Assembly (NCBI GenBank): GCA_038065715.1
Contig: JBBTQL010000011.1
Location: forward strand, 2,509-66,508
DNA: 64,000 nucleotides
Source: Patescibacteria group bacterium
Lineage (GTDB): Bacteria; Patescibacteriota; Minisyncoccia; Minisyncoccales; Staskawiczbacteraceae
Direction of reading: 5' to 3'
Of the stretch, positions 1-64,000 are shown piece after piece. How positions within the stretch are numbered: the first letter of the stretch is position 1; the number at the start of each line of letters is the position of its first letter. The translations under genes and the position numbers were made by a program. The notes under the pieces are model-generated. The model worked only from the letters and a program-made list of their open reading frames with translations. It had not been told where the DNA came from and ran no database searches.

Positions 1-643
1 GGTGCCTTAAAAAAGTTTCAGCAAAATAAAACTTGGGAATAATTTTATTCAAAACATTAATCGTTCTATTACTGCTGTTCCTGAATGGAAACAAATTATG
101 CTTTAAATAAAAATCGTCTTTTAACCATGTTTCCACCACTTCCTCAGTTTTTTTTATAAGCTCGGGATAATCATCTCCCATTTCTAAAAAAGTTTCCAAG
201 AGTCCTGAAGACCAATAATAATAATGGAGGCCACTTTTTCTTTTTTTTATGTTATAAGTTCCCAAAAGATTATTATCTTTAAAAAAATAATCTAAAATTT
301 TATTTATCGCCTCGTCTAAAAGCGTTTTAACACTTTGATTTTTTGTCTTTTTCCAAATTAAAAAAAGGCCGCCTAAATACTCATCAATTTTATATGAATA
401 TATTATATTTTTTTCAGCTAATATTTCATCAAACGAAAATTCTCTTGATTTTTTTACTTGCTGTACTAAAAAATCTGTCTCTTTAAAATAAATAAAGAAG
501 GGCGCAATATCATCAAGGTGTCCAAAAATAGTATATGAAGAAGGGGGGAAATTTCTCGATATAAGACCCTCCTTATTCAGGTAATATTTTTTAAAATTGT
601 TTATTATAAATTGTGCTTGTGAAAAAAGATATTTATCAATCAT
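1..643 (-). CDS. hypothetical protein, partial (C-terminus lies beyond window start)
   Basis: This ORF is not in the track. I translated the minus strand by hand from the ATG at 643..641 (MIDKYLFSQAQFIINNFKKYYLNKEGLISRNFPPSSYTIFGHLDD...) and found no stop down to position 2. It is on the same strand as, and 20 nt downstream of, the 664..1320 gene. I recognised no family. Confidence 0.55.
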   Translation of the reverse strand, partial: MIDKYLFSQAQFIINNFKKYYLNKEGLISRNFPPSSYTIFGHLDDIAPFFIYFKETDFLVQQVKKSREFSFDEILAEKNIIYSYKIDEYLGGLFLIWKKTKNQSVKTLLDEAINKILDYFFKDNNLLGTYNIKKRKSGLHYYYWSSGLLETFLEMGDDYPELIKKTEEVVETWLKDDFYLKHNLFPFRNSSNRTINVLNKIIPKFYFAETFLRH

Positions 644-663
644 ATTATAGTGGCCTGTACTAA

Positions 664-1320
664 TTAAGACTTTATTAAAAAGTATTTACCAGTAAGTTTA
701 TCTCTTGATAATTTATATTTAGTATCTCTAAAATATTCATCTATTGCTTTTTTCGCCCCAGGAAATTTATAATTTTCATTTCCGTTATCGTATTCATCAA
801 ACAGAACTACTCCTCCTTTAACTACTTTAGGAAATAGCTGTTCAAGGCATATTTTGTAAGAGTTATATAAATCAACATCTAAATGGAGAAAAGAAATCTC
901 TGAAATACCGCAGCTCGGAAGGGTATCTTGAAAAAAACCTTTGATAATTTTTATATGTGAATCAATCCAATAATTTTTAAATCCTAATACAACAAGAATT
1001 TTAGCGACATCTTCAGCTTCAATATATTTTAATTCTCCTTTTTTAGCATTCCTTGGGCTCTGGTCATATAAAGACGGATATGGAAATCCTTCAAAAGAAT
1101 CAAACCCCCATAATTTTTTTGGCAAATCTGCATCCCGTAAAAATGTTGCCAGGGCATTAAAAGTGTGCATATTTCCAACTCCGCATTCTACAATGTCGCC
1201 CTTAAGACCAGACGCCCTATCAAACAGCCTTTGCATATAAAAATATCTTACTCCCACGTGGCTGAGTTTATACCCAAAAAAATATACGACATATTTTACA
1301 ATTTTTTTAAAAAAATTCAT
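664..1320 (-). CDS. TylF/MycF-family SAM-dependent O-methyltransferase
   Basis: 218 aa. It carries ECGVGNMHT, WGFDSFEGFP and FLHLDVDLYNSY...GGVVLFDEY, the pattern typical of macrocin-O-methyltransferase-like sugar methyltransferases. Confidence 0.75.
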   Translation of the reverse strand: MNFFKKIVKYVVYFFGYKLSHVGVRYFYMQRLFDRASGLKGDIVECGVGNMHTFNALATFLRDADLPKKLWGFDSFEGFPYPSLYDQSPRNAKKGELKYIEAEDVAKILVVLGFKNYWIDSHIKIIKGFFQDTLPSCGISEISFLHLDVDLYNSYKICLEQLFPKVVKGGVVLFDEYDNGNENYKFPGAKKAIDEYFRDTKYKLSRDKLTGKYFLIKS

Positions 1321-2372
1321 GAAAATATCTTGTTTTTAATAGACATCCTTAAAAATACCATTTTAATTTTATAAAATTCAATTTTTTTATAAAAATCTAA
1401 TTTTTTCACCACATATTTTTTTTGTTTAGCATCTTTATAAATTTTTTGGGCAAATTCATAATAATTTTTAGCTACTGTATCTATAGAAAATTCCTTGATT
1501 CTTTTTATGTAATAATTATAGTTTTTTGCCACCTTATCAATTTTTTCTATTATATCGCGCTCTGCAAAAAAAAATTCTCCTCCCTTTCCAACCAATTCCA
1601 AATGGCCTCCGCTGTTTAAAACTACTGCAGGAAGCCCGCAAGATAAAGCTTCTATTAAAGAATTCGAGCAAGGGTCATTCTGGCTGGCAGTTATATAAAT
1701 ATCGTGTTCTTTCAAAATATTTGCAAGTTCAATGGAACTCACCGGCTTGATGTGTTTTATATTTTTAAAATAAACAGGAGAATTGCCGACAAATGTCATT
1801 TCATATTTTGAAAAATTTAAATTTTCATCAAGATATTTATAAATATCAAACCCTTTTCTCATATTAGACGACCAGCTTGTGGCAATAAGCCTTGTCTTGC
1901 CCTGCCCAAATGCCCTTTTGTTTTTTTTATTAAAAATATCCTTGTTAGGCGCATTATAAATAGACGTTTGATATTTTGTTGGAATCTGGAAAAAATTCAT
2001 ATTTTCTTTGAGGCACCATTTAGACTGAAAAATTGTGCCGTCGGCAATCAAATTATTAAATCGATAGATTATTCTATCCAAATTTTTATTTCTTCCTCTT
2101 ATCAAGTAAACAGGCCCATCAATGCGATGAATAAAAATTTTTTCGCTGAAATTTTTTTTAATTTTAAAAACTTCCTCAAGATTATGATGGCTGTTAAACA
2201 AAATTACGTCTGCTATTTGCGGAGATTCTTCATAAATCCCTTTTTTTATAAATTCTTCTTTCAGTGCTTTCAAAAATTGGTTTCCCCCTCCCCACGGCTG
2301 GTTTCGCGTTTCATACATTACATTAATTTTCATGGCGAGTTTTTTCATATAAAGAAATATATTGAATAGCAA
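1317..2372 (-). CDS. glycosyltransferase, GT4 (GT-B fold)
   Basis: 351 aa. The C-terminal motif is YITASQNDPCSNSLIEALSCGLPAVV. The track start overlaps the upstream gene by 50 nt, so an internal Met (MKINVMYE, about 2333) is the more likely start. Confidence 0.8.
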   Translation of the reverse strand: MLFNIFLYMKKLAMKINVMYETRNQPWGGGNQFLKALKEEFIKKGIYEESPQIADVILFNSHHNLEEVFKIKKNFSEKIFIHRIDGPVYLIRGRNKNLDRIIYRFNNLIADGTIFQSKWCLKENMNFFQIPTKYQTSIYNAPNKDIFNKKNKRAFGQGKTRLIATSWSSNMRKGFDIYKYLDENLNFSKYEMTFVGNSPVYFKNIKHIKPVSSIELANILKEHDIYITASQNDPCSNSLIEALSCGLPAVVLNSGGHLELVGKGGEFFFAERDIIEKIDKVAKNYNYYIKRIKEFSIDTVAKNYYEFAQKIYKDAKQKKYVVKKLDFYKKIEFYKIKMVFLRMSIKNKIFS

Positions 2373-3468
2373 TTTTTTCTATATCAAAAAATTTAGCACG
2401 CTCTTCAGCTCCCAATTCAATTTTTTTCCTTAAATTATTATCTTTTAAAATATTTATTACTTTAGCTGCAAAATCATCAGAATCTTTAACTTTTACCAAT
2501 AATCCATTTACATTGTCATTTATTATATCAATTCCACCGGGAATAGAAGCCACTATGGCTTTTCCTTCTTTTAATGCTTCTATAATTGCAACACTGCAAG
2601 CTTCAAGCAGAGAGGGTTTGCAAAAAATATCCGCTCTTCTTAATAAAATTAATTTTTCCTCTTCGTCTTCAATAACGCCAACAAACTGTATATTTTTTTC
2701 AAGATTCATTGAATCAACTAAATCTTTTATCTGTTTTCCAAATTTATTTAACCTTCCAGATAAAATTAATTTTGCGCTTGGAAATTCTTTAATAATTTTC
2801 GGCATTGCTTTAACCATATATTCTATGCCTTTTAATGGCCTCATTCCTGACAAAGAAAATAATACTGGTTCTGTCCCAATTTTAAATTTATTTAAGACAG
2901 ATGCAACATTTTCGGCAGATATTTCTTTTTTCAAAAGAGGCACGCCGTTATTAATTTCAATTATTTTTTCAGGTTTACTCCCAGCGTCCAAGGCATATTT
3001 TTTCATACAGCCGCCTACAATAACATGTTTCGCGCTTTTTTTCAGTATAAAACGGATTATTGGGTTAATAAAAGGCCTTAATCTGAATCCATAATTTATT
3101 TCTGGCTGTATCATTATATCAACCCCATGAGAAGTAATTATAAAAGGCTGCTTTATAAAACCAAATGTTTTTAAAAAAGCAATCTGAAATGCTTGTGTTT
3201 CTGCGCTGTGCACATGTATTACATCTGGAGAAATCTCTTTAATTTTGCGCCACAGTTCAATTGTTCCATAAATTATCCCTTTATTATCTAATTTTATCAG
3301 TACTGGAAAGCCGTTGCTTTTTTTATTCAAAAATCTTTTACCATCGTTAAAAGACAGCAAAAATAATTCAACGCCTTTTTCAGCCAAAGCTTCAGAAAGA
3401 TATTTAACTTGAAATTGCACCCCTCCTGTCGCGGGCAAAAAAGATGCAGATATCATGCATACTCGCAT
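2323..3468 (-). CDS. glycosyltransferase, GT4
   Basis: 381 aa. The N-terminus is MRVCMISASFLPATGGVQ and the C-terminal motif is CKPSLLEACSVAIIEALKEGKAIVAS. Confidence 0.8.
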   Translation of the reverse strand: MRVCMISASFLPATGGVQFQVKYLSEALAEKGVELFLLSFNDGKRFLNKKSNGFPVLIKLDNKGIIYGTIELWRKIKEISPDVIHVHSAETQAFQIAFLKTFGFIKQPFIITSHGVDIMIQPEINYGFRLRPFINPIIRFILKKSAKHVIVGGCMKKYALDAGSKPEKIIEINNGVPLLKKEISAENVASVLNKFKIGTEPVLFSLSGMRPLKGIEYMVKAMPKIIKEFPSAKLILSGRLNKFGKQIKDLVDSMNLEKNIQFVGVIEDEEEKLILLRRADIFCKPSLLEACSVAIIEALKEGKAIVASIPGGIDIINDNVNGLLVKVKDSDDFAAKVINILKDNNLRKKIELGAEERAKFFDIEKIAIQYISLYEKTRHEN

Positions 3469-3470
3469 AT

Positions 3471-4574
3471 TTAAGCGCTTTGTTTAAGTAATAAATCTAT
3501 TATCCTTTTTGATGATTCTTTTTCGCCAAAAGGATTTTCCCAATTTCTTTTTATGTTTGCCATCTTTATAGCTTTTTTAAGAATATTTAAAGGATCTGTT
3601 CCAGCTAAAACATTACTTCTAATTTCTAATGTTTCTGGCCTTTCTGTATTTTCTCTTAAAGTAACGCAAGGAACCTTCAAAATACAGGCCTCTTCCTGCA
3701 CCCCGCCAGAATCAGTAAAAATTATTTTTGCATTGCTTTCAAGCTGTAAAAAATCCAGATAACCAACAGGATGGATTGTTTTTATGTTTTTTGGAACTTT
3801 CAGCTCAAATTTTTTAATCATTTTTTCGGTTCTCGGATGCATTGGGAAAATAATCGGCAGCTTAAAATTATCAGCCACCAGCTCTATACCACTTAAAATT
3901 TTTTTAAGGTTTTCTTTTGAATCTACATTTTCTGGGCGGTGCGCGGTGAATAATATAAACTGCTGACTTTCCAGACTAATGTCTTTTACAATACCCGATC
4001 TTTTTTTTGAAATTTTTAAATTCTGAAAAACTGAATCAACAATGGTACTGCCTGTTATAAAAATTTTATTTTTAGGCACGCCCTCTTTTTCCAAATTTTT
4101 TCCAGCCGCTTTTGTCGGGACAAAAAGCAAATCAGAAGAATGGTCAGTCAAAACTCTGTTTATTTCTTCTGGCATATTTCTATCATAAGATCTAAGCCCG
4201 GCTTCAATATGGCCTATTCTTATCCCAAGTTTTGATGCTACTAACGTGCCAGCTAAAACTGTATTTGTATCGCCCAGAACTAAAATAAATTCTGGCCTTT
4301 CAAAAAATAAAACTTTTTCTATGCCAATGATCATTCTGCTCAATTCTTCTGCATGGGTGCCAGAGCGAGAGCCAATATTGTATTTTGGATGAGGCAATTT
4401 CAATTCTTTGAAAAATATTCTGTCTAAATTTTCAGAATAATGCTGGTTTGTGTGTAAAATAAAAAAATTGATTTTTTTATCAACGCATTCTCTAATAACA
4501 GGGCTCATTTTTATTATTTCAGGGCGCGTTCCCAAAATAATTCCTATTTTAAATTTCTTTTTATTAAGATGCAT
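3471..4574 (-). CDS. wecB: UDP-N-acetylglucosamine 2-epimerase (non-hydrolysing)
   Basis: 367 aa. GTRPEIIKMSPVI, HIEAGLRSYDRNMPEEINR and DSGGVQEEA are hallmark WecB/MnaA motifs. Confidence 0.85.
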   Translation of the reverse strand: MHLNKKKFKIGIILGTRPEIIKMSPVIRECVDKKINFFILHTNQHYSENLDRIFFKELKLPHPKYNIGSRSGTHAEELSRMIIGIEKVLFFERPEFILVLGDTNTVLAGTLVASKLGIRIGHIEAGLRSYDRNMPEEINRVLTDHSSDLLFVPTKAAGKNLEKEGVPKNKIFITGSTIVDSVFQNLKISKKRSGIVKDISLESQQFILFTAHRPENVDSKENLKKILSGIELVADNFKLPIIFPMHPRTEKMIKKFELKVPKNIKTIHPVGYLDFLQLESNAKIIFTDSGGVQEEACILKVPCVTLRENTERPETLEIRSNVLAGTDPLNILKKAIKMANIKRNWENPFGEKESSKRIIDLLLKQSA

Positions 4575-5721
4575 ATAGTTCTTGGTATATTCTTTTTTCC
4601 ATTTCTAAAATTTTTTCCAAGCTAAATTTATTTACGATTGTTTTCCTCGCATTTTCTCCGAGGTTATTTTTAAGAACATTATCTTCCATTAGAGTTATTA
4701 TAGAATTCCTGACAGATTGTATATTGTTTTGGCATAGAATTCCATTTTTTTTATGTTCAATCACGCTGTTTATACCCCAAACATCCATTCCTATGCAAGG
4801 CAAACCGCAAGCCATTGCTTCTAAAAGCGTTTTAGGGCTTCCGCCCTCAGAGAAAGAAAGAATCGTATAAATTTCGCAAGAATTTAAAAGCTCTGGCAAG
4901 TCTTCGTTTTTAATTCTGCCAAAAATTTTCCCGTTTATTTTGTATTCTTCCATTTTTTTCTTTATTTCTCCCTCGAGCGATCCTCCTCCAATCATGAATA
5001 ATTCTATATTATTTAAATTTTTAACAGCTTCAATCAAAAGTAAGGGCTGTTTTCTTGGCTCAAATCTTGCTAAAAAACAAACTCTGCCTCTTTTTTTACC
5101 TGCAATGCGCAACGGATAAAATTTATTAATATCAATCCAATTAGGGTTTATTTTTATTTTATTTTCCGATATTTTAAATTTTTTTTTAATATATTCTGCT
5201 TCTTCTTGGCTTGGTACACAAACAATATTGCTTAAGCGGCACACTAAATATTCATTTAAAAACATAATCGCCTGAATTGCCCTTTTTTTAGGATACATTA
5301 TTAAAGAAGGAATAAATCCGCATCTAGCAATATTCTTTTTTTTAAAAATTACCTTGCAAAATACCGCCACAAGGCCGCCCCACATCTGATGAGATTTTAT
5401 AATATCTGCTTCTTTTAATAATTTGTAATGAATAATAGGCAGGAAAAACGCATATGCTAATGAAAAAATTTTCGACGGCTTAGAGCTTGATAAAAATGGA
5501 TTTGGAACAATCGTTATATTGTTTGCTAAATATTTTTTATATTGCAGATCTTCTTTACCGCCATAAGTAAAAAAATAAATATGTTTTAAATCTTTACTGA
5601 TTTCATTATATAGGGCCGTGTCCCTAATTATCAAACCCATGTCATACCAAGTTTTAAGAGATACTCCAAAAGTAAAAAAAAGAACGAGCGTCTTGTCTTT
5701 TAATTCTTTATTATCGTGCAT
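4564..5721 (-). CDS. glycosyltransferase, GT4
   Basis: 385 aa. It has the C-terminal motif SFSEGGSPKTLLEAMACGLPCIG. Confidence 0.75.
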   Translation of the reverse strand: MHDNKELKDKTLVLFFTFGVSLKTWYDMGLIIRDTALYNEISKDLKHIYFFTYGGKEDLQYKKYLANNITIVPNPFLSSSKPSKIFSLAYAFFLPIIHYKLLKEADIIKSHQMWGGLVAVFCKVIFKKKNIARCGFIPSLIMYPKKRAIQAIMFLNEYLVCRLSNIVCVPSQEEAEYIKKKFKISENKIKINPNWIDINKFYPLRIAGKKRGRVCFLARFEPRKQPLLLIEAVKNLNNIELFMIGGGSLEGEIKKKMEEYKINGKIFGRIKNEDLPELLNSCEIYTILSFSEGGSPKTLLEAMACGLPCIGMDVWGINSVIEHKKNGILCQNNIQSVRNSIITLMEDNVLKNNLGENARKTIVNKFSLEKILEMEKRIYQELYAS

Positions 5722-5735
5722 AAAATTCCGAGCTT

Positions 5736-6527
5736 TTATCCCTTTAACTTATTATTAATTTCTTCAACTATTTTATGAAGCTTTAAATCAACCCCTTGAT
5801 TGTCTGCAAACTGGATTAAAGCCTTGATATCTTTTGGCAGGCATTTCCCGCCATAGCCTCTGTATCCTTTATGAAAAATTTCCAAGTGCGTTCTGCCTAT
5901 TCTTTTATCGGCTGCCGCCGCCGAAGCAACTTCTTCGTAATCAATTTTTAATTTCTGGCATAAATTATACATTTGGTTAGCAAAAATAACCTTAATGGAA
6001 AACCATGTGTTGCCAAAATATTTTACCATTTCTGCTTCTTCTGAAGGCATTATTTTTTCAAAGGGAGCTAATGGTAAAATTTGCATAATATCTCCTGCAA
6101 TATTATAGCTTTGTTCTGTATAACCTAAAATTTGCCTATCGGGAAACTTCATATCCTGATCTGCAGTAAGTTCTGTTAAAAATTCAGGATTAAACAAAAA
6201 TTTATGATTGGGATATTTTTTTTGCATATTTTTCGTGGTTCCAGGCAAAACAGTAGACTTTATTATAATTATTTTATTGCCTAATATAGCAGAAACAGCC
6301 TCCTCAACAAAAGATAAGTCAAAACCTTTTTTCTCGTCAAAGGGAGTGGGCACGCAAATGAATATAATATCTGCTTTGTTTACATCTTCAATAAAACCTT
6401 CGTTTTTCCCTTTATCATAAAATAAAACTTCAAATTCTTTTTCTTGAAAATATCTTTTTATGGACCCCCCTACCATGCCCAAACCCATTATCCCTATTTT
6501 AAAATATTTTAAATTTTTGTTTTCCAT
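5736..6527 (-). CDS. UDP-glucose/GDP-mannose dehydrogenase family protein, short form
   Basis: 263 aa. It has the Rossmann motif IGIMGLGMVGGS and the catalytic-Cys motif GGKCLPKD. The protein ends after the central domain, so the usual C-terminal UDP-binding domain is absent. Confidence 0.7.
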   Translation of the reverse strand: MENKNLKYFKIGIMGLGMVGGSIKRYFQEKEFEVLFYDKGKNEGFIEDVNKADIIFICVPTPFDEKKGFDLSFVEEAVSAILGNKIIIIKSTVLPGTTKNMQKKYPNHKFLFNPEFLTELTADQDMKFPDRQILGYTEQSYNIAGDIMQILPLAPFEKIMPSEEAEMVKYFGNTWFSIKVIFANQMYNLCQKLKIDYEEVASAAAADKRIGRTHLEIFHKGYRGYGGKCLPKDIKALIQFADNQGVDLKLHKIVEEINNKLKG

Positions 6528-6533
6528 AATTTT

Positions 6534-7871
6534 TTATTTAACTTTACCAGAAAATAATTCATTCTTTAACAAATGAGTTGCAATATTACTGACTAACGGA
6601 TCAGAAGATTGTTTCTTCTCCTGTAAAAATTGTCGTTCTATTTTTTTATTAAGCGATCTTCTTGCCACAACGTATTGGACAGCTCTTCTCGCGTCTTCTT
6701 GATGATGATCAGGGACTTCTTCGAAAAGCTGACATACTTTTCCAATTTCAGCAGATGCCGCATCTGGCGCTTGCTGGAAAAGCATTATTTTTACGAGCTC
6801 TTGAAATTTTTTACCTTCATATTTTTTCATTTCGGCTGTTTCTTCTTCATTTATACCTTTTTCTATCTCTTGCCAGATATCTTGAGGAATTCTATTTTTT
6901 GGAAATTTATATTCGCCTATTGGATTAAGTTCTGGAGCAAAAATTTGGGCATAAAGAGATGTGTCTTTGCCCCCTGCAAGAAAAGTTAATATAATACCGG
7001 ATTCCCTTTTCATTGCCTTTGAACGCTCCATTCCATATTCTGTTGAAAGAGGAAACATATTGCGCAATGGCATTTCAAGGTAATGAACAATATTAGTCCA
7101 ACTATTTTGGGGTTCTGAAGCTTCCGAAAATTCTTCTACCGGTAAATTATTAAATAAAGGAAATGCTTCATCGTAAGAAAGTCGTTCGTCGGGATAAACT
7201 GCCGCTCCGCGCTGCGCTCCGTCTGTAACTACGTTTCTTACAAATTCACGGCTTCCCAAAATACCTGCTAAACGGTCTATTGATTGCACGTGATGCGCCA
7301 CTGGATCTCTTTCTTCGTTCTTCCCGCCATGAAACAAAGTGGCTCCAATAACCCTTCTGTTAAAAGCTTTTGACGCTTCAATTATTTGTGAATCGTCTTC
7401 TTTTGCCTTATGCTTCTTAGCAAACATAGAACCAAGATACCCGCTGAGTGCCGCATGAAACTGAATTTGTTTTCCTTTTTTAAAATCCATGGCCCCACTT
7501 CTCTCTTTTAGCAAGAGTTCAGGATAGCGACCCAAATCGTGAAGCAGGGAGCCAAACAATACCATATATTTCTCACTGTTCTTAAGCCCTCCTTGTTCAG
7601 ATAAGTAAAGAAATTCTAACAAATCATACGAAATATGCACTTGGTCGTGGCCAAGGGTTTTGCGATGCTCCTTTGTTTCCCAAAGACTCAAAAGTTCTTC
7701 TAACGCCCTTTGAAATTCCAAATTATGTTTTTCAAGAAGTTGTTCAAAAACATTTTCAGGAATCTCCTGATCTTCTTTCACTAAAAGTTCTTTTGAAAAA
7801 CGCTCCATTACTTCTGGCGCATCCTCGGGTATTTCGTTATAAATTTCAGGTTGCCCTGGTTCTTTTTCCAT
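6534..7871 (-). CDS. HD-domain-like protein of unknown function
   Basis: 445 aa and Glu-rich. The H...HD...D-like pattern (GHDQVH, LLHDLGRYPE, AHHVQSID) suggests a metal-dependent phosphohydrolase fold. Composition is atypical: one 60-nt line (7201-7260) counts 55% G+C. It sits 6-7 nt from both neighbours. Confidence 0.5.
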   Translation of the reverse strand: MEKEPGQPEIYNEIPEDAPEVMERFSKELLVKEDQEIPENVFEQLLEKHNLEFQRALEELLSLWETKEHRKTLGHDQVHISYDLLEFLYLSEQGGLKNSEKYMVLFGSLLHDLGRYPELLLKERSGAMDFKKGKQIQFHAALSGYLGSMFAKKHKAKEDDSQIIEASKAFNRRVIGATLFHGGKNEERDPVAHHVQSIDRLAGILGSREFVRNVVTDGAQRGAAVYPDERLSYDEAFPLFNNLPVEEFSEASEPQNSWTNIVHYLEMPLRNMFPLSTEYGMERSKAMKRESGIILTFLAGGKDTSLYAQIFAPELNPIGEYKFPKNRIPQDIWQEIEKGINEEETAEMKKYEGKKFQELVKIMLFQQAPDAASAEIGKVCQLFEEVPDHHQEDARRAVQYVVARRSLNKKIERQFLQEKKQSSDPLVSNIATHLLKNELFSGKVK

Positions 7872-7878
7872 ATTTATT

Positions 7879-8796
7879 TTAAAGTTTATTTAAATTTTTT
7901 TGAAACCATTCTTTAACCAAATCAACTCCGTCTTTAAAATCAATTTTTGGCTCCCAGCCAAGAAGGTTTTTTGCTAAACTGACGTCTGCCTCTGTATAAC
8001 GGATATCTCCTTGCCTTTCAGGCAGATATTTTACTTCGCCTCCAATTGCTTTGCTTAAATAATTAATTGAATAAGACTTGCTGCTTCCAACATTAATAAT
8101 TTCTCCGCCATTTATTTTTTCGCTTTCTGCGGTTTTAATGTTTGCCTCTACAACATCATCAATATAGCAAAATCCCCTGGTCTGTTCTCCGTCGCCAAAA
8201 ATTGTAAGAGGCTGATTTTGGGCATTCAATTTTAAAAACTTGCCGATAACTAAGCTATAATCAGAATTAAAATCAATTCTTGGACCATAAACATTAAAAT
8301 ACCTCAAACAAATTATTGGCGTTTTATAAAGATTAACAAACAACTTTGCAAACTGCTCGCCAGCCAGTTTTTGCATAGCATAAGGGCTAAGCGGGTTTGG
8401 CGTCATATTCTCTTCTAAAGGCAGTTTTTTTTGGTCTCCATAAACAGAAGAGGAAGAAGCAAAAATAATCCTTTTTACTTTGGCATCAATTCCTGCTTTA
8501 AATACATTTACTGTGCCTAAAATATTAACTTTTGAAGTCAAAACAGGGTCTAAAACTGAAACTGGCACTCTTGGAATGGCTGCTAAATGAAAAACATAAT
8601 CAACTCCTTTAAAAAGGGGCTTAATTTTTTCAAAGTCGCAAATATCCAATTGGTGAAATTTCGCCTTAGGATTTACGTTTTCTTTTCTGCCAGCAGAAAG
8701 ATTATCAATAACTATGACTTTGTAATTTTTTTCTATTAATTTGTCTGTAAGGTGGCTGCCTATAAATCCAGCTCCCCCTGTAACTATGCATTTCAT
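7879..8796 (-). CDS. NAD-dependent epimerase/dehydratase (extended SDR, GalE/UXS-like)
   Basis: 305 aa. It has TGGAGFIGSHL, YAMQKLAGE (YxxxK) and RYFNVYGPR. Confidence 0.8.
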   Translation of the reverse strand: MKCIVTGGAGFIGSHLTDKLIEKNYKVIVIDNLSAGRKENVNPKAKFHQLDICDFEKIKPLFKGVDYVFHLAAIPRVPVSVLDPVLTSKVNILGTVNVFKAGIDAKVKRIIFASSSSVYGDQKKLPLEENMTPNPLSPYAMQKLAGEQFAKLFVNLYKTPIICLRYFNVYGPRIDFNSDYSLVIGKFLKLNAQNQPLTIFGDGEQTRGFCYIDDVVEANIKTAESEKINGGEIINVGSSKSYSINYLSKAIGGEVKYLPERQGDIRYTEADVSLAKNLLGWEPKIDFKDGVDLVKEWFQKNLNKL

Positions 8797-8805
8797 ATTT
8801 TATTT

Positions 8806-10299
8806 TTAAAAATATTTTTCTAAGAACGGTATTTTAATGTTTTTTAATTTTTCAAATCCAAAAGGAGCTAAACAAAAAATAGATATAAAAGCAGGAATTC
8901 TAATTCTTGTTGTAATGCCAAAATTTGCCAAATATACAGAAAGAGATGCCAAGACCAAAAAACTGAAAAAAAACAGAATAAATGTGTACGCGGGTTTTAG
9001 ATTTTTTATTCCTTTTATTGCAAAGAAAAGGGCAAAATACCAAAGTACTACTTCAGGCAAAATAAGAAGATGCCTTAAATATCTCATTTGCCAAGGGAAA
9101 GGGCCAAAAGAAGTATATATAAAGGATATTACAGAATTTTTCAAGAATTTAAAAGGGTTGTCAAAACCTGTTTCAACTTCTATAGAAGACCCCCTCCCTC
9201 TTTTTGTAACAGGCTCTGTTGTTGTTGAAGGTTTTTCTGGCGCAGGAGTTTCAACTACAACAGAGGGTTTTGTTGATGCAGGAGTTTCAATATTAGACGG
9301 AGTTTCGTCATATACGGGAAATCCCGTGGTTGGAGAAATTTTTGGGTTAGGAATAGAAATTTTTTCCCTATAATAAGTAATAGATTTTACATTTATAAAA
9401 GCCTTCAAAAAATTAATGCCGTAATACCCTTGGCCTGAAAAAATTTGCGGTAAAAATCCTAAAATTATTATTAATAAAAAGGCTGAAAGAAACCGCTTTT
9501 TAAAATTTAAACTCGAAAATAAAAGCCAGCTGGCAATAAATGTTAAAATCAACGCAAAACCAATATAAACCCGTAAATTCATAAGAGCTCCCAAAATAAT
9601 ATAAAAAAATATAAAGTTGCCCCAGGAAAATATTTTAAGTAATTTTATTATTAAAAGCAAAATAATTGAACACAATAAAGCCACCAAAGCGTCTTTCCCA
9701 AGCAATCCTCCAAAAAAAATCAAACTGGGATAAATACCCGCCATTAAGCCAGCAAAAAAACCTTGTTTTTCTGATCCGCCAATTTGCATAACAATTAAAT
9801 AAACAAAAACAGCTAAAAGGGCTATCAAAAAAGAGTTGAACATCTGGCCTATAAGCATTCCGGGCATTATCAGGGCATAAATGTATCCAACAATAACAAA
9901 GTAATGGTTTTCAATATCTAGGCCTTGTAAAGAAAAATTCCCGCGGCTTATTCTTTCTGAAATTTCCTGTCCCAATGAATTATATGTTGAGAAATCACCA
10001 GCTCCCCCTGAAAAAGGTTGAAAATGCGCGTAATAGAAGAATAAAACTGCTACAAGTTGAATAAACAAAACAGCTAAAAAAAGTATGTATATTGCTTTAG
10101 TTTTATATCCTATTTTCTTGAATATAAAAAAAGTAATTGCTGTTAAAAATACAATAAAAATAGCTCCAATAGCCAAAACTCTGTCAAAAAGAGAAATCAA
10201 AAACAAAAACAAGCAGCTTATAATTAAAGTTGAAAGAACCGGAGAAGAATAAAGGCTAGCTTTTATTTTACGCAAAAACAAACCGATTTTGTTTATCAT
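8806..10299 (-). CDS. polytopic membrane protein (candidate GT-C-type transferase or polymerase)
   Basis: 497 aa. It has many hydrophobic segments by eye and an internal Pro/Thr/Glu-rich loop, ETPSNIETPASTKPSVVVETPAPEKPSTTTEP. I could not resolve the family. Confidence 0.5.
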   Translation of the reverse strand: MINKIGLFLRKIKASLYSSPVLSTLIISCLFLFLISLFDRVLAIGAIFIVFLTAITFFIFKKIGYKTKAIYILFLAVLFIQLVAVLFFYYAHFQPFSGGAGDFSTYNSLGQEISERISRGNFSLQGLDIENHYFVIVGYIYALIMPGMLIGQMFNSFLIALLAVFVYLIVMQIGGSEKQGFFAGLMAGIYPSLIFFGGLLGKDALVALLCSIILLLIIKLLKIFSWGNFIFFYIILGALMNLRVYIGFALILTFIASWLLFSSLNFKKRFLSAFLLIIILGFLPQIFSGQGYYGINFLKAFINVKSITYYREKISIPNPKISPTTGFPVYDETPSNIETPASTKPSVVVETPAPEKPSTTTEPVTKRGRGSSIEVETGFDNPFKFLKNSVISFIYTSFGPFPWQMRYLRHLLILPEVVLWYFALFFAIKGIKNLKPAYTFILFFFSFLVLASLSVYLANFGITTRIRIPAFISIFCLAPFGFEKLKNIKIPFLEKYF

Positions 10300-11198
10300 A
10301 ATTTAAAATAATCTTCAATTCCTTTTTTTATATCATATTCAGGATAATATCCCAAAAATTCTCTTGTTTCTGTTAAATCGGCTTCTGTATTCTCTTGATA
10401 GTGCTGATATGGGTTATCAATATACTCTGGCTCAAGGTTTGTTTTTAAAACTTTATTTAAATTTTCAATTATTTGGTTAAATGAAGTTGCCTTTCCCGCG
10501 CCAATATTAAAAATTCCGCTTTTTTGGCATTCCATTGCCAGCATATTGGCCATTACAACATCTTTTATATAAACCTGATCTCTTTTTTGCTCGCCATATT
10601 TAAATATTTTCGGTCTTTTGCCCTCTTTCATCTGCAAATATAACTGCCAAATCATGCTTGCCATTTTTCCTTTAAATTTTTCTCCGGGGCCGTAAACATT
10701 AAAATAGCGGAGTCCGATAATAGGCAGATTGCTAAAATTTTCGCGGGCTATTTTATCTGCCTCTAATTTTGAAACGCCATATATATTGGCAGGGACTTCG
10801 TTTTTTCCAACAATCATAGGGGGCATAGAATGGCCGTAAGTTGCAGCCGAAGACGCATAAATTAACTTAGCTCCGCAGATTTTGGCAAAATTTAAAACAT
10901 TTATAAAACCGACAACATTGTTAAACATCATTTTTTCTTCGTCAAAAACAGTTGTGTCTGTAATTGCCGCCTGATGAAAAATAATATCCAGTTTGCCAAA
11001 ATGCTTGCTAATATCTATTTCAGCAATATTCGCGCAAATAATTTCACCTTTAAACCCTGATAAATTATCAGCATTTCCTGAAGAAAAATTATCAACAATA
11101 TAATATTTATTGTTTGGATATTTTTCCTGAAGGGTTTTAACTAAATTTGACCCAATAAATCCGGCCCCTCCTGTTATTAAAATCTTTTTATTTTCCAT
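10296..11198 (-). CDS. hldD: ADP-L-glycero-D-manno-heptose 6-epimerase
   Basis: 300 aa. It is colinear with E. coli HldD/RfaD as I recall it: GGAGFIGSN, YASSAATYG, YGVSKLEAD, GLRYFNVYGPGEKFKGKMASM, GEQKRDQVYIKDV and IFNIGAGKATSFN. Confidence 0.85.
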   Translation of the reverse strand: MENKKILITGGAGFIGSNLVKTLQEKYPNNKYYIVDNFSSGNADNLSGFKGEIICANIAEIDISKHFGKLDIIFHQAAITDTTVFDEEKMMFNNVVGFINVLNFAKICGAKLIYASSAATYGHSMPPMIVGKNEVPANIYGVSKLEADKIARENFSNLPIIGLRYFNVYGPGEKFKGKMASMIWQLYLQMKEGKRPKIFKYGEQKRDQVYIKDVVMANMLAMECQKSGIFNIGAGKATSFNQIIENLNKVLKTNLEPEYIDNPYQHYQENTEADLTETREFLGYYPEYDIKKGIEDYFKL

Positions 11199-11200
11199 TT

Positions 11201-12211
11201 CTATTTTGAATCGCTTAAAATAATGTTTACTGCTTCTAAAATATTTTTTGCGTAATAATTCGGTTCTAACTTATATTTTTCATCCATTTTTTTGTCAATT
11301 TTTATTGTTTTCACATTTGCCTCTCTGCCAGCCAACACATCTGCAGAACCATCTCCAATAAACCAGCTTTTGCTTAAATTTAATCCAAAATCTTGGCCAG
11401 CCTGCAAAAGCATGCCGGGTTTTGGTTTTCTGCAAGAACAATTGTCATCTGGCCCATGAGGGCAATAATAAATTTTGTCAATTCTAATGCCTTTTTTATT
11501 AAACTCTTCAACCATCCATTTGTGAAGCTTTTTCATTTGGAGTTCTGTATAATAACCTCGGGCAATTCCTGACTGATTTGTTACAACAATAATTTTATAA
11601 TCGGTTTTTGAAAGTTTTTTTAAAGCAGTAATTGTTTCAGGAAATAATTTAAAATCATCTTTTTTATGGGTATATTCTGGCTCGTTTATATTTATGGTTC
11701 CATCGCGGTCTAAAAATACTGCCTTTACGTTTTGCTTTAAATTTTTATCTGCAGTTTTTTCTATTAAACTGCTGGTTGAAAAGCCTTTCAGCCATTTTAA
11801 AATATGTATTCTGCCTCCCCCTTCTTCAACAACCTGCCTTTCAATGCAATTTTTTCCCCAGTCAGACCCATTGCAATGCACATCTGGTTTTATTTTTTTT
11901 AAAATTTCTTTTGGGTTGATTTCATTAAAATTAACCACATAATCAACATAATTTACAGCAGACAAAACTTCTGCTCTGTATTTTTCTGAATTAATTGGGT
12001 GTCCTGGTCCCTTATAAAGGTTAATAGAGCTGTCGCTGTTTAAAAGAACAGCCAAAACATCTCCCTGTTTTTTTGCCTCTTCTAACGATTTAATATGCCC
12101 CAAATGCAATATATCAAAACTGCCGTTATAAGTAACAATTTTTTTCCCCTGTTTTTTGAGGGTTTCAACAATGTCAATTATTTCTTCCTGGCTTTTAATC
12201 TTTAAATTCAT
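11201..12211 (-). CDS. hldC-gmhB: bifunctional D-beta-D-heptose 1-phosphate adenylyltransferase / D,D-heptose 1,7-bisphosphate phosphatase
   Basis: 336 aa. The N-half matches HldE domain II (NGSFDILHLGHI, NSDSS). The C-half matches GmhB (VFLDRDGTIN, VVTNQSGIARG, CSCRKPKPGM, IGDGSAD). Confidence 0.85.
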   Translation of the reverse strand: MNLKIKSQEEIIDIVETLKKQGKKIVTYNGSFDILHLGHIKSLEEAKKQGDVLAVLLNSDSSINLYKGPGHPINSEKYRAEVLSAVNYVDYVVNFNEINPKEILKKIKPDVHCNGSDWGKNCIERQVVEEGGGRIHILKWLKGFSTSSLIEKTADKNLKQNVKAVFLDRDGTININEPEYTHKKDDFKLFPETITALKKLSKTDYKIIVVTNQSGIARGYYTELQMKKLHKWMVEEFNKKGIRIDKIYYCPHGPDDNCSCRKPKPGMLLQAGQDFGLNLSKSWFIGDGSADVLAGREANVKTIKIDKKMDEKYKLEPNYYAKNILEAVNIILSDSK

Positions 12212-12248
12212 TGTTCTTTTTTAACATAATTCTTTATATTTTTAAATA

Positions 12249-12277
12249 TTGACATTATTAAACATAAATGATAATAT
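12249..12277 (+). promoter_or_regulatory. candidate sigma70-type promoter for the plus-strand Nudix-like gene
   Basis: TTGACA (12249-12254), a 17-nt spacer, then TAATAT (12272-12277), about 90 nt upstream of the ATG at 12368. The region is AT-rich, so a chance match is possible. Confidence 0.3.
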
Positions 12278-12367
12278 AAAAAATCTTGAACATTGACAAA
12301 ATAGTTGTTATTCGCAAGCGTTTGCGAGCAGCTGTTATTGGATTTGTTCGTTTTTGGAGAAAGTGCC

Positions 12368-13096
12368 ATGCGCAAAAGCATTGTTGTAGGCCCTGAACAA
12401 TTGATTGGCAAAGGCGGCTGGGTCAGTTTATACGGTCTTAATACCGCCGGAGGACGCCGCGAGATATTAATGCGCAACAATGGGCGCTTTAAGGCGGCAA
12501 AATGCCTGGTTTTGTACGTTGACAAAGAAGTATGGAAAGAATCAGGCGCTGAAAGCAGCAGCGACCTGCCAACTTTTTTGGCAAATCTGCGCCGAATTGG
12601 CCTGCCGTATTTTTCGGTATTCTTTTTGGCGGCAGACAGACCGTGCACATATCCTGAATCACAGGATCTTGCAGGCCTGACTGAAAACTACCAACTGGAA
12701 ATACCCGGCGGAGTTGCTGATGCAGTTGACGAAGACGGGATTGCCACAGGTTTGCGGGAAGCCTGCGAAGAGTACGGCTGTGCGGCCACAGACGTCGTGA
12801 TGACTGCGCCTCTGGTGACTGGTGTTTATGCAGCCAACGATGCCGGCGGACAAGTGGAATTTTATTCAACTTGCGCCGCTGTTGTCACAAAAAAACCAGA
12901 ACCGCCAAAAAAGAAAAAGGGTGAAGGATACCGCGAAGGCATTATTCCAGAAAAATGCGTGTTAGTGCCCCTCTTGGAAGCTGAAAACTTCCTAATGGAA
13001 CAGGGCAGACAAGGCATTGCTCTGGAATGGCTTGCTCTTGCTTCGCTTTTCCACCTTGGTCTTGAACTGCTCGGCGGATGGAAAGAGTTGACGTAG
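12368..13096 (+). CDS. Nudix-family hydrolase-like protein (ADP-sugar pyrophosphatase-like), compositionally foreign
   Basis: This is the only plus-strand gene in the window. The ATG at 12368 has GGAGA 7 nt upstream (the track ORF starts at TTG 12305), giving 242 aa. It has a near-canonical Nudix box, EIPGGVADAVDEDGIATGLREACEEYGC (E-x7-REACEEYG). Lines I counted are 50% (12421-12480) and 58% (12721-12780) G+C, against 30% in the neighbouring gene (11941-12000). Confidence 0.6.
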   Translation: MRKSIVVGPEQLIGKGGWVSLYGLNTAGGRREILMRNNGRFKAAKCLVLYVDKEVWKESGAESSSDLPTFLANLRRIGLPYFSVFFLAADRPCTYPESQDLAGLTENYQLEIPGGVADAVDEDGIATGLREACEEYGCAATDVVMTAPLVTGVYAANDAGGQVEFYSTCAAVVTKKPEPPKKKKGEGYREGIIPEKCVLVPLLEAENFLMEQGRQGIALEWLALASLFHLGLELLGGWKELT

Positions 13097-13124
13097 CAAC
13101 AAGCGCATTGTTGCAGAATCCATA

Positions 13125-13158
13125 GCCTGCCATAAACTCCATATTGGCGGGCTTTTTT
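13125..13158 (+). terminator. rho-independent terminator of the plus-strand gene
   Basis: GCCTGCC (13125-13131) pairs with GGCGGGC (13146-13152), with one G-U pair and a 14-nt loop, and is followed by TTTTTT (13153-13158). A second perfect 7-bp hairpin, GCAACAA-gcgca-TTGTTGC, lies at 13096-13114. Confidence 0.55.
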
Positions 13159-13160
13159 AT

Positions 13161-14117
13161 TTAACTCTCTAAATACTGCGTTAGTTCTTTTGGGGTAATT
13201 GTTGCAGTGCCTAATTTTCCAACCACAATGCCGGCTGCATGGTTTGCAATTATAGACGCCTGCTCTAAATCAGCTCCTGCGGCTAAAGCTAAAGTAGCAA
13301 CAGCCACAACAGTGTCTCCCGCCCCGCTTACGTCAAACACTTCTCTTGCCGTGGCAGAAAAATGTTTAATTTTATTGTTCTCAAAAAGAGTAACTCCTTC
13401 AGCTCCACGAGTAAGCAAAACACTACAATTTAACTGTTTTTGAATTATTTTTCCAGCTTCATTTATGTCGTTAACTCCGGCCATTGCCAAAGATTCTTTT
13501 TGGTTAGGGCTTAAAAGAGTGGCATTTTTAAAAAACGATGCGTGTTTTGGCTTTACGTCGCATATAATCGGTTTTTTATATTTTACAGCTAAATTAACTA
13601 CGTTTTCTGCAAAATTTTTAGTAATAATGCCTTTGGCATAATCTGAAACAACAATAGCATCCCAATCTTTAATATGCAGAGAGATAAATTCCAATAACTT
13701 TTTTTCAATATTGCTGTTTATATATTGGGCATTTTCTTTATCCACCCTTACAATTTGCTGGGTTCTGGCAATAATTCTTATTTTTTGGGTTGTTGGCTTA
13801 TCAGTATTTTGTAAAACTCCTTCAGTTTTAATGCCTAATTTTTCCAGTTCTGAAAGCAAAATTTTTCCAGCAGAATCTTTTCCTGCCAATCCAACAACAA
13901 AAACCTTGCCGCCCAAAGCAGCAATATTGGCAGCAGTATTCCCAGCTCCCCCTGGCATAAAGCTTTCTTTTGCAGCTAAAACTATGGGAACTGGCGCTTC
14001 AGGCGAAATTCTATCAACATCTCCCCATATAAAATGGTCTAACATTAAGTCGCCTATAACGCCAATTTTTTTTCCTTTAAAATTGTTTACTATTTTAATT
14101 AGTTTGTCTTTTTCCAT
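13161..14117 (-). CDS. hldA: D-beta-D-heptose 7-phosphate kinase (PfkB family; HldE domain I equivalent)
   Basis: 318 aa. It is colinear with the N-terminal half of E. coli HldE as I recall it: GDLMLDHFIWGDVDRISPEAPVPIV, PGGAGN, SDYAKG, DVSGAGDTVVA and AAGIVVGKLGTATI. Confidence 0.85.
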   Translation of the reverse strand: MEKDKLIKIVNNFKGKKIGVIGDLMLDHFIWGDVDRISPEAPVPIVLAAKESFMPGGAGNTAANIAALGGKVFVVGLAGKDSAGKILLSELEKLGIKTEGVLQNTDKPTTQKIRIIARTQQIVRVDKENAQYINSNIEKKLLEFISLHIKDWDAIVVSDYAKGIITKNFAENVVNLAVKYKKPIICDVKPKHASFFKNATLLSPNQKESLAMAGVNDINEAGKIIQKQLNCSVLLTRGAEGVTLFENNKIKHFSATAREVFDVSGAGDTVVAVATLALAAGADLEQASIIANHAAGIVVGKLGTATITPKELTQYLES

Positions 14118-14124
14118 AATAATT

Positions 14125-14493
14125 TTAGTCGCCTTTAATTATGCGTTTTGAATCTTCTTCAAAATGCGTGGTTGAAAATTCAAAAAGATTTGAATCTTCT
14201 AAGGCTGTCATTTGATGCCTTAAACCTGTTGGTATTTCAAGGCAGTCGCCTGGCAAAAATGTATAAACATTTGCCTTTGAAATATCGTCTTCCCAGCCTG
14301 CCTTTATTTCTAGTTTGCCTGAAAAAAGATAAAAAGTTTCATGTTTTTTTTCATGGTAATGAAAACTGCACTTTTTTCCTTTTTCAAAAAATAATAATTT
14401 GCCGCAATATTCCCTGTTGCTTATCCAGTCTTCAAACCCCCAGCCTTTTAAATGTTTTTCTGGCTTATACGGCTTTGGTATTTCTTTATCCAT
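14125..14493 (-). CDS. cupin-domain protein, type II phosphomannose-isomerase-like
   Basis: 122 aa. The pattern WGFEDW..., CSFHYHEKKHETFYLFSGK, PGDCLEIPTGLRHQ and a C-terminal EEDSKRI resembles the PMI/ManC-type cupin. Confidence 0.7.
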   Translation of the reverse strand: MDKEIPKPYKPEKHLKGWGFEDWISNREYCGKLLFFEKGKKCSFHYHEKKHETFYLFSGKLEIKAGWEDDISKANVYTFLPGDCLEIPTGLRHQMTALEDSNLFEFSTTHFEEDSKRIIKGD

Positions 14494-15535
14494 GTTTTAA
14501 AATTTCGTTAATTTTATTAAAAACTATATCTGGGGTTATTTTTATTAAACAGCTATGTTTTCTGCTAAAATCATACTTTGGCGTGAAAACATCATGATAT
14601 TGATAACTGCACTTTTCTGAAATTATATGCGCATTTTTGCCAAAAGGGCCTGTCCTTTCTGCAATAGTAGGCCCAAAAATAACAATTAAATCGGTATTTG
14701 TTGTAGCAGCAATATGGCAAAGCCCGGTATCTGAAGAAATAAATATTCTGCATTTATCAATTAACGAGGCAACTTCTGAAAGAGAAAACCCTATTACCGA
14801 TTCAGCTGACCCATTTAGCTCGTTTTGCATTTTAAAACAAATATCTTTTTCAAAAGCAGAACCGAAAAGAAGAATGAACGCATCAGGATAACTGCCTAAA
14901 ATTTTTTTGCCCAGTTCTTTGAAATTTTCATTTGGCCATAATTTAAACTGCTGCTTTGTGCCAGACCCTATTGAAAAGCCTATTAAAGTTTTATTTTCTA
15001 AATTACTTTTTTTTATAAATTCATCTGCAAATTTTTTGTCATTATCTGCAATCTCAAAAAATAAATCTGGCGCAAGACTGTCTGTTTTAATTCCTAAAGA
15101 TTTTAATATGTTTAAATTTGCCTCTGTTTTATGCTGATTTCCGTTTAATTTTACTTGGTGATTATAAAAATTTAATTTAAATTTTCTATATTCCCCAGCT
15201 CTTTCTTTTCCGCCTATTAATAAAGCTAAAACACTCCCATTAAGCTGGCCCACGCCATTTGCCACAAAAACCAAGTCGTATTTTTCTTTTCTAAGATTTA
15301 AAATTAATCTTATTTTATCTAAAAAATTATTTTTCTTAAAATTAAAAAAGAAAACTTTATTTATAATTTTAGACTCCTGAAAAATTCCTGTTTTGCCAGT
15401 AGCGCAGCTGACAAGCATATCTATTAAACTTTCAGAAAAATTATTTTTTAAAACTTTTAGAGCAGGCGAAAACATTATTAAGTCTCCAATTCCCCCTGGA
15501 TTTATTATTAAAATTTTTTTAAAATCATAAGCCAT
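14486..15535 (-). CDS. glycosyltransferase family 9 (heptosyltransferase-like)
   Basis: 349 aa. It has ILIINPGGIGDLIMFSPALKVLK at the N-terminus and SSDTGLCHIAA near the C-terminus, the typical RfaF/WaaC-type pattern. Confidence 0.8.
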   Translation of the reverse strand: MAYDFKKILIINPGGIGDLIMFSPALKVLKNNFSESLIDMLVSCATGKTGIFQESKIINKVFFFNFKKNNFLDKIRLILNLRKEKYDLVFVANGVGQLNGSVLALLIGGKERAGEYRKFKLNFYNHQVKLNGNQHKTEANLNILKSLGIKTDSLAPDLFFEIADNDKKFADEFIKKSNLENKTLIGFSIGSGTKQQFKLWPNENFKELGKKILGSYPDAFILLFGSAFEKDICFKMQNELNGSAESVIGFSLSEVASLIDKCRIFISSDTGLCHIAATTNTDLIVIFGPTIAERTGPFGKNAHIISEKCSYQYHDVFTPKYDFSRKHSCLIKITPDIVFNKINEILKHG

Positions 15536-15538
15536 CTT

Positions 15539-16258
15539 TTACTTTTTTAAATTAGCTGATTTAAGTATTTCTCTGCTTTCTTCTCCGTAATTAAATAATA
15601 AATCTATTGCTGACATATTATAAATAAAAGGCTCAAACTGCTGATTATAAATAGGGTGCTTAAAATCTGAAAAAATGTGGTTTAATCCTTGTTTTTTAAA
15701 TTTTTCCTCTTCAACATAATGCTCGCCTCCTTCAGCTGTTAAACCGGGCCCTGACAAATGGGTATCAGCTTTCATTGCTTTGCACAAATTTATTATCATA
15801 TCGGTTTTCTGGCCTTTAATATCGTAATCAGAGCTTTTATAAATAGGACTTTGAATATTTAATTCTTTAAATAAATAAATAATAATTGTTTCATTCAAGT
15901 CTGCTAAATATTCCCATTTTTTTAAATATGTTTTTTCAAAAAAATCTTTGTATTTATTGAAAAAAGGCGCACCCTTATATGCAAAATAAATGCTTTTCCA
16001 ATGTTTTTTTGCCCAATATCTGGAATTATCTATTTTAACCTCATTTATTTTTTGAGATGTTTTGTTTTTTGTGGCAACAGGAATCGTAAGCCATGTCCAG
16101 CCGTCTTGACCAGGGGCAGTTCTGATTCTGTTTCTATTCTGAAAACCCTCTTTCTGGAACTGGACATGGTCAACAAAAATAAATTTATCGGCTTTTGACG
16201 CTTTGTAAAAGAACCCAAGATACGGCAAATATTCTGGCTGATGGGCAACAAGTATCAT
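15539..16258 (-). CDS. WbqC-like family protein
   Basis: 239 aa. The N-terminus VAHQPEYLPYLGFF...FVDHVQFQKEGFQNRNRI resembles the WbqC-like family as I remember it. A paralogue lies at 46940..47641. Confidence 0.7.
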   Translation of the reverse strand: MILVAHQPEYLPYLGFFYKASKADKFIFVDHVQFQKEGFQNRNRIRTAPGQDGWTWLTIPVATKNKTSQKINEVKIDNSRYWAKKHWKSIYFAYKGAPFFNKYKDFFEKTYLKKWEYLADLNETIIIYLFKELNIQSPIYKSSDYDIKGQKTDMIINLCKAMKADTHLSGPGLTAEGGEHYVEEEKFKKQGLNHIFSDFKHPIYNQQFEPFIYNMSAIDLLFNYGEESREILKSANLKK

Positions 16259-16259
16259 T

Positions 16260-17045
16260 TTATTGCGGTTTTTTAAAATAAACTCCTGTATAATCTATTT
16301 TAACTAATTCTGGACTTATCTTTTTCTCTATAAAAAACTCGTCTAGAGCCTTTTTAGCGCCCTCCCAATGGCCATAATCATCTAAAACAATGTATCCTCC
16401 GATTATAACATTATCGTACAAATTATCAAGGCAGCATTTTGTGGACTCATACCAGTCCCCATCCAGCCTTAAAATTGCAATTTTGCCAATTTTTTGCTTG
16501 GCTGAAGGCAATGTGTCCTGAAACCAACCTTTGCTAATTATAATGTTTTCTTTGTTTAATTTTAAAACTTTAAAAAACACTTCTTCTACGTCTTTTAGGG
16601 AGGCTACGCATTTATCAATTGTTTTTAACTTTCCCTCTGTTTTGTTTAATGCATAACTACTGGCTATTTCTCCGTCTTCTTTTGTGGGTTCTGGCAAGCC
16701 TTCAAAAGAATCAAAAAGCCATATTTTTCTGCCAGAACCAAATTTTTGCGCCATAAAAGCCATAACAGCTGCGCATCCGCCTTTCCAAACTCCGCATTCA
16801 GCAAAAACTCCCTCTGTTTTATTTTTTTCAACCATGTTTGCCAATTCATATACATTAGACAATCTTGCATAACCCACCATAGTAAAAGGATATACTTTTT
16901 TAAACAGCCACAGTTTTTCAAAATTAAAAAAATCTTTCAGCGGAATATTTTTTATAAATATCAGCTTTTTGGCGAGGCTTAATAAAATTTTATTTTTTCT
17001 GATTATATTTTTAATTTTCTCTGTCATTTGTTTAAAAATTCCCAT
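16260..17045 (-). CDS. TylF/MycF-family SAM-dependent O-methyltransferase
   Basis: 261 aa. It has FAECGVWKGGCA, LFDSFEGLP and LRLDGDWYESTK...GGYIVLDDYGHWEGAKKALDEF. Confidence 0.8.
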   Translation of the reverse strand: MGIFKQMTEKIKNIIRKNKILLSLAKKLIFIKNIPLKDFFNFEKLWLFKKVYPFTMVGYARLSNVYELANMVEKNKTEGVFAECGVWKGGCAAVMAFMAQKFGSGRKIWLFDSFEGLPEPTKEDGEIASSYALNKTEGKLKTIDKCVASLKDVEEVFFKVLKLNKENIIISKGWFQDTLPSAKQKIGKIAILRLDGDWYESTKCCLDNLYDNVIIGGYIVLDDYGHWEGAKKALDEFFIEKKISPELVKIDYTGVYFKKPQ

Positions 17046-18151
17046 TGTTTAATAATATTTTTAACATCAAAATCTTTTGCTCTTTGAACTGATTTTTCAG
17101 CTAAGTTATCGTGTAGCCCTTTATCAGTTAACACACTTATTGCAGCTTCTGCTATTTTTTTGCTTAAAATAGGCGTTAAAATTCCAAATTCTGCATATTC
17201 AATATCTTTTGCTTCTTGTTCTATATCTGTTTTTGGAACTAAAATTTCTCTTGGCCCCGATTTGCAGTCTGTTGATATAATAGGAAGGCCGCAGGCCATT
17301 GCCTCTAAAATTGAACATGGCAGCCCTTCCCGTAAAGAAGATAAAACAAATAATTTTGCCTTTGATAAAAATTTAAACGGATTTTCTTTAACGCCTAAAA
17401 AATGCACGCTGTCTTCAATGCCCAATTCTTTAGCTAAATACTTCAAAGACGTTTTCTTTTCTCCGTCTCCTAAAATCACAAGATTAACTTCTTTAATTTT
17501 ACTTTTTATTTCTTTAAATGCTCTTATTAAAGATTGCTGGTTTTTTTCTTGAGACAGCCTGCCCATGCTAATTACTACAGGATACTTAAAAATTTCCTGA
17601 TATTCCTTTTCAAGCGGCAAGGCAGCCAATTTTTTTATTTTTTCAACATCTATTGGATTATAAATAACATTAATTTTTTCTTCTTTAATGTTAAAATTTT
17701 CAATTAAATCTTTGGCAACTGTCTTTGAAACGCAAATAAACATTTTTGCCTTGTTAAAAAAAGCTTTAATCAAGGTTTTTTCTATTATATTACCATGCGA
17801 TTTAGACCAAAGGCTATGGGCGCCAATTAATGTTTTCTCCGAATCTGCCAAAAGCCCCATTAAATCTGCTGGAAATCCAAAGGTAAATATATAATCTGGC
17901 TTTTCTTTTTTGACTATTTTTATAAATTTATAAAGGCCTTTAAAAAAATAATAAATTTTAAAAATAAACCCATTGGAAAGGCGCAGGTTTAAAGAAATCA
18001 TTTTTCCCCTATAGGGATAAAAAATTTCTTCCTTGAACAAAACAATAACTCTTTCAATTGAATCTGGCAAAGCTAAAGACAGTTCAGAAACAACTCTTTC
18101 GCCTCCTCCCATGCTTAAGGTTGGAATTAAAAAAATAATTTTTTTATTCAT
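17024..18151 (-). CDS. glycosyltransferase, GT4
   Basis: 375 aa. It has LSMGGGERVV at the N-terminus and SSLREGLPCSILEAMACGLPIISTD at the C-terminus. Confidence 0.8.
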   Translation of the reverse strand: MNKKIIFLIPTLSMGGGERVVSELSLALPDSIERVIVLFKEEIFYPYRGKMISLNLRLSNGFIFKIYYFFKGLYKFIKIVKKEKPDYIFTFGFPADLMGLLADSEKTLIGAHSLWSKSHGNIIEKTLIKAFFNKAKMFICVSKTVAKDLIENFNIKEEKINVIYNPIDVEKIKKLAALPLEKEYQEIFKYPVVISMGRLSQEKNQQSLIRAFKEIKSKIKEVNLVILGDGEKKTSLKYLAKELGIEDSVHFLGVKENPFKFLSKAKLFVLSSLREGLPCSILEAMACGLPIISTDCKSGPREILVPKTDIEQEAKDIEYAEFGILTPILSKKIAEAAISVLTDKGLHDNLAEKSVQRAKDFDVKNIIKQWEFLNK

Positions 18152-19082
18152 GTTTTAATTCAATTAACATAATTCCATTTTTGCGTTTTAATATTTTTCC
18201 ATAAAGCAATAAAAATAATGCCGGAACCGCTCCTATTAAATAGTCCTTCGAACGCCCTAAAAAATAAATAATTTTAACAAAAAATAAAAATTTATGCCTG
18301 TTTTTTGATTCAGATAGAGATTTTCCAGCTAGTCCTGTTTTAAACTTTCCAACAACAGACTCTAAAAGAATTTTAAACTCTTCTACGTAAAAAATATTAT
18401 TTATTTTAAAGCCGCATTTATTAAATAAATTTGAAATTGCCCATTCATTCCATCTTGTCAGGTGGTGCGGGGGAAAATCCCAGTGATTTAAATTTGCCAG
18501 CATTCTGCCTCTATATGGCACGCTCAAAATTATTTTTCCATCTTCTTTTAACAGCCTCTTAACATTTTGTATAAATTTTAAAGGATCGTCCAAGTATTCA
18601 AATGTTTCAAAAAAGGTAATTATATCAAACTTTGGCAAATTTTCCATTTTAAAAAAATCGTCAAATACTAAGCTGAAAACATTTTTTAAGCCAAAATTAT
18701 CCTTGGCAATCTTAATATTTTCTTCGTCAAGATCTGCCCCCCAGACCTCGCACCCTTTTTTTTCAAGCTCATGCAAGAATTCTCCGGCTCCGCATCCTAA
18801 GTCTAAAACCTTTGTCCCTTTTATAAAATTTTTATTTATTTTAAAAAATTTTTTATGGTATCCTCTATAAACTTCGGGCTTTATAATGCTTTTTATCCTA
18901 AAAGTGTTTTCCTTATACCAATCAAGGCTCGGCGCTCTAAAAGGCAGCCAAAAATGAATTTGACATTCACAACATTCATATAAAGAAAATCTACCTTGCT
19001 TGCTTTCAAAATCCCTAATAAATTTAAAATTTCTGCCTTGCCTGCAGACAGGGCAAATTTCAGGATATTTTTGAAACGGCAT
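18144..19082 (-). CDS. class I SAM-dependent methyltransferase with N-terminal Cys4 zinc-ribbon
   Basis: 312 aa. It has CPVCRQ...CCECQ followed by the SAM motif VLDLGCGAGEFLHEL. Confidence 0.75.
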   Translation of the reverse strand: MPFQKYPEICPVCRQGRNFKFIRDFESKQGRFSLYECCECQIHFWLPFRAPSLDWYKENTFRIKSIIKPEVYRGYHKKFFKINKNFIKGTKVLDLGCGAGEFLHELEKKGCEVWGADLDEENIKIAKDNFGLKNVFSLVFDDFFKMENLPKFDIITFFETFEYLDDPLKFIQNVKRLLKEDGKIILSVPYRGRMLANLNHWDFPPHHLTRWNEWAISNLFNKCGFKINNIFYVEEFKILLESVVGKFKTGLAGKSLSESKNRHKFLFFVKIIYFLGRSKDYLIGAVPALFLLLYGKILKRKNGIMLIELKHE

Positions 19083-20493
19083 ATTTTTTTAAATTTTGAT
19101 AAATTAATTTGTAATCATTTGTGTCTTTTTCTTTGCCGGCTAAAACAATGTCGCCCTCAATTGCGTTTCTTAAAAGAGAAATAATAAAACGAGTATTAAT
19201 GTTTTTTAAATCGTTTGCATTTGGTTTTTTAACTAAGTCTTCCCTTATTTTATTGCCCAACTCTTCAAAGTTTTTTATTTTTCTGCAAAATGGATGGTAA
19301 GAGTAAAATACATTTCCCAAAACATAAACCGGCTTTCCAGAAAGGGCAGCTTCCATTCCCGATGTGCTGGTTAAGGTAATAACTCCTAAAGATTTTTCTA
19401 TAATAGTTTGAATATTTTCATACGGCGAAATTAAAACTACATTTGGAATTTTTTTAAGTTTTTTATAAAAATTAATTTCTCTTAAACCAACAGAAGCTGG
19501 ATGCTCTTTTACATATAATTTATAGGGAAACGGCAAAGAAAAAGCAATATTTCTTATTGTGCTTAACTGCTCTGAATAATATGTTGCCCAAACAGAGGTT
19601 GAAGCCTCTGGTTGGTAGTGCAAAGGAAAAAAGAAAAAATTACTGTCATTTTTTCCCATTTTAGAAAAAATATTTTGCTGCAATAAAATTTTAAACTGCC
19701 TTTTTTCCATTCTAAAAAAAGCTGAAAGCGACCTTTTTAATCTTGCCTCGCTTTCGTAATCAAAATCTTTAAAGAGCTTTCTTTTTAAAAAATAATTCCA
19801 TACAGGTTTTAGTTCATTTATTTTTTTAATATAATGCTTTGCAATGCTAAACTGGCTAAGGCGGATTTTAGCTAAACCCACATAAGAGGGCACGTGCTTA
19901 TGATTCACAAATTTTTCTACAAAATCTTCAGCAAATTCTTTTTCCTTTTTTAATATATCTTGTTCTTTTATTTCTTTAAATGTTTTTTCATATTCTGAAA
20001 GCGTGAACTCTGAATCGTAAATATCTGTTTTGTTGTCAAACCTTGAAGAGCCTACTCCTATATAGGGCACATTATTATTTTTGCAAAAATAATAAACTGT
20101 TTCGTGGAACAAACCTGCTGGCGGCTCTGCAATAACTATATCTGGCTTTTCTTCTTTAAAAATAAATTCAAAAAATTGATATAAATGCGATGTCATTTTC
20201 ACAGAATTTTCATAGCTGAAATTTAATGACTTAAACCTATCAAAGGCGGAAAATATTTGCTTCCACGACAAATCACCGAATTCTTTTTTATTTGGATTAT
20301 AATCTTTAATGCACCAGTCAATTTTTGAAATAAATTTTGCTTCTTTGGGATAGAACTTTCTTTTGCCATATTCAGAAACTTTGCTGTTGCAAATAATTAA
20401 ACATTCGTCTTCCTGCTTTATTGCCTCAACAGCAAGTTTTCCAAAAAACTCTGATAAATATGACGCATTATTCATTAAAAAAACTATTTTCAT
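19060..20493 (-). CDS. capsule polysaccharide biosynthesis family protein (KpsS/KpsC-like)
   Basis: 477 aa. The C-terminal region VKEHPASVG...VITLTSTSGMEAALSGKPVYVLG resembles the Capsule_synth (KpsS/KpsC) family as I recall it. Confidence 0.5.
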   Translation of the reverse strand: MKIVFLMNNASYLSEFFGKLAVEAIKQEDECLIICNSKVSEYGKRKFYPKEAKFISKIDWCIKDYNPNKKEFGDLSWKQIFSAFDRFKSLNFSYENSVKMTSHLYQFFEFIFKEEKPDIVIAEPPAGLFHETVYYFCKNNNVPYIGVGSSRFDNKTDIYDSEFTLSEYEKTFKEIKEQDILKKEKEFAEDFVEKFVNHKHVPSYVGLAKIRLSQFSIAKHYIKKINELKPVWNYFLKRKLFKDFDYESEARLKRSLSAFFRMEKRQFKILLQQNIFSKMGKNDSNFFFFPLHYQPEASTSVWATYYSEQLSTIRNIAFSLPFPYKLYVKEHPASVGLREINFYKKLKKIPNVVLISPYENIQTIIEKSLGVITLTSTSGMEAALSGKPVYVLGNVFYSYHPFCRKIKNFEELGNKIREDLVKKPNANDLKNINTRFIISLLRNAIEGDIVLAGKEKDTNDYKLIYQNLKKYAVSKIS

Positions 20494-20506
20494 ATTTGCG
20501 TATTTT

Positions 20507-21964
20507 CTACGCGCTTTTTAAGGCGCGGTTAATTAATTCTCTGAAAAAAATTATTTCTTTTTTACCGATAGTCCTGAATAAAAATATTAGGCTGCCGTAC
20601 ATTATAACACCAAAAATAATCGAAAAAGAAACATTAAATATGCCCTTTGGATTAAATTGCCATATAGGTAAAATCATTAAAGCAGATGCTATAAAACTTT
20701 TTGCCATAAAGTTCCAATCAATTTTAAATTTAAATTCTTTAAAAGCGAAATGCCACGTAAGAATAAGAACGCAAAAATAAGATAAAAAAGTAATTACAGC
20801 TGCAGCCACAATTCCAAATTTAGGAATTAAAATTATATTTAAAACAAAATTTACTAAAGCGCCCGCTGCCCAAATCATTGCGGCAAGTTTTGTTTTTTTC
20901 ACAAGAACCAAAATATGGGAAATAAAACAATATATTCCATAAACAATCATACTGGCTCCTATAAAAGGAATTACAAAATATGCATTGTCGGCAATTTCTT
21001 TAGTAGAAAGTATTTCAAGCAATTGATGGGATAAAATAGATATTCCAAATACAGCTGGAATCATTACTAATAAAAAATATTTTAATGAATAATTAAGATA
21101 TTTTTTAACTTCGTCTAGATTATTATCGTCAAAAAATTTAGGCAAAACAACTGATAATATTGAATTAATTGGAATAATAAAAAACACTAAAAGCATTCCA
21201 ATAGAATAAGCCGGAGCATAATATCCGACAAAAACGATTCCCAAAATAAATCCGATAGCATACCTGTCAAAAGAGGAAATCACCCAATAAGTAAAACTAT
21301 TAGTCATTATCGGCAAACCAAAACGCAGATAATCTTTTATTAAAGAAAAATCTGGAACTTTTATGCCGATTTTTTTAACAATATAAGCAAATAGGATTAA
21401 AAATATCGCTGCTTTTATAAATAAAAGAGAGAGAAACGCGCCATATAATCCAAAACCCAGTGCAACTGCGCAGATTACCGCCCCAGTCTCCCCAAACATT
21501 TTTAAATTAGAAAACCAAAAATATTTCTCTATTTCTCGCCTGGCTTGCAATACAATTAAGAGAACTGCGCTTAAAGATTCAAAAATAATAAGCAGAGAAA
21601 CAAGTTTTATAAAAACAGAATCGAAATGAAATAACACTGCAACTTGCCCAGAAAATATTACCAACAATAGGGCCATCGCCAGAGTTGTAGCAGAAACAAA
21701 AACTAATGTAGAATACACTCCTTCCTGGATTTTTTTTATATCTTTTTCACCCGCTAAAAATCTAAGCAAAGCGTCAGATAAGCCAAAATAAGCAAAAGGA
21801 ATTAACAAGCTCATGGTAGCTTTAAGTTGAACCCAAATGCCATAATCCTCGGCTCCTAAAATTTTTGTGATAAGAGGCAAAAAAATCAAACTCTGTATAA
21901 CCCCGACCCCGTGGAGCAATCCAATAAGAAGAATATGTTTTACGAATTTAAAATATGAATACAT
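20507..21964 (-). CDS. Wzx-like oligosaccharide flippase (MOP superfamily)
   Basis: 485 aa. The protein is hydrophobic throughout, with about 12-14 helices by eye, and has the typical length and context of a polysaccharide-locus flippase. Confidence 0.75.
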   Translation of the reverse strand: MYSYFKFVKHILLIGLLHGVGVIQSLIFLPLITKILGAEDYGIWVQLKATMSLLIPFAYFGLSDALLRFLAGEKDIKKIQEGVYSTLVFVSATTLAMALLLVIFSGQVAVLFHFDSVFIKLVSLLIIFESLSAVLLIVLQARREIEKYFWFSNLKMFGETGAVICAVALGFGLYGAFLSLLFIKAAIFLILFAYIVKKIGIKVPDFSLIKDYLRFGLPIMTNSFTYWVISSFDRYAIGFILGIVFVGYYAPAYSIGMLLVFFIIPINSILSVVLPKFFDDNNLDEVKKYLNYSLKYFLLVMIPAVFGISILSHQLLEILSTKEIADNAYFVIPFIGASMIVYGIYCFISHILVLVKKTKLAAMIWAAGALVNFVLNIILIPKFGIVAAAVITFLSYFCVLILTWHFAFKEFKFKIDWNFMAKSFIASALMILPIWQFNPKGIFNVSFSIIFGVIMYGSLIFLFRTIGKKEIIFFRELINRALKSA

Positions 21965-23079
21965 TACCTTATTAATGCGCCGTTAGATGCCCAATAAAAA
22001 ACCTTGCTTGTAAGCTCCCATTTTCTTTTCCAGTTATTGCCGTATCTTATTATTAATAGACCTTTATACGCAGTTCTTAAAATTACTGATGGGATCAAAA
22101 AAAGAATTGAAAAAACAAAAGAAAACAGCAGCATATCCATAAATGTTGAATTTTGGAAGAATAATTTTAAACAGCCAAAATAAGAAAAATAGTTGAAGGA
22201 TTTAAAAATTTTTAACACTATCATATCTGCCACAAAACACCACTTAAGCTCTTTGTCCCTTTGAATAAATAATGAAGCAAAATTACTATTCATATATTTG
22301 CTGGATAACAAAAAATTATTTAATTTCTTTTGCAACTGATAATGCAATATAAATTTATTTTCAACAAAATACTTATATTGGGGCAGTTCTTGTTTTACTA
22401 TAGTTTTATTAAGCGCAATTCCATCAATATCGGGATATTTTAAAAACATTAAAGAGGTTAAAATCATATGCGCGTGTTTTGTTTCAATTCCTTTTTCCAA
22501 ATCTTTGTCTTCTGCTATTATTTTTTTTGCAAGGCAAGAATTAAAAATTAATACTGATATAAAGCCGATGTTCGGAAAATTCAACCCAATAATGTCTCTC
22601 TTGTCTATTTCAAATGCTTCCGGCTTATTTTTATTGACGCTGTTCCTAAAAATTATTTTTTCTCCGGTCAGTTTATCTGTAAGGTATGATTCTATGCCAA
22701 GTATAATTAATCCTGTTTTTTCTTTCCCTTTTTTTTTAATAAAATTGACAACTTCGTTTAAACCGCCGTTTGCCATTAAATCATCGTCTCCAAAAAGCCA
22801 GACAAAATCGCCCTGGGACATTTCTATTAGTAAAAGTATGTTTTTATCAGCGCCTATATTTTCTTTGTTTTCATTATATTTTATTAAGTCTGGATATTTT
22901 TCTATAAAAACCCTTACAATCTCCCGCGTGTTATCTGATGAAGCATTGTTAGAGACACATATTTCAACTTCTCCCGCCAGCGCTTTAGCCTGAGGCATTA
23001 TGTTGTCTAAAAGTTTATTTAAACAAGAAGCCCTATTCCATGTCGGGATAGCAATGCTTAGTAAAATATCATTTTCCAT
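21964..23079 (-). CDS. glycosyltransferase family 2 with C-terminal membrane segment
   Basis: 371 aa. It has LSIAIPTWNRASCL, VSNNASSDNT and a DxD-type motif LFGDDD, plus a hydrophobic C-terminus. Confidence 0.75.
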   Translation of the reverse strand: MENDILLSIAIPTWNRASCLNKLLDNIMPQAKALAGEVEICVSNNASSDNTREIVRVFIEKYPDLIKYNENKENIGADKNILLLIEMSQGDFVWLFGDDDLMANGGLNEVVNFIKKKGKEKTGLIILGIESYLTDKLTGEKIIFRNSVNKNKPEAFEIDKRDIIGLNFPNIGFISVLIFNSCLAKKIIAEDKDLEKGIETKHAHMILTSLMFLKYPDIDGIALNKTIVKQELPQYKYFVENKFILHYQLQKKLNNFLLSSKYMNSNFASLFIQRDKELKWCFVADMIVLKIFKSFNYFSYFGCLKLFFQNSTFMDMLLFSFVFSILFLIPSVILRTAYKGLLIIRYGNNWKRKWELTSKVFYWASNGALIR

Positions 23080-24391
23080 AATTTTTCAAAAATTTATCAA
23101 AGGTTAAAATTATATAACTCATTTTCTCTTTAGTTATGCCTGCGTAGACGCCGATCCAAAAAAGATTATTCATAACAAAATCCGTGTTTTCCAAAGAACC
23201 GGAAACTCTGAATTTAATATTCTGATACGCTGGCTGTTTTAATAAATTTCCTCCAAAAAGCATCCTGGTTGCTATTTTATTTTTTTCTAAATATTCTACA
23301 ATTTCATTCCGACTAAATGGAGCCGTTTCTTTAATTAAAATAGGAAAGCCAAACCAAGAAGGTTCAGAATTTTTTTCCGTTTCTGGCAAAATAAAATATT
23401 TTTCGTAATTCTTAAAAAACTTATAAAGGAAAACAAAGTTCTTTTTTCTAGCCTCAATAAATTGAGGCAATTTTTTCAACTGAGCCAATCCAACAGCCGC
23501 CTGCATGTCCGTGATTTTTAAATTATAGCCAATATGAGAATAAATATATTTATGATCGTAGTCTTGCGACAGTTCTCCAAATTTGAAAGAAAATCTATTT
23601 TTACAGGTATTGTCAAAACCTGGCTCGCAAAAACAATCCCTGCCCCAATCGCGGAAAGAAACAATAATTTTTGTTAATAAAGGGTTATCAGCGCACACTG
23701 CTCCTCCTTCACCCATAGTAATGTGGTGAGCTGGATAAAAACTAAAAGTGCTTATATCTCCGAATGTGCCGGTATGTTTGTTGTTATACTTAGACCCCAG
23801 CGCATCGCAAGAATCTTCTAAAAGCCAAAGATTATATTTTTTTGCTATTTTTAAAATTTTATCAATATTAGCCGGGTTTCCCAATGTATGGGCGACAAAA
23901 ATTGCCTTTGTTTTTTGGGAAATTGATTTTTCAATTTTTTTTACATCAATATTATAGCTTCCCAACTCAATATCAACAAAAACCGGCGTTAAATTATTTT
24001 GCAAAATCGGATTTAATGTAGTGGGAAAACCGCAGGCAGTTGTAATAACTTCGTCGCCTGGTTTTAATTGTTTTTTACCAAGTTTTGGCGAAGTCAAAGC
24101 AGATATAGCCAGAAGATTGGCAGAAGAGCCGGAGTTAGTTAAAAGGCAATATTTTACGCCCAAAAATTCGGCGAATTCTTTTTCAAATTGTTTGGCATAT
24201 CTTCCGGCAGTTAGCCAAAAATCAAAAGAGGCGTCAACTAAATTTATCATTTCTTTTTCATCATAAACTCTGCCGGCATAATTTACCGGGGTCTCCCCCG
24301 GAATGAATTTTTTTTCCCCCGACTTTCTGACTTTGTAAAATTCCTTAACCTTATTTAAAATTTCTTTTTTAATTTGTTTCTCTGTTTTCAT
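23069..24391 (-). CDS. rfbH: CDP-6-deoxy-L-threo-D-glycero-4-hexulose 3-dehydrase (E1; RfbH/DdhC/AscC type)
   Basis: 440 aa. It is colinear with Salmonella RfbH as I recall it. The active-site region is SFYPAHHITMGEGGAV, with His where the aminotransferases have Lys. The Fe-S Cys motif is RDWGRDCFCEPGFDNTCKNRF. Confidence 0.85.
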   Translation of the reverse strand: MKTEKQIKKEILNKVKEFYKVRKSGEKKFIPGETPVNYAGRVYDEKEMINLVDASFDFWLTAGRYAKQFEKEFAEFLGVKYCLLTNSGSSANLLAISALTSPKLGKKQLKPGDEVITTACGFPTTLNPILQNNLTPVFVDIELGSYNIDVKKIEKSISQKTKAIFVAHTLGNPANIDKILKIAKKYNLWLLEDSCDALGSKYNNKHTGTFGDISTFSFYPAHHITMGEGGAVCADNPLLTKIIVSFRDWGRDCFCEPGFDNTCKNRFSFKFGELSQDYDHKYIYSHIGYNLKITDMQAAVGLAQLKKLPQFIEARKKNFVFLYKFFKNYEKYFILPETEKNSEPSWFGFPILIKETAPFSRNEIVEYLEKNKIATRMLFGGNLLKQPAYQNIKFRVSGSLENTDFVMNNLFWIGVYAGITKEKMSYIILTFDKFLKNYGK

Positions 24392-25034
24392 TTTTAATAT
24401 ATTGTTGCAGTTCTAGCGGAGTATTAAAAACCATGTCAGCTCCAGCCTTAATTAGATCATCTTTTGTTCTATACCCCCAAGTTACGCCAATACTGTAAAT
24501 AGAATTATTTTTGCCGGCAATAATATCATTTTCTGTATCGCCTATTATGGCTGTTTCTTCTTTTTTTAGTTTATACTTTTTAATAACATCTTTTACATAT
24601 TCGGCTTTTTCAGATTTTTTGTCTGTACCGTCTGTTCCACGAACAAAGATAAAATATTTTTCTAAATTATGTAATTTTATTATTTCTTTCAAAAATAATT
24701 CTATTCTATTGCTCACTATAAAAATTTGGTAGCCGTGATTTTTTAAAAATGCCAACAATTGCTCAATCCCAGAATAGACAGTATTAAGTTTGATCCCTTT
24801 TTCTGCGTAATATTTTATAAATAGACCAGACCCCTTGCTAATAGTTTCCTGATTATTTGTGCTCAACATAGTGGCTAAAAATTCTGCCAACGGCAGTCCA
24901 ATCAATTTCGTTATTTGATCTTCTGAAACTTCTTTTTTAAAATCTTTAGCAACAAGTTTAAAAGATGTGACAATCCCAGGTTTTGAATCGACCAATGTTC
25001 CGTCAAAATCAAAAATAATGTTTTTAAATTTCAT
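24369..25034 (-). CDS. HAD-superfamily hydrolase (phosphatase)
   Basis: 221 aa. It has IIFDFDGTLVDS, VSN and IGDTENDIIAG. Confidence 0.75.
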   Translation of the reverse strand: MKFKNIIFDFDGTLVDSKPGIVTSFKLVAKDFKKEVSEDQITKLIGLPLAEFLATMLSTNNQETISKGSGLFIKYYAEKGIKLNTVYSGIEQLLAFLKNHGYQIFIVSNRIELFLKEIIKLHNLEKYFIFVRGTDGTDKKSEKAEYVKDVIKKYKLKKEETAIIGDTENDIIAGKNNSIYSIGVTWGYRTKDDLIKAGADMVFNTPLELQQYIKNENRETN

Positions 25035-26728
25035 ATTTTATTTTTTTCTTCAAACAACCCTGCTTCCCATTTGGGGAGTTTTTTTTGATTAGGGTCAATA
25101 AAAACTTCGCAAAAAATAGGACCGTTAAAATTTAAAATATCTTTTATTTTATGCAGGTCTTTTTCACTTTTTATTGATTCGTATTTTAATCCCCAGGCAG
25201 GAGCTAATTTGTTCCAGTTAGGCAGCCCCACTCCAGAGCTTTCATCTGATGCAAAAACCTTTCCGAAATAATTTAGATGCGTGTTCCTGATTGAATAATA
25301 GCCTCCATTATTAAATAAAAATATTTTTATTGGAAACTTGTTGTAAATCACTGTTTGCAATTCTTGCATATTCATCATAATTGATCCATCTCCTTCAAAA
25401 CATATTACCTGTTTTTTATTGCTTGCAACGCAAGCTCCCATTGCCATGGGAAGGCCCTTGCCCATTTCACCAAAAGCAGTATTTGTAATTAACCTTTGGC
25501 CTTTCTTGAGCTTTAACGCTTGATGCGGAGTTTCTGCAGCCATGCCGTTTGTGGTAATAACTGGATAATCACATTTTCCACTTAAACTTTCTAAAAACTT
25601 ATAAACATCAATGTATTTATTATTTTTTTCAACGTTACTGCTCACGTGAGTACTCACGTTACCCCTCACGTTACCCCTCACGTTACCTCTTGCATCCCAT
25701 CTTTTTAATTTTATATTTTCTTTTAACAATCCCTTCAAAAAATCTTTAGAGTCAGCTACAACCGGAATATCAATTTTTAATGTTCTTTTATAAAGCTCTG
25801 CTTTATCTATATCCACCATTATTTTTACAGCGTTTTTTGCAAATTTTTTATATTCAAAAGAAGTATTTCTAATCTGCATTCTTGTACCTATAATAAGAAG
25901 CAAGTCACAATTATCAACTGCATAATTGGCTGTTTCAACCCCAGTCATTCCCTGTTCTCCTAAATAATATTGATAATCATCGTTTACTAAATCTGTTCCA
26001 CTCATAGCTGAAACAACATTAATTTTTGTTTTTTCAACAAATTCCCAAAGCTCTTTAACTGCTCCAGCCAATCTTATCCCGTTTCCAACAATCATTAAGG
26101 GCCTTTCAGCTTTGTTAAGCGCCGCTTTAATTTTTTTAAATGGAATAACGTACTTTGTTTTTTTCGGAGTTTTAAAGTTTTTAAGTTTTTTTTCATTGAT
26201 TTCTGAGCGCTGGACGTCTAAAGGAATCTCAATAAAAACTGGACCCGGTTTTCCGGATTTAGCCAAATAATGAGCTTTTTCCAAATGATATTTTATTTCG
26301 TTAGGATTTTCCACGCATACAGCATACTTTGTTATTGGTTTTACAACATCAAGCAAATTTATTTCCTGAGGCTCCCCAAGTCTCCTTAATCCGTTTTTTA
26401 TGTCTTGTCTTGTAAGCTTTATTTCCTTTCTCACCTGCCCCGCAATAACCATTATGGGAATTCCATCAACCCAGGCAGAGCCAATGCCCGTAACCGTATT
26501 TGTTCCACCAGGCCCCGATGTAACAGATACCACGCCAATTTTATCATTATTTATTCTTGAATAACCTTCTGCGGCCAAAGCGCAAGCTTGTTCGTGGTGA
26601 CAGCAAATAGCGTTCAATTTTGATCTTCCAATAGAGTCCACTGTATGCATGCAACCGCCTCCTGAAACCAAAAAAACGCTGTCAGTAATTCCTTCTAAAT
26701 ATTTAACTACATAGTCGCTTAATTTCAT
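25031..26728 (-). CDS. thiamine-diphosphate-dependent enzyme, acetolactate-synthase-like (YerE-like candidate)
   Basis: 565 aa with the three-domain ALS architecture. It has SGPGGTNTVTGIGSAWVDGIP in the Pyr domain and the TPP-binding motif GDGSIMMNMQELQT...NNGGY. A repeat-encoded insertion sits in the linker (see the repeat feature). Confidence 0.8.
   Translation of the reverse strand: MKLSDYVVKYLEGITDSVFLVSGGGCMHTVDSIGRSKLNAICCHHEQACALAAEGYSRINNDKIGVVSVTSGPGGTNTVTGIGSAWVDGIPIMVIAGQVRKEIKLTRQDIKNGLRRLGEPQEINLLDVVKPITKYAVCVENPNEIKYHLEKAHYLAKSGKPGPVFIEIPLDVQRSEINEKKLKNFKTPKKTKYVIPFKKIKAALNKAERPLMIVGNGIRLAGAVKELWEFVEKTKINVVSAMSGTDLVNDDYQYYLGEQGMTGVETANYAVDNCDLLLIIGTRMQIRNTSFEYKKFAKNAVKIMVDIDKAELYKRTLKIDIPVVADSKDFLKGLLKENIKLKRWDARGNVRGNVRGNVSTHVSSNVEKNNKYIDVYKFLESLSGKCDYPVITTNGMAAETPHQALKLKKGQRLITNTAFGEMGKGLPMAMGACVASNKKQVICFEGDGSIMMNMQELQTVIYNKFPIKIFLFNNGGYYSIRNTHLNYFGKVFASDESSGVGLPNWNKLAPAWGLKYESIKSEKDLHKIKDILNFNGPIFCEVFIDPNQKKLPKWEAGLFEEKNKI
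25629..25688. repeat. in-frame 12-bp tandem repeat, 5 units (3 near-identical)
   Basis: The units are tcaacgttactg / ctcacgtgagta / ctcacgttaccc / ctcacgttaccc / ctcacgttacct. On the minus strand they encode RGNVRGNVRGNVSTHVSSNV inside the TPP enzyme. Confidence 0.85.
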
Positions 26729-27669
26729 TTTATAAATTTTTCAATTATTTTTTTATGTTTTGTTTTATGAAAGAATAAATACATTGTTTCTTTAGTGCTT
26801 TCCTTAACCTGCCCAAATTTTCTAATCTTATTTTTGCTGATAACATAACATTCGTAATCAAGACCGTGCAACAAACCAATTATATCGTTTGGATGATAAT
26901 TAAATTTTTTAGACCATTTTCTCAGCATTTCAGAAAAAATTATTGGCTTATATTTTTTAATTGTTTCAATTCCTCCTTCAAAAACAAGTTTCTCTGATCC
27001 CTCAACGTCGCATTTTATAAAATCTAATTTTTTAAGCCGTAACCTTGGAACAAAGTCATCCATTCTCCTCACCTGGCACTCCTCTCTTATAGTACAGCCT
27101 GCTTCCCTCAAATTTGCCATTGAAGATGCTGTAGCTACCTCTATATCAAAATAAAATTTGACTTTCTTATTCTGATTTGAAAAACCAAAACAATATGCCT
27201 TGGCGGCAGTATAATTATTTAATTTTAAATTTTTTACCATATATTCATAAGATGACTTTATGGGTTCAAAAGAATAAACAGAAGTTCCTTTTTTTTCATA
27301 AAGAATTAAAAGGGTATACCACCCTATGTTGGCTCCAATATCAAAAACAACATCTCCTGGTTTTATAATTTTTAAAATCATATTATTTTCATTTTCTTCG
27401 CTGGCTGAAATTTGGGAAAGATTAAGATATGTTAATGGGATAGAATAAATATCTCTATTGTCACAGCAAACCATTATACTTTTATTTCCCTTGCGAACAG
27501 TGAATATCACGCCTTCATCAGTGATTTCTATTTTTTTGACCGGCGAATTTTTAATTAATTTAGGGTACTCAAATAAATGTTTGTGGGTTTCAAACATTTG
27601 TTTCATATACTTATCTTTATCGCCTCCTTTCTTGAGATAATTTTTTTTGTTTTGCAATAAATTAGCCAT
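26725..27669 (-). CDS. FkbM-family methyltransferase
   Basis: 314 aa. It has VVFDIGANIGWYT followed by SFEP, the typical FkbM-family pattern. Confidence 0.75.
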   Translation of the reverse strand: MANLLQNKKNYLKKGGDKDKYMKQMFETHKHLFEYPKLIKNSPVKKIEITDEGVIFTVRKGNKSIMVCCDNRDIYSIPLTYLNLSQISASEENENNMILKIIKPGDVVFDIGANIGWYTLLILYEKKGTSVYSFEPIKSSYEYMVKNLKLNNYTAAKAYCFGFSNQNKKVKFYFDIEVATASSMANLREAGCTIREECQVRRMDDFVPRLRLKKLDFIKCDVEGSEKLVFEGGIETIKKYKPIIFSEMLRKWSKKFNYHPNDIIGLLHGLDYECYVISKNKIRKFGQVKESTKETMYLFFHKTKHKKIIEKFIK

Positions 27670-28895
27670 TATATTCTTAAAAGATACTGATTTGCTCCAT
27701 ACTTAATGCATGGTTTACATAAATCATTATTTTTTTTCTTATTTTTTATATCTTCAAGAGAATCAAGCAAAAAATCTTTAGATACCACCGATTTTGGGTA
27801 GTTATAACAGGCGCAGCATAATGAAACAGATCTGTCCCAATTAATATTTAGCTGATTCGATAAATAACGGCAAGGAAGATTGCGGAATTGCTTGAACATT
27901 TCTAAACCTTCGTCAACGCTTACCGGCAAGAGTTTCATAAATTCTTTTGTCTTTTCATCTGTCTTTCCTTGGCAATGGTCAATAATTCTTTCAACGGGCG
28001 TGAAATTGGCGCGGCAGGTAGATAATATAAAACATAGCTCTTTGCAAAGCTCTTTCATCTTTTTTAAATCTTCACCCGTATTATTTTTATATAAATGGTA
28101 ATTCACTTCAACAGGAAAAGAACTGCCTAATTTTTCCATAAAATATTTCAGCCTGTATAAATTTGATTTTACCAAATTTATATCTCCGGCGGTGTGGGTG
28201 GTGTTATAAACTTCAGGATAATATCCAGAAACCGAAACTTTAAAAATATCAGGGGATGCCTCAATAGTTTTATAAACTTGGTCAGTGTTGGCAATTGAAA
28301 AATTGGTTGAAACAGCAACTGCAATGCCTTTTTTGTGGGCATAATTTATAATCAAATCTATTTCTGGATGAAGCAAGGGCTCCCCCCAATTATACAAGCA
28401 AATATGGCTTACTAGGTCTGATTCTTTGGTAACCTTATCTAGTATTTTTTTAAAATCTGAAAAAGGCATAATTCCCTTATGTCTCTTAATTGTTTCAATG
28501 CTGTTGGCGCAGGAGGGACACTTTAAATTGCAAGACCCCACAATGTCAATGGTTATAAAATTTTCACAAAAATCTTTATAATTAATAAAATCCGAGGCAG
28601 ACAATCCTGCCTTTTTCAATATGTCTGTGATTTCATCTTCCTTTATTGAAACAGCAACCACCAAAAGAAGATTTTTGTGTTTAGCTTTTAAACTCGAAAG
28701 ATTTTTGGGAGAAATAATATCAAGGCCTAAAATTTGTTTGCCGTAAAGCGAGGAATCCGAGTCAATAAAAGTAACCAAATTAACATCATGCTTTTTTGCA
28801 AAACGGCAAAAACCAATGCCTGTCATTCTAGCCCCAAAAACAGCCACAGGGCGCTTACCTAAAATTTTTAAAAGTTTTTTTGCATTTTTTTCCAT
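27669..28895 (-). CDS. radical SAM enzyme with N-terminal Rossmann-like (sugar C-methyltransferase C-terminal-domain-like) module and Cys-rich C-terminus
   Basis: 408 aa. The CX3CX2C motif is at IVGSCNLKCPSC. The N-terminal segment VAVFGARMTG...FIDSDSSLYGKQILGLDIISP is similar to the C-terminal modules of 32693..33859 and 52539..54512. The C-terminus carries the cysteines CCACYNYP and CKPC. Confidence 0.75.
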   Translation of the reverse strand: MEKNAKKLLKILGKRPVAVFGARMTGIGFCRFAKKHDVNLVTFIDSDSSLYGKQILGLDIISPKNLSSLKAKHKNLLLVVAVSIKEDEITDILKKAGLSASDFINYKDFCENFITIDIVGSCNLKCPSCANSIETIKRHKGIMPFSDFKKILDKVTKESDLVSHICLYNWGEPLLHPEIDLIINYAHKKGIAVAVSTNFSIANTDQVYKTIEASPDIFKVSVSGYYPEVYNTTHTAGDINLVKSNLYRLKYFMEKLGSSFPVEVNYHLYKNNTGEDLKKMKELCKELCFILSTCRANFTPVERIIDHCQGKTDEKTKEFMKLLPVSVDEGLEMFKQFRNLPCRYLSNQLNINWDRSVSLCCACYNYPKSVVSKDFLLDSLEDIKNKKKNNDLCKPCIKYGANQYLLRI

Positions 28896-28913
28896 TTTCA
28901 GAAAATTTTAATT

Positions 28914-29939
28914 TTATACATAATATTTTTTAAGCCTTTCAGCGTCATTATTCAAAACATCTTCGGGAAACAGCCTGTATTTAATCAATTCGCATTTACC
29001 GCAAATTTTAGAGGCGCCCTTGATTCCGCCAAGCATTTTGTGGCGAAATGTTTGAAACTCGCTGTTGTTCCATATTTCTTTTACTGATTGTTTATTGCAG
29101 TCGCCCAATATGGCAGGATATTCAAAGGAATAACATGGAACAACTTTTCCATCTGGATTAATTTGCATATGAAAAAAGGGCTGAGGGCAAATTTTAACTT
29201 CAGAGACGGGCAAGCCAAACTGGGTAAAACCCATTTTTTTGCCCTTTAAAATATTTTCATAATCCACTCCAGAATGTATAGGGACAGTGTGTTCAACCGC
29301 AATAGTGTCAGAAATATTGCCAAAAATTTCATAAAATCTTTTTTTATCATCTTCTCCGTCAAGCGCGCAATCTATTATTTTAATATACATTTTAGCCAAA
29401 CCTTTATTAACAAAAAAATAACGCAAATTATTTACAAAGTTTTCAAAATCTAAATTCGCCTTGCTTATTTTTTGGTATTTTTCTTTGCTTGTTCCCTGTA
29501 AAGAAACAACCAATCTAGAAAGGCCCGCAGCAATCAAGGCATCTGCCATTTTTGGAATAAGTAGCGAACCATTAGTTAGAATTTCTATTGTTTTAGCAAC
29601 GCCCTTTTGGGAGGCATATTTTACCATATCAGCTATTTGGGGGTGCAAAAGAGGCTCGCCAATTCCAACAAAGCGCAGAACCTTAATTTTTTCAGGAAAA
29701 TCAGCCATATCATTTATGCATTTTTTATACAAATCAAAATCCATAACAATCTTATCTGAAATAAAGCCCCTTTTATCTTTTTCAATCCTAAAAATTCCGC
29801 AGTAACTGCATTTAAAATTGCAGTTGTAAATTGGAAACATTTGTATCACAAAAGGAGTGCTTAAAGGAAGCGCCTCTGCAAGCCTAGTCCTTTTTCCCCC
29901 GGGCGCTTGCCCGGAAATATCTTTTGCTTTTTTTGCCAT
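28914..29939 (-). CDS. radical SAM enzyme, SPASM/twitch-type C-terminus
   Basis: 341 aa. It has IYNCNFKCSYC (CX3CX2C). The C-terminal cysteines are CPQPF...PCYSF...CGKCE. Confidence 0.75.
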   Translation of the reverse strand: MAKKAKDISGQAPGGKRTRLAEALPLSTPFVIQMFPIYNCNFKCSYCGIFRIEKDKRGFISDKIVMDFDLYKKCINDMADFPEKIKVLRFVGIGEPLLHPQIADMVKYASQKGVAKTIEILTNGSLLIPKMADALIAAGLSRLVVSLQGTSKEKYQKISKANLDFENFVNNLRYFFVNKGLAKMYIKIIDCALDGEDDKKRFYEIFGNISDTIAVEHTVPIHSGVDYENILKGKKMGFTQFGLPVSEVKICPQPFFHMQINPDGKVVPCYSFEYPAILGDCNKQSVKEIWNNSEFQTFRHKMLGGIKGASKICGKCELIKYRLFPEDVLNNDAERLKKYYV

Positions 29940-29946
29940 AAAATTT

Positions 29947-31587
29947 TTAAACTAACGCGGGTAAATTAAATTGTTTAGCATAATTTCTCCAAATTTTAGA
30001 CTCTTCTATTATTTTTTTGTATTTATCTTTATAAACCGAATATTTCTCACTCAAACCCAATAGCTTGCAGCATTTTGCTGAAAAATAATAAGCAAAGGCA
30101 TGATCATTTTTTATGCGCATTGCGTTTTCAAAACCCTCTAATGCCTTAGCATAGTTTCCTAACCTAAAATCGCTGTTTTGCACAAAATTAATCTCAAGAT
30201 TCAAAGAATAAGCTTTTTCCTGTATATATTCTGCAGTAAAATCTGGAGTTTCTATTACTGCATTTTTAAAGTCGGAGTCTGTGTAGTCGCCCGTCAAATA
30301 ATTATTTTTTATGCACAGATCAAATAATTCGCTACCCACAAGAGGAGTTGCAATATAAATTCTTATCCATGCAATATCCAAGTTCCTTAAAAATAGCCTC
30401 GTGTCTTCAATGTCTTTTTTTGTTTCTCCAGGCAAGCCGATCAAAATATTGGCGTCTGTATAAATTCCAAGCGCCCGACAGTCAGCAACAACCTGTTTTA
30501 TAATTGAAAGAGTGAGGGGTTTGTGCATAACATCTTTTAAGACTCTGTCTGATCCCGATTCTATTGCTAAAGTAATTTCATTAACCCCAGCTGACTTAAT
30601 TGCAGAAAGCATTTCTTTATCAAGGGCATAAAGGGCTAACCCTGTAAGAAAAAAGATGTTTAACTTTAATTCTTTTGCAAGATCAATAATTTTTAAAGCC
30701 CTTTTTCTGTCTAACATAATATTATCATCCAAAAAGGCAATAGTTTGGGCGCCATACTGCTCTTTTAACCGCATAAAATCTTCTTTCAACCGCTCTAAAC
30801 TATGATAGCGCATTTTTCTTCCATGAATGGAATGTGAAGCGCAAAAACAGCATTTATGCGGGCATCCCCTTGAAGTGGAATAAGGGAAATAATTCTTTTT
30901 ATTATCAAAAGAAGTGAATGTGTCTATACTTGGACTTAATTTAGATTGGCCGGTTTCTAAAAGATCATAGTCAGGGAATGGTATTTCGTCAAGATTTTCA
31001 ATAAAATCATATTGAAATGGTCCGGTTTTTTCTTTTGTTATCCATGACGGATTGCTTTTCAAAAATTCTTTCTTGTCAGATGTTTTTACAAGACCAAGTA
31101 TGGGTTTTTCGCCTTCGCCATAGCATAAAGCGTCAAAAGCAGAACTGTCTTTAAATATTTGTTTATACATATTACTGGCAGCTCCGCCTCCAGCTATTAT
31201 TATCGCATTCGGGAATATTTTTCTTGAAATGTCAGCAACATCAAGCATGTTTTTATAAGATGGGGCGAACAAGGCTGATATTCCTATTATGTCTGGATTA
31301 AAATTAACCCACTCTTTCTCTGAGAGAATTTCCAAAAATAATTCAGAAAAAGAGTTGTATTTAAAATCATCTATCTTGTTCAAAATCACATTAAAGTCGA
31401 TGAGCTTTGTTTGGACTTCAGCGTTCTTTTTTAGGTAAGCGCTAATAGAAAGCAAACCCATGGGCATGTCTGTTACAACATTCCCGTAGTTACCCGATTT
31501 TTTTACCACTACCCGCTCGTTAAAGCCTGGATTCACAAAACTGTCAAAATTTGGATAGGGCGGAACTATGAATAAAATTTTATCCAT
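29947..31587 (-). CDS. B12-binding-domain radical SAM enzyme (class B, methyltransferase-like) with C-terminal TPR-like region
   Basis: 546 aa. The N-terminal region is of the B12-binding type (ILFIVPP...IIGISALF), followed by SRGCPHKCCFC. It is a paralogue of 38866..40524. Confidence 0.8.
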   Translation of the reverse strand: MDKILFIVPPYPNFDSFVNPGFNERVVVKKSGNYGNVVTDMPMGLLSISAYLKKNAEVQTKLIDFNVILNKIDDFKYNSFSELFLEILSEKEWVNFNPDIIGISALFAPSYKNMLDVADISRKIFPNAIIIAGGGAASNMYKQIFKDSSAFDALCYGEGEKPILGLVKTSDKKEFLKSNPSWITKEKTGPFQYDFIENLDEIPFPDYDLLETGQSKLSPSIDTFTSFDNKKNYFPYSTSRGCPHKCCFCASHSIHGRKMRYHSLERLKEDFMRLKEQYGAQTIAFLDDNIMLDRKRALKIIDLAKELKLNIFFLTGLALYALDKEMLSAIKSAGVNEITLAIESGSDRVLKDVMHKPLTLSIIKQVVADCRALGIYTDANILIGLPGETKKDIEDTRLFLRNLDIAWIRIYIATPLVGSELFDLCIKNNYLTGDYTDSDFKNAVIETPDFTAEYIQEKAYSLNLEINFVQNSDFRLGNYAKALEGFENAMRIKNDHAFAYYFSAKCCKLLGLSEKYSVYKDKYKKIIEESKIWRNYAKQFNLPALV

Positions 31588-32680
31588 TTTGTATTAATTT
31601 TGGACTTTTATGAAAAGGTATTTTAGTTTTGTCTTCTTCAGTAAACACATCTTTCCAAAGAACAGGAACCGGCTGCCCGTAAACTTTTTTGGCTATATAT
31701 TTGTTGATAAAATTCCTGTCTTCGGCAATAAGGCATGTGTCAACATGTTCGCCAAACCACTTAATATCCAAGCCTCGTTGAATTATATCCTTTAAAGATT
31801 CATCAAAAATATTACCAATAGATATTTGCATATATTGGCAAGGCAAAACATCTCCCTGTTGGGTTATGGTTATCATTGTTTTTACTGCAATACAACCTAA
31901 ATTAAGACCGTATGCTGGAGTAAGATGCGTAAAAACATTATATTTTTTTTCAAGCTCCTCCATATACTTCATATCGTCTCTATTCACCAAAACATCAAAA
32001 TTTCCCTCCCATGCTCCCACTGGTTTTGCATAACTTACAAACACTCCTACTCCTTTTTTATTAAAGTACTCAAGAAACTTAATAAACTCATCTGAATGAA
32101 GCCTTTGTTTTGTAACTACTGAATTTATAAAAATATCTAATCCTGCATTTAAAGAAGCATCAATGGCTCTCATAGATCTTTCGTGAGAACCTTTTTGATT
32201 TCTGAACGCATCGTGTTCTTCTGCGTTTAAGCTATCCAAACTTAGCTGAATTCTATCAACGCCAATTGACTTTAAGTGTTTTGCCATTTTATCGTTCAAA
32301 AACCAGCCATTTGTATCGCAATTTATATAAAATTTTTGAGGGTCAATAGCGGCCACTAATTCATTCAAATCTGGAAAAACCAGTGGTTCTCCGCCAGTAA
32401 TTACAAAACGCGCAAGCCCCAGGTCGTCAGCCTGTTTCGAAAGGTCTTTTATAACAGCGGGATTTAACTGTCGTCCATCTTTTTTACCTTGAAGCCGCCT
32501 TATAGAACAGTGTTGGCAACGGAAATTACAAATGTAATTATACTGGATGTGCATTATGGCAATGCTCTCACCCTTTCTGATTTTTTCGTCAAACTTCATC
32601 ACCTTTTCATAGACAAGCGGTTTCTCCTTTTGAAGTTTACCTCTTTTATTGTTTTCTTCTGGTTTTAAATTTGTTGTCAT
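31580..32680 (-). CDS. radical SAM enzyme
   Basis: 366 aa. It has YICNFRCQHC (CX3CX2C), ITGGEPL and scattered C-terminal cysteines (twitch-like). Confidence 0.75.
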   Translation of the reverse strand: MTTNLKPEENNKRGKLQKEKPLVYEKVMKFDEKIRKGESIAIMHIQYNYICNFRCQHCSIRRLQGKKDGRQLNPAVIKDLSKQADDLGLARFVITGGEPLVFPDLNELVAAIDPQKFYINCDTNGWFLNDKMAKHLKSIGVDRIQLSLDSLNAEEHDAFRNQKGSHERSMRAIDASLNAGLDIFINSVVTKQRLHSDEFIKFLEYFNKKGVGVFVSYAKPVGAWEGNFDVLVNRDDMKYMEELEKKYNVFTHLTPAYGLNLGCIAVKTMITITQQGDVLPCQYMQISIGNIFDESLKDIIQRGLDIKWFGEHVDTCLIAEDRNFINKYIAKKVYGQPVPVLWKDVFTEEDKTKIPFHKSPKLIQNG

Positions 32681-32692
32681 AAATTTTAAAAA

Positions 32693-33859
32693 TTATTTCA
32701 TAACAATAATAATATTTTCTGCGCCCATGTTTTTAATTTCTTTGGCAATATCATCGCTGTACAAGGCAGAGCAGACAACCACAGGCCCCTTGTGCATCTT
32801 CAATTTTTCGGACGAATATATTGGAATGTTTTTCATTTTCATGCCTTGTTTTTTGGGATCTTTGTCAATAAAAAATTCGATATTACATTTACTAAGAGAA
32901 CTGTTGTTCAAAAGCCGTAAAGCATGGGAACCCGCTCCCCAAACGACAATCTTTTCCTTAGAGTTTGCAATCCTGTCTATTTCCGGCCATTTGCTTTTTT
33001 CTTCAGATTCTTTAATGTGGGCCAAGACAGAATCCCTTACTTTTAAATTTTTAACTATATTTTTTATATTTTCTTTTTTATTTGTCTTTTTGTATATAGC
33101 ATAAACTATAGGATACAATTTGTTTGAATCCATTTGGTTGATTACCTTTTTTTCATATTGCAGCAAGTCAAAACCTTTTTGAAGAAACAAATTATTCAAA
33201 GAATTTTCGTCAAAATGATTTATATGCTCTGTATCAAAAAAATAATAAGGAACTATAAAAAATTCAGAATAGCGGGAAGCGTCCGGAACTTCTATATATA
33301 AGACCCCACCGTCATTCAGATTGTTTGACATAATATCTGCCGCTTTTTCTAAATCGCGAATATGCTCTAAAACATGAGAAAGCACAATACAGTCAAATTT
33401 TTTATCAGGAATAACTGAATTGATTGAAAAAAGCTCTCCTTCCACCGTATCAATTTCATTATTTCTTGCGTTTTGTACGCACACTTTTGCAGGATCTAAC
33501 CCCGTTAAATTCTTATAGCCTATTTTTTTTAACTCAACCAATAATTCTCCGTTAGCGCACCCAATATCCAATATGGAGGCCTCTTTATCGGGCAAAAATT
33601 TTGACAAGGGCTTCATCTTTTCCGTTGTCCACACAGGAGTTCCTCCGGATTCATATTTTGAAAATTCTTGATAATACCTACTATAATCCTGCTGGCTCGC
33701 CTGAGTATCGGCAAAAACAAAACCGCACCTATGGCAGCAGACAATATCATAATCTTTTGGCAGTTCATACATATCTAAATCAGCAAAAGATTGATGGTGC
33801 AATATTTCGCCAGAATCGCTGTTGCATATAGGGCATTTACGTATAAGTTTTTTCTCCAT
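32693..33859 (-). CDS. NDP-hexose C-methyltransferase-like protein (TcaB9/TylC3 architecture)
   Basis: 388 aa. It has an N-terminal zinc ribbon (CPICNS...CHRCGF), the SAM motif ILDIGCANGELL and a C-terminal Rossmann-like module, IVVWGAGSHAL...FFIDKDPKKQG. Confidence 0.7.
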   Translation of the reverse strand: MEKKLIRKCPICNSDSGEILHHQSFADLDMYELPKDYDIVCCHRCGFVFADTQASQQDYSRYYQEFSKYESGGTPVWTTEKMKPLSKFLPDKEASILDIGCANGELLVELKKIGYKNLTGLDPAKVCVQNARNNEIDTVEGELFSINSVIPDKKFDCIVLSHVLEHIRDLEKAADIMSNNLNDGGVLYIEVPDASRYSEFFIVPYYFFDTEHINHFDENSLNNLFLQKGFDLLQYEKKVINQMDSNKLYPIVYAIYKKTNKKENIKNIVKNLKVRDSVLAHIKESEEKSKWPEIDRIANSKEKIVVWGAGSHALRLLNNSSLSKCNIEFFIDKDPKKQGMKMKNIPIYSSEKLKMHKGPVVVCSALYSDDIAKEIKNMGAENIIIVMK

Positions 33860-33864
33860 GTTAT

Positions 33865-34854
33865 TTAGCTTTTTAAACGTTGAATTAATTTTTCTGAACT
33901 CTCGTCAATATTATCAATGTCGCAATAGTCGTTCATCGTACAGTCTTTGCAAGGTTCTGTTTTATTTTTATTTCCACGTAAATGTTCAATCTGCAAATTT
34001 CTCAATTTCTTCCCATTCCAAATTTCAAAAAGTGAATTCTTATTTATATCCCCTATTACATTTACTCTTTTCCAATCAACACAACAGGGAACAACTTCGC
34101 CATCTGCTTGGACCTGAAAACCCTTGAACATCTGCACGCAAACCCTGCGCTTAGTAAGCTCTCCTCCATACCTAAATTCATTGGGATTATAATCAAGGTC
34201 CAACTGAGGCCACATGGGAACCAATTTTTCAATATATATTTCATTGCAACGGTTACTAAACATGTTCAAAAACTTTGTTTTTTCTTTTTCAGAAGAAATA
34301 GCTTTACTGTGGATTTTAATATGAAGCGTGCATTTTCCCCTGTTTTTATACAGCAAGCCTACCTTGTCCAACAAGTTCTGAAAATTTATTTTTAAACCGC
34401 TGGTTTGCTGATAATCATCAGATGACAATCCTTCAATCGAAATAATTATCCTGTCGGCAAAACGAGGCAAAGTTTTTGCCAGATCATCTGTAAGTAATAT
34501 GCCGTTGCTTATAAATTCTATTCTTTCTGCAAGATTTTTTTCTTTGGCATATTGCAACATTTTTACAATATCTTTATTTGTCAAAGGCTCTCCATTCCCG
34601 CAAACGCGTAATAATTTAACTTTATTCGGAAATTCAGCTAAGTCGTCTATTAATTTTTTAAATAATTTTAAGGACATCAAACTCTTTTTTAACGCCTTCC
34701 CTCCAGTGCTTTGCGGACAAAAAATACACTTTAAATTACAAAACCCTGACGGTTCAATATATACAACAAGCGGCGTTGTAAGAGGAATATTATCCTGCAA
34801 TATCAGACGCTCATCTTGATGCACTTGAGATGTTATTTTTGCTTTTGTGTTCAT
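33865..34854 (-). CDS. radical SAM enzyme, SPASM/twitch-type C-terminus
   Basis: 329 aa. It has SGFCNLKCIFC. The C-terminal cysteines are CVQMF...PCCVDW...CKDC. Confidence 0.75.
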   Translation of the reverse strand: MNTKAKITSQVHQDERLILQDNIPLTTPLVVYIEPSGFCNLKCIFCPQSTGGKALKKSLMSLKLFKKLIDDLAEFPNKVKLLRVCGNGEPLTNKDIVKMLQYAKEKNLAERIEFISNGILLTDDLAKTLPRFADRIIISIEGLSSDDYQQTSGLKINFQNLLDKVGLLYKNRGKCTLHIKIHSKAISSEKEKTKFLNMFSNRCNEIYIEKLVPMWPQLDLDYNPNEFRYGGELTKRRVCVQMFKGFQVQADGEVVPCCVDWKRVNVIGDINKNSLFEIWNGKKLRNLQIEHLRGNKNKTEPCKDCTMNDYCDIDNIDESSEKLIQRLKS

Positions 34855-34862
34855 ATTTATTT

Positions 34863-35351
34863 TTATATATATTTTTTATACATATTTTGGCACTTTAAAA
34901 AACCTGGCGGGCAAGTTTTATGCCATTTAAGATAGCCCGAATCCTTAATAGATAAATTTTTATTTTTTAACACAACTTTGTTGGAGAGAAAGCATTTATA
35001 TAATAAAGATATAAAATGCCCCCGCGTTTCCTGTTTTGATATCAGCTGATAAATTCCCATGGGGTTGGGTTCAAATTTGACCTTTGCGCCAATTTCCTGC
35101 ATTGCAACTTTTTGTATTCTCGCTTCTGTTTTTTCTTTAAATCTTATAATGCCGCCAGGAATATGCCAGCCTTTATAAAATTCATCATCTCTCCAAGCTA
35201 AAAGCGTACGGCCCTTTTCATCTTTTATCAGCAAATCAACATTTATCATTGGCGTGATTCTACTTATAAAAAAGAATATTTCTTGAGGCAAGCCTTTTGA
35301 AGGGTTTTTAATTTGATTCTCTAAAAATTTTATTGCTATTTTTGTGTCCAT
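34863..35351 (-). CDS. Nudix-family protein, GDP-mannose mannosyl hydrolase (NudD/WcaH)-like
   Basis: 162 aa. It has a modified Nudix box, GGIIRFKEKTEARIQKVAMQEIGA (G-x5-E-x7 followed by a degenerate REUxEExGU), comparable to the altered box of E. coli Gmm as I recall it. Confidence 0.6.
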   Translation of the reverse strand: MDTKIAIKFLENQIKNPSKGLPQEIFFFISRITPMINVDLLIKDEKGRTLLAWRDDEFYKGWHIPGGIIRFKEKTEARIQKVAMQEIGAKVKFEPNPMGIYQLISKQETRGHFISLLYKCFLSNKVVLKNKNLSIKDSGYLKWHKTCPPGFLKCQNMYKKYI

Positions 35352-35365
35352 ATTTTTATTTTTGA

Positions 35366-36877
35366 TTAATCAATATTTAACCAATGAGTTAATTTGGTCT
35401 TTCTATTTTCGTTTTCTGCTATTTTTTCGTCGTCATAAAAAGAATCGTTTTTAAAATGAGTGGTTGATATTTCTTCAAGAATTGCCCCGTTTTTTGTTTT
35501 AAAATCATGCTTTGCCCCTCTTTGCACCAAAATAATATCTCCTGGCTTATATTCTTTTTCTATTCCGTCAAGATTTATTGCAAGATCTCCATATAAAATT
35601 TGGAATGTTTCTTCTTTCTGCTTATGCATATGCATAGGATGGCTTTGGTTAGGAAACAAAACAATTAATTTTTTGCAATATTCCCTATTCACACATGTAA
35701 TAATTACAGCTCCATGGTTATAAAAATCATCTATGCCGTAATGGTGGGAAATTTCAATTTCCAATCTGTTAGGAAGAGCTATTTTTGCTTCTTCTAAAAA
35801 TTTTCTCATCTGGGTTATAATCTCATATGTTTTTTCCCTGGTATTTGCTTGTTTTAAATCGGAAACAATTATAGGATCTTTTTCGTTTATATCTTTTTGT
35901 GCAGTATAATCTGCATATTTTGACATATCATTTGCTAAAAGCTGGTTTTCTATGTTGGGCCAGGCAAAAAATACATTTGATAAATCTATTTTCTGTCCGC
36001 TTTGTATTTTTTGTTTTGCAAAAACACCTCTTTTAAATTGCTTTAAATCTGCCAATTCTTTTTCTGAAAAACTATGCCTTTCGTTTAAAACGCCACAAGT
36101 GTCAAAAGCTTGTTTTGCGGAATTTAGCCAATTTTTCACCTGCTCTGGAACAGCTGAATAAGCATTAAGCTCTATTCCTTCAGCTTTTACTCCAACATGT
36201 TTTTCAAGCACTGTTGCTCCTTTAGCAATGGCTATTTTAATTGAATCAAAATTATCCGGAGATTCGTGGGTTGAGTATCCTACCTCTATTCCAGGATAAC
36301 GTTTCAAAATTAAATCAAGCTGGTTAAGTTGTAAATTTTCAACCGCTGTAGGATATTCGCCTATGCAATGCATTAATGTTAATCTTTTTTCTCTGTGGCT
36401 AAAAAAACTAACCGCCTTGTCTATGTGCTCCAAAGGAGCTCCAGCAGTAGAGGCAATAATGGGCTTATTTGTTGCTGTAATTTTTTCTAAAAGCGGCCAA
36501 TCGGTAAAAGAGCAACTGGCTATTTTAATAATGTCAAAATTAAGCTTTTCAATTAAGTCAACCGAGTTTTCATCAAAAGGCGTGCAAATTGAAATAAATC
36601 CCAATTTTTCAATTTCGTCTTTTAGTGCCTTAAATTGCTCTTCGTTTAATTTTGTTTCAGAAAAACGCTTTACATATTTTAAATCAGTTCTATTTTGATA
36701 ATCTTGATGAATAAAAGTTGGTATATCCCTTGCTTGCAATTTAAAAGCAAAATTAAAAGGAAAATTTTTACTCACCTCATAAATTTCCCGAATAATTTTC
36801 AATCCGTGTTCAACATTCCCCTGATGATTGTTTGCCATTTCAAAAATAAACAATGGCCTTAGATTAATGTTTTTCAT
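35366..36877 (-). CDS. NeuB-family (sialic-acid-synthase-like) PEP-condensing enzyme fused to a C-terminal cupin
   Basis: 503 aa. The N-terminus has PLFIFEMANNHQG...FKLQ, ICTPFD and KIASCS, matching the NeuB TIM barrel. The C-terminus has SHPMHMHKQKEETFQILYG...PGDIILVQRGAKHDF, matching a cupin. Confidence 0.7.
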   Translation of the reverse strand: MKNINLRPLFIFEMANNHQGNVEHGLKIIREIYEVSKNFPFNFAFKLQARDIPTFIHQDYQNRTDLKYVKRFSETKLNEEQFKALKDEIEKLGFISICTPFDENSVDLIEKLNFDIIKIASCSFTDWPLLEKITATNKPIIASTAGAPLEHIDKAVSFFSHREKRLTLMHCIGEYPTAVENLQLNQLDLILKRYPGIEVGYSTHESPDNFDSIKIAIAKGATVLEKHVGVKAEGIELNAYSAVPEQVKNWLNSAKQAFDTCGVLNERHSFSEKELADLKQFKRGVFAKQKIQSGQKIDLSNVFFAWPNIENQLLANDMSKYADYTAQKDINEKDPIIVSDLKQANTREKTYEIITQMRKFLEEAKIALPNRLEIEISHHYGIDDFYNHGAVIITCVNREYCKKLIVLFPNQSHPMHMHKQKEETFQILYGDLAINLDGIEKEYKPGDIILVQRGAKHDFKTKNGAILEEISTTHFKNDSFYDDEKIAENENRKTKLTHWLNID

Positions 36878-36937
36878 AATTATTTCACGACAATATTTTT
36901 TAAATATTCGTCTTTAATTATAAAATTTTTATCTATT

Positions 36938-37816
36938 TTATTTATGTTTATTTATGTTTTCTTTATAATATTTGAATAATTTTTCTATTCCCTTTTTATA
37001 TTCGGTAAATTTTAGTTGCGGGATTTCGTTTTTTAATCTGCTGTTATCTGCAGTATATTCATTATTTAACTCTTTATTTAAAACTATAATTTTTGATTTA
37101 TAATCTGAAACTTCGTTGACAATAGTGGCGATTGAAATTAGGTCTATGGATTTATCAGGAACAGAATTATAATTTTGAAATTTGGATTTATTCATAATAA
37201 AATAATCTGCAATAGATATCAGGTCGTCAATAAAAAGATAATCAAAAACAACGTTCTGATTAATAACTATATCTTGCTTTAAAAGATTTTTAACAATAAC
37301 ATTGGACACAAATTTAAACCTATAGTCTTCATATTTTCCATAAACGCCAAATAAATTTAAACAAACTATGTCCTTTGTTTTTTCTGCATACTCTGAACAA
37401 ACATATTTATAAAGGCCATACTCATCTGCTGGAATAAATTTTCCAAGTTCAGTTTCTTTAATTTTTTTCAAGCTTCGTGTTTTATCATACATGGCTCCCG
37501 ATCCGAAAAAAATCATTCTTTTATAAAAATTTTTTGGCTTAATTAAACTGAAAAAAGTCTTAAGGCTGTTTATTAGCCGCCCGGCAGAGCCTTCTTCTTT
37601 TTCCTGGCCCGGCCCGCCTGTTGAAACGGCATTAATCACTAAATCTACAGGATTTTTTTCTAAATATTTAAAAACTTCTGCTTCTTTTCTTAAATCCAGC
37701 TCTTGTTTTGAGGGAGCCAAAAATTCATATTTCTTGCCCAAAGATTCTAAAATATTGCGGCCAATAAAACCCGTTCCCCCAAGCAATAAAATTTTATTTT
37801 TTTCAGATTGTTTCAT
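36938..37816 (-). CDS. NAD(P)-dependent epimerase/reductase (SDR)
   Basis: 292 aa. It has LLGGTGFIGRNI and YGLYKY (YxxxK). Confidence 0.7.
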   Translation of the reverse strand: MKQSEKNKILLLGGTGFIGRNILESLGKKYEFLAPSKQELDLRKEAEVFKYLEKNPVDLVINAVSTGGPGQEKEEGSAGRLINSLKTFFSLIKPKNFYKRMIFFGSGAMYDKTRSLKKIKETELGKFIPADEYGLYKYVCSEYAEKTKDIVCLNLFGVYGKYEDYRFKFVSNVIVKNLLKQDIVINQNVVFDYLFIDDLISIADYFIMNKSKFQNYNSVPDKSIDLISIATIVNEVSDYKSKIIVLNKELNNEYTADNSRLKNEIPQLKFTEYKKGIEKLFKYYKENINKHK

Positions 37817-38879
37817 AACTTTTTATAATTCTTGCAAATCCTTGCTCTAAGGAATGTTTTGGCTCCCAGCCAAGTCCGATAATTCTGGAAGTGTCCAAAA
37901 AATGGCGCTCAATTTTGCTTTTTATATATCCTTCCTGAAAAATTTCTTTTCTTTCCACTTTTAAGTTTTTTTCAGGAAACAATCCTGCTAGCAAATTGGC
38001 AAGATCTAAAATGCTAGTTTCTCCTTTATTATCAGCAACATTATAGGCCTTTCCATTTTCTCCTTTTAGTAAAACAAGAAAAAAAGCAACGGTTGCGTCG
38101 GCAATATAGCAAAATGTTCTGACCGCTTTTCCGTCGCTTTTCATGGTAATATTCCTGTTGTTTATTATATCAGAAACAAAATCTGCGTAAACCCTTCCGT
38201 CATCAAGCCGCACGCCGGGTCCGTAAGTATGCGCAGGCCTGACTATTTTTGTAGGAACTCCGTACTGATGAAGCCAGCACGCACACATTGTTTCAGCCAT
38301 TCTTTTGCTTTCGCCATAACAAGAAGCAACGTCTGTTGGGTCTAAAGAGCCAAAAGTATTTTCTTTTATTTTAACATCTTTTTCAGCAAATTCTCCGTAA
38401 ACCAGCCCGGCTGAAAAAAACAAGAAACTTTCAACTTTTTTTTCTCTGGCAAGATCTAAAAGGTTTTTAGTTCCTAAAATATTTGCAGACAAAGTTCCAA
38501 CTGGATCTTTCCCATAATATTTAGGGCTTGCCTGGCTTGCTGTATGAATTATAAAATGAATCTCATCTTTTATTTCAATTGGCTGACAAATATCCTGCAC
38601 AATAGGCATAAAATCATTTCTGTTTTTATAGCTTTCAAACCTGTCTTTATTCCTATCTAAAGCAAAAACTTTTGCTTTATTTTTAAATTTATTTTCGTTT
38701 AAAAATAAAATGGTTTCAACAAGATAATTAGCCAAAAAACCATTAGCTCCTGATATGAGTATATTTTTTCCTTCCATAGCCTGCCATGGAACATCTGAAT
38801 CAATAATAAATTTTAAATCTTGTTCAATAATTGCGTTTCTCATTTGTTTATTTATTGGGTAAAGTTTATATGGGAACAT
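37803..38879 (-). CDS. NAD-dependent epimerase/dehydratase (extended SDR)
   Basis: 358 aa. It has ISGANGFLANYL, YGESKRMAE and RPAHTYGPG. Confidence 0.75.
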   Translation of the reverse strand: MFPYKLYPINKQMRNAIIEQDLKFIIDSDVPWQAMEGKNILISGANGFLANYLVETILFLNENKFKNKAKVFALDRNKDRFESYKNRNDFMPIVQDICQPIEIKDEIHFIIHTASQASPKYYGKDPVGTLSANILGTKNLLDLAREKKVESFLFFSAGLVYGEFAEKDVKIKENTFGSLDPTDVASCYGESKRMAETMCACWLHQYGVPTKIVRPAHTYGPGVRLDDGRVYADFVSDIINNRNITMKSDGKAVRTFCYIADATVAFFLVLLKGENGKAYNVADNKGETSILDLANLLAGLFPEKNLKVERKEIFQEGYIKSKIERHFLDTSRIIGLGWEPKHSLEQGFARIIKSYETI

Positions 38880-40524
38880 TAAACATGTCTGCGTAATTTC
38901 GCCAAAAAGGCTGTTCTACTGTAATTGTTTTTGCTTTATTCATATATTCCTGCGCTTTTTCTGAATTGCCGAGTTTTTCGTAGCATTTTGCGGCATAATA
39001 ATATGCAATGGCGTGGTCGTTTTTTGAGCTTAGCGCATGCTCAAACCCCAATAATGCTGTTTTGTAATTGCCTAAACGAAAATCATTATTTTCTACAAAA
39101 TTTAATTCTAAATTCAACATATATGCTTTTTTTTGTATGTAATCTGACGTAAAATCTTCTGTTTGGACAACCGCTCTCCTAAAATCCGCGCCAACATATC
39201 CTCCCGCAAGATAATTTTTTTCTTTGCATATTTCATACATTTCACTTCCCGCAAGAGGGCCAGCACAGTGTATATGAAACCAGTTTGCGCCAATAGTTTT
39301 TAAAAATAATCTCGCGTCCTCAATATCTTTTTTTGTCTCTCCGGGAAGCCCTATTAATACATTCGCGTCCGTATATATCCCTAATTCTCGGCAGTCATCA
39401 ACTACTCGTTTTACTATAGAAAGATTAAGAGGCTTATGCATAATTTCCTTTAAAACCCTTTCGCTTCCAGATTCAACCGGCAAAATAAGAGAATTTATTC
39501 CCGCGCTTTTTAGGGCGCAAAGCATCTCCTTATCAAGGGCGAACAGGGCTAATCCCTGAAAAACAGCCGCCATTTTCAATTCTTTTAGCATATCAATAAT
39601 TAAAAGCGCCCTTTTTCTGTCCAGTAAAAACTGGTCGTCCTGAAAAAAAATAATTTTTGCTCCATATTGGTCTCGAAGCCGTTTTAAATCCTCTCTCACC
39701 CGGTCTAAACTATGATAACGCATTTTTCTTCCGTGAACTGAATGCGATGCGCAAAAACAGCAGCGAAAAGGGCAGCCCCTTGATGTTATAATGTGGAAGT
39801 TTTGCTTTTTCTCCTCTTCCTTGATCGATTCATTAATATGGGCAAAACTTGTTATGCCTGGATTCACCGCATATTCTTTTATTTCACAAAGGTCATAATC
39901 ATAAAATGGTATTTCATCAAGATTTTCAATAAAATCATATTTGAAAGACTGGCCATTTTTAATTTTTTTTCTTGTAATCCATGATGGGTTATCCTCAAGA
40001 TATTTTATTTTGTCATCAGCTTTTACAAGTTCTAATAATGGCTTTTCTCCTTCGCCGTAGCATAGAGCGTCAAAACATTCGCTATTTTTAAATATTTCAT
40101 CTGGCATGTTTGTAGGTATTCCGCCACCGGCTATTATAACAGCATTTGGAAATGCGCTACGGCAGTACTGCGCAATATCAAGCATACTTTGGTATGCTGG
40201 CGTGAATAATGCAGATATGGCTATTATATCAGGGGTATAACCTGCAAAATTTGGCCCTGAAAAAAAATTAAGAAAAAAATCTGCAAAGGAACTGAATTCG
40301 AAGCTTGCCAGTTTATTTAAAATAATATTAAAATCCACTAACTTAGTTTCTGCTTTAGCATTTTTTTTTACATAGGCGCTTAAAGATAATACTCCCAAGG
40401 GCATTTCAGTAGATACGCTTCCAAAATTTCCATACTTTTTTTGCACCGTTCTTGCATTGAAAAAGGGGTTGATGAAATCATCAAATGTAATATGCGGCGG
40501 AATTATAAATAAAATTTTATTCAT
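38866..40524 (-). CDS. B12-binding-domain radical SAM enzyme (class B) with C-terminal TPR-like region
   Basis: 552 aa. It has SRGCPFRCCFC. The protein is colinear with 29947..31587, and the two share long nearly identical nucleotide stretches (for example around 39700-39770 versus 30800-30870). Confidence 0.8.
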   Translation of the reverse strand: MNKILFIIPPHITFDDFINPFFNARTVQKKYGNFGSVSTEMPLGVLSLSAYVKKNAKAETKLVDFNIILNKLASFEFSSFADFFLNFFSGPNFAGYTPDIIAISALFTPAYQSMLDIAQYCRSAFPNAVIIAGGGIPTNMPDEIFKNSECFDALCYGEGEKPLLELVKADDKIKYLEDNPSWITRKKIKNGQSFKYDFIENLDEIPFYDYDLCEIKEYAVNPGITSFAHINESIKEEEKKQNFHIITSRGCPFRCCFCASHSVHGRKMRYHSLDRVREDLKRLRDQYGAKIIFFQDDQFLLDRKRALLIIDMLKELKMAAVFQGLALFALDKEMLCALKSAGINSLILPVESGSERVLKEIMHKPLNLSIVKRVVDDCRELGIYTDANVLIGLPGETKKDIEDARLFLKTIGANWFHIHCAGPLAGSEMYEICKEKNYLAGGYVGADFRRAVVQTEDFTSDYIQKKAYMLNLELNFVENNDFRLGNYKTALLGFEHALSSKNDHAIAYYYAAKCYEKLGNSEKAQEYMNKAKTITVEQPFWRNYADMFNVPI

Positions 40525-41468
40525 GCCTGATAAAAATTTTTATGCCAATTATATGTTTCTTTTATTCCTTGTTCAAAACTCGTTTCAGGCTGCCAGCCCA
40601 ACATAGTTTTTGCTTTTGACCAATCAAGATATTGTTCTGGTATTTCGTTTTTCGCAATATTCAAAATTTTATAATTTATTTTTATCCCTAAGGCCTGTTC
40701 TGATTTTTTCACAACATCTATTACATTAAAAACATTTTTGCTTCCAAAATTAAACGCCTCGCCAAAACTTTTTTTGTGGTTGGCTAATTTTATGCATCCT
40801 GCAACAATATCTTTAATATACGTATATTCTCTTATCATTTTTCCGTTGCTTCTTATTAAAAGCTCTTTGTTTTTTATGGAAGCCTCTATGGCGCCTGGAA
40901 TCAATCTCGAAAAATTGTAGTCTCCTGGCCCAAAAACATTGCTGAATCTTGTAATGACAACGGGCAAGCCATATGTTTTAAAATATGTCTGGGCAATTAA
41001 ATCAGCTGATGATTTTGAAGCATCGTATGGGTGGTCGCCCCTTAATGGCGAATGTTCTTTATAAGGAAGCTCGCTTGATTTTCCATATGCCTTATCTGAA
41101 GAAACAACGATAACTGTTTCTAAATTTTTCTGTTTTCTGCAAGCTTCCAAAACATTAACAGTGCCCATAACGTTTGTTTCTATAGCCTCAAAGGGGTTTT
41201 TATATGCCTCTTCAACAAGAGGCTGCGCCGCCAAATGAAATACTATATTTGGCTTTTCATTTTCAAAAATTTCTGAAACTTTTTTGCTCCTGACATCTGC
41301 TTTATAAAACTTAGCTTTCTTATCTATATTTTCTTTTTTGCCAGAAGACAAATTATCTATTACAACAACTTTATTGTTTTGCCTTATAAGTTCAGCAACC
41401 AAATTACTGCCTATAAATCCAGCTCCCCCTGTTACTAAAATTGTTTTTAATTTTGCCATATTTTCCAT
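40521..41468 (-). CDS. NDP-hexose 4,6-dehydratase-like SDR (candidate CDP-glucose 4,6-dehydratase)
   Basis: It has TGGAGFIGSNL, SSDKAYG, YDASKSSAD and RFSNVFGPGD. The track start at 41528 lies deep inside the upstream gene. The Mets at 41468 (MENMAKLK) or 41459 are more plausible starts. It is adjacent to rfbF. Confidence 0.7.
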   Translation of the reverse strand: MENMAKLKTILVTGGAGFIGSNLVAELIRQNNKVVVIDNLSSGKKENIDKKAKFYKADVRSKKVSEIFENEKPNIVFHLAAQPLVEEAYKNPFEAIETNVMGTVNVLEACRKQKNLETVIVVSSDKAYGKSSELPYKEHSPLRGDHPYDASKSSADLIAQTYFKTYGLPVVITRFSNVFGPGDYNFSRLIPGAIEASIKNKELLIRSNGKMIREYTYIKDIVAGCIKLANHKKSFGEAFNFGSKNVFNVIDVVKKSEQALGIKINYKILNIAKNEIPEQYLDWSKAKTMLGWQPETSFEQGIKETYNWHKNFYQA

Positions 41469-42229
41469 TTTGGGTCTTTCTCCCAAAGTTCGTTTAAAAC
41501 TACGAAATCCCTGTATGTGTCCATGCAATACCAGTAACCATCGTGCTTATATAAAGCAAGTTGTTTCTCTGGTATTAATCTCAATAAGGCGTCTTCTATC
41601 ATATCGCCTGGCTTTAAATAGTTTAAAAATTCTTTGTTAAAAACCATAAACCCGCCATTAACATAATCAAAAAGTACTGGTTTTTGGGCAAATTCAGTAA
41701 CTATGCTGTTTATATCTGAATTCACTAATCCCCATCTTGCAGCAGGATGAACTCCTGTAATAGTTGCTATTTTACCGTGGCTTTTATGAAATTCTAACAG
41801 TTTATTAATAGCAATGTCGGCAACGCCGTCTCCATAAGTAACCATAAAAATATCATCTTGGATATGTTTTTTAATTCTCAAAATCCTTTCGCCATGTGGA
41901 GTTTCCAAACCAGTTTCAGCAAAGGTTATGTCAAAATTATCTTCCTGCACGTTATCTAAAAAATTACTAACCTTGCCGTCTTTAAAATTTAAAGAAAAAT
42001 CGCAGGTATAAAATTTTTGCTTTAAAAAATAATCTTTAATATAGTTTCCCTTATATCCCAGCGCAAAAATAAAATTATTGTAGCCATAATGATTGTAAAT
42101 TTTCATAATATGCCACAAAATTGGCTTTCCGCCTACTTCTACCATGGGTTTTGGCTTAAATTCAGTTTCTTCTTTTAACCTAGTTCCCATTCCCCCGCAA
42201 AGAATTATAGTTTTTATTTGATTATTCAT
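41447..42229 (-). CDS. rfbF: glucose-1-phosphate cytidylyltransferase
   Basis: 260 aa. ILCGGMGTRLKEETEFKPKPMVEVGGKPILWHIMKIY matches the N-terminus of RfbF/DdhA as I recall it. Confidence 0.85.
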   Translation of the reverse strand: MNNQIKTIILCGGMGTRLKEETEFKPKPMVEVGGKPILWHIMKIYNHYGYNNFIFALGYKGNYIKDYFLKQKFYTCDFSLNFKDGKVSNFLDNVQEDNFDITFAETGLETPHGERILRIKKHIQDDIFMVTYGDGVADIAINKLLEFHKSHGKIATITGVHPAARWGLVNSDINSIVTEFAQKPVLFDYVNGGFMVFNKEFLNYLKPGDMIEDALLRLIPEKQLALYKHDGYWYCMDTYRDFVVLNELWEKDPKWKIWQN

Positions 42230-42262
42230 AGTAAAAAAATTACTAATAATATTTAAATGATA

Positions 42263-43258
42263 TCATAATTTAATGATTTTTCCTTGCTTTTTTGCGCTTT
42301 CTCTTAATACAAAAATAACTTTAAGCGCAGCTAATCCGTCTTCTCCTGTACCAACTGGTTTTTTTTTATCATTAAGACAAATAACAATATGACTGACAAC
42401 AGAGCTGACTAAGCTCCTTGGCTTTCCTTTTTTCTCTGATTTTTCAGACAGCTGATAAAAACCTTTACAATATTTATTTTCAATTGATTTTTTATATTCA
42501 ATTTCAAAACCTAAATTTTTTATTGCAAAATATCCTTTTTCGCCGTAAAAATGAAAATCTGAAAGCCCGTAATTTTTAGGAAGAGTTTGCAATGTTGCCA
42601 GTGTTCCATTCTTAAATTTAATTACAGCGTCTATGTTGTCATCATCTTTTTTCCATGAAGTATGCGTATTTTTAAAGCCTTGCACCCAATCAATATCTCC
42701 CAAAAAAAACCTTAAAAGATCAATAACATGAGTTCCGCTGTTAAGCAGTCCGTTATAATAATAACAATTTACCTGCGCAATTTTTCCCAAAAGACCATTT
42801 TCAATTTTTTTCTGCCATTGCTGCAATAGTGGGTCAAACCTGCGCTGATGATTAATAAATAACAGCGACTTATTTTTTTTACACATTTCTATCATTTCTT
42901 TTGCTTGTTTTATTGTTTGTGCAATAGGCTTTTCGCAAAGTATTGCAGGAGTTTTATAGCTTGCAGCCAATTTTACTAAAGAAAAATGGGATTCAGAGTT
43001 TGCGGCAATTGAAACAATATCTGGCCTTATTTTTTCAAACATATCTTTTGCCGAATTAAATAAAAAGGCTCTAGGAAAATATTTCCCGGCAGCTTTTAAT
43101 TTTTCAGGGTTTATATCAACTAAAGCCGTTAAATCAGTTTTTAAATTTTTACTAAAGCAAGCAGCATGGGTTTCTGGGCTTAACTCTTTTGAAAAATTCC
43201 ACTCTTCTGCCCCGACTTTGCCACACCCAATTACTGCTGCTTTATATTTATTTTTCAT
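42263..43258 (-). CDS. Gfo/Idh/MocA-family oxidoreductase
   Basis: 331 aa. It has AAVIGCGKVG and CEKPIA. The length is typical for the family. Confidence 0.75.
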   Translation of the reverse strand: MKNKYKAAVIGCGKVGAEEWNFSKELSPETHAACFSKNLKTDLTALVDINPEKLKAAGKYFPRAFLFNSAKDMFEKIRPDIVSIAANSESHFSLVKLAASYKTPAILCEKPIAQTIKQAKEMIEMCKKNKSLLFINHQRRFDPLLQQWQKKIENGLLGKIAQVNCYYYNGLLNSGTHVIDLLRFFLGDIDWVQGFKNTHTSWKKDDDNIDAVIKFKNGTLATLQTLPKNYGLSDFHFYGEKGYFAIKNLGFEIEYKKSIENKYCKGFYQLSEKSEKKGKPRSLVSSVVSHIVICLNDKKKPVGTGEDGLAALKVIFVLRESAKKQGKIIKL

Positions 43259-43839
43259 GCTTTAAACCTTTTTGAATGGATTTTAGATAATTTTTTATAA
43301 TAATCGTCTCTTAAAACAGCCATTAAAACAGCATCATAATATTTGCTATTGCGATAAATATCCTGCTTTAAAGTTCCCTCAAAAACATAACCTGCTTTTT
43401 CATAAGCTTTACCGGCTGCCTTATTATCTGCAACATATCCCAATGAAATTCTATTAAGGTTTAGTCTGTCAAAACCGTAATAAGTAATTAATTCTGTAAT
43501 TTCAGTGCCATAGCCTTTGCCCCAAAAATCTTTTTCGCCTATTAAAACCCTAAACTCGGCTTTTCTGGCAGTTTGGTTAATGTCGTATAATCCTGCATAT
43601 CCTATTGGCTTTTGGGTTTTAATGTCTTTTGCCATAAATATTACATTTTCATGAGTCTCAAGTTCTTTTTTTATACTATCTGAAACTTGCTTTGAATTTT
43701 TTGGCTTCTGTCCCGTAAACATATAATATGTAACCTGCCCATTATTTATCCACCCTGAAATAACGCGCGAAAGTTCTGAAATTTCTTTCAGCTCAATTGG
43801 CTGTAAAATTATTCTTTCTGATTTTAAAAAATATTTCAT
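43255..43839 (-). CDS. GNAT-family N-acetyltransferase (RimJ/RimL-like; PseH-like role possible)
   Basis: 194 aa. It has the GNAT core, including WGKGYGTE. Confidence 0.75.
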   Translation of the reverse strand: MKYFLKSERIILQPIELKEISELSRVISGWINNGQVTYYMFTGQKPKNSKQVSDSIKKELETHENVIFMAKDIKTQKPIGYAGLYDINQTARKAEFRVLIGEKDFWGKGYGTEITELITYYGFDRLNLNRISLGYVADNKAAGKAYEKAGYVFEGTLKQDIYRNSKYYDAVLMAVLRDDYYKKLSKIHSKRFKA

Positions 43840-45650
43840 AGTCGTATGTTCTTTGAAAGAACAGTATTAATTCTATTTTTATTTATTTTTAAAATTTCAG
43901 GATTTTTTCTAAGAAAATTTAAAATATCTTTTTCATCAAAAACTCTTTTTTTATTGCCCAGCGCTTCAAAAATTTTTCTTATTAAAATAAGGTCTTCTTT
44001 GTAATCTAGGGTCAAGCGTATTGAAGAAAGATTAACCAGTTTTCTCATATTGAATATTTTAAACTTTCTAGGGTTTTTCATAATATAAGCAGCAAAGCAC
44101 TCACGGTCATAAATAAATTTAACTTCTTTATCTATTTTTTCAAAGGTTGACGCTGGTATTATGTCCATATCCAAACCGTGAGGAAAAGTTGGCGGAAAAG
44201 TGTTTGTTAAAAAATCAAACTTTTTAGGATTATTTCTATAAACAGCTACCATATTATCTACTATTTTTGGGTCAACTAAGGGACAATCGCCGGTTACCAA
44301 AACCATTGCGTCTGCATTAAGTTTTTTTATGGCACCATAATGCCTTGAAATTAAATCTTTTTCAGAGCCTCTATAATATTTCAAGCCTATTTTTTCAGCG
44401 TGTTTTGCCAAAATATCATTTTCTTTATTGTCTGCCGTTGATAAAATTATGTCATCAATTTCTTTGGCAGCTTTTAGCCTGCAAAACATACTTTCAATCA
44501 AACTTTTACCCGCAATTTTTAACAACGCCTTTCCTTTAAGGCGTTTAGATCCAATCCTTGCCTGAATACAAGCGACAATTTTCAATTTCTTTTTTTGATT
44601 TTTTTTAAGAATATCGTTTATAAAATTTATTACTTTTTGAGTAGAATTATTCTGAGTATATTTTTTAATTAATTTTAAATTTTTAGCTTTCGATTTCTGA
44701 AAAATTAATCTTTTTAAAGCCAGATAAAGATCTTCTTTTTTGTAAACTGGCAAAGATAAACCTAGCCTATTGCTTGCCAAGTAATCAATTTTTTTCTTTA
44801 AGCCGGGTTGATAACTCAATACCTTTTTACCAGCTAAAGCGGCTTCAAAAAGCACCACTGTGCTCATTCCAATGATTATTTCTGGATTTTTAACTGAATT
44901 TTCACCATATGGTTTTATATTTTTTTCTATTTTTAATTTTGATTTTTTGATTATTTTGTCAAATTTGTTTAATTTTTTAGCCCTAGGGTGAAAATCAATT
45001 ATAATTTTTTTATTTAAATCTATTTTTTCAATAGCCTCCACAATGTCGTAAAAAACCTTAACTTCGCTGAATTTAGTGGCGTTTTTATAATCTTTGGAGT
45101 CTTTTTTATATAACTCAGACATTGGCTGGCAAAAAAATGTTATTAAATTTTTGTCTGCTTTTTTGTTTAATTTTGTATCAAAAGAATCAAAAGACGGGTT
45201 TCCTGTAATAAAAATTTTATTTTTAGGAAAACCTTCTGCCTCCATTTCTTTTTTCATTATTTCATCTACGGCTAAAATATAATCTGGCAGATATTTAAAA
45301 TTTCTTTTTTCAGGGTCGCTAAAAGAAGGCGTGTAATCAGTCCAAAAATCAACTATGCTTATTGTCGGAATTCCTTTTTCTTTTGCCTCAAAAATTATCT
45401 TTTTTTCAATAGAATCTCCAAAACTGGTGCCTGTAAATATTAAATCGGCCCCAGAAATATCAAAAGATGTTTTATCGGCGTTTAAATATTTTATATTTTG
45501 TTTTTCTGCATAAATACAGGCATGTTTAGCTAAAATCACAGATACGTCAAACCTGGCGTCTTTTTCAAAACTTTTAATAACCGGGGCAATTGCATTAAAG
45601 CCACCCGGATCCTGGGCGGTAAAAATAATTTTATGCTTTTTTATTTTCAT
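43836..45650 (-). CDS. two-domain fusion: N-terminal GT-B/Rossmann-like domain of unresolved function + C-terminal SpsF/NeuA-type cytidylyltransferase
   Basis: 604 aa. The C-terminal half, IVACIQARIGSKRLKGKALLKIAGKSLIE...VTGDCPLVDP, is the CTP-transferase-3 (SpsF/FlmC) pattern. The N-terminal half of about 350 aa has an alternating beta-alpha character. Confidence 0.65.
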   Translation of the reverse strand: MKIKKHKIIFTAQDPGGFNAIAPVIKSFEKDARFDVSVILAKHACIYAEKQNIKYLNADKTSFDISGADLIFTGTSFGDSIEKKIIFEAKEKGIPTISIVDFWTDYTPSFSDPEKRNFKYLPDYILAVDEIMKKEMEAEGFPKNKIFITGNPSFDSFDTKLNKKADKNLITFFCQPMSELYKKDSKDYKNATKFSEVKVFYDIVEAIEKIDLNKKIIIDFHPRAKKLNKFDKIIKKSKLKIEKNIKPYGENSVKNPEIIIGMSTVVLFEAALAGKKVLSYQPGLKKKIDYLASNRLGLSLPVYKKEDLYLALKRLIFQKSKAKNLKLIKKYTQNNSTQKVINFINDILKKNQKKKLKIVACIQARIGSKRLKGKALLKIAGKSLIESMFCRLKAAKEIDDIILSTADNKENDILAKHAEKIGLKYYRGSEKDLISRHYGAIKKLNADAMVLVTGDCPLVDPKIVDNMVAVYRNNPKKFDFLTNTFPPTFPHGLDMDIIPASTFEKIDKEVKFIYDRECFAAYIMKNPRKFKIFNMRKLVNLSSIRLTLDYKEDLILIRKIFEALGNKKRVFDEKDILNFLRKNPEILKINKNRINTVLSKNIRL

Positions 45651-46935
45651 ATTCCCTTAACTCTTCAATATTTTGCCCAATTTTTTTTATAGCTTTAATA
45701 AATAAATCAATGTCTTTTTTTGTTTGAGGAGGTTGGCAAATTGCCGATTCTAAAAGCTCTCCTTCAGACATCCTTTCTGCAACAGGACAAATTCCTTTTT
45801 TATAGCTGATGTTGTGCGGATATTCATTTGAAATAAAAGGGAATTTAGAATTTGGATACATTTGCTGCTTTTGATAAATTGGCATTAAGTGGACTGGGTC
45901 TTCACAGGCGAGCACCATATCAAACCCCTCAGCTTGCATTGCTTTCATAAAAGTTAACCCTGTAATGCCAATTTTTTCTTCTAAAAATCTAAAACCATAC
46001 CCGTAATAAACATGCTTGCTATTTTTGAAAACCGAAGGGGGAATCAACCAATCAAACTGTAAAAGTTGTTTTGAAAGATAATCAGCAAGAATTATCCGAG
46101 GCTTGTTTAACCTGTCTAATTTTTTAACTTGTTCTATAGCAATTGCCGCCTGAATTTCTGTCATGCGTAAATTGTTTCCCAAAACCGGCTCAAAAAAAAA
46201 TTTATTTTTCTTTGATAAGTCGTTGATTACTGCCTCTCCATGATTTCTGATAAGCTGGGCTTTAAATGCATAATCTTTATTATTTGTAACCAGCATTCCG
46301 CCCTCCCCGCACTGTATCACTTTATGAACATTAAAACTAAAAATGCCAATATCTCCTATTGTTCCTGCAAATTTTCCCTTATAAGTGGCTCCCGGGGATT
46401 GTGAATTATCTTCAATAATTTTTAAATTATGTTTTTTTGCAATTTTTAATATGGGATCATAATCTGCCGAGCTTCCCAGTATATTAACAACCAAAATTGC
46501 TTTTGTCTTTTTTGTAATGTTTTTCTCAACGCTCTTTATATCAAGGCAATAGCTTTTTTCCTCAATATCGGCAAAAACCGGCAAAGCATTATTATATAAA
46601 ATAGCTGAAGCCGTTGCGCACATTGTGTAGGGCGAAGTAATAACTTCGTCTCCTGGGCCTATTCCCAAAGCCCCCACAGCTGCCTGTAGGGCAGTAGAAG
46701 CAGAATTAAAGCTGACTGCGTATTTTATCCTAAAATACTTGCAAAACCTTAATTCCAGCTCTTTTACATATTTGCCTCCCAAAAAATATTTGCCAGCTCT
46801 TCCCACAAATCCAGAAAGATTTTTTTCTTTCATTACTTTCTGCGCAGCCAACTGCTCTTCTCTGCCAATAGAGTTATAAGGGAGCCATATTTTTTTTGAA
46901 ATTGGCTTGCCGCCGAATAAAGCAAGTTTTTCCAT
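45631..46935 (-). CDS. DegT/DnrJ/EryC1/StrS-family sugar aminotransferase
   Basis: 434 aa. It has the PLP-lysine region FSFNVHKVIQCGEGG. Confidence 0.8.
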   Translation of the reverse strand: MEKLALFGGKPISKKIWLPYNSIGREEQLAAQKVMKEKNLSGFVGRAGKYFLGGKYVKELELRFCKYFRIKYAVSFNSASTALQAAVGALGIGPGDEVITSPYTMCATASAILYNNALPVFADIEEKSYCLDIKSVEKNITKKTKAILVVNILGSSADYDPILKIAKKHNLKIIEDNSQSPGATYKGKFAGTIGDIGIFSFNVHKVIQCGEGGMLVTNNKDYAFKAQLIRNHGEAVINDLSKKNKFFFEPVLGNNLRMTEIQAAIAIEQVKKLDRLNKPRIILADYLSKQLLQFDWLIPPSVFKNSKHVYYGYGFRFLEEKIGITGLTFMKAMQAEGFDMVLACEDPVHLMPIYQKQQMYPNSKFPFISNEYPHNISYKKGICPVAERMSEGELLESAICQPPQTKKDIDLFIKAIKKIGQNIEELREYENKKA

Positions 46936-46939
46936 ATTT

Positions 46940-47641
46940 TTATTTTTTTGTTCCGCTTTTAATAATATCTAAAGATTTATCTCCTTGATTAAAAATTAAA
47001 TCAACCACTGAAATATAAGGAATAAATTCTCCCCAAAGCTGAGGATATTCAGGATGCGTAAAATTCTGAAAATCTATTGAAATTCTCTCTTTTTCAAATA
47101 AAGATTCGTCAAATAATGTTTTACCGCCTCTAGGCTCATAAAATTCAGTTATTCCTAATTTCATGCATATATTTACTATTTTTTCTGTTTTTGCCATTCC
47201 TTCGTCATTAAGGTTCAGTTCTGATGAAAAAACAATATTTTTCTTTATGCCTAAAATATCGCAAATAAATTTTATTATCTCAACATTTAGATCTCTTAAT
47301 AAAAGATGTTTTTTAGAATAAATATTTTCAAAGTCTCTTCTATATTTTTCAAAATACGGTGCTCTTTTGTATGCTTGCTCTATGGATTTAAAATGTTTTT
47401 CTAAAAAATTTCCTGCCTCGTAAGATATTTTTATCTTGCAAATCGGTGTTTTTAACGGCATTTTTTGCACAGGCACATGTAAAAATATGGGTCCATTGGC
47501 TGTTTTAATCCTATTTTTCTGTTGCCAAGATTTCCTTTCAAACTGGACATGATCAAAAACAACATATATATCAGAAGAATTAATGAGTTCAAAATATCCC
47601 GACCATGGCAAATAAGTTGGCTGCAATATTACTCCTTTCAT
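46940..47641 (-). CDS. WbqC-like family protein
   Basis: 233 aa. It has ILQPTYLPWSGYF...FDHVQFERKSWQQKNRI and is a paralogue of 15539..16258. Confidence 0.7.
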   Translation of the reverse strand: MKGVILQPTYLPWSGYFELINSSDIYVVFDHVQFERKSWQQKNRIKTANGPIFLHVPVQKMPLKTPICKIKISYEAGNFLEKHFKSIEQAYKRAPYFEKYRRDFENIYSKKHLLLRDLNVEIIKFICDILGIKKNIVFSSELNLNDEGMAKTEKIVNICMKLGITEFYEPRGGKTLFDESLFEKERISIDFQNFTHPEYPQLWGEFIPYISVVDLIFNQGDKSLDIIKSGTKK

Positions 47642-48414
47642 ATATTTAAAAAATAATCTATATTTTTAATATCGTTTTCAAGCCCATTTTTTCCTTTTGG
47701 CGTTTCAAATGCCAAATATATATCTTTTTTTTCAGATAATTTAACCAATATATTTTTAATCCATTTAATATCAAACTCGCCATCAAACAAATCTAAATGC
47801 TCATCTTTGTCGTTATTTAATCTTCCGTTGCATATATGAAAATAATTAGGATTCAATTCTTCAATTAGCTTTTCAACAAATTCTTTATAATTTATTTTTT
47901 GGCTGATGGCGCTTTTTATTGCATGAGAAAAGTCAAAACAAAATTTAAATCCGCAATCTTTTATAAACTTTAACTGCTTGTAAGTTGAAGCATAACACGT
48001 TTTACTCTCTAAATTGACTTTGGGCAGATTTTCAATTAACATTCTGCTGTCTTTTATTTTTTCAATATTTCTTTTGAAATCTTCATTTGAATCTCCCTCA
48101 TCTGCATGCATTACTATAAACTTGCTATTCAAAAGGTCAGCTATTTTTATAATTTGGTTTTTGAAAAATTTTATTTTTTTATCGTCAAGTAAAAATACAT
48201 CAAAACCATGTTCCATATGCGTAGCATGAATTGTTATTGGTATTTTTTTAAAGTCTTTTAAAATAGAGTTGCCTGCCAAAGAATCTGGGACAATATACAG
48301 TTCTATAAAATCAATTTTTCCAGTCTGAAACAATTCAACGGCTTGTGAAAACAAATCTTTATTAGAAGACCAAATTTTTAAACCGCATTTTATATTATAT
48401 TCTTTGTTTGACAT
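47638..48414 (-). CDS. xylose-isomerase-like TIM-barrel protein (sugar phosphate isomerase/epimerase family)
   Basis: 258 aa. The pattern of His/Asp/Glu-containing strands (IHATHMEH, MHADEG, FCFDFSHA, HICNG) is typical of the AP-endonuclease-2/xylose-isomerase-like fold. Confidence 0.6.
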   Translation of the reverse strand: MSNKEYNIKCGLKIWSSNKDLFSQAVELFQTGKIDFIELYIVPDSLAGNSILKDFKKIPITIHATHMEHGFDVFLLDDKKIKFFKNQIIKIADLLNSKFIVMHADEGDSNEDFKRNIEKIKDSRMLIENLPKVNLESKTCYASTYKQLKFIKDCGFKFCFDFSHAIKSAISQKINYKEFVEKLIEELNPNYFHICNGRLNNDKDEHLDLFDGEFDIKWIKNILVKLSEKKDIYLAFETPKGKNGLENDIKNIDYFLNI

Positions 48415-49120
48415 TTTTATTTATGCTTATTAATTTTGGCCTTTTATCAAGATATTCAATTATTTCTTGAACAGACATATCTATTCTCGGCTTGAAATGA
48501 TTAAATATTTTTTTTACTAAAACAAGATCAAACGCTTCGTCTACACAAACCCTTAAGTCTGGACGAAAAAATTCGCTCGGAGCTTTTTCAATTTTTATTT
48601 CAAATAAACTAGGGTTGTTCGCAATAAAAGTCATTACATGTTCTTTATCTTTTGGGTTTTTAGCCAGTTTTGCGCTCTTTTCAAGAGATTTTTTAGAGAT
48701 TATCTCAATATCTCCTAATCCCCTAGGGTACCCTTCAACGAAAAAATAATCCGGTTTTTTTTCAAATTTAAGATATTTTTTGATGCTTTCATCAATCAAA
48801 TAAGGGTCAATAAGAGGGCAGTCTCCGGTAATCCTAATAACCGGGTCAATTTTAAATTTTTCTGCGGCCTCTAAAAATCTTAAAAGAACGTTATCTAAGC
48901 TTCCTTGATAAAAATTAACTTTATTATTTTTAATAACCGACAATAAAAGTGAACTTTTTTTAGTGTCTGGAATTGCCACTACTATCTTTTTTACCAACTT
49001 AGCTTTTTTTGCCCTTAAAATAACCATTTCCAGCAAATGTTTGCCCAATATTTTTTTGTTCATTTTTCCCGGCAATCTTTTTGATTCCATTCTTGCTTGT
49101 ATGATAATTCCTATGCTCAT
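48395..49120 (-). CDS. SpsF/NeuA-type cytidylyltransferase
   Basis: 241 aa. It has IIIQARMESKRLPGKMNKKILGKHLLE and ITGDCPLIDP. Confidence 0.75.
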   Translation of the reverse strand: MSIGIIIQARMESKRLPGKMNKKILGKHLLEMVILRAKKAKLVKKIVVAIPDTKKSSLLLSVIKNNKVNFYQGSLDNVLLRFLEAAEKFKIDPVIRITGDCPLIDPYLIDESIKKYLKFEKKPDYFFVEGYPRGLGDIEIISKKSLEKSAKLAKNPKDKEHVMTFIANNPSLFEIKIEKAPSEFFRPDLRVCVDEAFDLVLVKKIFNHFKPRIDMSVQEIIEYLDKRPKLISINKNVKQRI

Positions 49121-50223
49121 AAAATATTTTTTAATACTTTAATTAAATAATTTATTTCTTTATCAGTTAATGAAGGATATATAGGAAGAGCTATTAGTGA
49201 AGAAATCGCTTTTTTAGTATTTGGAAATAATTTATCGTCCATTTTTAAATATTGGTGAAGCGGAGGATATACTCCTCTGCCTATTTCTATGCCGTTTTTT
49301 GCCGCTTCTTTAATAACCTCTATTGGATTTTTTTCAATTTCAATTACATAGCGCCAAAAAATATTTTCTTTTGATAAATCAGGAAGTTGTGCTATACCTT
49401 TTAACAAGCGGCTATAAACTTTAGCTATGCTTTTTCTTTTATTAACAAACTGATTTAATTGGTTAAGCTGGCTAATTCCTAAATAGGCGTTTAAATCGCT
49501 AACTTTATAATTATATTGCACATTATAGCTTTCAGGTTTTTTAAGGCGCTGTTGTACTATTGTATTTTCATAATCGCCGAAAAATTTTGCTTTTCTATAT
49601 AAATTTTCAGAATCTGTTGCAAATACTCCGCCGTTTCCTGTAGTAATCATTTTTGAAAAATGCACAGAAAAAATTGATATTGCTCCATAACTACCCAATT
49701 TTTTGCCGAGATACTCTCCTCCTAAAGATTGAGTTGCATCTTCTATTACAGGAATTCCAAGTTTAATAATTTTTTCAATTTCCGCCGGAAAACCAAACAT
49801 ATGAGGAACAATTATTGCTTTTGTTTTTGAGCTGATTTTATTTTTTAAATCAAATAAAGAAATATTAAAATCGCCCTTTTCAACATTAAAATTACAATCA
49901 ACCAGTTTTGCTTCTGCTTTTACATAAGAAATAGCGTTTAGCAAGGCAACACAGGTGTATGATGAGCAGATAACTTCATCTTTTTCTTTAATATCTAATG
50001 CCAGTAAAGCTAAATGTAAAGCAGATGTTCCAGAATTAACAGCTATCGCATATTTCCTTCCAACATATTTTGCAAATTCATTTTCAAATTTTTCTGTGAT
50101 ATTCCCCGAAAAAAGATTAAAAATCGGCAGCTTTTTTAAGCTATTTTCATCTTTTTTAGTCAAAGTAGGCCTATTTAAAGGAATTATTATTGTTTTTTTC
50201 ATGAGTTTAATAAATGCGTCCAT
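49117..50223 (-). CDS. DegT-family aminotransferase (SpsC-like)
   Basis: 368 aa. It has the PLP-lysine region FSVHFSKMITTGNGG. Confidence 0.8.
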   Translation of the reverse strand: MDAFIKLMKKTIIIPLNRPTLTKKDENSLKKLPIFNLFSGNITEKFENEFAKYVGRKYAIAVNSGTSALHLALLALDIKEKDEVICSSYTCVALLNAISYVKAEAKLVDCNFNVEKGDFNISLFDLKNKISSKTKAIIVPHMFGFPAEIEKIIKLGIPVIEDATQSLGGEYLGKKLGSYGAISIFSVHFSKMITTGNGGVFATDSENLYRKAKFFGDYENTIVQQRLKKPESYNVQYNYKVSDLNAYLGISQLNQLNQFVNKRKSIAKVYSRLLKGIAQLPDLSKENIFWRYVIEIEKNPIEVIKEAAKNGIEIGRGVYPPLHQYLKMDDKLFPNTKKAISSLIALPIYPSLTDKEINYLIKVLKNIL

Positions 50224-51320
50224 TGAAGGCCATTATACTTTTTAATCGGCTTTACGGCCTTTTTTCCTAAAATTAAATTAAAATATCTTGGGTGAATTCC
50301 GGGATTTAAATATCTTTCAGCTCTTAAAACCGCTGTATTTTTTTTGTTCAATCTGTCTCCCTTTTTTATATCTTTAATTATAAAAATGCTTCTTTTATCT
50401 CCGGGGTAAATTTCTTTTTCTGAAGGAGCAATAATTTTTTGGCCGTTGCCTAAAATATTTTTATAAAAAGGCTTGCTGTTTAAAAATTTATCTCGCTTTT
50501 CTTTACTCCATTTTTCAACTTCTCTTATTTTTTTAACCATTAAAACTAATTCATCTGGATTTAAAGCGAAAGCATGATCTGCTCCCGATAACTTTTTATC
50601 TAAAGTAAAATGTTTTTCAATAATAGCAGCTCCTAAAATTGCAGCCAGTTCTGGAATAATAACAGGGTCTAAAGAATGGTCAGAAATGCCGACTGGAACC
50701 TGAAAATTATTTTGCAAGGTTTCTATTAGTTTTAAATTATATTCTTCGGGCGGAGCAGGATAACTGCTGACGCAGTGTAAAAGAATAATTTTTCGATTAT
50801 TTTCTTCATATATGGCTTCAATAGCCTCCTCAATATCTGACAATGTGCTTAACCCTGAAGAAATAATCATCGGCTTTTGTTTTTTAGCTATATACGACAA
50901 TAAGGGCAAGTGATTTAATTCAGGAGAAGCAATTTTGTAGGCCTTTATATTATTTTTTTCTAATTCATCTGCTGTTTCCTCGTCAAACGGACTGACAATA
51001 AAAATTAATCCTTTTTTTTCAGCATATTTTTTAAGTAAAGGAATCCATTTAAAAGGCATTTCAGACTGCTCAAAAAATTTATACAAATCAAGCTTTCCTC
51101 TAAGAGTCGGAATTTTTCCGCAATTTGGGGTATAAACTTTTGAAGCTTTAAAAAGCTGAAATTTTACTGCATCTGCTTTTGCTTCTGCCGCAATATCTAT
51201 TAATTTTTTTGCCTGCTCAAAACTGCCATCGTGATTAGACCCGGCTTCAGCAATAATAAAAACCGGATGCCCCTGTCCTATTTCCCTGTTTCCAATTTTA
51301 AAATTATTTCCTTTGCTCAT
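50199..51320 (-). CDS. nonulosonic acid synthase (NeuB/SpsE/PseI/LegI family)
   Basis: 373 aa. It has PVFIIAEAGSNHDGSFEQAKKLIDIAAEAKADAVKFQ, SPFD, KIASPE and a C-terminal SAF-like tail. Confidence 0.8.
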   Translation of the reverse strand: MSKGNNFKIGNREIGQGHPVFIIAEAGSNHDGSFEQAKKLIDIAAEAKADAVKFQLFKASKVYTPNCGKIPTLRGKLDLYKFFEQSEMPFKWIPLLKKYAEKKGLIFIVSPFDEETADELEKNNIKAYKIASPELNHLPLLSYIAKKQKPMIISSGLSTLSDIEEAIEAIYEENNRKIILLHCVSSYPAPPEEYNLKLIETLQNNFQVPVGISDHSLDPVIIPELAAILGAAIIEKHFTLDKKLSGADHAFALNPDELVLMVKKIREVEKWSKEKRDKFLNSKPFYKNILGNGQKIIAPSEKEIYPGDKRSIFIIKDIKKGDRLNKKNTAVLRAERYLNPGIHPRYFNLILGKKAVKPIKKYNGLQWTHLLNS

Positions 51321-52555
51321 TTTGTCTTAATAAGATTTACTTTTTTTAATTTATTTACAAAACTTAAAACGTCAATAAAATCCATATCTAATTTTTCTGC
51401 AATGTCAAAAATGGTTTTGTCGCCCTCAAGTGATAACATTATTTTTTCCATATTTTGGTTTAATTCCAAATTTTTTCTCCAATCAACCCATAAGCCGTAA
51501 CCGGATAAAAATATAGGGCCCTTAAAATTTCTTTTTGGCGTAAAATCTTTATCAATAATATCTAATATTTCTAAAACTAAATCCTTGGATTCTTCCAACC
51601 TTTTTTCTGATATAATGCTAAGGTTGTCATCTGATGTATGATATTCTGGATAAGGGTATCTGCTGATTGAAATCATCGGAATATTCACGCCTGGCCCATT
51701 AAACACCATTTCATCGTTTGCCACAATTGTTCTAAACTGTCCCTCTTTAAATTTTTTAAATTTTCTTTTCATTACATGCCTTGCAACTCTGTCTATCTTT
51801 GTATCTCCCTGTCTTGATAACTGCAAAGCATGAACGTTGTTATTACCCAGCATTTCAAGAAAAACCCCGTATTCAATTTTAGGAATTAAATCTTCATTTT
51901 GGCTTAGATAAGCTATTGAGCCAATAGTTTCAGAAACAAATAAAAATTTATAAGTATAATAGTTTTTTTTCTTAAATATTTCTTTAGCAACGCCAGTTAA
52001 TACTGCAACTCCAGTTAAGTCATCGTTCGCTTGAGCAGGGTGGCAAAGATGGGCAGCCAAAACAATTGTTTTATCGGTTTTGCCTTTTATCGTGCACTCT
52101 CCAACCTCTAAATTTCCTTTTTCAAATTTAGAATCAATAAAAACCTTATATTTTTCTTTGTTAAATTCTTTAAGCCTGTTGTTTTGAATGCAAAATCCCC
52201 AGTCTCTTTGGTAATATTTAAATTCAAAAGGAATGGCATTGGGCCTTTCTTTGCTTGTATGCAAATGCTTTAAAAGCTCTTTTCTGCTTACAGTTTTATT
52301 AATTGGCAAAGAATAAGAAACAATATGCAAAGGGTGGTTTTTTAAATCAAGCATTCTTTTTCCAGACATATCTTCTATATATGCATCATTTACTGACCAT
52401 TTTTCAGGGACAACCCATGTCCAGCATTTTGTTCCTGTGGGAATTTTATGTATTTTTAAAGGAATTATCTTTGAAATATATTCCAAAGATTCGCTGAATC
52501 CGTCAGAAATTATATCTCTTCGTTTTAACCACAAATTGTTAATCAATTTTATCAT
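51317..52555 (-). CDS. aminopeptidase-like domain protein (DUF2172/DUF4910 type)
   Basis: 412 aa. The N-terminus has the DGFSESLEYISKIIPLKIHKIPTGTKCWTWVVPEKW pattern, and the C-terminus has a winged-helix-like tail. As I recall, this family is common in glycan loci. Confidence 0.6.
   Translation of the reverse strand: MIKLINNLWLKRRDIISDGFSESLEYISKIIPLKIHKIPTGTKCWTWVVPEKWSVNDAYIEDMSGKRMLDLKNHPLHIVSYSLPINKTVSRKELLKHLHTSKERPNAIPFEFKYYQRDWGFCIQNNRLKEFNKEKYKVFIDSKFEKGNLEVGECTIKGKTDKTIVLAAHLCHPAQANDDLTGVAVLTGVAKEIFKKKNYYTYKFLFVSETIGSIAYLSQNEDLIPKIEYGVFLEMLGNNNVHALQLSRQGDTKIDRVARHVMKRKFKKFKEGQFRTIVANDEMVFNGPGVNIPMISISRYPYPEYHTSDDNLSIISEKRLEESKDLVLEILDIIDKDFTPKRNFKGPIFLSGYGLWVDWRKNLELNQNMEKIMLSLEGDKTIFDIAEKLDMDFIDVLSFVNKLKKVNLIKTK

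Positions 52556-64000: not shown

What the first reader, a model, noticed from the sequence alone, without database searches (positions are those of the whole stretch)
14125..14493. A PMI-type cupin sits where GmhA is expected and may be a non-orthologous sedoheptulose-7-phosphate isomerase
**Seen in the sequence.** The heptose module contains kinase, phosphatase, adenylyltransferase, epimerase and GT9 genes. No SIS-domain GmhA appears anywhere in the window. Instead, a 122-aa cupin with phosphomannose-isomerase-type motifs (SFHYHEKKHETFY, PTGLRHQ, EEDSKRI) is wedged between hldA and the GT9 gene, and it overlaps the GT9 gene by 8 nt.

**Established knowledge.** GmhA converts a ketose phosphate into the manno-configured aldose phosphate. 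This is the C7 analogue of the fructose-6-P to mannose-6-P reaction that cupin PMIs catalyse.

**Inference.** The cupin may replace GmhA. Alternatively, it may epimerise the heptose.
Basis: inference. Interest (0 to 1): 0.55.

Follow-up and report, generated by a model that had tools for sequence, protein, structure and literature searches.

The report
Cupin, likely alternative heptose-pathway isomerase
A small metal-binding cupin protein inside an ADP-heptose sugar operon belongs to a large, unstudied family that travels with heptose kinase, phosphatase and nucleotidyltransferase genes in bacteria, archaea and ocean phages, and it probably makes the first intermediate of heptose synthesis in place of the usual enzyme GmhA, although some very close relatives carry both genes.

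Summary
A 122-aa canonical metallo-cupin (14125-14493, minus strand) sits between hldA and a GT9 gene, overlapping GT9 by 8 nt. The operon also has hldC-gmhB and hldD. The 64-kb window has no SIS/GmhA.

For:
- The family is large and highly conserved, and is mislabelled "cysteine dioxygenase" or "nucleotidyltransferase".
- In viral contigs, 32 of 34 loci with the PfkB kinase + HAD phosphatase + HldC-like trio carry the cupin; none carries GmhA.
- 80 GmhA-centred viral loci have no cupin.
- 35 cyanophage records with the cupin have no GmhA hit.
- Fusions exist with the kinase, with HldC, and with kinase-HldC.
- Its only function-specific sequence similarities are weak ones to manno-type aldose-ketose isomerases (D-lyxose, L-ribose, PMI).

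Against:
- At least three close Patescibacteria relatives encode both the cupin and a canonical GmhA in the same operon.
- A contig 95% identical to the window has gmhA exactly where the window lacks it.
- Both genes are under purifying selection.
- In Binatia the cupin sits next to gmd.

My estimate is about 0.55 that it is a sedoheptulose-7-phosphate isomerase. Nothing here is biochemically tested.

The parts
14125..14493 (-). 122-aa cupin, the candidate sedoheptulose-7-phosphate isomerase (identical to NCBI MEK7658906.1, Patescibacteria MAG)
   Evidence: ORF. Cupin_2 at 32 bits. 100% identical to P0001. AlphaFold model with pLDDT 94.9, all-beta barrel. Matches phrog_7851 at 163.7 bits.
14317..14379 (-). 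Cupin motif 1, G-x5-H-x-H-x4-E-x6-G (His45, His47, Glu52; Lys50 in the HxHxxKxE signature)
   Evidence: Translation. H45, H47, K50, E52 and G59 are invariant in 32 family members. This stretch aligns with L-ribose isomerase and with Pfam Lyx_isomer.
14215..14250 (-). Cupin motif 2, G-x5-P-x-G-x2-H (His93, the fourth metal ligand)
   Evidence: Translation. G82 and H93 are invariant.
14486..14493 (-). 8-nt overlap between the GT9 stop and the cupin start, suggesting translational coupling
   Evidence: Coordinates, sequence. The same GT9-cupin overlap occurs in L001, L096 and L101.
14486..15535 (-). GT9 family glycosyltransferase (heptosyltransferase-like)
   Evidence: PF01075 at 103.6 bits. Heptosyltransferase models in NCBIfam are below cutoff.
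13161..14117 (-). [quoted passage not shown]
   Evidence: TIGR02198 at 363.1 bits, cutoff 345.
12305..13096 (+). GC-rich (about 50% against 32%) opposite-strand ORF with a NUDIX-like box, inserted between hldA and hldC-gmhB
   Evidence: ORF. GC profile. Weak NUDIX (CoA pyrophosphatase) hit at E = 0.0017. No Rfam match. Same ORF family at the same place in L009 and L012. An opposite-strand 263-aa gene occupies this interval in L109, and L109 is 95% identical in DNA across it.
11201..12211 (-). Fusion of an HldC-like domain (heptose-1-phosphate adenylyltransferase) and GmhB (heptose-1,7-bisphosphate 7-phosphatase)
   Evidence: GmhB model NF006506 at 191.3 bits, above its cutoff of 178. HldC model TIGR02199 at 152.9 bits, below its cutoff of 181.5. 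PF01467 plus HAD domains.
10296..11198 (-). HldD, ADP-glyceromanno-heptose 6-epimerase. The hldC-gmhB/hldD junction at 11198-11220 is where close relatives carry gmhA.
   Evidence: TIGR02197 at 298 bits, cutoff 274.6. Junction comparison with L109, L092 and L096.

Best explanation
The cupin is a metal-dependent aldose-ketose isomerase that converts sedoheptulose 7-phosphate into D-glycero-D-manno-heptose 7-phosphate. It would be a cupin-fold analogue of the SIS-fold enzyme GmhA, and it feeds HldA, then GmhB, then HldC, then HldD, then the GT9 transferase.

Shown:
- The gene, its metal motifs and a confident beta-barrel model.
- Strong purifying selection.
- Operon position and overlap with GT9.
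- Family-wide linkage and fusion to heptose kinase, phosphatase and nucleotidyltransferase genes.
- Absence of GmhA from the window and from nearly all such modules outside the window's own clade.

Inferred:
- The reaction itself.
- The mechanism: His45/His47/Glu52/His93 hold a divalent metal that polarises O1/O2 of the open-chain sugar for a cis-enediol proton shift, as in D-lyxose, L-ribose and phosphomannose isomerases. Invariant Lys/Arg residues (K16, K32, K40, K50, R117) bind the 7-phosphate.

In the window's clade the operon exists in two recombining forms, with and without gmhA. The window carries the cupin-only form.
For: 1. All other steps of the ADP-L-glycero-beta-D-manno-heptose route are in the operon, and GmhA is absent from the 64 kb.
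2. None of the 88 cupin-centred cellular loci (within 10 kb either side) has GmhA.
3. Viral contigs:
   - Cupin-centred, 80 loci: 65 have a heptose kinase, 54 have kinase + HldC + HAD, none has GmhA.
   - GmhA-centred, 80 loci: 75 have an HddA-like kinase, none has the cupin.
   - Kinase-centred, 80 loci: 32 of 34 with the full trio carry the cupin, none carries GmhA.
4. 35 cyanophage records carry the cupin and none has a GmhA hit. The probe does find the GmhA of Caulobacter phage Cr30, whose heptose module has no cupin.
5. The cupin also sits between an HddA-like GHMP kinase and an HddC-like transferase (L032), so it links to both kinds of heptose-7-phosphate kinase.
6. Fusions: PfkB-cupin, cupin-PfkB, HldC-cupin (three proteins), and PfkB-HldC-cupin beside a HAD gene.
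7. Enzymes that make sedoheptulose 7-phosphate are co-located in some loci: split transketolase, and FSA/transaldolase.
8. All 32 aligned members hit Pfam Lyx_isomer at E <= 0.1 and 12 hit MannoseP_isomer. The PDB profile search hits L-ribose and D-lyxose/D-mannose isomerases over the invariant C-x-K...G-K-x-C-x-x-H-x-H-x-x-K-x-E stretch.
9. In the window's clade GmhA is patchy on the tree while the cupin is always present.
Against: 1. L092/L098, L096 and L101/L102 carry the cupin and a canonical SIS_2 GmhA in one operon.
2. L109, 95% identical to the window in DNA, has gmhA at the junction where the window lacks it. GmhA could therefore be elsewhere in this genome.
3. Where both genes occur, both are under purifying selection with dS near 1. 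Cupin omega is 0.06-0.12 and GmhA omega is 0.07-0.13. That is not expected for simple redundancy.
4. In Binatia and delta-proteobacterial MAGs the cupin lies directly upstream of gmd (TIGR01472, 530 bits) with no heptose kinase nearby. This fits a mannose-6-phosphate or GDP-sugar role.
5. Some CPR copies sit in unrelated contexts such as SecA or MurB.
6. Foldseek does not discriminate. The top hit is the CapF cupin, an NDP-keto-sugar epimerase.
7. Phage hosts may supply heptose 7-phosphate. This was not checked.
8. There is no biochemical data and no published characterisation.
Confidence: 0.55

Rival explanations
1. The cupin performs a separate, non-redundant step on the heptose. Possibilities are an isomerisation or epimerisation of heptose 7-phosphate (for example manno to gluco via the ketose), or a CapF-like metal-dependent epimerisation of a keto intermediate of the NDP-heptose made by the adjacent SDR. 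GmhA, in the operon or elsewhere in the genome or host, still makes heptose 7-phosphate.
For: - The cupin co-occurs with GmhA in one operon in close relatives, and both genes are under purifying selection.
- An SDR is almost always adjacent: HldD in Patescibacteria, an HldD-like SDR next to the cupin in 36 of 80 viral loci, and Gmd in Binatia.
- The best Foldseek hit is the CapF cupin epimerase domain, TM-score 0.77-0.79.
- There is a weak WbuC-family hit.
- HldC-cupin and NUDIX-cupin fusions would also fit an NDP-sugar substrate.
Against: - It needs an unseen GmhA for hundreds of viral and cellular modules that otherwise look complete.
- Cupin-kinase fusions without the transferase (P0314, P0344) fit consecutive early steps better.
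- There are no hits to RmlC-type epimerase families. FdtA-type ketoisomerase is hit by only 1 of 32 members, whereas all 32 hit Lyx_isomer.
- Canonical GmhA clusters make heptose nucleotides without any cupin.
Confidence: 0.22
2. It is a small cupin-type phosphomannose isomerase (fructose 6-phosphate to mannose 6-phosphate) that supplies GDP-mannose-derived sugars for the same glycan. Its place in the heptose operon is incidental.
For: - JGI names several members 'mannose-6-phosphate isomerase-like'.
- 12 of 32 members hit PF01050 weakly, and two fusion relatives reach its cutoff.
- There is distant similarity to Thermococcus cupin PMIs 7zvm and 7zvy.
- Cupin-gmd adjacency is conserved in Binatia, and Gmd-like hits occur near the cupin in a minority of viral loci.
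Against: - No phosphomannomutase or mannose-1-phosphate guanylyltransferase family appears among the 25 most frequent Pfam families (the only ones the tool lists) in the Binatia neighbourhoods. None was noted next to the cupin in the window operon, where only the immediate neighbours were annotated individually.
- The dominant partners are heptose-specific kinases (best matches HldA and HddA), a HAD phosphatase and an HldC-like transferase, including physical fusions.
- The gmd-like neighbour could equally be a GDP-heptose 4,6-dehydratase.
Confidence: 0.1
3. It is a cysteine dioxygenase or another cupin oxygenase, as RefSeq and PHROGs label the phage homologues, or a non-catalytic cupin.
For: - phrog_7851 'cysteine dioxygenase' matches at 163.7 bits.
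- RefSeq uses the same name in cyanophages.
- Quercetinase, oxalate decarboxylase and a B. subtilis CDO are among the generic cupin structure hits.
Against: - No Pfam CDO_I hit appeared for the window protein, or among the families listed for the 32 aligned members, at E <= 0.1.
- The protein keeps the motif-1 Glu (3-His-1-Glu site). From general knowledge, CDOs lack this Glu.
- Its genomic context is exclusively sugar-nucleotide and glycan genes.
- It is fused to sugar kinase and nucleotidyltransferase domains.
Confidence: 0.03

Closest known systems
GmhA (sedoheptulose-7-phosphate isomerase, SIS fold; PF13580, HAMAP MF_00067)
   Same: It would catalyse the same reaction and occupy the same pathway position, upstream of HldA or HddA. 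Across viral heptose modules the two are mutually exclusive.
   Different: The fold is unrelated (cupin beta-barrel against SIS alpha/beta), and there is no sequence similarity. The cupin is 122 aa against about 190 aa. The two co-occur in some Patescibacteria operons.
D-lyxose/D-mannose isomerase (PF07385) and L-ribose isomerase cupins
   Same: Same cupin fold. They share the C-x-K...G-K-x-C-x-x-H-x-H-x-x-K-x-E stretch and the HxHx4E...H metal site. They are among the top Foldseek hits. From general knowledge, their chemistry yields manno-type (cis-2,3) aldoses from ketoses.
   Different: Those enzymes act on unphosphorylated sugars and are 170-260 aa. The window protein is below the Pfam cutoff (15.1 against 20.8 bits). 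Their genomic contexts are catabolic, not glycan biosynthesis.
Cupin-type phosphomannose isomerases (type II PMI C-terminal domain PF01050; Thermococcus PMIs 7zvm/7zvy)
   Same: Small metallo-cupins. The reaction, ketose phosphate to manno-aldose phosphate, is the C6 analogue of the proposed C7 reaction.
   Different: Similarity is only weak (E = 0.0026 to 7zvm; no PF01050 hit for the window protein). The gene partners are heptose enzymes, not ManB/ManC.
CapF/Cap5F C-terminal cupin domain (Zn-dependent C3-epimerase of a UDP-4-keto sugar)
   Same: It is the best structural match (TM-score 0.77-0.79). Both work beside an SDR in cell-surface sugar synthesis.
   Different: CapF's cupin is a domain of a bifunctional protein and acts on a nucleotide-linked keto sugar. 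Identity is 18%. The family's sequence hits favour aldose-ketose isomerases.
Tridomain isomerase/kinase/nucleotidyltransferase heptose enzymes (Tang et al., summarised in PMC11573728)
   Same: P0411 is a PfkB-HldC-cupin tridomain protein next to a HAD gene. That is three of the four pathway steps on one chain if the cupin is the isomerase.
   Different: According to PMC11573728 the described tridomain enzymes combine isomerase, kinase and nucleotidyltransferase activities. I assume, from general knowledge, that their isomerase domain is GmhA-type. In P0411 the extra domain is a cupin and is C-terminal.

Membership tests
Cupin superfamily (metallo-cupin) | Motif 1 G-x5-H-x-H-x3,4-E-x6-G and motif 2 G-x5-P-x-G-x2-H-x3-N on a beta-barrel | tested here: met
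   Motif 1 is exact and motif 2 is exact up to the His; the final N is A. Cupin_2 scores 32 bits against a cutoff of 27.2. The AlphaFold model is all-beta with pLDDT 94.9.
GmhA / SIS sedoheptulose-7-phosphate isomerase | SIS (SIS_2) fold and sequence homology to GmhA | tested here: not met
   No similarity to E. coli, phage Cr30 or Patescibacteria GmhA, or to a GmhA HMM. The fold is cupin.
GmhA / SIS sedoheptulose-7-phosphate isomerase | Catalyses sedoheptulose 7-phosphate to D-glycero-D-manno-heptose 7-phosphate | not testable with these tools
   Supported only by genomic context, fusions and complementary distribution.
Type II phosphomannose isomerase, C-terminal cupin (PF01050) | Score at or above the Pfam gathering threshold (23.6 bits) | tested here: not met
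   No hit for the window protein at E <= 0.1. 12 of 32 relatives hit weakly, best E = 4.5e-4. Two fusion relatives reach about 24.8 bits.
D-lyxose isomerase (PF07385) | Score at or above the Pfam gathering threshold (20.8 bits), full-length match | tested here: not met
   The window protein scores 15.1 bits, matching only profile positions 84-111. All 32 relatives hit at E <= 0.1, and some fusion relatives reach 23-27 bits.
Cysteine dioxygenase (PHROG 7851 / RefSeq label) | Homology to CDO_I and a 3-His iron site without the motif-1 Glu | tested here: not met
   The protein matches phrog_7851 strongly. No Pfam CDO_I hit was returned, and Glu52 is present and invariant. The label appears to be a name propagated from generic cupin similarity.
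WbuC family cupin (TIGR04366) | Score at or above the NCBIfam cutoff (42 bits) | tested here: not met
   19 bits, E = 0.00098.
RmlC-like / FdtA-like NDP-sugar epimerases and ketoisomerases | Match to PF00908 or PF05523 | tested here: not met
   No PF00908 hit. FdtA is hit by 1 of 32 members at E = 0.033.

The most novel reading that the evidence does not exclude
A cupin-fold enzyme family, currently mislabelled 'cysteine dioxygenase' or 'nucleotidyltransferase', is a second, non-homologous sedoheptulose-7-phosphate isomerase. It would be the standard entry enzyme of NDP-heptose synthesis in T4-like marine cyanophages and other ocean viruses, in many CPR bacteria and in DPANN and other archaea. 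The gene that virome studies count as the phage 'gmhA' would actually be the pathway's HAD phosphatase. In Patescibacteria the two isomerases are caught exchanging places within one operon by recombination.
Probability: 0.5. Interest if true: 0.72.

Novelty: new variant of a known kind. Interest (0 to 1): 0.6.

Why it matters
- NDP-heptoses are building blocks of LPS, capsules and S-layer glycans, and are potent ALPK1 innate-immune agonists. GmhA is treated as the universal first step and as a drug target. A non-homologous isomerase would change how heptose capacity is predicted from genomes. Organisms and viruses without GmhA would no longer be scored as non-producers.
- It would complete the four-enzyme heptose module of cyanophages.
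- It would correct two widespread annotations: the cupin as 'cysteine dioxygenase', and the small HAD protein as 'phosphoheptose isomerase/gmhA'.
- It would add a textbook case of non-orthologous displacement observed mid-process.
- It is directly testable with one recombinant 122-aa protein.

Tried and rejected
- The metagenome-contig scan with the single HldA protein returned only 4 loci. That was a poor use of the only scan, although it revealed L092 with both genes.
- Foldseek against PDB gave about 800 generic cupin hits with near-equal E-values (CapF, D-lyxose isomerase, oxalate decarboxylase, quercetinase). It cannot decide the function.
- Sequence search of PDB found no close solved homologue.
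- Literature searches for a cupin sedoheptulose-7-phosphate isomerase found nothing. A search for gmhA in Prochlorococcus gave nothing on host GmhA, so whether cyanophage hosts can supply heptose 7-phosphate is unresolved.
- I could not test for gmhA elsewhere in the source genome. I tried to match NCBI accession numbers of Patescibacteria GmhA homologues to MEK7658906.1, but nine of the ten had no accession and the tenth (MFH1575543.1, a Nealsonbacteria MAG) is not near it.
- The Pfam summary of the 50 window proteins outside the operon lists only the 25 most frequent families, so it could not exclude a single SIS protein. Direct GmhA probes replaced it.
- Rfam on the GC-rich insert found nothing.
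- The 'cysteine dioxygenase' and WbuC readings were rejected on motif and threshold grounds.
- The cyanophage 'phosphoheptose isomerase' next to the cupin was considered as the real isomerase. I rejected it because it has the HAD DxDGT motif and matches capsule phosphatases (TIGR01689; PDB 9iqw, 1xpj). It has no similarity to GmhA.
Full report
**1. What is in the window**

The ORF at 14125-14493 (minus strand) is real. It is a textbook metallo-cupin:
- Motif 1 is GKKCSFHYHEKKHETFYLFSG and motif 2 is GDCLEIPTGLRH.
- These provide the His45/His47/Glu52/His93 ligand set.
- An AlphaFold model built on 32 homologues is a confident beta-barrel (pLDDT 94.9).

The ORF overlaps the upstream GT9 gene by 8 nt and stops 7 nt before hldA.

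Curated models identify the neighbours:
- HldA: TIGR02198, 363 bits, above cutoff.
- An HldC-GmhB fusion. The GmhB half is above cutoff (NF006506, 191 bits). The HldC half scores 152.9 bits on TIGR02199, below its cutoff of 181.5.
- HldD: TIGR02197, 298 bits, above cutoff.
- A GT9 glycosyltransferase.

All are on the minus strand, inside a roughly 60-kb glycan-biosynthesis island. The source is a Patescibacteria MAG; the protein is identical to MEK7658906.1.

No GmhA is encoded in the 64 kb. An E. coli GmhA probe finds nothing by phmmer or tblastn; that probe sequence scores 105.7 bits on SIS_2. An HMM of 11 GmhAs, including Patescibacteria ones, finds nothing better than E = 0.05.

'PMI-type' is loose. 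Only Cupin_2 passes threshold for this protein.

**2. The family**

The protein belongs to a large, very conserved family.
- One search found 619 proteins, the best 120 of them at 57% identity or more.
- A profile search of 1.84 billion representatives gave 2312 hits at E <= 1e-10.
- In 32 diverse members, 31 columns are invariant. These include the metal ligands, two Cys, K16, K32, K40, K50, R117 and the C-terminal G-D.
- No member has been characterised, and literature searches found nothing.
- Database names are 'cupin domain-containing', 'mannose-6-phosphate isomerase-like', 'putative nucleotidyltransferase', and 'cysteine dioxygenase' in PHROGs and RefSeq (phrog_7851, 163.7 bits).

**3. 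Genomic contexts**

I collected 88 cellular loci and clustered their neighbours. Three contexts emerge.

*Group A: Patescibacteria.* Gene order is GT9-cupin-HldA-HldC/GmhB-HldD, as in the window.

*Group B: marine, viral, archaeal and actinobacterial loci.*
- The cupin travels with a short PfkB kinase (best NCBIfam match HldA) and an HldC-like transferase of about 140 aa.
- A HAD-like protein of about 107 aa has the DxDGT motif. Its best matches are capsule phosphatases (TIGR01689; PDB 9iqw and 1xpj).
- Some loci add a split transketolase, an E1/transketolase-like protein, an FSA/transaldolase or an RpiB-HldC fusion.
- In L032 and L005 the partner kinase is instead an HddA-like GHMP kinase. 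L032 also has an HddC-like transferase.

*Group C: Binatia and delta-proteobacterial MAGs.* The cupin sits in glycan clusters directly upstream of gmd (TIGR01472, 530 bits). GT9 genes and HldE are sometimes within 4-10 kb.

None of the 88 loci has a GmhA.

**4. Phages and viral contigs**

Thirty-five phage records carry the cupin. All are cyanophages or marine viruses, mostly complete T4-like cyanophage genomes: S-CAM1, S-CAM3, S-SM2, S-SSM7, P-SSM2, P-SSM5, P-TIM68, Bellamy, S-T4. None of them appears among the 13 phage records hit by the GmhA probe. That probe does detect the 32%-identical GmhA of Caulobacter phage Cr30. Cr30's heptose module (GmhA, heptose-7-phosphate kinase, glycosyltransferase, epimerase) has no cupin.

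In cyanophages the gene next to the cupin is annotated 'phosphoheptose isomerase'. It is the small HAD-like protein and has no similarity to GmhA.

Three scans of IMG/VR, 80 loci each, gave the following:

| Scan centred on | Heptose kinase | HldC-like | HAD | GmhA | Cupin |
|---|---|---|---|---|---|
| Cupin | 65 | 60 | 61 | 0 | 80 (by design) |
| GmhA | 75 (HddA-like) | 35 | 13 | 80 (by design) | 0 |
| Short PfkB kinase | 80 (by design) | 43 | 36 | 0 | 39 |

- In the cupin-centred set, 54 loci have kinase, HldC and HAD together.
- In the kinase-centred set, 34 loci have kinase + HldC + HAD, and 32 of those carry the cupin.
- Of the 35 kinase-centred loci with neither HldC nor HAD, only 4 have the cupin.

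The conserved unit is therefore a four-gene module. Three of its genes are the kinase, phosphatase and nucleotidyltransferase of the four-step route from sedoheptulose 7-phosphate to NDP-heptose described in PMC11573728.

**5. Fusions**

Profile hits include several multi-domain proteins:
- PfkB-cupin (P0314) and cupin-PfkB (P0344).
- HldC-cupin (P0267, P0289, P0293).
- PfkB-HldC-cupin (P0411).
- NUDIX-cupin (P0367).

P0411 lies two genes upstream of a HAD gene (one unannotated 332-aa ORF between them), on a contig with no SIS gene.

**6. Enzyme class**

- All 32 aligned members hit Pfam Lyx_isomer at E <= 0.1 (best 5e-5), and 12 hit MannoseP_isomer. RmlC is not hit, CDO is not hit, and FdtA is hit once.
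- The family profile hits L-ribose isomerase and D-lyxose/D-mannose isomerase in PDB. The match covers the invariant stretch YCGK...GKxCSxHxHxxKxE.
- From general knowledge, these enzymes and PMI all interconvert ketoses with manno-type aldoses through a metal-assisted cis-enediol. That is the chemistry needed for sedoheptulose 7-phosphate to D-glycero-D-manno-heptose 7-phosphate.
- Foldseek is not discriminating. The CapF cupin epimerase domain is first (TM-score 0.77-0.79), followed by quercetinase, oxalate decarboxylase, D-lyxose isomerases, KdgF and Thermococcus PMIs at similar E-values.

**7. The evidence that cuts the other way**

The closest relatives of the window's operon include versions that carry both genes:
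- L092/L098 has cupin 89% identical to the window's.
- L096 has cupin 86% identical.
- L101/L102 has cupin 88% identical.
- All read GT9-cupin-HldA-HldC/GmhB-GmhA, followed by HldD in L092 and L096.
- L108/L109 also carry GmhA, but those contigs start inside hldA, so the cupin cannot be seen.

L109 is 95% identical in DNA to window 11220-13879. It then has about 590 bp of gmhA that the window lacks. After that it matches hldD at only 81% identity. That pattern is a recombination mosaic, not a simple deletion.

On an HldC-GmhB tree, GmhA presence is patchy while the cupin is present in every locus that covers its position.

Where both genes occur, both are under purifying selection with dS near 1:
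- Cupin omega is 0.06-0.12.
- GmhA omega is 0.07-0.13.
- GmhA keeps its His61/His180 equivalents.

Canonical Patescibacteria GDP-heptose clusters (HddC-HddA-GmhA-GmhB) have no cupin. Some CPR copies of the cupin lie in unrelated contexts. The cupin-gmd pairing in Binatia fits a mannose-6-phosphate or GDP-sugar role as well as a heptose one.

**8. Weighing**

Outside one clade, cupin and GmhA behave like alternative parts of the same module: never together, each with a heptose kinase. The cupin is fused to the pathway's kinase and transferase, and its nearest functional relatives are manno-type aldose-ketose isomerases. This is the classic signature of non-orthologous displacement, and it makes sedoheptulose-7-phosphate isomerase the best single explanation (about 0.55).

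Repeated absence of gmhA from otherwise identical operons that always keep the cupin fits this explanation. However, the long-term maintenance of both genes in several close relatives is not what simple redundancy predicts. A near-identical strain also has gmhA at the exact junction. Together these keep several readings alive:
- A separate heptose-modifying step (about 0.22).
- A phosphomannose isomerase role (about 0.10).
- A gmhA located elsewhere in this genome, which could not be tested.

**9. Novelty**

If true, this is a new, non-homologous enzyme family for a known reaction in a known pathway, which I class as a new variant of a known kind. It would be widespread in ocean viruses, CPR bacteria and archaea, and it would carry annotation consequences. 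It is cheaply testable.

Noticed in passing
window 12305-13096 (+), GC-rich island about 12400-13100: An opposite-strand ORF of about 50% GC, in a 32% GC genome, is inserted between hldA and hldC-gmhB. It has a NUDIX-like box (LEIPGGVADAVDEDGIATGLREACEEYG) but no Pfam hit and no Rfam hit. The same ORF family is at the same place in L009 and L012, and L109 has an opposite-strand 263-aa gene there and is 95% identical in DNA across the interval. A NUDIX-cupin fusion (P0367) exists elsewhere. It could be an ADP-sugar hydrolase acquired by transfer.
   Followed up: partly
L089 8682-9002 (S-CAM3 gp150); L090 7032-7343 and 8673-9002 (S-SM2); phrog_1238: The cyanophage gene annotated 'phosphoheptose isomerase' is a HAD-like phosphatase of about 106 aa (DIDGT motif; similar to TIGR01689 and to PDB 9iqw and 1xpj). 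It has no similarity to GmhA. Marine virome papers use 'phosphoheptose isomerase [gmhA]' as an auxiliary metabolic gene marker (PMC9238414, PMC7378029), which may refer to this family. The name looks like a propagated misannotation.
   Followed up: yes
window 11201-12211 (-): The adenylyltransferase (HldC) is fused to the phosphatase (GmhB), not to the kinase as in E. coli HldE. This fusion is conserved throughout the Patescibacteria group.
   Followed up: partly
window 11198-11220 against L109 2859-3447: There is a presence/absence polymorphism of gmhA between the window and a contig 95% identical to it. Identity drops to 81% on the hldD side, which indicates recombination between operon variants.
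   Followed up: yes
L033-L088 (for example L054 9935-11392): In dozens of Binatia and delta-proteobacterial MAGs the cupin is immediately upstream of a GDP-mannose 4,6-dehydratase gene. Upstream neighbours include a WecA-like GT4, a carbamoyltransferase and GT1 genes. Whether that dehydratase acts on GDP-mannose or GDP-heptose is unknown.
   Followed up: partly
L018 6177-10324 (Pelagibacter-labelled TMED166 contig): This locus holds an RpiB-HldC fusion protein, an HldA-like kinase, an AraD-like class II aldolase/epimerase, a second divergent cupin, an FSA/transaldolase, the small HAD and the cupin in one block. The RpiB domain is another possible sugar-phosphate isomerase for this pathway.
   Followed up: partly
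L023, L026, L029 (MAGs labelled Planctomycetaceae and Euryarchaeota TMED): Contigs binned into a planctomycete MAG and a euryarchaeal MAG show the same gene order. That order matches the gene content of cyanophage heptose clusters such as S-SM2. They are probably viral or mis-binned contigs.
   Followed up: no
window 15539-17045 (-) and the rest of the window: A WbqC-like gene and a TylF-type O-methyltransferase follow the GT9 gene. Outside the heptose operon, the 50 other window proteins scanned include 7 radical-SAM proteins (3 with B12-binding domains), two NeuB homologues, four DegT-type aminotransferases and many methyltransferases. This is an unusually elaborate glycan locus for a small CPR genome.
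   Followed up: no
P0268, P0291, P0277, P0290 (profile hits): Several longer cupin-containing proteins have N-terminal regions without a heptose-pathway domain. By eye, P0268 and P0291 show Cys/His-rich (HNH-like) stretches, and P0290 has a deoxynucleotide monophosphate kinase hit. They may be gene-call fusions in phage contigs.
   Followed up: no

What the first reader, a model, noticed from the sequence alone, without database searches (positions are those of the whole stretch)
23069..26728. E1 3-dehydrase plus an ALS-like TPP enzyme suggests a yersiniose-like branched-chain 3,6-dideoxyhexose, with no E3 reductase in the window
**Seen in the sequence.** 23069..24391 has the E1-specific features: His replaces the PLP lysine (SFYPAHHITMGEGG), and the Fe-S motif CFCEPGFDNTC is present. 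25031..26728 is a full three-domain TPP enzyme. rfbF and a 4,6-dehydratase-like SDR lie 14 kb away (40521..42229) in the same array.

**Established knowledge.**
- RfbF, RfbG and E1/E3 together make CDP-4-keto-3,6-dideoxyglucose.
- In Yersinia pseudotuberculosis the TPP enzyme YerE adds a two-carbon branch to that intermediate, giving yersiniose.

**Inference.** A related branched sugar is made here and is then the likely substrate for the intervening radical SAM and methyltransferase genes. E1 needs an Fe-S flavoprotein reductase (E3/AscD/DdhD), and no such gene is visible in 64 kb.
Basis: partly seen in the sequence, partly recalled or inferred. Interest (0 to 1): 0.6.

Follow-up and report, generated by a model that had tools for sequence, protein, structure and literature searches.

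The report
Branched deoxysugar pathway in tiny bacterium
A groundwater Patescibacteria genome carries genes for a carbon-branched 3,6-dideoxy sugar of the kind known from Yersinia, but set in a conserved gene cassette (a sialic-acid-synthase-like enzyme, a phosphatase and radical SAM enzymes) that is shared with ultra-small archaea and has not been studied.

Summary
- 23069..24391 (-) is an E1/RfbH-type CDP-4-keto-6-deoxyglucose 3-dehydrase. His222 replaces the PLP lysine, and the Fe-S motif is Cys195-X57-Cys253-X-Cys255-X7-Cys263.
- 25031..26728 (-) is a three-domain ThDP enzyme.
- RfbF-like and RfbG-like genes lie at 40521..42229.
- No E3 reductase is encoded in the window or in 10 kb on either side.

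**The interpretation passes both of its own refutation tests.**
- The His aligns with His220 of the solved Yersinia E1.
- The ThDP enzyme falls with the YerE-like enzymes JanthE and PpYerE, apart from acetolactate synthases (bootstrap 100/100).
- Relatives at 34% identity or more have an E1 gene within 10 kb in 25 of 44 loci. True ilvB loci never do.

- The three genes are part of a cassette conserved in Patescibacteria, Nanoarchaeia, Bathyarchaeia, Omnitrophota, Methylophilus and Dechloromonas. Its genes are RfbF, RfbG, E1, ThDP enzyme, HAD phosphatase, NeuB-cupin fusion, Nudix, C-methyltransferase, SDR and a radical SAM/SPASM enzyme.
- In other genomes the ThDP enzyme is fused to that radical SAM enzyme, to the HAD, or to a cupin.
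- NeuB-cupin occupies the role that a pyruvate aldolase plays in known longer-branch pathways. The branch donor may therefore be a NeuB-made 2-keto acid rather than pyruvate. This is an inference.
- A missing E3 is normal for this clade.

This is a new variant of a known kind.

The parts
41447..42229 (-). RfbF-like glucose-1-phosphate cytidylyltransferase (first step, makes CDP-hexose)
   Evidence: TIGR02623 scores 261 bits, below the cut-off of 300. It is 40% identical to Salmonella RfbF over its full length. Homologues occur in 18 of 44 YerE-like loci.
40521..41468 (-). RfbG-like CDP-hexose 4,6-dehydratase (SDR)
   Evidence: TIGR02622 is the best model at 212 bits, below the cut-off of 278. 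It is 30% identical to Salmonella RfbG. The start was re-set to the ATG at 41468.
38866..40524 (-). B12-binding radical SAM enzyme with a TPR tail (tailoring, probably C-methylation)
   Evidence: Pfam finds B12-binding, Radical_SAM and TPR. It is below every NCBIfam cut-off. Homologues at 44-46% identity lie in the Methylophilus and Dechloromonas cassettes.
37803..38879 (-). SDR (epimerase/dehydratase family), role open
   Evidence: Pfam Epimerase. Homologues at 26-36% identity occur in 16 of 44 YerE-like loci.
36938..37816 (-). SDR, candidate branch or ring ketoreductase (YerF-like role)
   Evidence: Pfam Epimerase. Homologues at 36-41% identity lie in L004, L008 (next to the aldolase and E1), L019, L027, L048, L053 and L060.
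35366..36877 (-). NeuB-family PEP-dependent synthase fused to a metal cupin that resembles sugar isomerases; proposed maker of the 2-keto acid donor
   Evidence: Pfam finds NeuB and Cupin_2. The best solved match is 3g8r (SpsE-like, 384 bits), against 79 bits for true NeuB. The cupin resembles D-lyxose/mannose isomerases. The HxHxxxE motif is present. The gene is directly adjacent to the ThDP gene in L014, L023, L033, L041 and L051.
34863..35351 (-). Nudix-like protein related to GDP-mannose mannosyl hydrolase (nucleotide-sugar hydrolase?)
   Evidence: NF011963 scores 44 bits, below its cut-off. Solved matches are 2i8t and 1rya. Homologues at 43-61% identity lie in L004, L006, L027, L041 and L051.
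33865..34854 (-). radical SAM/SPASM enzyme (accessory tailoring)
   Evidence: Pfam. Homologues in L006 (65%), L027, L036 and L040.
32693..33859 (-). TylC3-type sugar C-methyltransferase
   Evidence: Pfam finds Methyltransf_23 and Methyltransf_14, the C-methyltransferase C-terminal domain. It is present in L004, L006, L027, L036, L041, L089 and L090.
31580..32680 (-). core radical SAM/SPASM enzyme of the cassette, functionally tied to the ThDP enzyme
   Evidence: In P0048 a 61%-identical, full-length homologue is fused to the N-terminus of the ThDP enzyme. It is about 70% identical across more than 10 phyla. The nearest solved proteins are MoaA, SkfB, PqqE, BlsE and BtrN.
29947..31587 (-). B12-binding radical SAM enzyme (accessory tailoring)
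   Evidence: Pfam. It is below all NCBIfam cut-offs.
28914..29939 (-). radical SAM/SPASM enzyme (accessory tailoring)
   Evidence: Pfam. 73% identical homologue in the Bathyarchaeia locus L006.
27669..28895 (-). radical SAM enzyme (accessory tailoring)
   Evidence: Pfam. 53% identical homologue in the Omnitrophota locus L027.
26725..27669 (-). FkbM-family methyltransferase
   Evidence: Pfam Methyltransf_21 and TIGR01444. An FkbM gene also follows the ThDP gene in L036.
25031..26728 (-). YerE-like ThDP-dependent carboligase (adds an acyl branch to a keto-sugar)
   Evidence: Three TPP domains. The best solved matches are JanthE 8rph (327 bits) and PpYerE 5ahk (234 bits), ahead of AHAS (204 bits). 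It sits in one clade with the E1-linked enzymes, with 100/100 bootstrap support.
24369..25034 (-). HAD-IA phosphatase coupled to the ThDP enzyme
   Evidence: Pfam HAD_2. The solved matches are phosphoglycolate-phosphatase-like. A HAD gene is adjacent to the ThDP gene in L004, L006, L008, L009, L027, L089 and L090. It is fused to the ThDP enzyme in P0069.
23069..24391 (-). E1/RfbH PMP- and [2Fe-2S]-dependent CDP-4-keto-6-deoxyglucose 3-dehydrase
   Evidence: NF011936 scores 718 bits against a cut-off of 423. 3bcx scores 547 bits, with His on His220. All four Cys are conserved here and in 24 of the 25 E1 proteins aligned from YerE-like loci; the 25th, L051, has an unreadable residue at one Cys column.
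21964..23079 (-). GT2 glycosyltransferase, candidate transferase for the finished CDP-sugar
   Evidence: Pfam Glycos_transf_2. It overlaps the 3' end of the E1 gene. GT2 genes sit in the same cassettes in L004, L041, L089 and L090.

Best explanation
**Overview.** The region is the core of a pathway for a C-4 acyl-branched 3,6-dideoxyhexose that stays CDP-activated.

**Shown by homology.**
- An RfbF-like cytidylyltransferase and an RfbG-like 4,6-dehydratase make CDP-4-keto-6-deoxyhexose.
- E1 (23069..24391), using PMP and a [2Fe-2S] cluster, removes the 3-OH.
- The YerE-like ThDP enzyme (25031..26728) decarboxylates a 2-keto acid and adds the resulting acyl anion to the C-4 ketone, creating a tertiary alcohol branch.

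**Inferred.**
- Electrons for E1 come from the cell's general ferredoxin or flavodoxin system, because no E3 is encoded nearby.
- The donor is not simply pyruvate. It is a 3-deoxy-2-ulosonic (4-hydroxy-2-oxo) acid made from PEP and an aldose by the NeuB-cupin fusion. The HAD phosphatase, and perhaps the Nudix hydrolase, would prepare or finish that donor. NeuB-cupin thus replaces the pyruvate aldolase of the erwiniose and caryophyllose pathways.
- An SDR reduces the branch ketone.
- The C-methyltransferase, the conserved radical SAM/SPASM enzyme and the accessory radical SAM and FkbM enzymes tailor the sugar.
- The adjacent GT2 and Wzx install and export it.

**Confidence by part.** The overall confidence given is for the whole statement. 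The branched-sugar core alone is about 0.7-0.75. The NeuB-derived donor alone is about 0.35-0.4.
For: **E1.** The identity and all catalytic and cluster residues are confirmed.

**ThDP enzyme is YerE-like.**
- Its best solved matches are JanthE and PpYerE, both described in the literature as YerE-like (PMC12247030).
- An NJ tree with 100/100 bootstrap separates it from ALS.
- It shares with YerE-like enzymes an insertion in the GQV...QE loop relative to AHAS.

**Guilt by association.**
- E1 lies next to 25 of 44 YerE-like ThDP genes. RfbF-like genes lie near 18 of the 44 and RfbG-like matches near 31 of 44, the latter count partly inflated by cross-matching SDRs. There is no real E1 next to ilvB-type genes.

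**Cassette conservation.** The cassette is conserved in Nanoarchaeia, Bathyarchaeia, a Tara marine contig, another metagenome contig, Methylophilus, Dechloromonas and Omnitrophota.

**Natural fusions.** Three occur: rSAM-SPASM with ThDP, ThDP with HAD, and cupin with ThDP.

**Donor inference.**
- NeuB-cupin is immediately adjacent to the ThDP gene in five loci from different phyla.
- In C. concisus and an Omnitrophota MAG the same position holds HAD plus an HpcH/HpaI aldolase. That aldolase type makes the donor in the published scheme (PMC9306805).
- NeuB products are 4-hydroxy-2-oxo acids, the donor class that ErwE prefers (PMC9306805).
- No CMP-ulosonate synthetase is conserved in the cassettes (0 of 44), so the NeuB product is probably not activated as such.
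- At least 18 of the top 120 ThDP homologues share an exact contig length with a top-120 NeuB-cupin homologue.

**E3.** It is absent from 83 kb of the contig. SpnQ is a precedent (PMC8987622).
Against: - No biochemical data exist for any protein of this clade. Donor and acceptor are inferred.
JanthE's physiological substrates are unknown.
- RfbF-like and RfbG-like score below the CDP-specific equivalog cut-offs, so the nucleotide or hexose could differ.
- About 45% of YerE-like loci show no E1 within 10 kb. Some of these (L053, L060) sit in Leg/Pse-type clusters, so acceptors vary within the clade.
- The window also contains two CTP_transf_3 genes that could activate an ulosonic acid.
- The roles of the Nudix, cupin and radical SAM proteins are unassigned.
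- An E3 could be encoded elsewhere in the genome.
Confidence: 0.6

Rival explanations
1. This is plain yersiniose-type chemistry. The ThDP enzyme uses pyruvate and installs a two-carbon acetyl branch on CDP-4-keto-3,6-dideoxyglucose. An SDR reduces the branch, and the methyltransferases and radical SAM enzymes then decorate it. NeuB-cupin, HAD and Nudix would belong to a different sugar made in the same island.
For: - YerE itself uses pyruvate and needs no aldolase (PMC9306805).
- JanthE, the closest solved relative, accepts pyruvate among other donors.
- The island also makes nonulosonic acids, for which NeuB-type enzymes are expected.
Against: - NeuB-cupin is a distinct subfamily (384 bits to 3g8r against 79 to true NeuB).
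- It travels with the ThDP gene and E1 in compact clusters that lack any other nonulosonic acid genes (L041, L033, L089, L090).
- The cupin-ThDP and ThDP-HAD fusions tie these partners to the ThDP step.
- The window has a separate canonical NeuB+SAF at 50199..51320 for the nonulosonic acid block.
Confidence: 0.22
2. This is a linear pathway to a new higher ulosonic acid. The CDP-sugar is deoxygenated, branched and methylated. It is then released as a free sugar by the Nudix hydrolase plus the HAD phosphatase, taking the role of NeuC or PseG. NeuB-cupin condenses it with PEP, and the product is CMP-activated.
For: - Nudix + HAD + NeuB mirrors the logic of hydrolase followed by synthase in sialic, pseudaminic and legionaminic acid pathways.
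- The Nudix protein resembles GDP-mannose mannosyl hydrolase.
- The window has two CTP_transf_3 genes.
Against: - No CTP_transf_3 homologue is found in any of the 44 related loci, including compact cassettes with a GT2. The product would therefore lack an activating enzyme.
- C. concisus and the Omnitrophota locus L027 have ThDP-HAD-HpaI aldolase, and C. concisus has no Nudix at all. This fits donor synthesis better.
Confidence: 0.12
3. The TPP protein is an ordinary acetolactate synthase, or another 2-keto acid decarboxylase unrelated to sugar branching, that merely lies inside a glycan island.
For: Its best NCBIfam matches by score are ALS large-subunit models, and JGI annotates homologues as acetolactate synthase.
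Against: - It is below the curated cut-off of every ALS equivalog model listed (347 bits against 538).
- It is separated from the ALS clade with 100/100 bootstrap support.
- Pfam finds no regulatory small subunit and no ilvC or ilvD among the array ORFs scanned.
- It shows tight operon overlap with the HAD and FkbM genes and conserved linkage to E1.
Confidence: 0.03
4. Without E3, the E1 homologue does not complete reductive 3-deoxygenation. It acts instead as a ColD-like dehydratase or an aminotransferase, so the acceptor is not a 3,6-dideoxy-4-keto sugar.
For: - No E3 lies within 83 kb.
- SpnQ shows transaminase activity when no reductase is supplied (PMC8987622).
Against: - All four cluster cysteines and the catalytic His are kept in 24 of the 25 E1 proteins aligned from YerE-like loci; the 25th, L051, has an unreadable residue at one Cys column. 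This argues for selection on electron transfer.
- ColD lacks the cluster.
- Two related loci keep an FNR-like flavoprotein right after E1.
Confidence: 0.05

Closest known systems
Yersiniose A pathway of Yersinia pseudotuberculosis (DdhA-D/AscA-D, YerE, YerF)
   Same: - The nucleotide-sugar logic is the same: cytidylyltransferase, 4,6-dehydratase and E1 3-dehydrase with His and a [2Fe-2S] site.
- A three-domain ThDP carboligase of the YerE-like clade follows.
- An SDR is available for branch reduction.
   Different: - There is no E3 (AscD/DdhD) gene.
- The ThDP enzyme sits in a different sub-clade from PpYerE.
- The cassette adds NeuB-cupin, HAD, Nudix, a C-methyltransferase and one to six radical SAM enzymes.
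- The host is a Patescibacteria (CPR) bacterium, not a proteobacterium.
Longer acyl-branched sugar clusters (erwiniose ErwE/F/I/J, caryophyllose MMAR_2331-2333, gastriose MyGE; Steitz et al. 2022, PMC9306805)
   Same: - The scheme is convergent. A C-C bond-forming enzyme makes a functionalised 2-keto acid, and a YerE-like ThDP enzyme couples it to CDP-4-keto-3,6-dideoxyglucose.
- C. concisus (L008) and an Omnitrophota MAG (L027), relatives of the window enzyme, have exactly this aldolase arrangement.
   Different: - The window has no HpcH/HpaI- or BphI-type pyruvate aldolase. A PEP-dependent NeuB-cupin fusion occupies that role (inferred), together with a HAD phosphatase.
- Radical SAM enzymes have no counterpart in the published clusters.
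JanthE (Janthinobacterium sp. HH01, PDB 8rph) and PpYerE (PDB 5ahk)
   Same: They are the closest solved relatives (327 and 234 bits). The domain order and ThDP fold are the same, and they share the loop insertion relative to AHAS.
   Different: - JanthE has a CDG ThDP motif, while the window enzyme has the canonical GDG.
- The window enzyme has an extra (RGNV)x3 linker repeat.
- JanthE's physiological substrates are unknown.
SpnQ (spinosyn forosamine pathway)
   Same: It is an E1-type Fe-S/PMP 3-dehydrase whose gene cluster has no dedicated E3. It works with general ferredoxin or flavodoxin reductase pairs (PMC8987622).
   Different: SpnQ acts on a dTDP-2,6-dideoxy substrate in an actinomycete secondary-metabolite cluster. 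The window protein passes the CDP-type RfbH equivalog model.
KDO and KDN-type ulosonic acid pathways (isomerase, PEP-dependent synthase, HAD phosphatase)
   Same: The trio of a sugar-isomerase-like cupin, a NeuB-family synthase and a HAD phosphatase mirrors KdsD/KdsA/KdsC and KDN-9-P synthase plus phosphatase. This comparison rests on my own knowledge.
   Different: No CMP-ulosonate synthetase is conserved with the cassette. The keto acid is proposed to be consumed by a ThDP enzyme instead of being CMP-activated.

Membership tests
E1 / RfbH / DdhC / AscC CDP-6-deoxy-L-threo-D-glycero-4-hexulose 3-dehydrase | DegT/AAT fold and a full-length match to curated E1 models and to the solved E1 | tested here: met
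   PF01041 at 333 bits. NF011936 at 718 bits against a cut-off of 423. 3bcx at 547 bits over residues 4-435.
E1 / RfbH / DdhC / AscC CDP-6-deoxy-L-threo-D-glycero-4-hexulose 3-dehydrase | Catalytic His in place of the PLP-binding Lys | tested here: met
   His222 aligns with His220 of 3bcx and with Lys of the H220K mutant 3bb8. It is conserved in all 25 E1 proteins aligned from YerE-like loci.
E1 / RfbH / DdhC / AscC CDP-6-deoxy-L-threo-D-glycero-4-hexulose 3-dehydrase | Four-Cys [2Fe-2S] motif C-X57-C-X1-C-X7-C | tested here: met
   Cys195, Cys253, Cys255 and Cys263. All four align with the Yersinia E1 cysteines.
E1 / RfbH / DdhC / AscC CDP-6-deoxy-L-threo-D-glycero-4-hexulose 3-dehydrase | Dedicated E3 (AscD/RfbI) Fe-S flavoprotein reductase partner in the cluster | tested here: not met
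   - Salmonella RfbI gave no tblastn hit in the window at E <= 10.
- There is no Fer2 or FNR Pfam domain in the window or its flanks.
- The rest of the genome could not be searched.
E1 / RfbH / DdhC / AscC CDP-6-deoxy-L-threo-D-glycero-4-hexulose 3-dehydrase | Supply of CDP-4-keto-6-deoxyglucose by RfbF and RfbG | tested here: inconclusive
   Homologues are present (40% and 30% identity to the Salmonella enzymes), but both fall below the equivalog cut-offs.
YerE-like ThDP-dependent carboligases (DC superfamily) | Three-domain ThDP enzyme with the GDG-X24-NN motif and the catalytic Glu | tested here: met
   TPP_enzyme_N, M and C. GDGSIMMN...FNNGG and HHEQA can be read directly.
YerE-like ThDP-dependent carboligases (DC superfamily) | Phylogenetic placement with characterised YerE-like enzymes and apart from AHAS/ALS | tested here: met
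   The NJ tree places it in the clade with PpYerE and JanthE, with the split supported 100/100. YpYerE, ErwE and MMAR_2332 were not available.
YerE-like ThDP-dependent carboligases (DC superfamily) | Genomic association with 3,6-dideoxy-4-keto sugar genes (E1, RfbF, RfbG) | tested here: met
   E1 is in the same operon in the window. It is present in 25 of 44 related loci and in none of the true ilvB loci.
YerE-like ThDP-dependent carboligases (DC superfamily) | Ketone (keto-sugar) acceptor activity that forms a tertiary alcohol | not testable with these tools
   This needs an enzyme assay.
Acetolactate synthase / AHAS large subunit (IlvB/IlvG/IlvI) | Score above the curated equivalog cut-off | tested here: not met
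   The best model, TIGR00118, scores 347 bits against 538. Every other ALS model shown is also well below its cut-off.
Acetolactate synthase / AHAS large subunit (IlvB/IlvG/IlvI) | Regulatory small subunit and branched-chain amino acid gene context | tested here: not met
   Pfam on the array ORFs of the window assigns only glycan-biosynthesis domains or none, and no small subunit, ilvC or ilvD.
Acyl-branched sugar gene clusters of the 'unifying scheme' (PMC9306805) | Class II pyruvate aldolase (HpcH/HpaI or BphI type) that makes the 2-keto acid donor | tested here: not met
   There is no HpcH_HpaI domain in the window. It is present in the relatives L008 and L027. NeuB-cupin is proposed as its substitute.
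Acyl-branched sugar gene clusters of the 'unifying scheme' (PMC9306805) | NAD(P)H-dependent reductase for the branch ketone (YerF/ErwF type) | tested here: inconclusive
   The SDRs at 36938..37816 and 37803..38879 are candidates, and the first co-occurs with the ThDP gene in seven loci. No YerF sequence was available for comparison.

The most novel reading that the evidence does not exclude
The cassette joins two sugar-derived pieces by a C-C bond. A dedicated NeuB-cupin synthase, helped by the HAD and perhaps the Nudix hydrolase, builds a 3-deoxy-2-ulosonic acid from PEP and an aldose. The YerE-like ThDP enzyme decarboxylates that acid and ligates it to CDP-4-keto-3,6-dideoxyhexose. A radical SAM/SPASM enzyme that is about 70% identical across more than 10 phyla then rearranges or tailors the product. 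The result would be a very large branched 'double sugar' (C12-C14 or more) on the surface of CPR bacteria, DPANN archaea and Bathyarchaeia. E1 would be served by a non-E3 electron donor.
Probability: 0.3. Interest if true: 0.8.

Novelty: new variant of a known kind. Interest (0 to 1): 0.6.

Why it matters
- Carbon-branched 3,6-dideoxy sugars are rare. They are immunodominant surface determinants known from a few Proteobacteria, mycobacteria and spirochaetes.
- Here the same enzymatic core appears in Patescibacteria, DPANN archaea and Bathyarchaeia. These are organisms with tiny genomes that depend on attachment to host cells, and almost nothing is known about their surface glycans.
- This MAG commits at least 73 kb to glycan synthesis.
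- The conserved cassette offers testable new enzymology:
  - a PEP-dependent route to donors for ThDP carboligases, which would also be useful for biocatalytic synthesis of tertiary alcohols;
  - a very conserved radical SAM enzyme physically fused to a ThDP enzyme;
  - E1-type deoxygenation without E3.
- The work also gives a practical annotation rule. 'Acetolactate synthase' genes next to rfbH are sugar-branching enzymes.

Tried and rejected
1. **Genome scan reach.** Close relatives were reached through the look-up of encoding contigs instead.
2. **E3 motif scan.** A three-motif regex (ferredoxin + RxYS + GxGxxP) found nothing. It was repeated with the ferredoxin motif alone and validated on Salmonella RfbI.
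3. **GFO/IDH/MocA oxidoreductase (42263..43258) as an E3 substitute.** Rejected, because it has no homologue in any of the 44 related loci.
4. **A radical SAM/SPASM protein as electron donor to E1.** There is no supporting evidence. It is fused to the ThDP enzyme, not to E1.
5. **ALS or sulfopyruvate/phosphonopyruvate decarboxylase identity for the ThDP enzyme.** Rejected.
6. **E1 as an aminotransferase or a ColD-like enzyme.** Rejected on the His and Cys evidence.
7. **Krug et al. 2024.** This in-silico survey of more than 200 YerE-like clusters is not held in the library. I therefore could not check whether NeuB-type clusters were noted there.
8. **Literature searches for the cassette.** They returned nothing relevant.
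9. **RNA genes.** Rfam and tRNA scans of the window were empty.
10. **Radical SAM assignment.** NCBIfam and PDB searches of the radical SAM proteins gave only sub-threshold, non-specific matches.
11. **Searching the rest of the MAG.** The source contig can be viewed only 10 kb beyond each window end, so the rest of the MAG could not be searched for E3.

Full report
**1. Setting**

The window is one long array of tightly packed, often overlapping genes, all on the minus strand. Its GC content is about 31%. Outside the first 663 nt there is no intergenic gap longer than 180 nt.

The exact proteins occur on a 271,864-bp contig of MAG GCA_964366045.1 and in Hainich groundwater assemblies. NCBI names them 'Patescibacteria group bacterium'.

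Pfam annotation of every minus-strand array ORF of 120 aa or more shows only glycan biosynthesis genes:
- glycosyltransferases, heptose genes and Wzx at 0-23 kb;
- the cassette discussed here at 22-42 kb;
- a pseudaminic/legionaminic-type nonulosonic acid block at 43-62 kb.

The island continues for at least 10 kb beyond window position 1.

**2. Checking the observation**

*E1 (23069..24391).*
- It encodes a 440-aa DegT-fold protein that passes the curated RfbH equivalog model (718 bits, cut-off 423).
- It aligns end to end with the crystal-structure sequence of Y. pseudotuberculosis E1 (3bcx, 547 bits).
- In that alignment the first His of SFYPAHHITMGEGG sits on His220. The deposited H220K mutant (3bb8) shows Lys in that column. 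The 'aminotransferase lysine after proper alignment' objection is therefore excluded.
- Cys195, Cys253, Cys255 and Cys263 reproduce the E1 cluster spacing C-X57-C-X1-C-X7-C.

*ThDP enzyme (25031..26728).*
- It encodes a 565-aa protein with the N, M and C ThDP domains, GDG-X24-NN and the HEQ glutamate.
- Between the two genes, overlapping both, lies a HAD-IA phosphatase (24369..25034).

*RfbF-like and RfbG-like genes.*
- RfbF-like (41447..42229) is 40% identical to the Salmonella enzyme over its full length. RfbG-like (40521..41468) is 30% identical.
- Both fall short of the CDP-specific equivalog cut-offs.

*E3.* Five lines of evidence show it is absent:
- no Fer2 or FNR domain in the window;
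- no tblastn hit with Salmonella RfbI at E <= 10;
- no 2Fe-2S or 4Fe-4S ferredoxin motif in any frame, with RfbI as a positive control;
- no space for an unannotated gene;
- nothing in the 10-kb flanks.

**3. Is the ThDP enzyme YerE-like or an acetolactate synthase?**
- It is below the curated cut-off of every ALS equivalog model listed.
- Its two best solved relatives are 8rph (327 bits) and 5ahk (234 bits). E. coli AHAS I scores 204 bits and plant AHAS about 190.
- 8rph is JanthE, described as a YerE-like enzyme with a CDG motif. 5ahk is PpYerE (PMC12247030).
- The alignments show that the window protein shares with both an insertion in the GQV...QE loop that AHAS lacks.
- A scan of GTDB species genomes returned 80 loci. 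Among the 82 loci analysed, counting four places found through exact protein look-ups, an E1 homologue of 48-70% identity lies within 10 kb in 25 of the 44 loci whose ThDP gene is 34% or more identical to the query. RfbF-like genes occur in 18 of those 44 and RfbG-like matches in 31 of 44; the latter count is partly inflated by cross-matching SDRs. No true ilvB locus (Streptococcus and others) has one.
- In an NJ tree the window enzyme, its CPR/DPANN homologues, JanthE, PpYerE and all E1-linked enzymes form one clade. That clade is separated from AHAS/ilvB in 100 of 100 bootstrap replicates.

**4. The wider cassette**

Close homologues of the ThDP enzyme (55-81% identity) come from Patescibacteria, Pacearchaeota, Nanoarchaeia, Woesearchaeota and Bathyarchaeia.

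Their neighbourhoods repeat the same set of genes:
- RfbF-like, RfbG-like, an SDR, NeuB-cupin and a small Nudix-like protein;
- a TylC3-type C-methyltransferase and a radical SAM/SPASM enzyme (the homologue of 31580..32680);
- the ThDP enzyme, HAD, E1 and GT2.

More distant versions occur in Methylophilus, Dechloromonas, Rhizobiales, Holophagales, Omnitrophota, Anaerolineae and Vulcanimicrobiota MAGs. In L041, L051 and L033 (Methylophilus, Dechloromonas and Rhizobiales MAGs) the order is E1 - NeuB-cupin - ThDP enzyme.

Natural fusions tie the partners together:
- P0048 is a full-length homologue of the 31580..32680 radical SAM protein (61% identity) fused to the ThDP enzyme.
- P0069 is the ThDP enzyme with a C-terminal HAD.
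- A Pacearchaeota locus (L009) has a cupin fused to the ThDP enzyme.

The radical SAM protein is about 70% identical across more than ten phyla. That makes it more conserved than the ThDP enzyme or NeuB-cupin.

The window's other four radical SAM genes, a further B12-radical SAM gene and the FkbM gene are accessory. The Tara marine cassette has only the fused radical SAM.

**5. How it most likely works**

*Supported by strong homology and context.* CDP-hexose formation, 4,6-dehydration, E1-type 3-deoxygenation, then ThDP-dependent addition of an acyl anion to the C-4 ketone. This is the YerE reaction described in PMC9306805 and PMC12247030.

*Inferred.*

(i) Electrons for E1.
- E3 is missing not only here. 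No full E3 with its ferredoxin domain lies within 10 kb of the ThDP gene in any related locus analysed.
- Only L012 and L025 carry a 240-aa FNR-like flavoprotein, without a ferredoxin domain, in L012 directly after E1.
- The cluster cysteines are kept in 24 of the 25 E1 proteins aligned from these loci; the 25th, L051, has an unreadable residue at one Cys column.
- The SpnQ precedent shows general ferredoxin or flavodoxin reductases serving an E1-type enzyme (PMC8987622). That makes a housekeeping electron donor the simplest reading.

(ii) The donor.
- In the published 'unifying scheme', a pyruvate aldolase makes 4-hydroxy-2-oxo acids that ErwE, MMAR_2332 and MyGE attach to the sugar.
- Campylobacter concisus (L008) and an Omnitrophota MAG (L027) have ThDP - HAD - HpcH/HpaI aldolase.
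- The window and its close relatives have no such aldolase but always have NeuB-cupin.
- NeuB enzymes condense PEP with an aldose to give exactly that class of 2-keto acid.
- This NeuB belongs to a distinct subfamily (3g8r-like, 384 bits, against 79 for sialic acid synthase). It carries an intact HxHxxxE metal cupin resembling lyxose/mannose isomerases.
- Cupin isomerase + synthase + HAD phosphatase mirrors the KDO and KDN logic (my own knowledge).
- No CMP-ulosonate synthetase is conserved with the cassette (0 of 44 loci). The keto acid is therefore more likely consumed by the ThDP enzyme than activated.

I put this donor model at about 0.35-0.4. Plain pyruvate (true yersiniose chemistry) is about 0.2. 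A linear route, in which Nudix and HAD release the branched sugar for NeuB condensation, is about 0.1.

*Unassigned.* The C-methyltransferase, the SDRs and the radical SAM enzymes are tailoring enzymes whose order and chemistry cannot be assigned. All radical SAM matches are sub-threshold.

**6. Comparison with what is known**
- E1 meets every sequence-level criterion of the RfbH/AscC family except the linked E3.
- The ThDP enzyme meets the sequence, phylogenetic and contextual criteria of YerE-like carboligases. It fails those of ALS.
- YerE-like clusters are a known kind. A 2024 survey is cited as listing more than 200, but I could not read it.
- The following are new relative to the descriptions I could access:
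  - the NeuB-cupin/HAD/Nudix/radical SAM module and its fusions to the ThDP enzyme;
  - the systematic absence of E3;
  - the occurrence in CPR bacteria and in DPANN and Bathyarchaeia archaea.
- I found no paper on this cassette.

I therefore rate it a new variant of a known kind.

**7. Limits**
- Everything functional is inference from homology, synteny and fusions.
- The tree is NJ, not ML.
- The rest of the MAG could not be searched for E3.
- About 45% of YerE-like loci lack E1 within 10 kb.
- Some YerE-like loci (L053, L060) sit in Leg/Pse-type clusters with NeuB, NeuC-like and PglD-like genes. Acceptors therefore vary within the clade. The recurring NeuB-ThDP pairing is nonetheless consistent with NeuB products serving as donors.

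Noticed in passing
window 25653..25687: A perfect 12-nt tandem repeat (2.9 copies) lies inside the ThDP gene. It encodes (RGNV)x3 in the linker before the C-terminal domain. Most of the closest homologues (74-81% identical) are 12-17 aa shorter, so this looks like a recent in-frame expansion.
   Followed up: partly
window 12305..13096 (+): This is the only plausible plus-strand gene in the window. It is 263 aa, lies in a patch of 41% GC against about 31% elsewhere, and has no Pfam hit. It contains a Nudix-box-like GLREACEEYG stretch and looks like a foreign insertion between the heptose genes.
   Followed up: partly
window 43255..61772: A separate nonulosonic acid (Pse/Leg-type) block. It holds a PseB-like dehydratase, three DegT aminotransferases, NeuB+SAF, two CTP_transf_3 genes, two WbqC genes, a GNAT and a B12-radical SAM gene. 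It also has an FkbH-like HAD (54723..55799) flanked by a 76-aa ACP (~54509..54739) and a 113-aa phosphopantetheinyl transferase (~55814..56155), which suggests an ACP-borne acyl decoration.
   Followed up: no
L091 (source contig 208,229-228,885), beyond window position 1: The glycan island continues for at least another 10 kb with more glycosyltransferases, a second flippase, Bac_transf, PIG-L and a PglF-like dehydratase. That gives at least 73 kb of glycan genes in a Patescibacteria MAG.
   Followed up: partly
window 62195..64000 and L092 8181..11570: Just upstream of the island lie a 604-aa prenyltransferase/squalene-cyclase-like alpha/alpha-barrel protein, a 178-aa protein, DUF4430 and DUF6580. 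From memory, that barrel plus DUF4430 resembles the two domains of transcobalamin-type B12 binders. This would fit the four B12-dependent radical SAM genes in the island.
   Followed up: no
window 11201..15535: Heptose-type genes (a PfkB kinase, a cytidylyltransferase-like + HAD fusion, a cupin and a GT9 heptosyltransferase) occur in a CPR bacterium that is not expected to make classical LPS.
   Followed up: no
window 31580..32680 and homologues P0245-P0364: This radical SAM/SPASM protein is about 70% identical across Patescibacteria, Omnitrophota, Chloroflexota, Kiritimatiellota, Desulfobacterota, Pacearchaeota, Nanoarchaeota and Bathyarchaeia. That is unusually high conservation for an uncharacterised enzyme.
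   Followed up: partly
L012 8137..8859 and L025 7541..8140: Two related loci encode a 240-aa FNR-like flavoprotein without a ferredoxin domain; in L012 it follows directly after E1. It may be a trimmed E3 substitute.
   Followed up: partly
L053 and L060 (Bacteroides and Clostridiales MAGs): YerE-like ThDP genes sit in Leg/Pse-type clusters (NeuB, NeuC-like epimerase, PglD-like acetyltransferase; L060 also has a DegT aminotransferase) with no E1. L053 has two ThDP paralogues. This hints at ThDP chemistry on nonulosonic acid pathways.
   Followed up: no
window 5736..6527 and L004 15206..16066: A short UDP-glucose/GDP-mannose dehydrogenase-like gene (263-286 aa, N-terminal and central domains only) is conserved next to an SDR in both the window and a Nanoarchaeia contig. 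It is therefore probably not a pseudogene.
   Followed up: no

What the first reader, a model, noticed from the sequence alone, without database searches (positions are those of the whole stretch)
27669..28895. A nucleotide-sugar-binding-type Rossmann module is reused on three different catalytic cores, including a radical SAM enzyme
**Seen in the sequence.** Three segments align by eye.
- The N-terminus of the radical SAM protein: VAVFGARMTGIGFCRFAKKHDVNLVTFIDSDSSLYGKQILGLDIISPKNL.
- The C-terminus of the C-methyltransferase-like protein 32693..33859: IVVWGAGSHALRLLNNSSLSKCNIEFFIDKDPKKQGMKMKNIPIYSSEKL.
- More weakly, the C-terminus of the AAC(3)-methyltransferase fusion 52539..54512: LGLYGGGLQVISLLNHK...

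**Established knowledge.** In the sugar C3-methyltransferase TcaB9, as I recall its structure, the C-terminal domain contributes to binding the dTDP-sugar.

**Inference.** Putting this module on a radical SAM core argues that the enzyme acts on a nucleotide-linked sugar. I do not recognise this domain architecture from characterised enzymes.
Basis: partly seen in the sequence, partly recalled or inferred. Interest (0 to 1): 0.55.

Follow-up and report, generated by a model that had tools for sequence, protein, structure and literature searches.

The report
Nucleotide-type Rossmann module on radical SAM
The first 113 residues of this radical SAM enzyme are a small Rossmann-like domain clearly related to the tail domain of a sugar C-methyltransferase-like neighbour; the domain is widely reused in glycan enzymes, and here it marks an uncharacterised enzyme of a sugar-tailoring gene set conserved across many bacterial phyla.

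Summary
The core observation holds. The N-terminal 113 aa of the radical SAM protein (27669..28895, minus strand) and the C-terminal ~95 aa of the methyltransferase (32693..33859) are homologous: profile-profile probability 99%, E = 5e-18. The third segment, the C-terminus of 52539..54512, is only marginally supported.

The module is a Rossmann-like domain. Pfam splits its family into C2185-like_N, Methyltransf_14, PglD_N and CoA_binding(_3). Its closest solved structures are Rex and 3NKL, not TcaB9 or TylC3.

It is not confined to three cores. Among 79 representative proteins it is fused to GT2, GT4, FkbM, NKWYS, PglF-type dehydratase and several kinds of radical SAM enzyme.

The module-fused radical SAM clade sits in one conserved cassette in 47 loci from many phyla: SPASM rSAM, RmlD-like reductase, TcaB9-like C-methyltransferase with the same module, ThDP enzyme, aminotransferase. 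Relatives without the module lack this context.

This supports, but does not prove, that the module holds the nucleotide handle of a sugar-nucleotide substrate. No characterised member was found. I rate it a new variant of a known kind, of moderate interest.

The parts
28557..28895 (-). N-terminal Rossmann-like module of the radical SAM protein (aa 1-113). Motifs: GARMTGxG (aa 21-28), FIDSD (aa 43-47), AVSIKEDEI (aa 81-89).
   Evidence: Conserved in 50 homologues, with invariant G21 R23 M24 T25 G26 G28 D45 D47 A81. AF2 pLDDT 90.5, alternating beta-alpha fold. hhalign against the methyltransferase C-domain gives E = 5e-18. PDB profile hit to 3nkl at 4.7e-8. Foldseek finds Rex, 3nkl, FkbM 2py6, WbaP and VioB.
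27876..28556 (-). Radical SAM core (aa 114-340), with CX3CX2C at C122/C126/C129 (28509..28532).
   Evidence: Pfam Radical_SAM scores 43.9 bits against a cut-off of 29.5. The cysteine triad is invariant in 84/84 sequences. The full-length AF2 model has pLDDT 92.8 and pTM 0.92. Foldseek finds SuiB, viperin, anSME, BlsE, BtrN and DesII.
27672..27875 (-). C-terminal twitch/SPASM-like cysteine-rich segment (aa 341-408): C342-X17-C360 C361 ... C393-X2-C396. Probably holds an auxiliary Fe-S cluster.
   Evidence: These cysteines are conserved in 83-84 of 84 sequences. The Pfam SPASM match is weak, 17.2 bits against a cut-off of 21.5. BtrN is the best PDB sequence hit.
32696..32980 (-). C-terminal copy of the module on the C-methyltransferase-like protein 32693..33859 (aa 294-388). 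Motifs: WGAGSHA and FIDKD.
   Evidence: Pfam Methyltransf_14 7.8e-7 and CoA_binding 3e-5. Precomputed PF22674 C2185-like_N. hhalign against the rSAM N-domain. 3nkl at 3.5e-8.
33158..33610 (-). Class I SAM methyltransferase core of the same protein (aa 84-234), preceded by a CxxC...CxxC zinc-ribbon-like N-terminus.
   Evidence: Pfam Methyltransf_23 2.5e-28. PDB TylC3 (4rv9) 1e-6 over aa 93-355.
52617..52943 (-). Possible degenerate third copy, at the C-terminus of the AAC(3)-like + methyltransferase fusion 52539..54512 (aa 524-632).
   Evidence: Pfam Methyltransf_14 E = 1.3e-4, 22.3 bits, just under the 23.5 cut-off. Not found by the A1, A3 or broad HMMs with default filters. Weak in-register hits only.
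23069..40524 (-). Cassette in which the rSAM is embedded, in order of transcription:
- B12-rSAM (38866..40524)
- two SDRs (37803..38879, 36938..37816)
- NeuB-cupin (35366..36877)
- orf162 (34863..35351)
- SPASM rSAM (33865..34854)
- methyltransferase + module (32693..33859)
- SPASM rSAM (31580..32680)
- B12-rSAM (29947..31587)
- SPASM rSAM (28914..29939)
- target rSAM (27669..28895)
- FkbM methyltransferase (26725..27669)
- ThDP enzyme (25031..26728)
- HAD (24369..25034)
- DegT aminotransferase (23069..24391)
   Evidence: Precomputed Pfam on the source contig. Pfam of the ThDP enzyme. NCBIfam. The same gene set recurs around module-fused homologues in other phyla.

Best explanation
The protein is a two-part enzyme.

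Residues 1-113 form a small Rossmann-like nucleotide-binding module. Its family is split by Pfam into C2185-like_N, Methyltransf_14, PglD_N and CoA_binding(_3). Residues 114-408 form a twitch/SPASM-type radical SAM core with a probable auxiliary Fe-S cluster.

Shown: the module is homologous to the C-terminal domain of the neighbouring C-methyltransferase-like protein. It has been fused to many glycan-pathway catalytic domains.

Inferred: the module grips the nucleotide (ribose-phosphate) end of a nucleotide-linked sugar intermediate. The near-universal Asp after strand 2 (D45) and the glycine-rich loop would do this. The sugar is thereby presented to the radical SAM site for H-atom abstraction. 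The C-methyltransferase of the same cassette would use its own copy to hold the same handle.

The chemistry is unknown. A BtrN-like oxidation or an epimerisation of a sugar carbon is the most economical guess.
For: **Homology**
- hhalign probability 99%, E = 5e-18, with reciprocal in-window HMM hits.
- The A1 and A3 profiles hit the C-domains of TcaB9-type C-methyltransferases encoded next to rSAM homologues (those E-values are for a two-sequence database).

**Fold**
- AF2 pLDDT 90.5 for the module alone, with alternating beta-alpha elements.
- The full-length model has pTM 0.92, so the two domains are predicted to pack firmly.

**Conserved residues**
- They lie in the loop after strand 1, at the end of strand 2 and after strand 4. 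By established knowledge, this is the usual Rossmann ligand crevice.
- D45 is Asp in 136 of 139 unrelated module copies.
- In VioB, Asp32 and Lys37 of the ~90-residue N-terminal domain bind the dTDP ribose (PMC9271549). I did not make the residue alignment to D45.
- The WbaP relative binds UMP, UDP and UTP (PMC10942596).

**Fusion partners**
- Nearly all use nucleotide-activated substrates: GT2, GT4, PglF-type dehydratase, TagF/LicD, FkbM, NKWYS.

**Gene context**
- In 47 module-fused loci, neighbours are SPASM rSAM 83%, RmlD-like SDR 83%, ThDP enzyme 77%, class I methyltransferase 60% and DegT 53%.
- 37 of the 47 carry at least one further module-bearing gene.
- The 35 loci of module-less relatives have none of this.

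**Other rSAM fusions**
- Other radical SAM classes carry the module too.
Against: - There is no direct evidence of ligand binding.
- The classical GxGxxG is replaced by an invariant GARMTG in this family.
- The closest solved structures are Rex (NADH) and 3NKL (no known ligand), not a sugar-nucleotide complex.
- TcaB9 and TylC3 are absent from the top 50 Foldseek hits and from the profile searches.
- In WbaP the related domain is regulatory and dimerising, not substrate-binding.
- Nine module-bearing genes in a row in L058 would fit a protein-protein assembly role equally well.
Confidence: 0.55

Rival explanations
1. The module is a regulatory or oligomerisation domain, as proposed for the WbaP DUF. 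It would bind a free nucleotide as an allosteric signal, or pair the cassette's enzymes into homo- or hetero-oligomers. It would not hold the substrate.
For: - The WbaP DUF (PF13727) dimerises the enzyme and is stabilised by UMP, UDP and UTP; UMP inhibits WbaP (PMC10942596).
- WbaP appears among the structural and sequence neighbours.
- Rex is also a dimeric sensor.
- Several enzymes of one cassette carry the same module, up to nine consecutive genes in L058. That would suit assembly into a complex.
Against: - The reactions of rSAM enzymes, methyltransferases and aldo-keto reductases release no nucleotide product to sense.
- In VioB/PglD-type enzymes the homologous domain binds the substrate nucleotide.
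- The full-length model is confident as a compact monomer, pTM 0.92. This does not exclude oligomers.
Confidence: 0.25
2. The module is a Rex-like NAD(P)(H) or other dinucleotide-cofactor domain. It would give the enzyme a second redox function, or a route for reducing equivalents.
For: - The best Foldseek hits are Rex/RSP with NADH or NAD+ (2.5e-6).
- The profile hits Rex at 4.5e-4.
- 29 of 50 family members give weak Pfam CoA_binding hits.
- The wider module family mostly keeps GxGxxG plus the acidic residue after strand 2.
Against: - In the rSAM family the central glycine is an invariant arginine, GARMTG. By established knowledge, this disfavours canonical dinucleotide binding.
- The domain has only about five strands and no substrate-side half.
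- NAD(P)H cannot reduce a 4Fe-4S cluster directly without a flavin.
- The same module is fused to glycosyltransferases, methyltransferases and an aldo-keto reductase that has its own NADPH site.
Confidence: 0.1
3. The N-terminal domain is a degenerate cobalamin-binding domain, as in class B radical SAM methyltransferases.
For: B12-binding domains are also Rossmann-like and sit N-terminal to radical SAM cores. Three such enzymes are encoded in the window.
Against: - hhalign of A1 against both nearby B12-rSAM proteins gives probability ~1%.
- None of the 50 N-domains hits Pfam B12-binding.
- No cobalamin protein appears in the top 50 Foldseek hits.
- One B12-rSAM (L020) carries the module in addition to its B12 domain.
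Confidence: 0.02

Closest known systems
C-terminal domain of sugar C-3-methyltransferases (TcaB9, TylC3, KijD1; Pfam Methyltransf_14)
   Same: - Protein 2's C-domain matches the Methyltransf_14 model above its cut-off. It is homologous to the rSAM N-domain.
- TcaB9-type C-methyltransferases encoded beside rSAM homologues carry a domain hit by both profiles.
- Full-length protein 2 hits TylC3, 4rv9.
   Different: - The rSAM N-domain does not reach the Pfam model's threshold.
- The domain profiles do not find TcaB9 or TylC3 in the PDB.
- These structures are not in the top 50 Foldseek hits.
- The module covers only model positions ~61-146 of 160.
- The dTDP-binding role of the TcaB9 domain is from memory. 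I could not retrieve the paper.
N-terminal domain of PglD/VioB/PerB-type sugar N-acetyltransferases (Pfam PglD_N)
   Same: - It is a small five-stranded Rossmann-like domain fused to a different catalytic domain.
- It binds the nucleotide of the NDP-sugar substrate: in VioB, Asp32 and Lys37 bind the ribose (PMC9271549).
- VioB and the PglB acetyltransferase are structural neighbours.
- 17 of 79 proteins found with the rSAM N-domain profile are called PglD_N by Pfam.
   Different: - The partner is a left-handed beta-helix acetyltransferase, not a radical SAM core.
- Only 2 of 50 rSAM N-domains give even a weak PglD_N hit.
DUF of large phosphoglycosyl transferases and PglF/WbpM-type dehydratases (Pfam CoA_binding_3; PDB 3NKL, WbaP 8T53)
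   Same: - 3NKL is the best PDB sequence match of both the rSAM and methyltransferase module profiles, ~4e-8.
- PglF-type dehydratases are retrieved by the rSAM N-domain profile, with the module just before the SDR domain.
- The WbaP DUF binds uridine nucleotides.
   Different: - These are membrane-associated proteins.
- The proposed role there is allosteric and dimerising, with a beta-hairpin swap.
- No radical chemistry is involved.
Rex / RSP redox-sensing repressors (Pfam CoA_binding)
   Same: They are the best structural matches: Foldseek E = 2.5e-6, TM ~0.63. The profile hit is 4.5e-4. The F-x-D-x-D motif and the 'SP' region align.
   Different: Rex binds NADH through a canonical GxGxxG and carries a winged-helix DNA-binding domain. 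The rSAM family has GARMTG.
Twitch/SPASM radical SAM enzymes acting on sugars or nucleotides (BtrN, DesII, BlsE, viperin)
   Same: - The core fold matches.
- BtrN is the best PDB sequence hit.
- The pattern CX17C...CX2C of conserved C-terminal cysteines resembles the BtrN auxiliary-cluster ligands, as I recall them.
   Different: - None of these has an N-terminal Rossmann-like module.
- TM-scores normalised to the query are 0.49 or less, so only the core aligns.
- No NCBIfam equivalog reaches its cut-off.
PDB 2PY6, FkbM-family methyltransferase from Methylobacillus flagellatus
   Same: It is a solved structure in which a domain that superposes on the module (Foldseek 6e-4, 115 columns) belongs to an FkbM methyltransferase. 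The module + FkbM architecture recurs in representatives and in L058.
   Different: The catalytic domain is different. I know of no ligand or functional study for this entry.

Membership tests
Radical SAM superfamily | CX3CX2C cluster-binding motif, and a Pfam PF04055 match above its gathering score | tested here: met
   C122/C126/C129 are invariant in 84/84 sequences. PF04055 scores 43.9 bits against 29.5.
Twitch/SPASM subclass of radical SAM enzymes | C-terminal cysteine-rich extension that ligates at least one auxiliary 4Fe-4S cluster | tested here: inconclusive
   C342, C360, C361, C393 and C396 are conserved in 83-84 of 84 sequences, with CX17C...CX2C spacing. Pfam SPASM scores only 17.2 bits against 21.5. 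Cluster content cannot be tested here.
Class B (cobalamin-dependent) radical SAM enzymes | N-terminal B12-binding domain (PF02310) | tested here: not met
   No PF02310 hit in 50 N-domains. hhalign against the window's B12-rSAMs gives probability ~1%.
Pfam Methyltransf_14 (C-methyltransferase C-terminal domain) | Match to PF08484 at or above its gathering score (23.5 bits) | tested here: not met
   - rSAM N-domain: no hit at E <= 1 for the window protein; 9 of 50 relatives hit weakly, best 2.2e-4.
- Protein 2 meets it: 29.5 bits for the full protein and 32.9 bits for the domain alone.
- Protein 3 misses narrowly, at 22.3 bits.
Pfam Methyltransf_14 (C-methyltransferase C-terminal domain) | Homology to the domain by profile-profile comparison through an intermediate family | tested here: met
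   A1 against A3 gives probability 99%, E = 5e-18. 41 of 43 A3 members match PF08484. A1 and A3 hit the C-domains of canonical Methyltransf_13+23+14 proteins.
Pfam Methyltransf_14 (C-methyltransferase C-terminal domain) | Binds the dTDP part of the sugar substrate, as in TcaB9 | not testable with these tools
   No coordinates, docking or binding assay were available. The TcaB9 paper could not be retrieved.
Pfam C2185-like_N (PF22674) | Match to the PF22674 model | tested here: inconclusive
   - Precomputed hits are strong in protein 2 and its relatives.
- They are faint or weak in many rSAM homologues, and absent for the window rSAM itself.
- The local hmmscan reports the model for 5 of 43 methyltransferase C-domains only.
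Classical dinucleotide-binding Rossmann domains (Rex/CoA_binding type) | Alternating beta-alpha fold, with an acidic residue at the end of strand 2 | tested here: met
   AF2 secondary structure. Foldseek to Rex and 3NKL. D45 is invariant.
Classical dinucleotide-binding Rossmann domains (Rex/CoA_binding type) | GxGxxG/A glycine-rich loop | tested here: not met
   The rSAM family has invariant G21-A-R23-M-T-G26-x-G28. The central glycine is arginine in 50 of 50 sequences.
Pfam PglD_N | Match to PF17836, and fusion to a left-handed beta-helix acetyltransferase | tested here: not met
   2 of 50 give weak hits, best 0.056. The partner here is a radical SAM core.

The most novel reading that the evidence does not exclude
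A dedicated nucleotide-handle-binding module has been recruited repeatedly by radical SAM enzymes of several classes. It is N-terminal on twitch-type enzymes, C-terminal or internal on SPASM-type enzymes, and C-terminal on a B12-type enzyme.

This would define a large, cross-phylum and wholly uncharacterised branch of radical SAM chemistry carried out directly on sugar nucleotides. The target family would be one step of a conserved pathway to a heavily C-modified (methylated, two-carbon-branched, aminated) sugar.

Swapping the N-terminal adaptor (Rossmann module, TPR repeats, or none) would retarget one radical SAM core between nucleotide-linked and other substrates.
Probability: 0.35. Interest if true: 0.72.

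Novelty: new variant of a known kind. Interest (0 to 1): 0.5.

Why it matters
Very few radical SAM enzymes are known to act on nucleotide-linked sugars; DesII is the classic case. None that I know of has a separate nucleotide-recognition domain.

If the module is a substrate handle, it gives a simple sequence marker for finding radical SAM enzymes of sugar-nucleotide tailoring in genomes. It also points to a conserved cassette of unknown product. That cassette occurs in Patescibacteria, Elusimicrobia, Omnitrophota, SAR11, Prochlorococcus, magnetotactic bacteria, Pseudoalteromonas and gut Clostridia.

Some of these hosts are cultured: Magnetovibrio blakemorei MV-1, Pseudoalteromonas neustonica and Jezberella montanilacus. 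The question can therefore be tested experimentally.

Tried and rejected
1. **Cobalamin-binding domain.** Rejected.
2. **Direct match of the rSAM N-terminus to Pfam Methyltransf_14, or to TcaB9/TylC3 in the PDB.** Not found. Homology had to be shown through the protein 2 family and canonical C-methyltransferases.
3. **A profile for protein 3's C-domain.** The word-indexed homologue search returned nothing. Jackhmmer on the proteins held converged on the module family, but only from first-round hits of 15 bits or less in a small, enriched database. I do not count this as proof.
4. **Literature.** I searched for C2185-like_N / PF22674, for radical SAM enzymes with a Rossmann-like N-domain, and for the cassette (rSAM + YerE-like + C-methyltransferase). 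Nothing relevant turned up. The TcaB9 structure paper is not held.
5. **NCBIfam.** No model names the target rSAM, protein 2 or protein 3 above its cut-off.
6. **Geometry of the predicted two-domain structure.** Not possible, because the tools return no coordinates.
7. **Chance similarity.** Rejected by the hhalign E-value of 5e-18 and the reciprocal, exclusive in-window HMM hits.
Full report
**What is at the coordinates**

The window is one long run of minus-strand genes. It comes from a 271,864-bp contig of a 'Patescibacteria group bacterium' metagenome-assembled genome, GCA_964366045.1.

- **ORF 27669..28895 (408 aa).** It has a Pfam Radical_SAM domain at aa 120-283 (43.9 bits, cut-off 29.5) and a weak SPASM match at aa 342-391. 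Its first ~113 residues match no Pfam model at E <= 1.
- **ORF 32693..33859 (388 aa).** It has a zinc-ribbon-like N-terminus and a Methyltransf_23 core. Its C-terminal ~95 residues match Methyltransf_14 (7.8e-7) and CoA_binding (3e-5).
- **ORF 52539..54512 (657 aa).** This is an AAC(3)-like domain plus a Methyltransf_23 core. Its tail scores 22.3 bits on Methyltransf_14, just under the 23.5 cut-off.

**Is the similarity real?**

Pairwise BLASTP is only suggestive: 5e-4 and 2e-5 for single comparisons. Profiles settle it for the first two segments.

- The rSAM protein has hundreds of full-length homologues in which the N-domain is well conserved. The consensus is WGARMTG(I/M)G ... F(V/I)DSD ... 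AVSIKEDEI.
- I aligned 50 such N-domains (A1) and 43 C-domains of protein 2 homologues (A3).
- Each HMM, searched against all 210 six-frame ORFs of the window, finds only its own protein and the other one (6e-10 and 3e-9).

The third segment is not established.

- None of the profiles finds it with default filters.
- hhalign gives 1-2% probability.
- A homologue search with it returned nothing.
- What remains is the near-threshold Pfam hit, plus many weak hits (15 bits or less) that fall in register on the module region of unrelated families.
- I regard it as a probable degenerate copy, unproven.

**What the module is**

AlphaFold2 gives a confident model of the N-domain: pLDDT 90.5, with an alternating strand-helix Rossmann-like topology.

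- **Sequence profiles against the PDB.** Both A1 and A3 hit best the orphan N-terminal domain 3NKL of a WbpM/PglF-type 'UDP-D-quinovosamine 4-dehydrogenase' (4.7e-8 and 3.5e-8). Rex comes next. Neither profile hits TcaB9 or TylC3 at E <= 10.
- **Foldseek.** It ranks Rex/RSP first (2.5e-6), then 3NKL, an FkbM methyltransferase (2PY6), the WbaP DUF, VioB and the PglB acetyltransferase. No C-methyltransferase is in the top 50.
- **Exhaustive profile search of 1.84 billion representatives with A1.** This found 860 proteins at E <= 1e-3. The module sits at the N-terminus, at the C-terminus or internally.
- **Pfam names for the module, among 79 full-length hits.** Pfam calls the module PglD_N in 17, Methyltransf_14 in 15, CoA_binding in 12 and CoA_binding_3 in 3.
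- **Partner domains in the same 79 hits.** Partners are NKWYS (14), Radical_SAM (13), GT2 (10), FkbM (10), PglF-type Polysacc_synt_2 (6), GT1/GT4 (5), class I methyltransferases and TagF/LicD.
- **Existing catalogue entry.** The collection's precomputed annotation has a model for this module, PF22674 'C2185-like_N'. It marks protein 2 strongly and many rSAM homologues faintly. No paper in the held library mentions it.

So the module is a known, promiscuous domain of glycan-pathway enzymes. Its link to the TcaB9-type domain is real but remote. The link runs through protein 2's family and through canonical Methyltransf_13+23+14 C-methyltransferases. The C-domains of those proteins are hit by A1 and A3 (E-values are for a two-sequence database).

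**The radical SAM part**

The full-length model is confident and compact: pLDDT 92.8, pTM 0.92. Its core resembles SuiB, anSME, viperin, BlsE, BtrN, DesII and MoaA. No PDB entry covers both domains; TM normalised to the query is 0.49 or less.

Besides the CX3CX2C triad, C284, C342, C360, C361, C393 and C396 are conserved in 83-84 of 84 sequences. The CX17C...CX2C spacing is what I recall for the auxiliary cluster of the twitch enzyme BtrN. BtrN is also the best PDB sequence hit. No NCBIfam model reaches its cut-off.

The N-domain is not a cobalamin-binding domain.

**Context and comparative genomics**

Around the target, the window encodes the following:

- three SPASM-type rSAM enzymes and two B12-type rSAM enzymes;
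- protein 2;
- an FkbM methyltransferase;
- a ThDP enzyme;
- a HAD phosphatase;
- a DegT aminotransferase;
- two SDRs;
- a NeuB-cupin fusion.

Further along are nonulosonic-acid-type genes and a third B12-rSAM.

The same set surrounds homologues in a Bacteriovoracia, a Magnetovibrio and a Desulfococcaceae genome. There the methyltransferase is a canonical TcaB9-type enzyme adjacent to, or near, the rSAM.

A scan of one genome per species returned 79 loci. With the three above, they fall into three groups:

- 47 loci with the module-fused form, CX3CX2C at about residue 122. Two of these are the same Bacteriovoracia region from two assemblies.
- A stand-alone form of ~340 aa.
- A form with a TPR-like N-terminal extension.

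In the 47 module-fused loci, neighbours are SPASM rSAM 83%, RmlD-like SDR 83%, ThDP enzyme 77%, class I methyltransferase 60%, DegT 53%, second SDR 51%, FkbM 34% and HAD 34%. Thirty-seven loci carry at least one further module-bearing gene, usually the C-methyltransferase.

The 35 module-less loci show essentially none of these neighbours and no module genes. I checked two of them by Pfam. The TPR-fused gene of Alteromonas lipolytica lies next to a TPR + GT41 protein. The stand-alone gene of a Thioploca lies in unrelated genes.

Other radical SAM classes also carry the module:

- a rSAM with a C-terminal copy, P0189;
- a B12-rSAM with a C-terminal copy in L020;
- a Clostridia locus, L058, with nine consecutive module-bearing genes. 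Six are radical SAM enzymes in at least three arrangements. The others are an aldo-keto reductase, an FkbM methyltransferase and a protein of unknown family.

**How it most likely works**

*Shown:* the homology, the fold, the fusion diversity and the conserved cassette.

*Inferred:* the module binds the nucleotide end of a sugar-nucleotide intermediate.

The conserved residues lie in the loop after strand 1, at the end of strand 2 and after strand 4. By established knowledge, this is the usual Rossmann ligand crevice. The Asp after strand 2 is near-universal in the module family: D in 136 of 139 unrelated copies.

In VioB, Asp32 and Lys37 of the ~90-residue N-terminal domain hold the dTDP ribose (PMC9271549). 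I did not align that residue to D45. The WbaP DUF is stabilised by UMP, UDP and UTP (PMC10942596).

Enzymes such as RmlD-like reductases, DegT aminotransferases, TcaB9-type C-methyltransferases and YerE-like ThDP enzymes all act on NDP-keto-sugars (established knowledge). A radical SAM step on the same nucleotide-linked scaffold is therefore the economical reading. Two enzymes of one cassette sharing the module fits a shared handle.

The actual reaction is unknown. A BtrN-like oxidation or an epimerisation is a guess.

**What weakens this**

- The family replaces GxGxxG by an invariant GARMTG.
- The nearest solved structures bind NADH or nothing known.
- The WbaP precedent is regulatory and dimerising.
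- I could not inspect model coordinates to see whether the crevice faces the Fe-S/SAM site.

The rivals, a regulatory or assembly domain and a Rex-like dinucleotide cofactor domain, stay open.

**Novelty**

The domain family, and the fact that it is shuffled among glycan enzymes, are already catalogued. Its fusion to radical SAM cores is visible in databases. I found it neither described nor characterised.

I rate it a new variant of a known kind, with moderate interest. The interest would rise if the module proves to be a substrate handle, and if the cassette's product is identified.

Noticed in passing
window 23069..40524 and 58217..59638: The window carries seven radical SAM genes. Four are twitch/SPASM-type (27669, 28914, 31580, 33865) and three are B12-binding (29947, 38866, 58217). 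This is a striking investment for a Patescibacteria genome.
   Followed up: partly
L058:767-17432 (Clostridia bacterium, contig MGBC000178.7): Nine consecutive genes each carry the module. Six are radical SAM enzymes in at least three domain orders. The others are an aldo-keto reductase with a C-terminal copy, an FkbM methyltransferase with an N-terminal copy, and a 650-aa protein with no Pfam match.
   Followed up: partly
L058:767-2455 and L058:12683-14338: In 767-2455 the Pfam SPASM segment (aa 241-302) lies N-terminal to the Radical_SAM domain (aa 344-503), after the module. This is an apparent permutation of the usual order. The similar 552-aa protein 12683-14338 has its Radical_SAM domain equally late (aa 319-478).
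   Followed up: no
L020:371-2263 (Rhodospirillales MAG): A B12-binding radical SAM protein (631 aa) carries the module at its C-terminus (aa 536-619). The module therefore co-exists with a B12 domain and does not replace it.
   Followed up: partly
L047-L085 (e.g. L047:9974-10993, L071:9545-10888): The same radical SAM core also occurs stand-alone (~340 aa) and with a TPR-like N-terminal extension (~450 aa). Neither sits in the sugar-tailoring cassette. The Alteromonas TPR-fused gene lies next to a TPR + GT41 protein, which hints that the N-terminal adaptor sets the kind of substrate.
   Followed up: partly
window 35366..36877: A 503-aa fusion of a NeuB-type ulosonic acid synthase with a cupin domain. 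It is below the NCBIfam cut-offs for both NeuB and PseI.
   Followed up: no
window 43836..45650: A 604-aa fusion of a weak UDP-GlcNAc 2-epimerase-like region with a CMP-sugar cytidylyltransferase domain. A second stand-alone cytidylyltransferase lies at 48395..49120 and a second NeuB at 50199..51320.
   Followed up: no
window 51317..54512: The AAC(3)-like + methyltransferase + degenerate tail protein (52539..54512) overlaps the start of a DUF4910/DUF2172/M28-peptidase-like protein (51317..52555). A homologue search with its C-terminal 161 residues found nothing.
   Followed up: partly
window 34863..35351 and 60663..61772: Two ORFs (162 aa and 369 aa) have no Pfam match. A relative of the 162-aa ORF recurs in 47% of module-fused loci. 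A 164-169-aa gene with a weak NUDIX call occupies cassette positions in two of the three loci examined gene by gene (L005, L006); whether it is the same family was not checked.
   Followed up: partly
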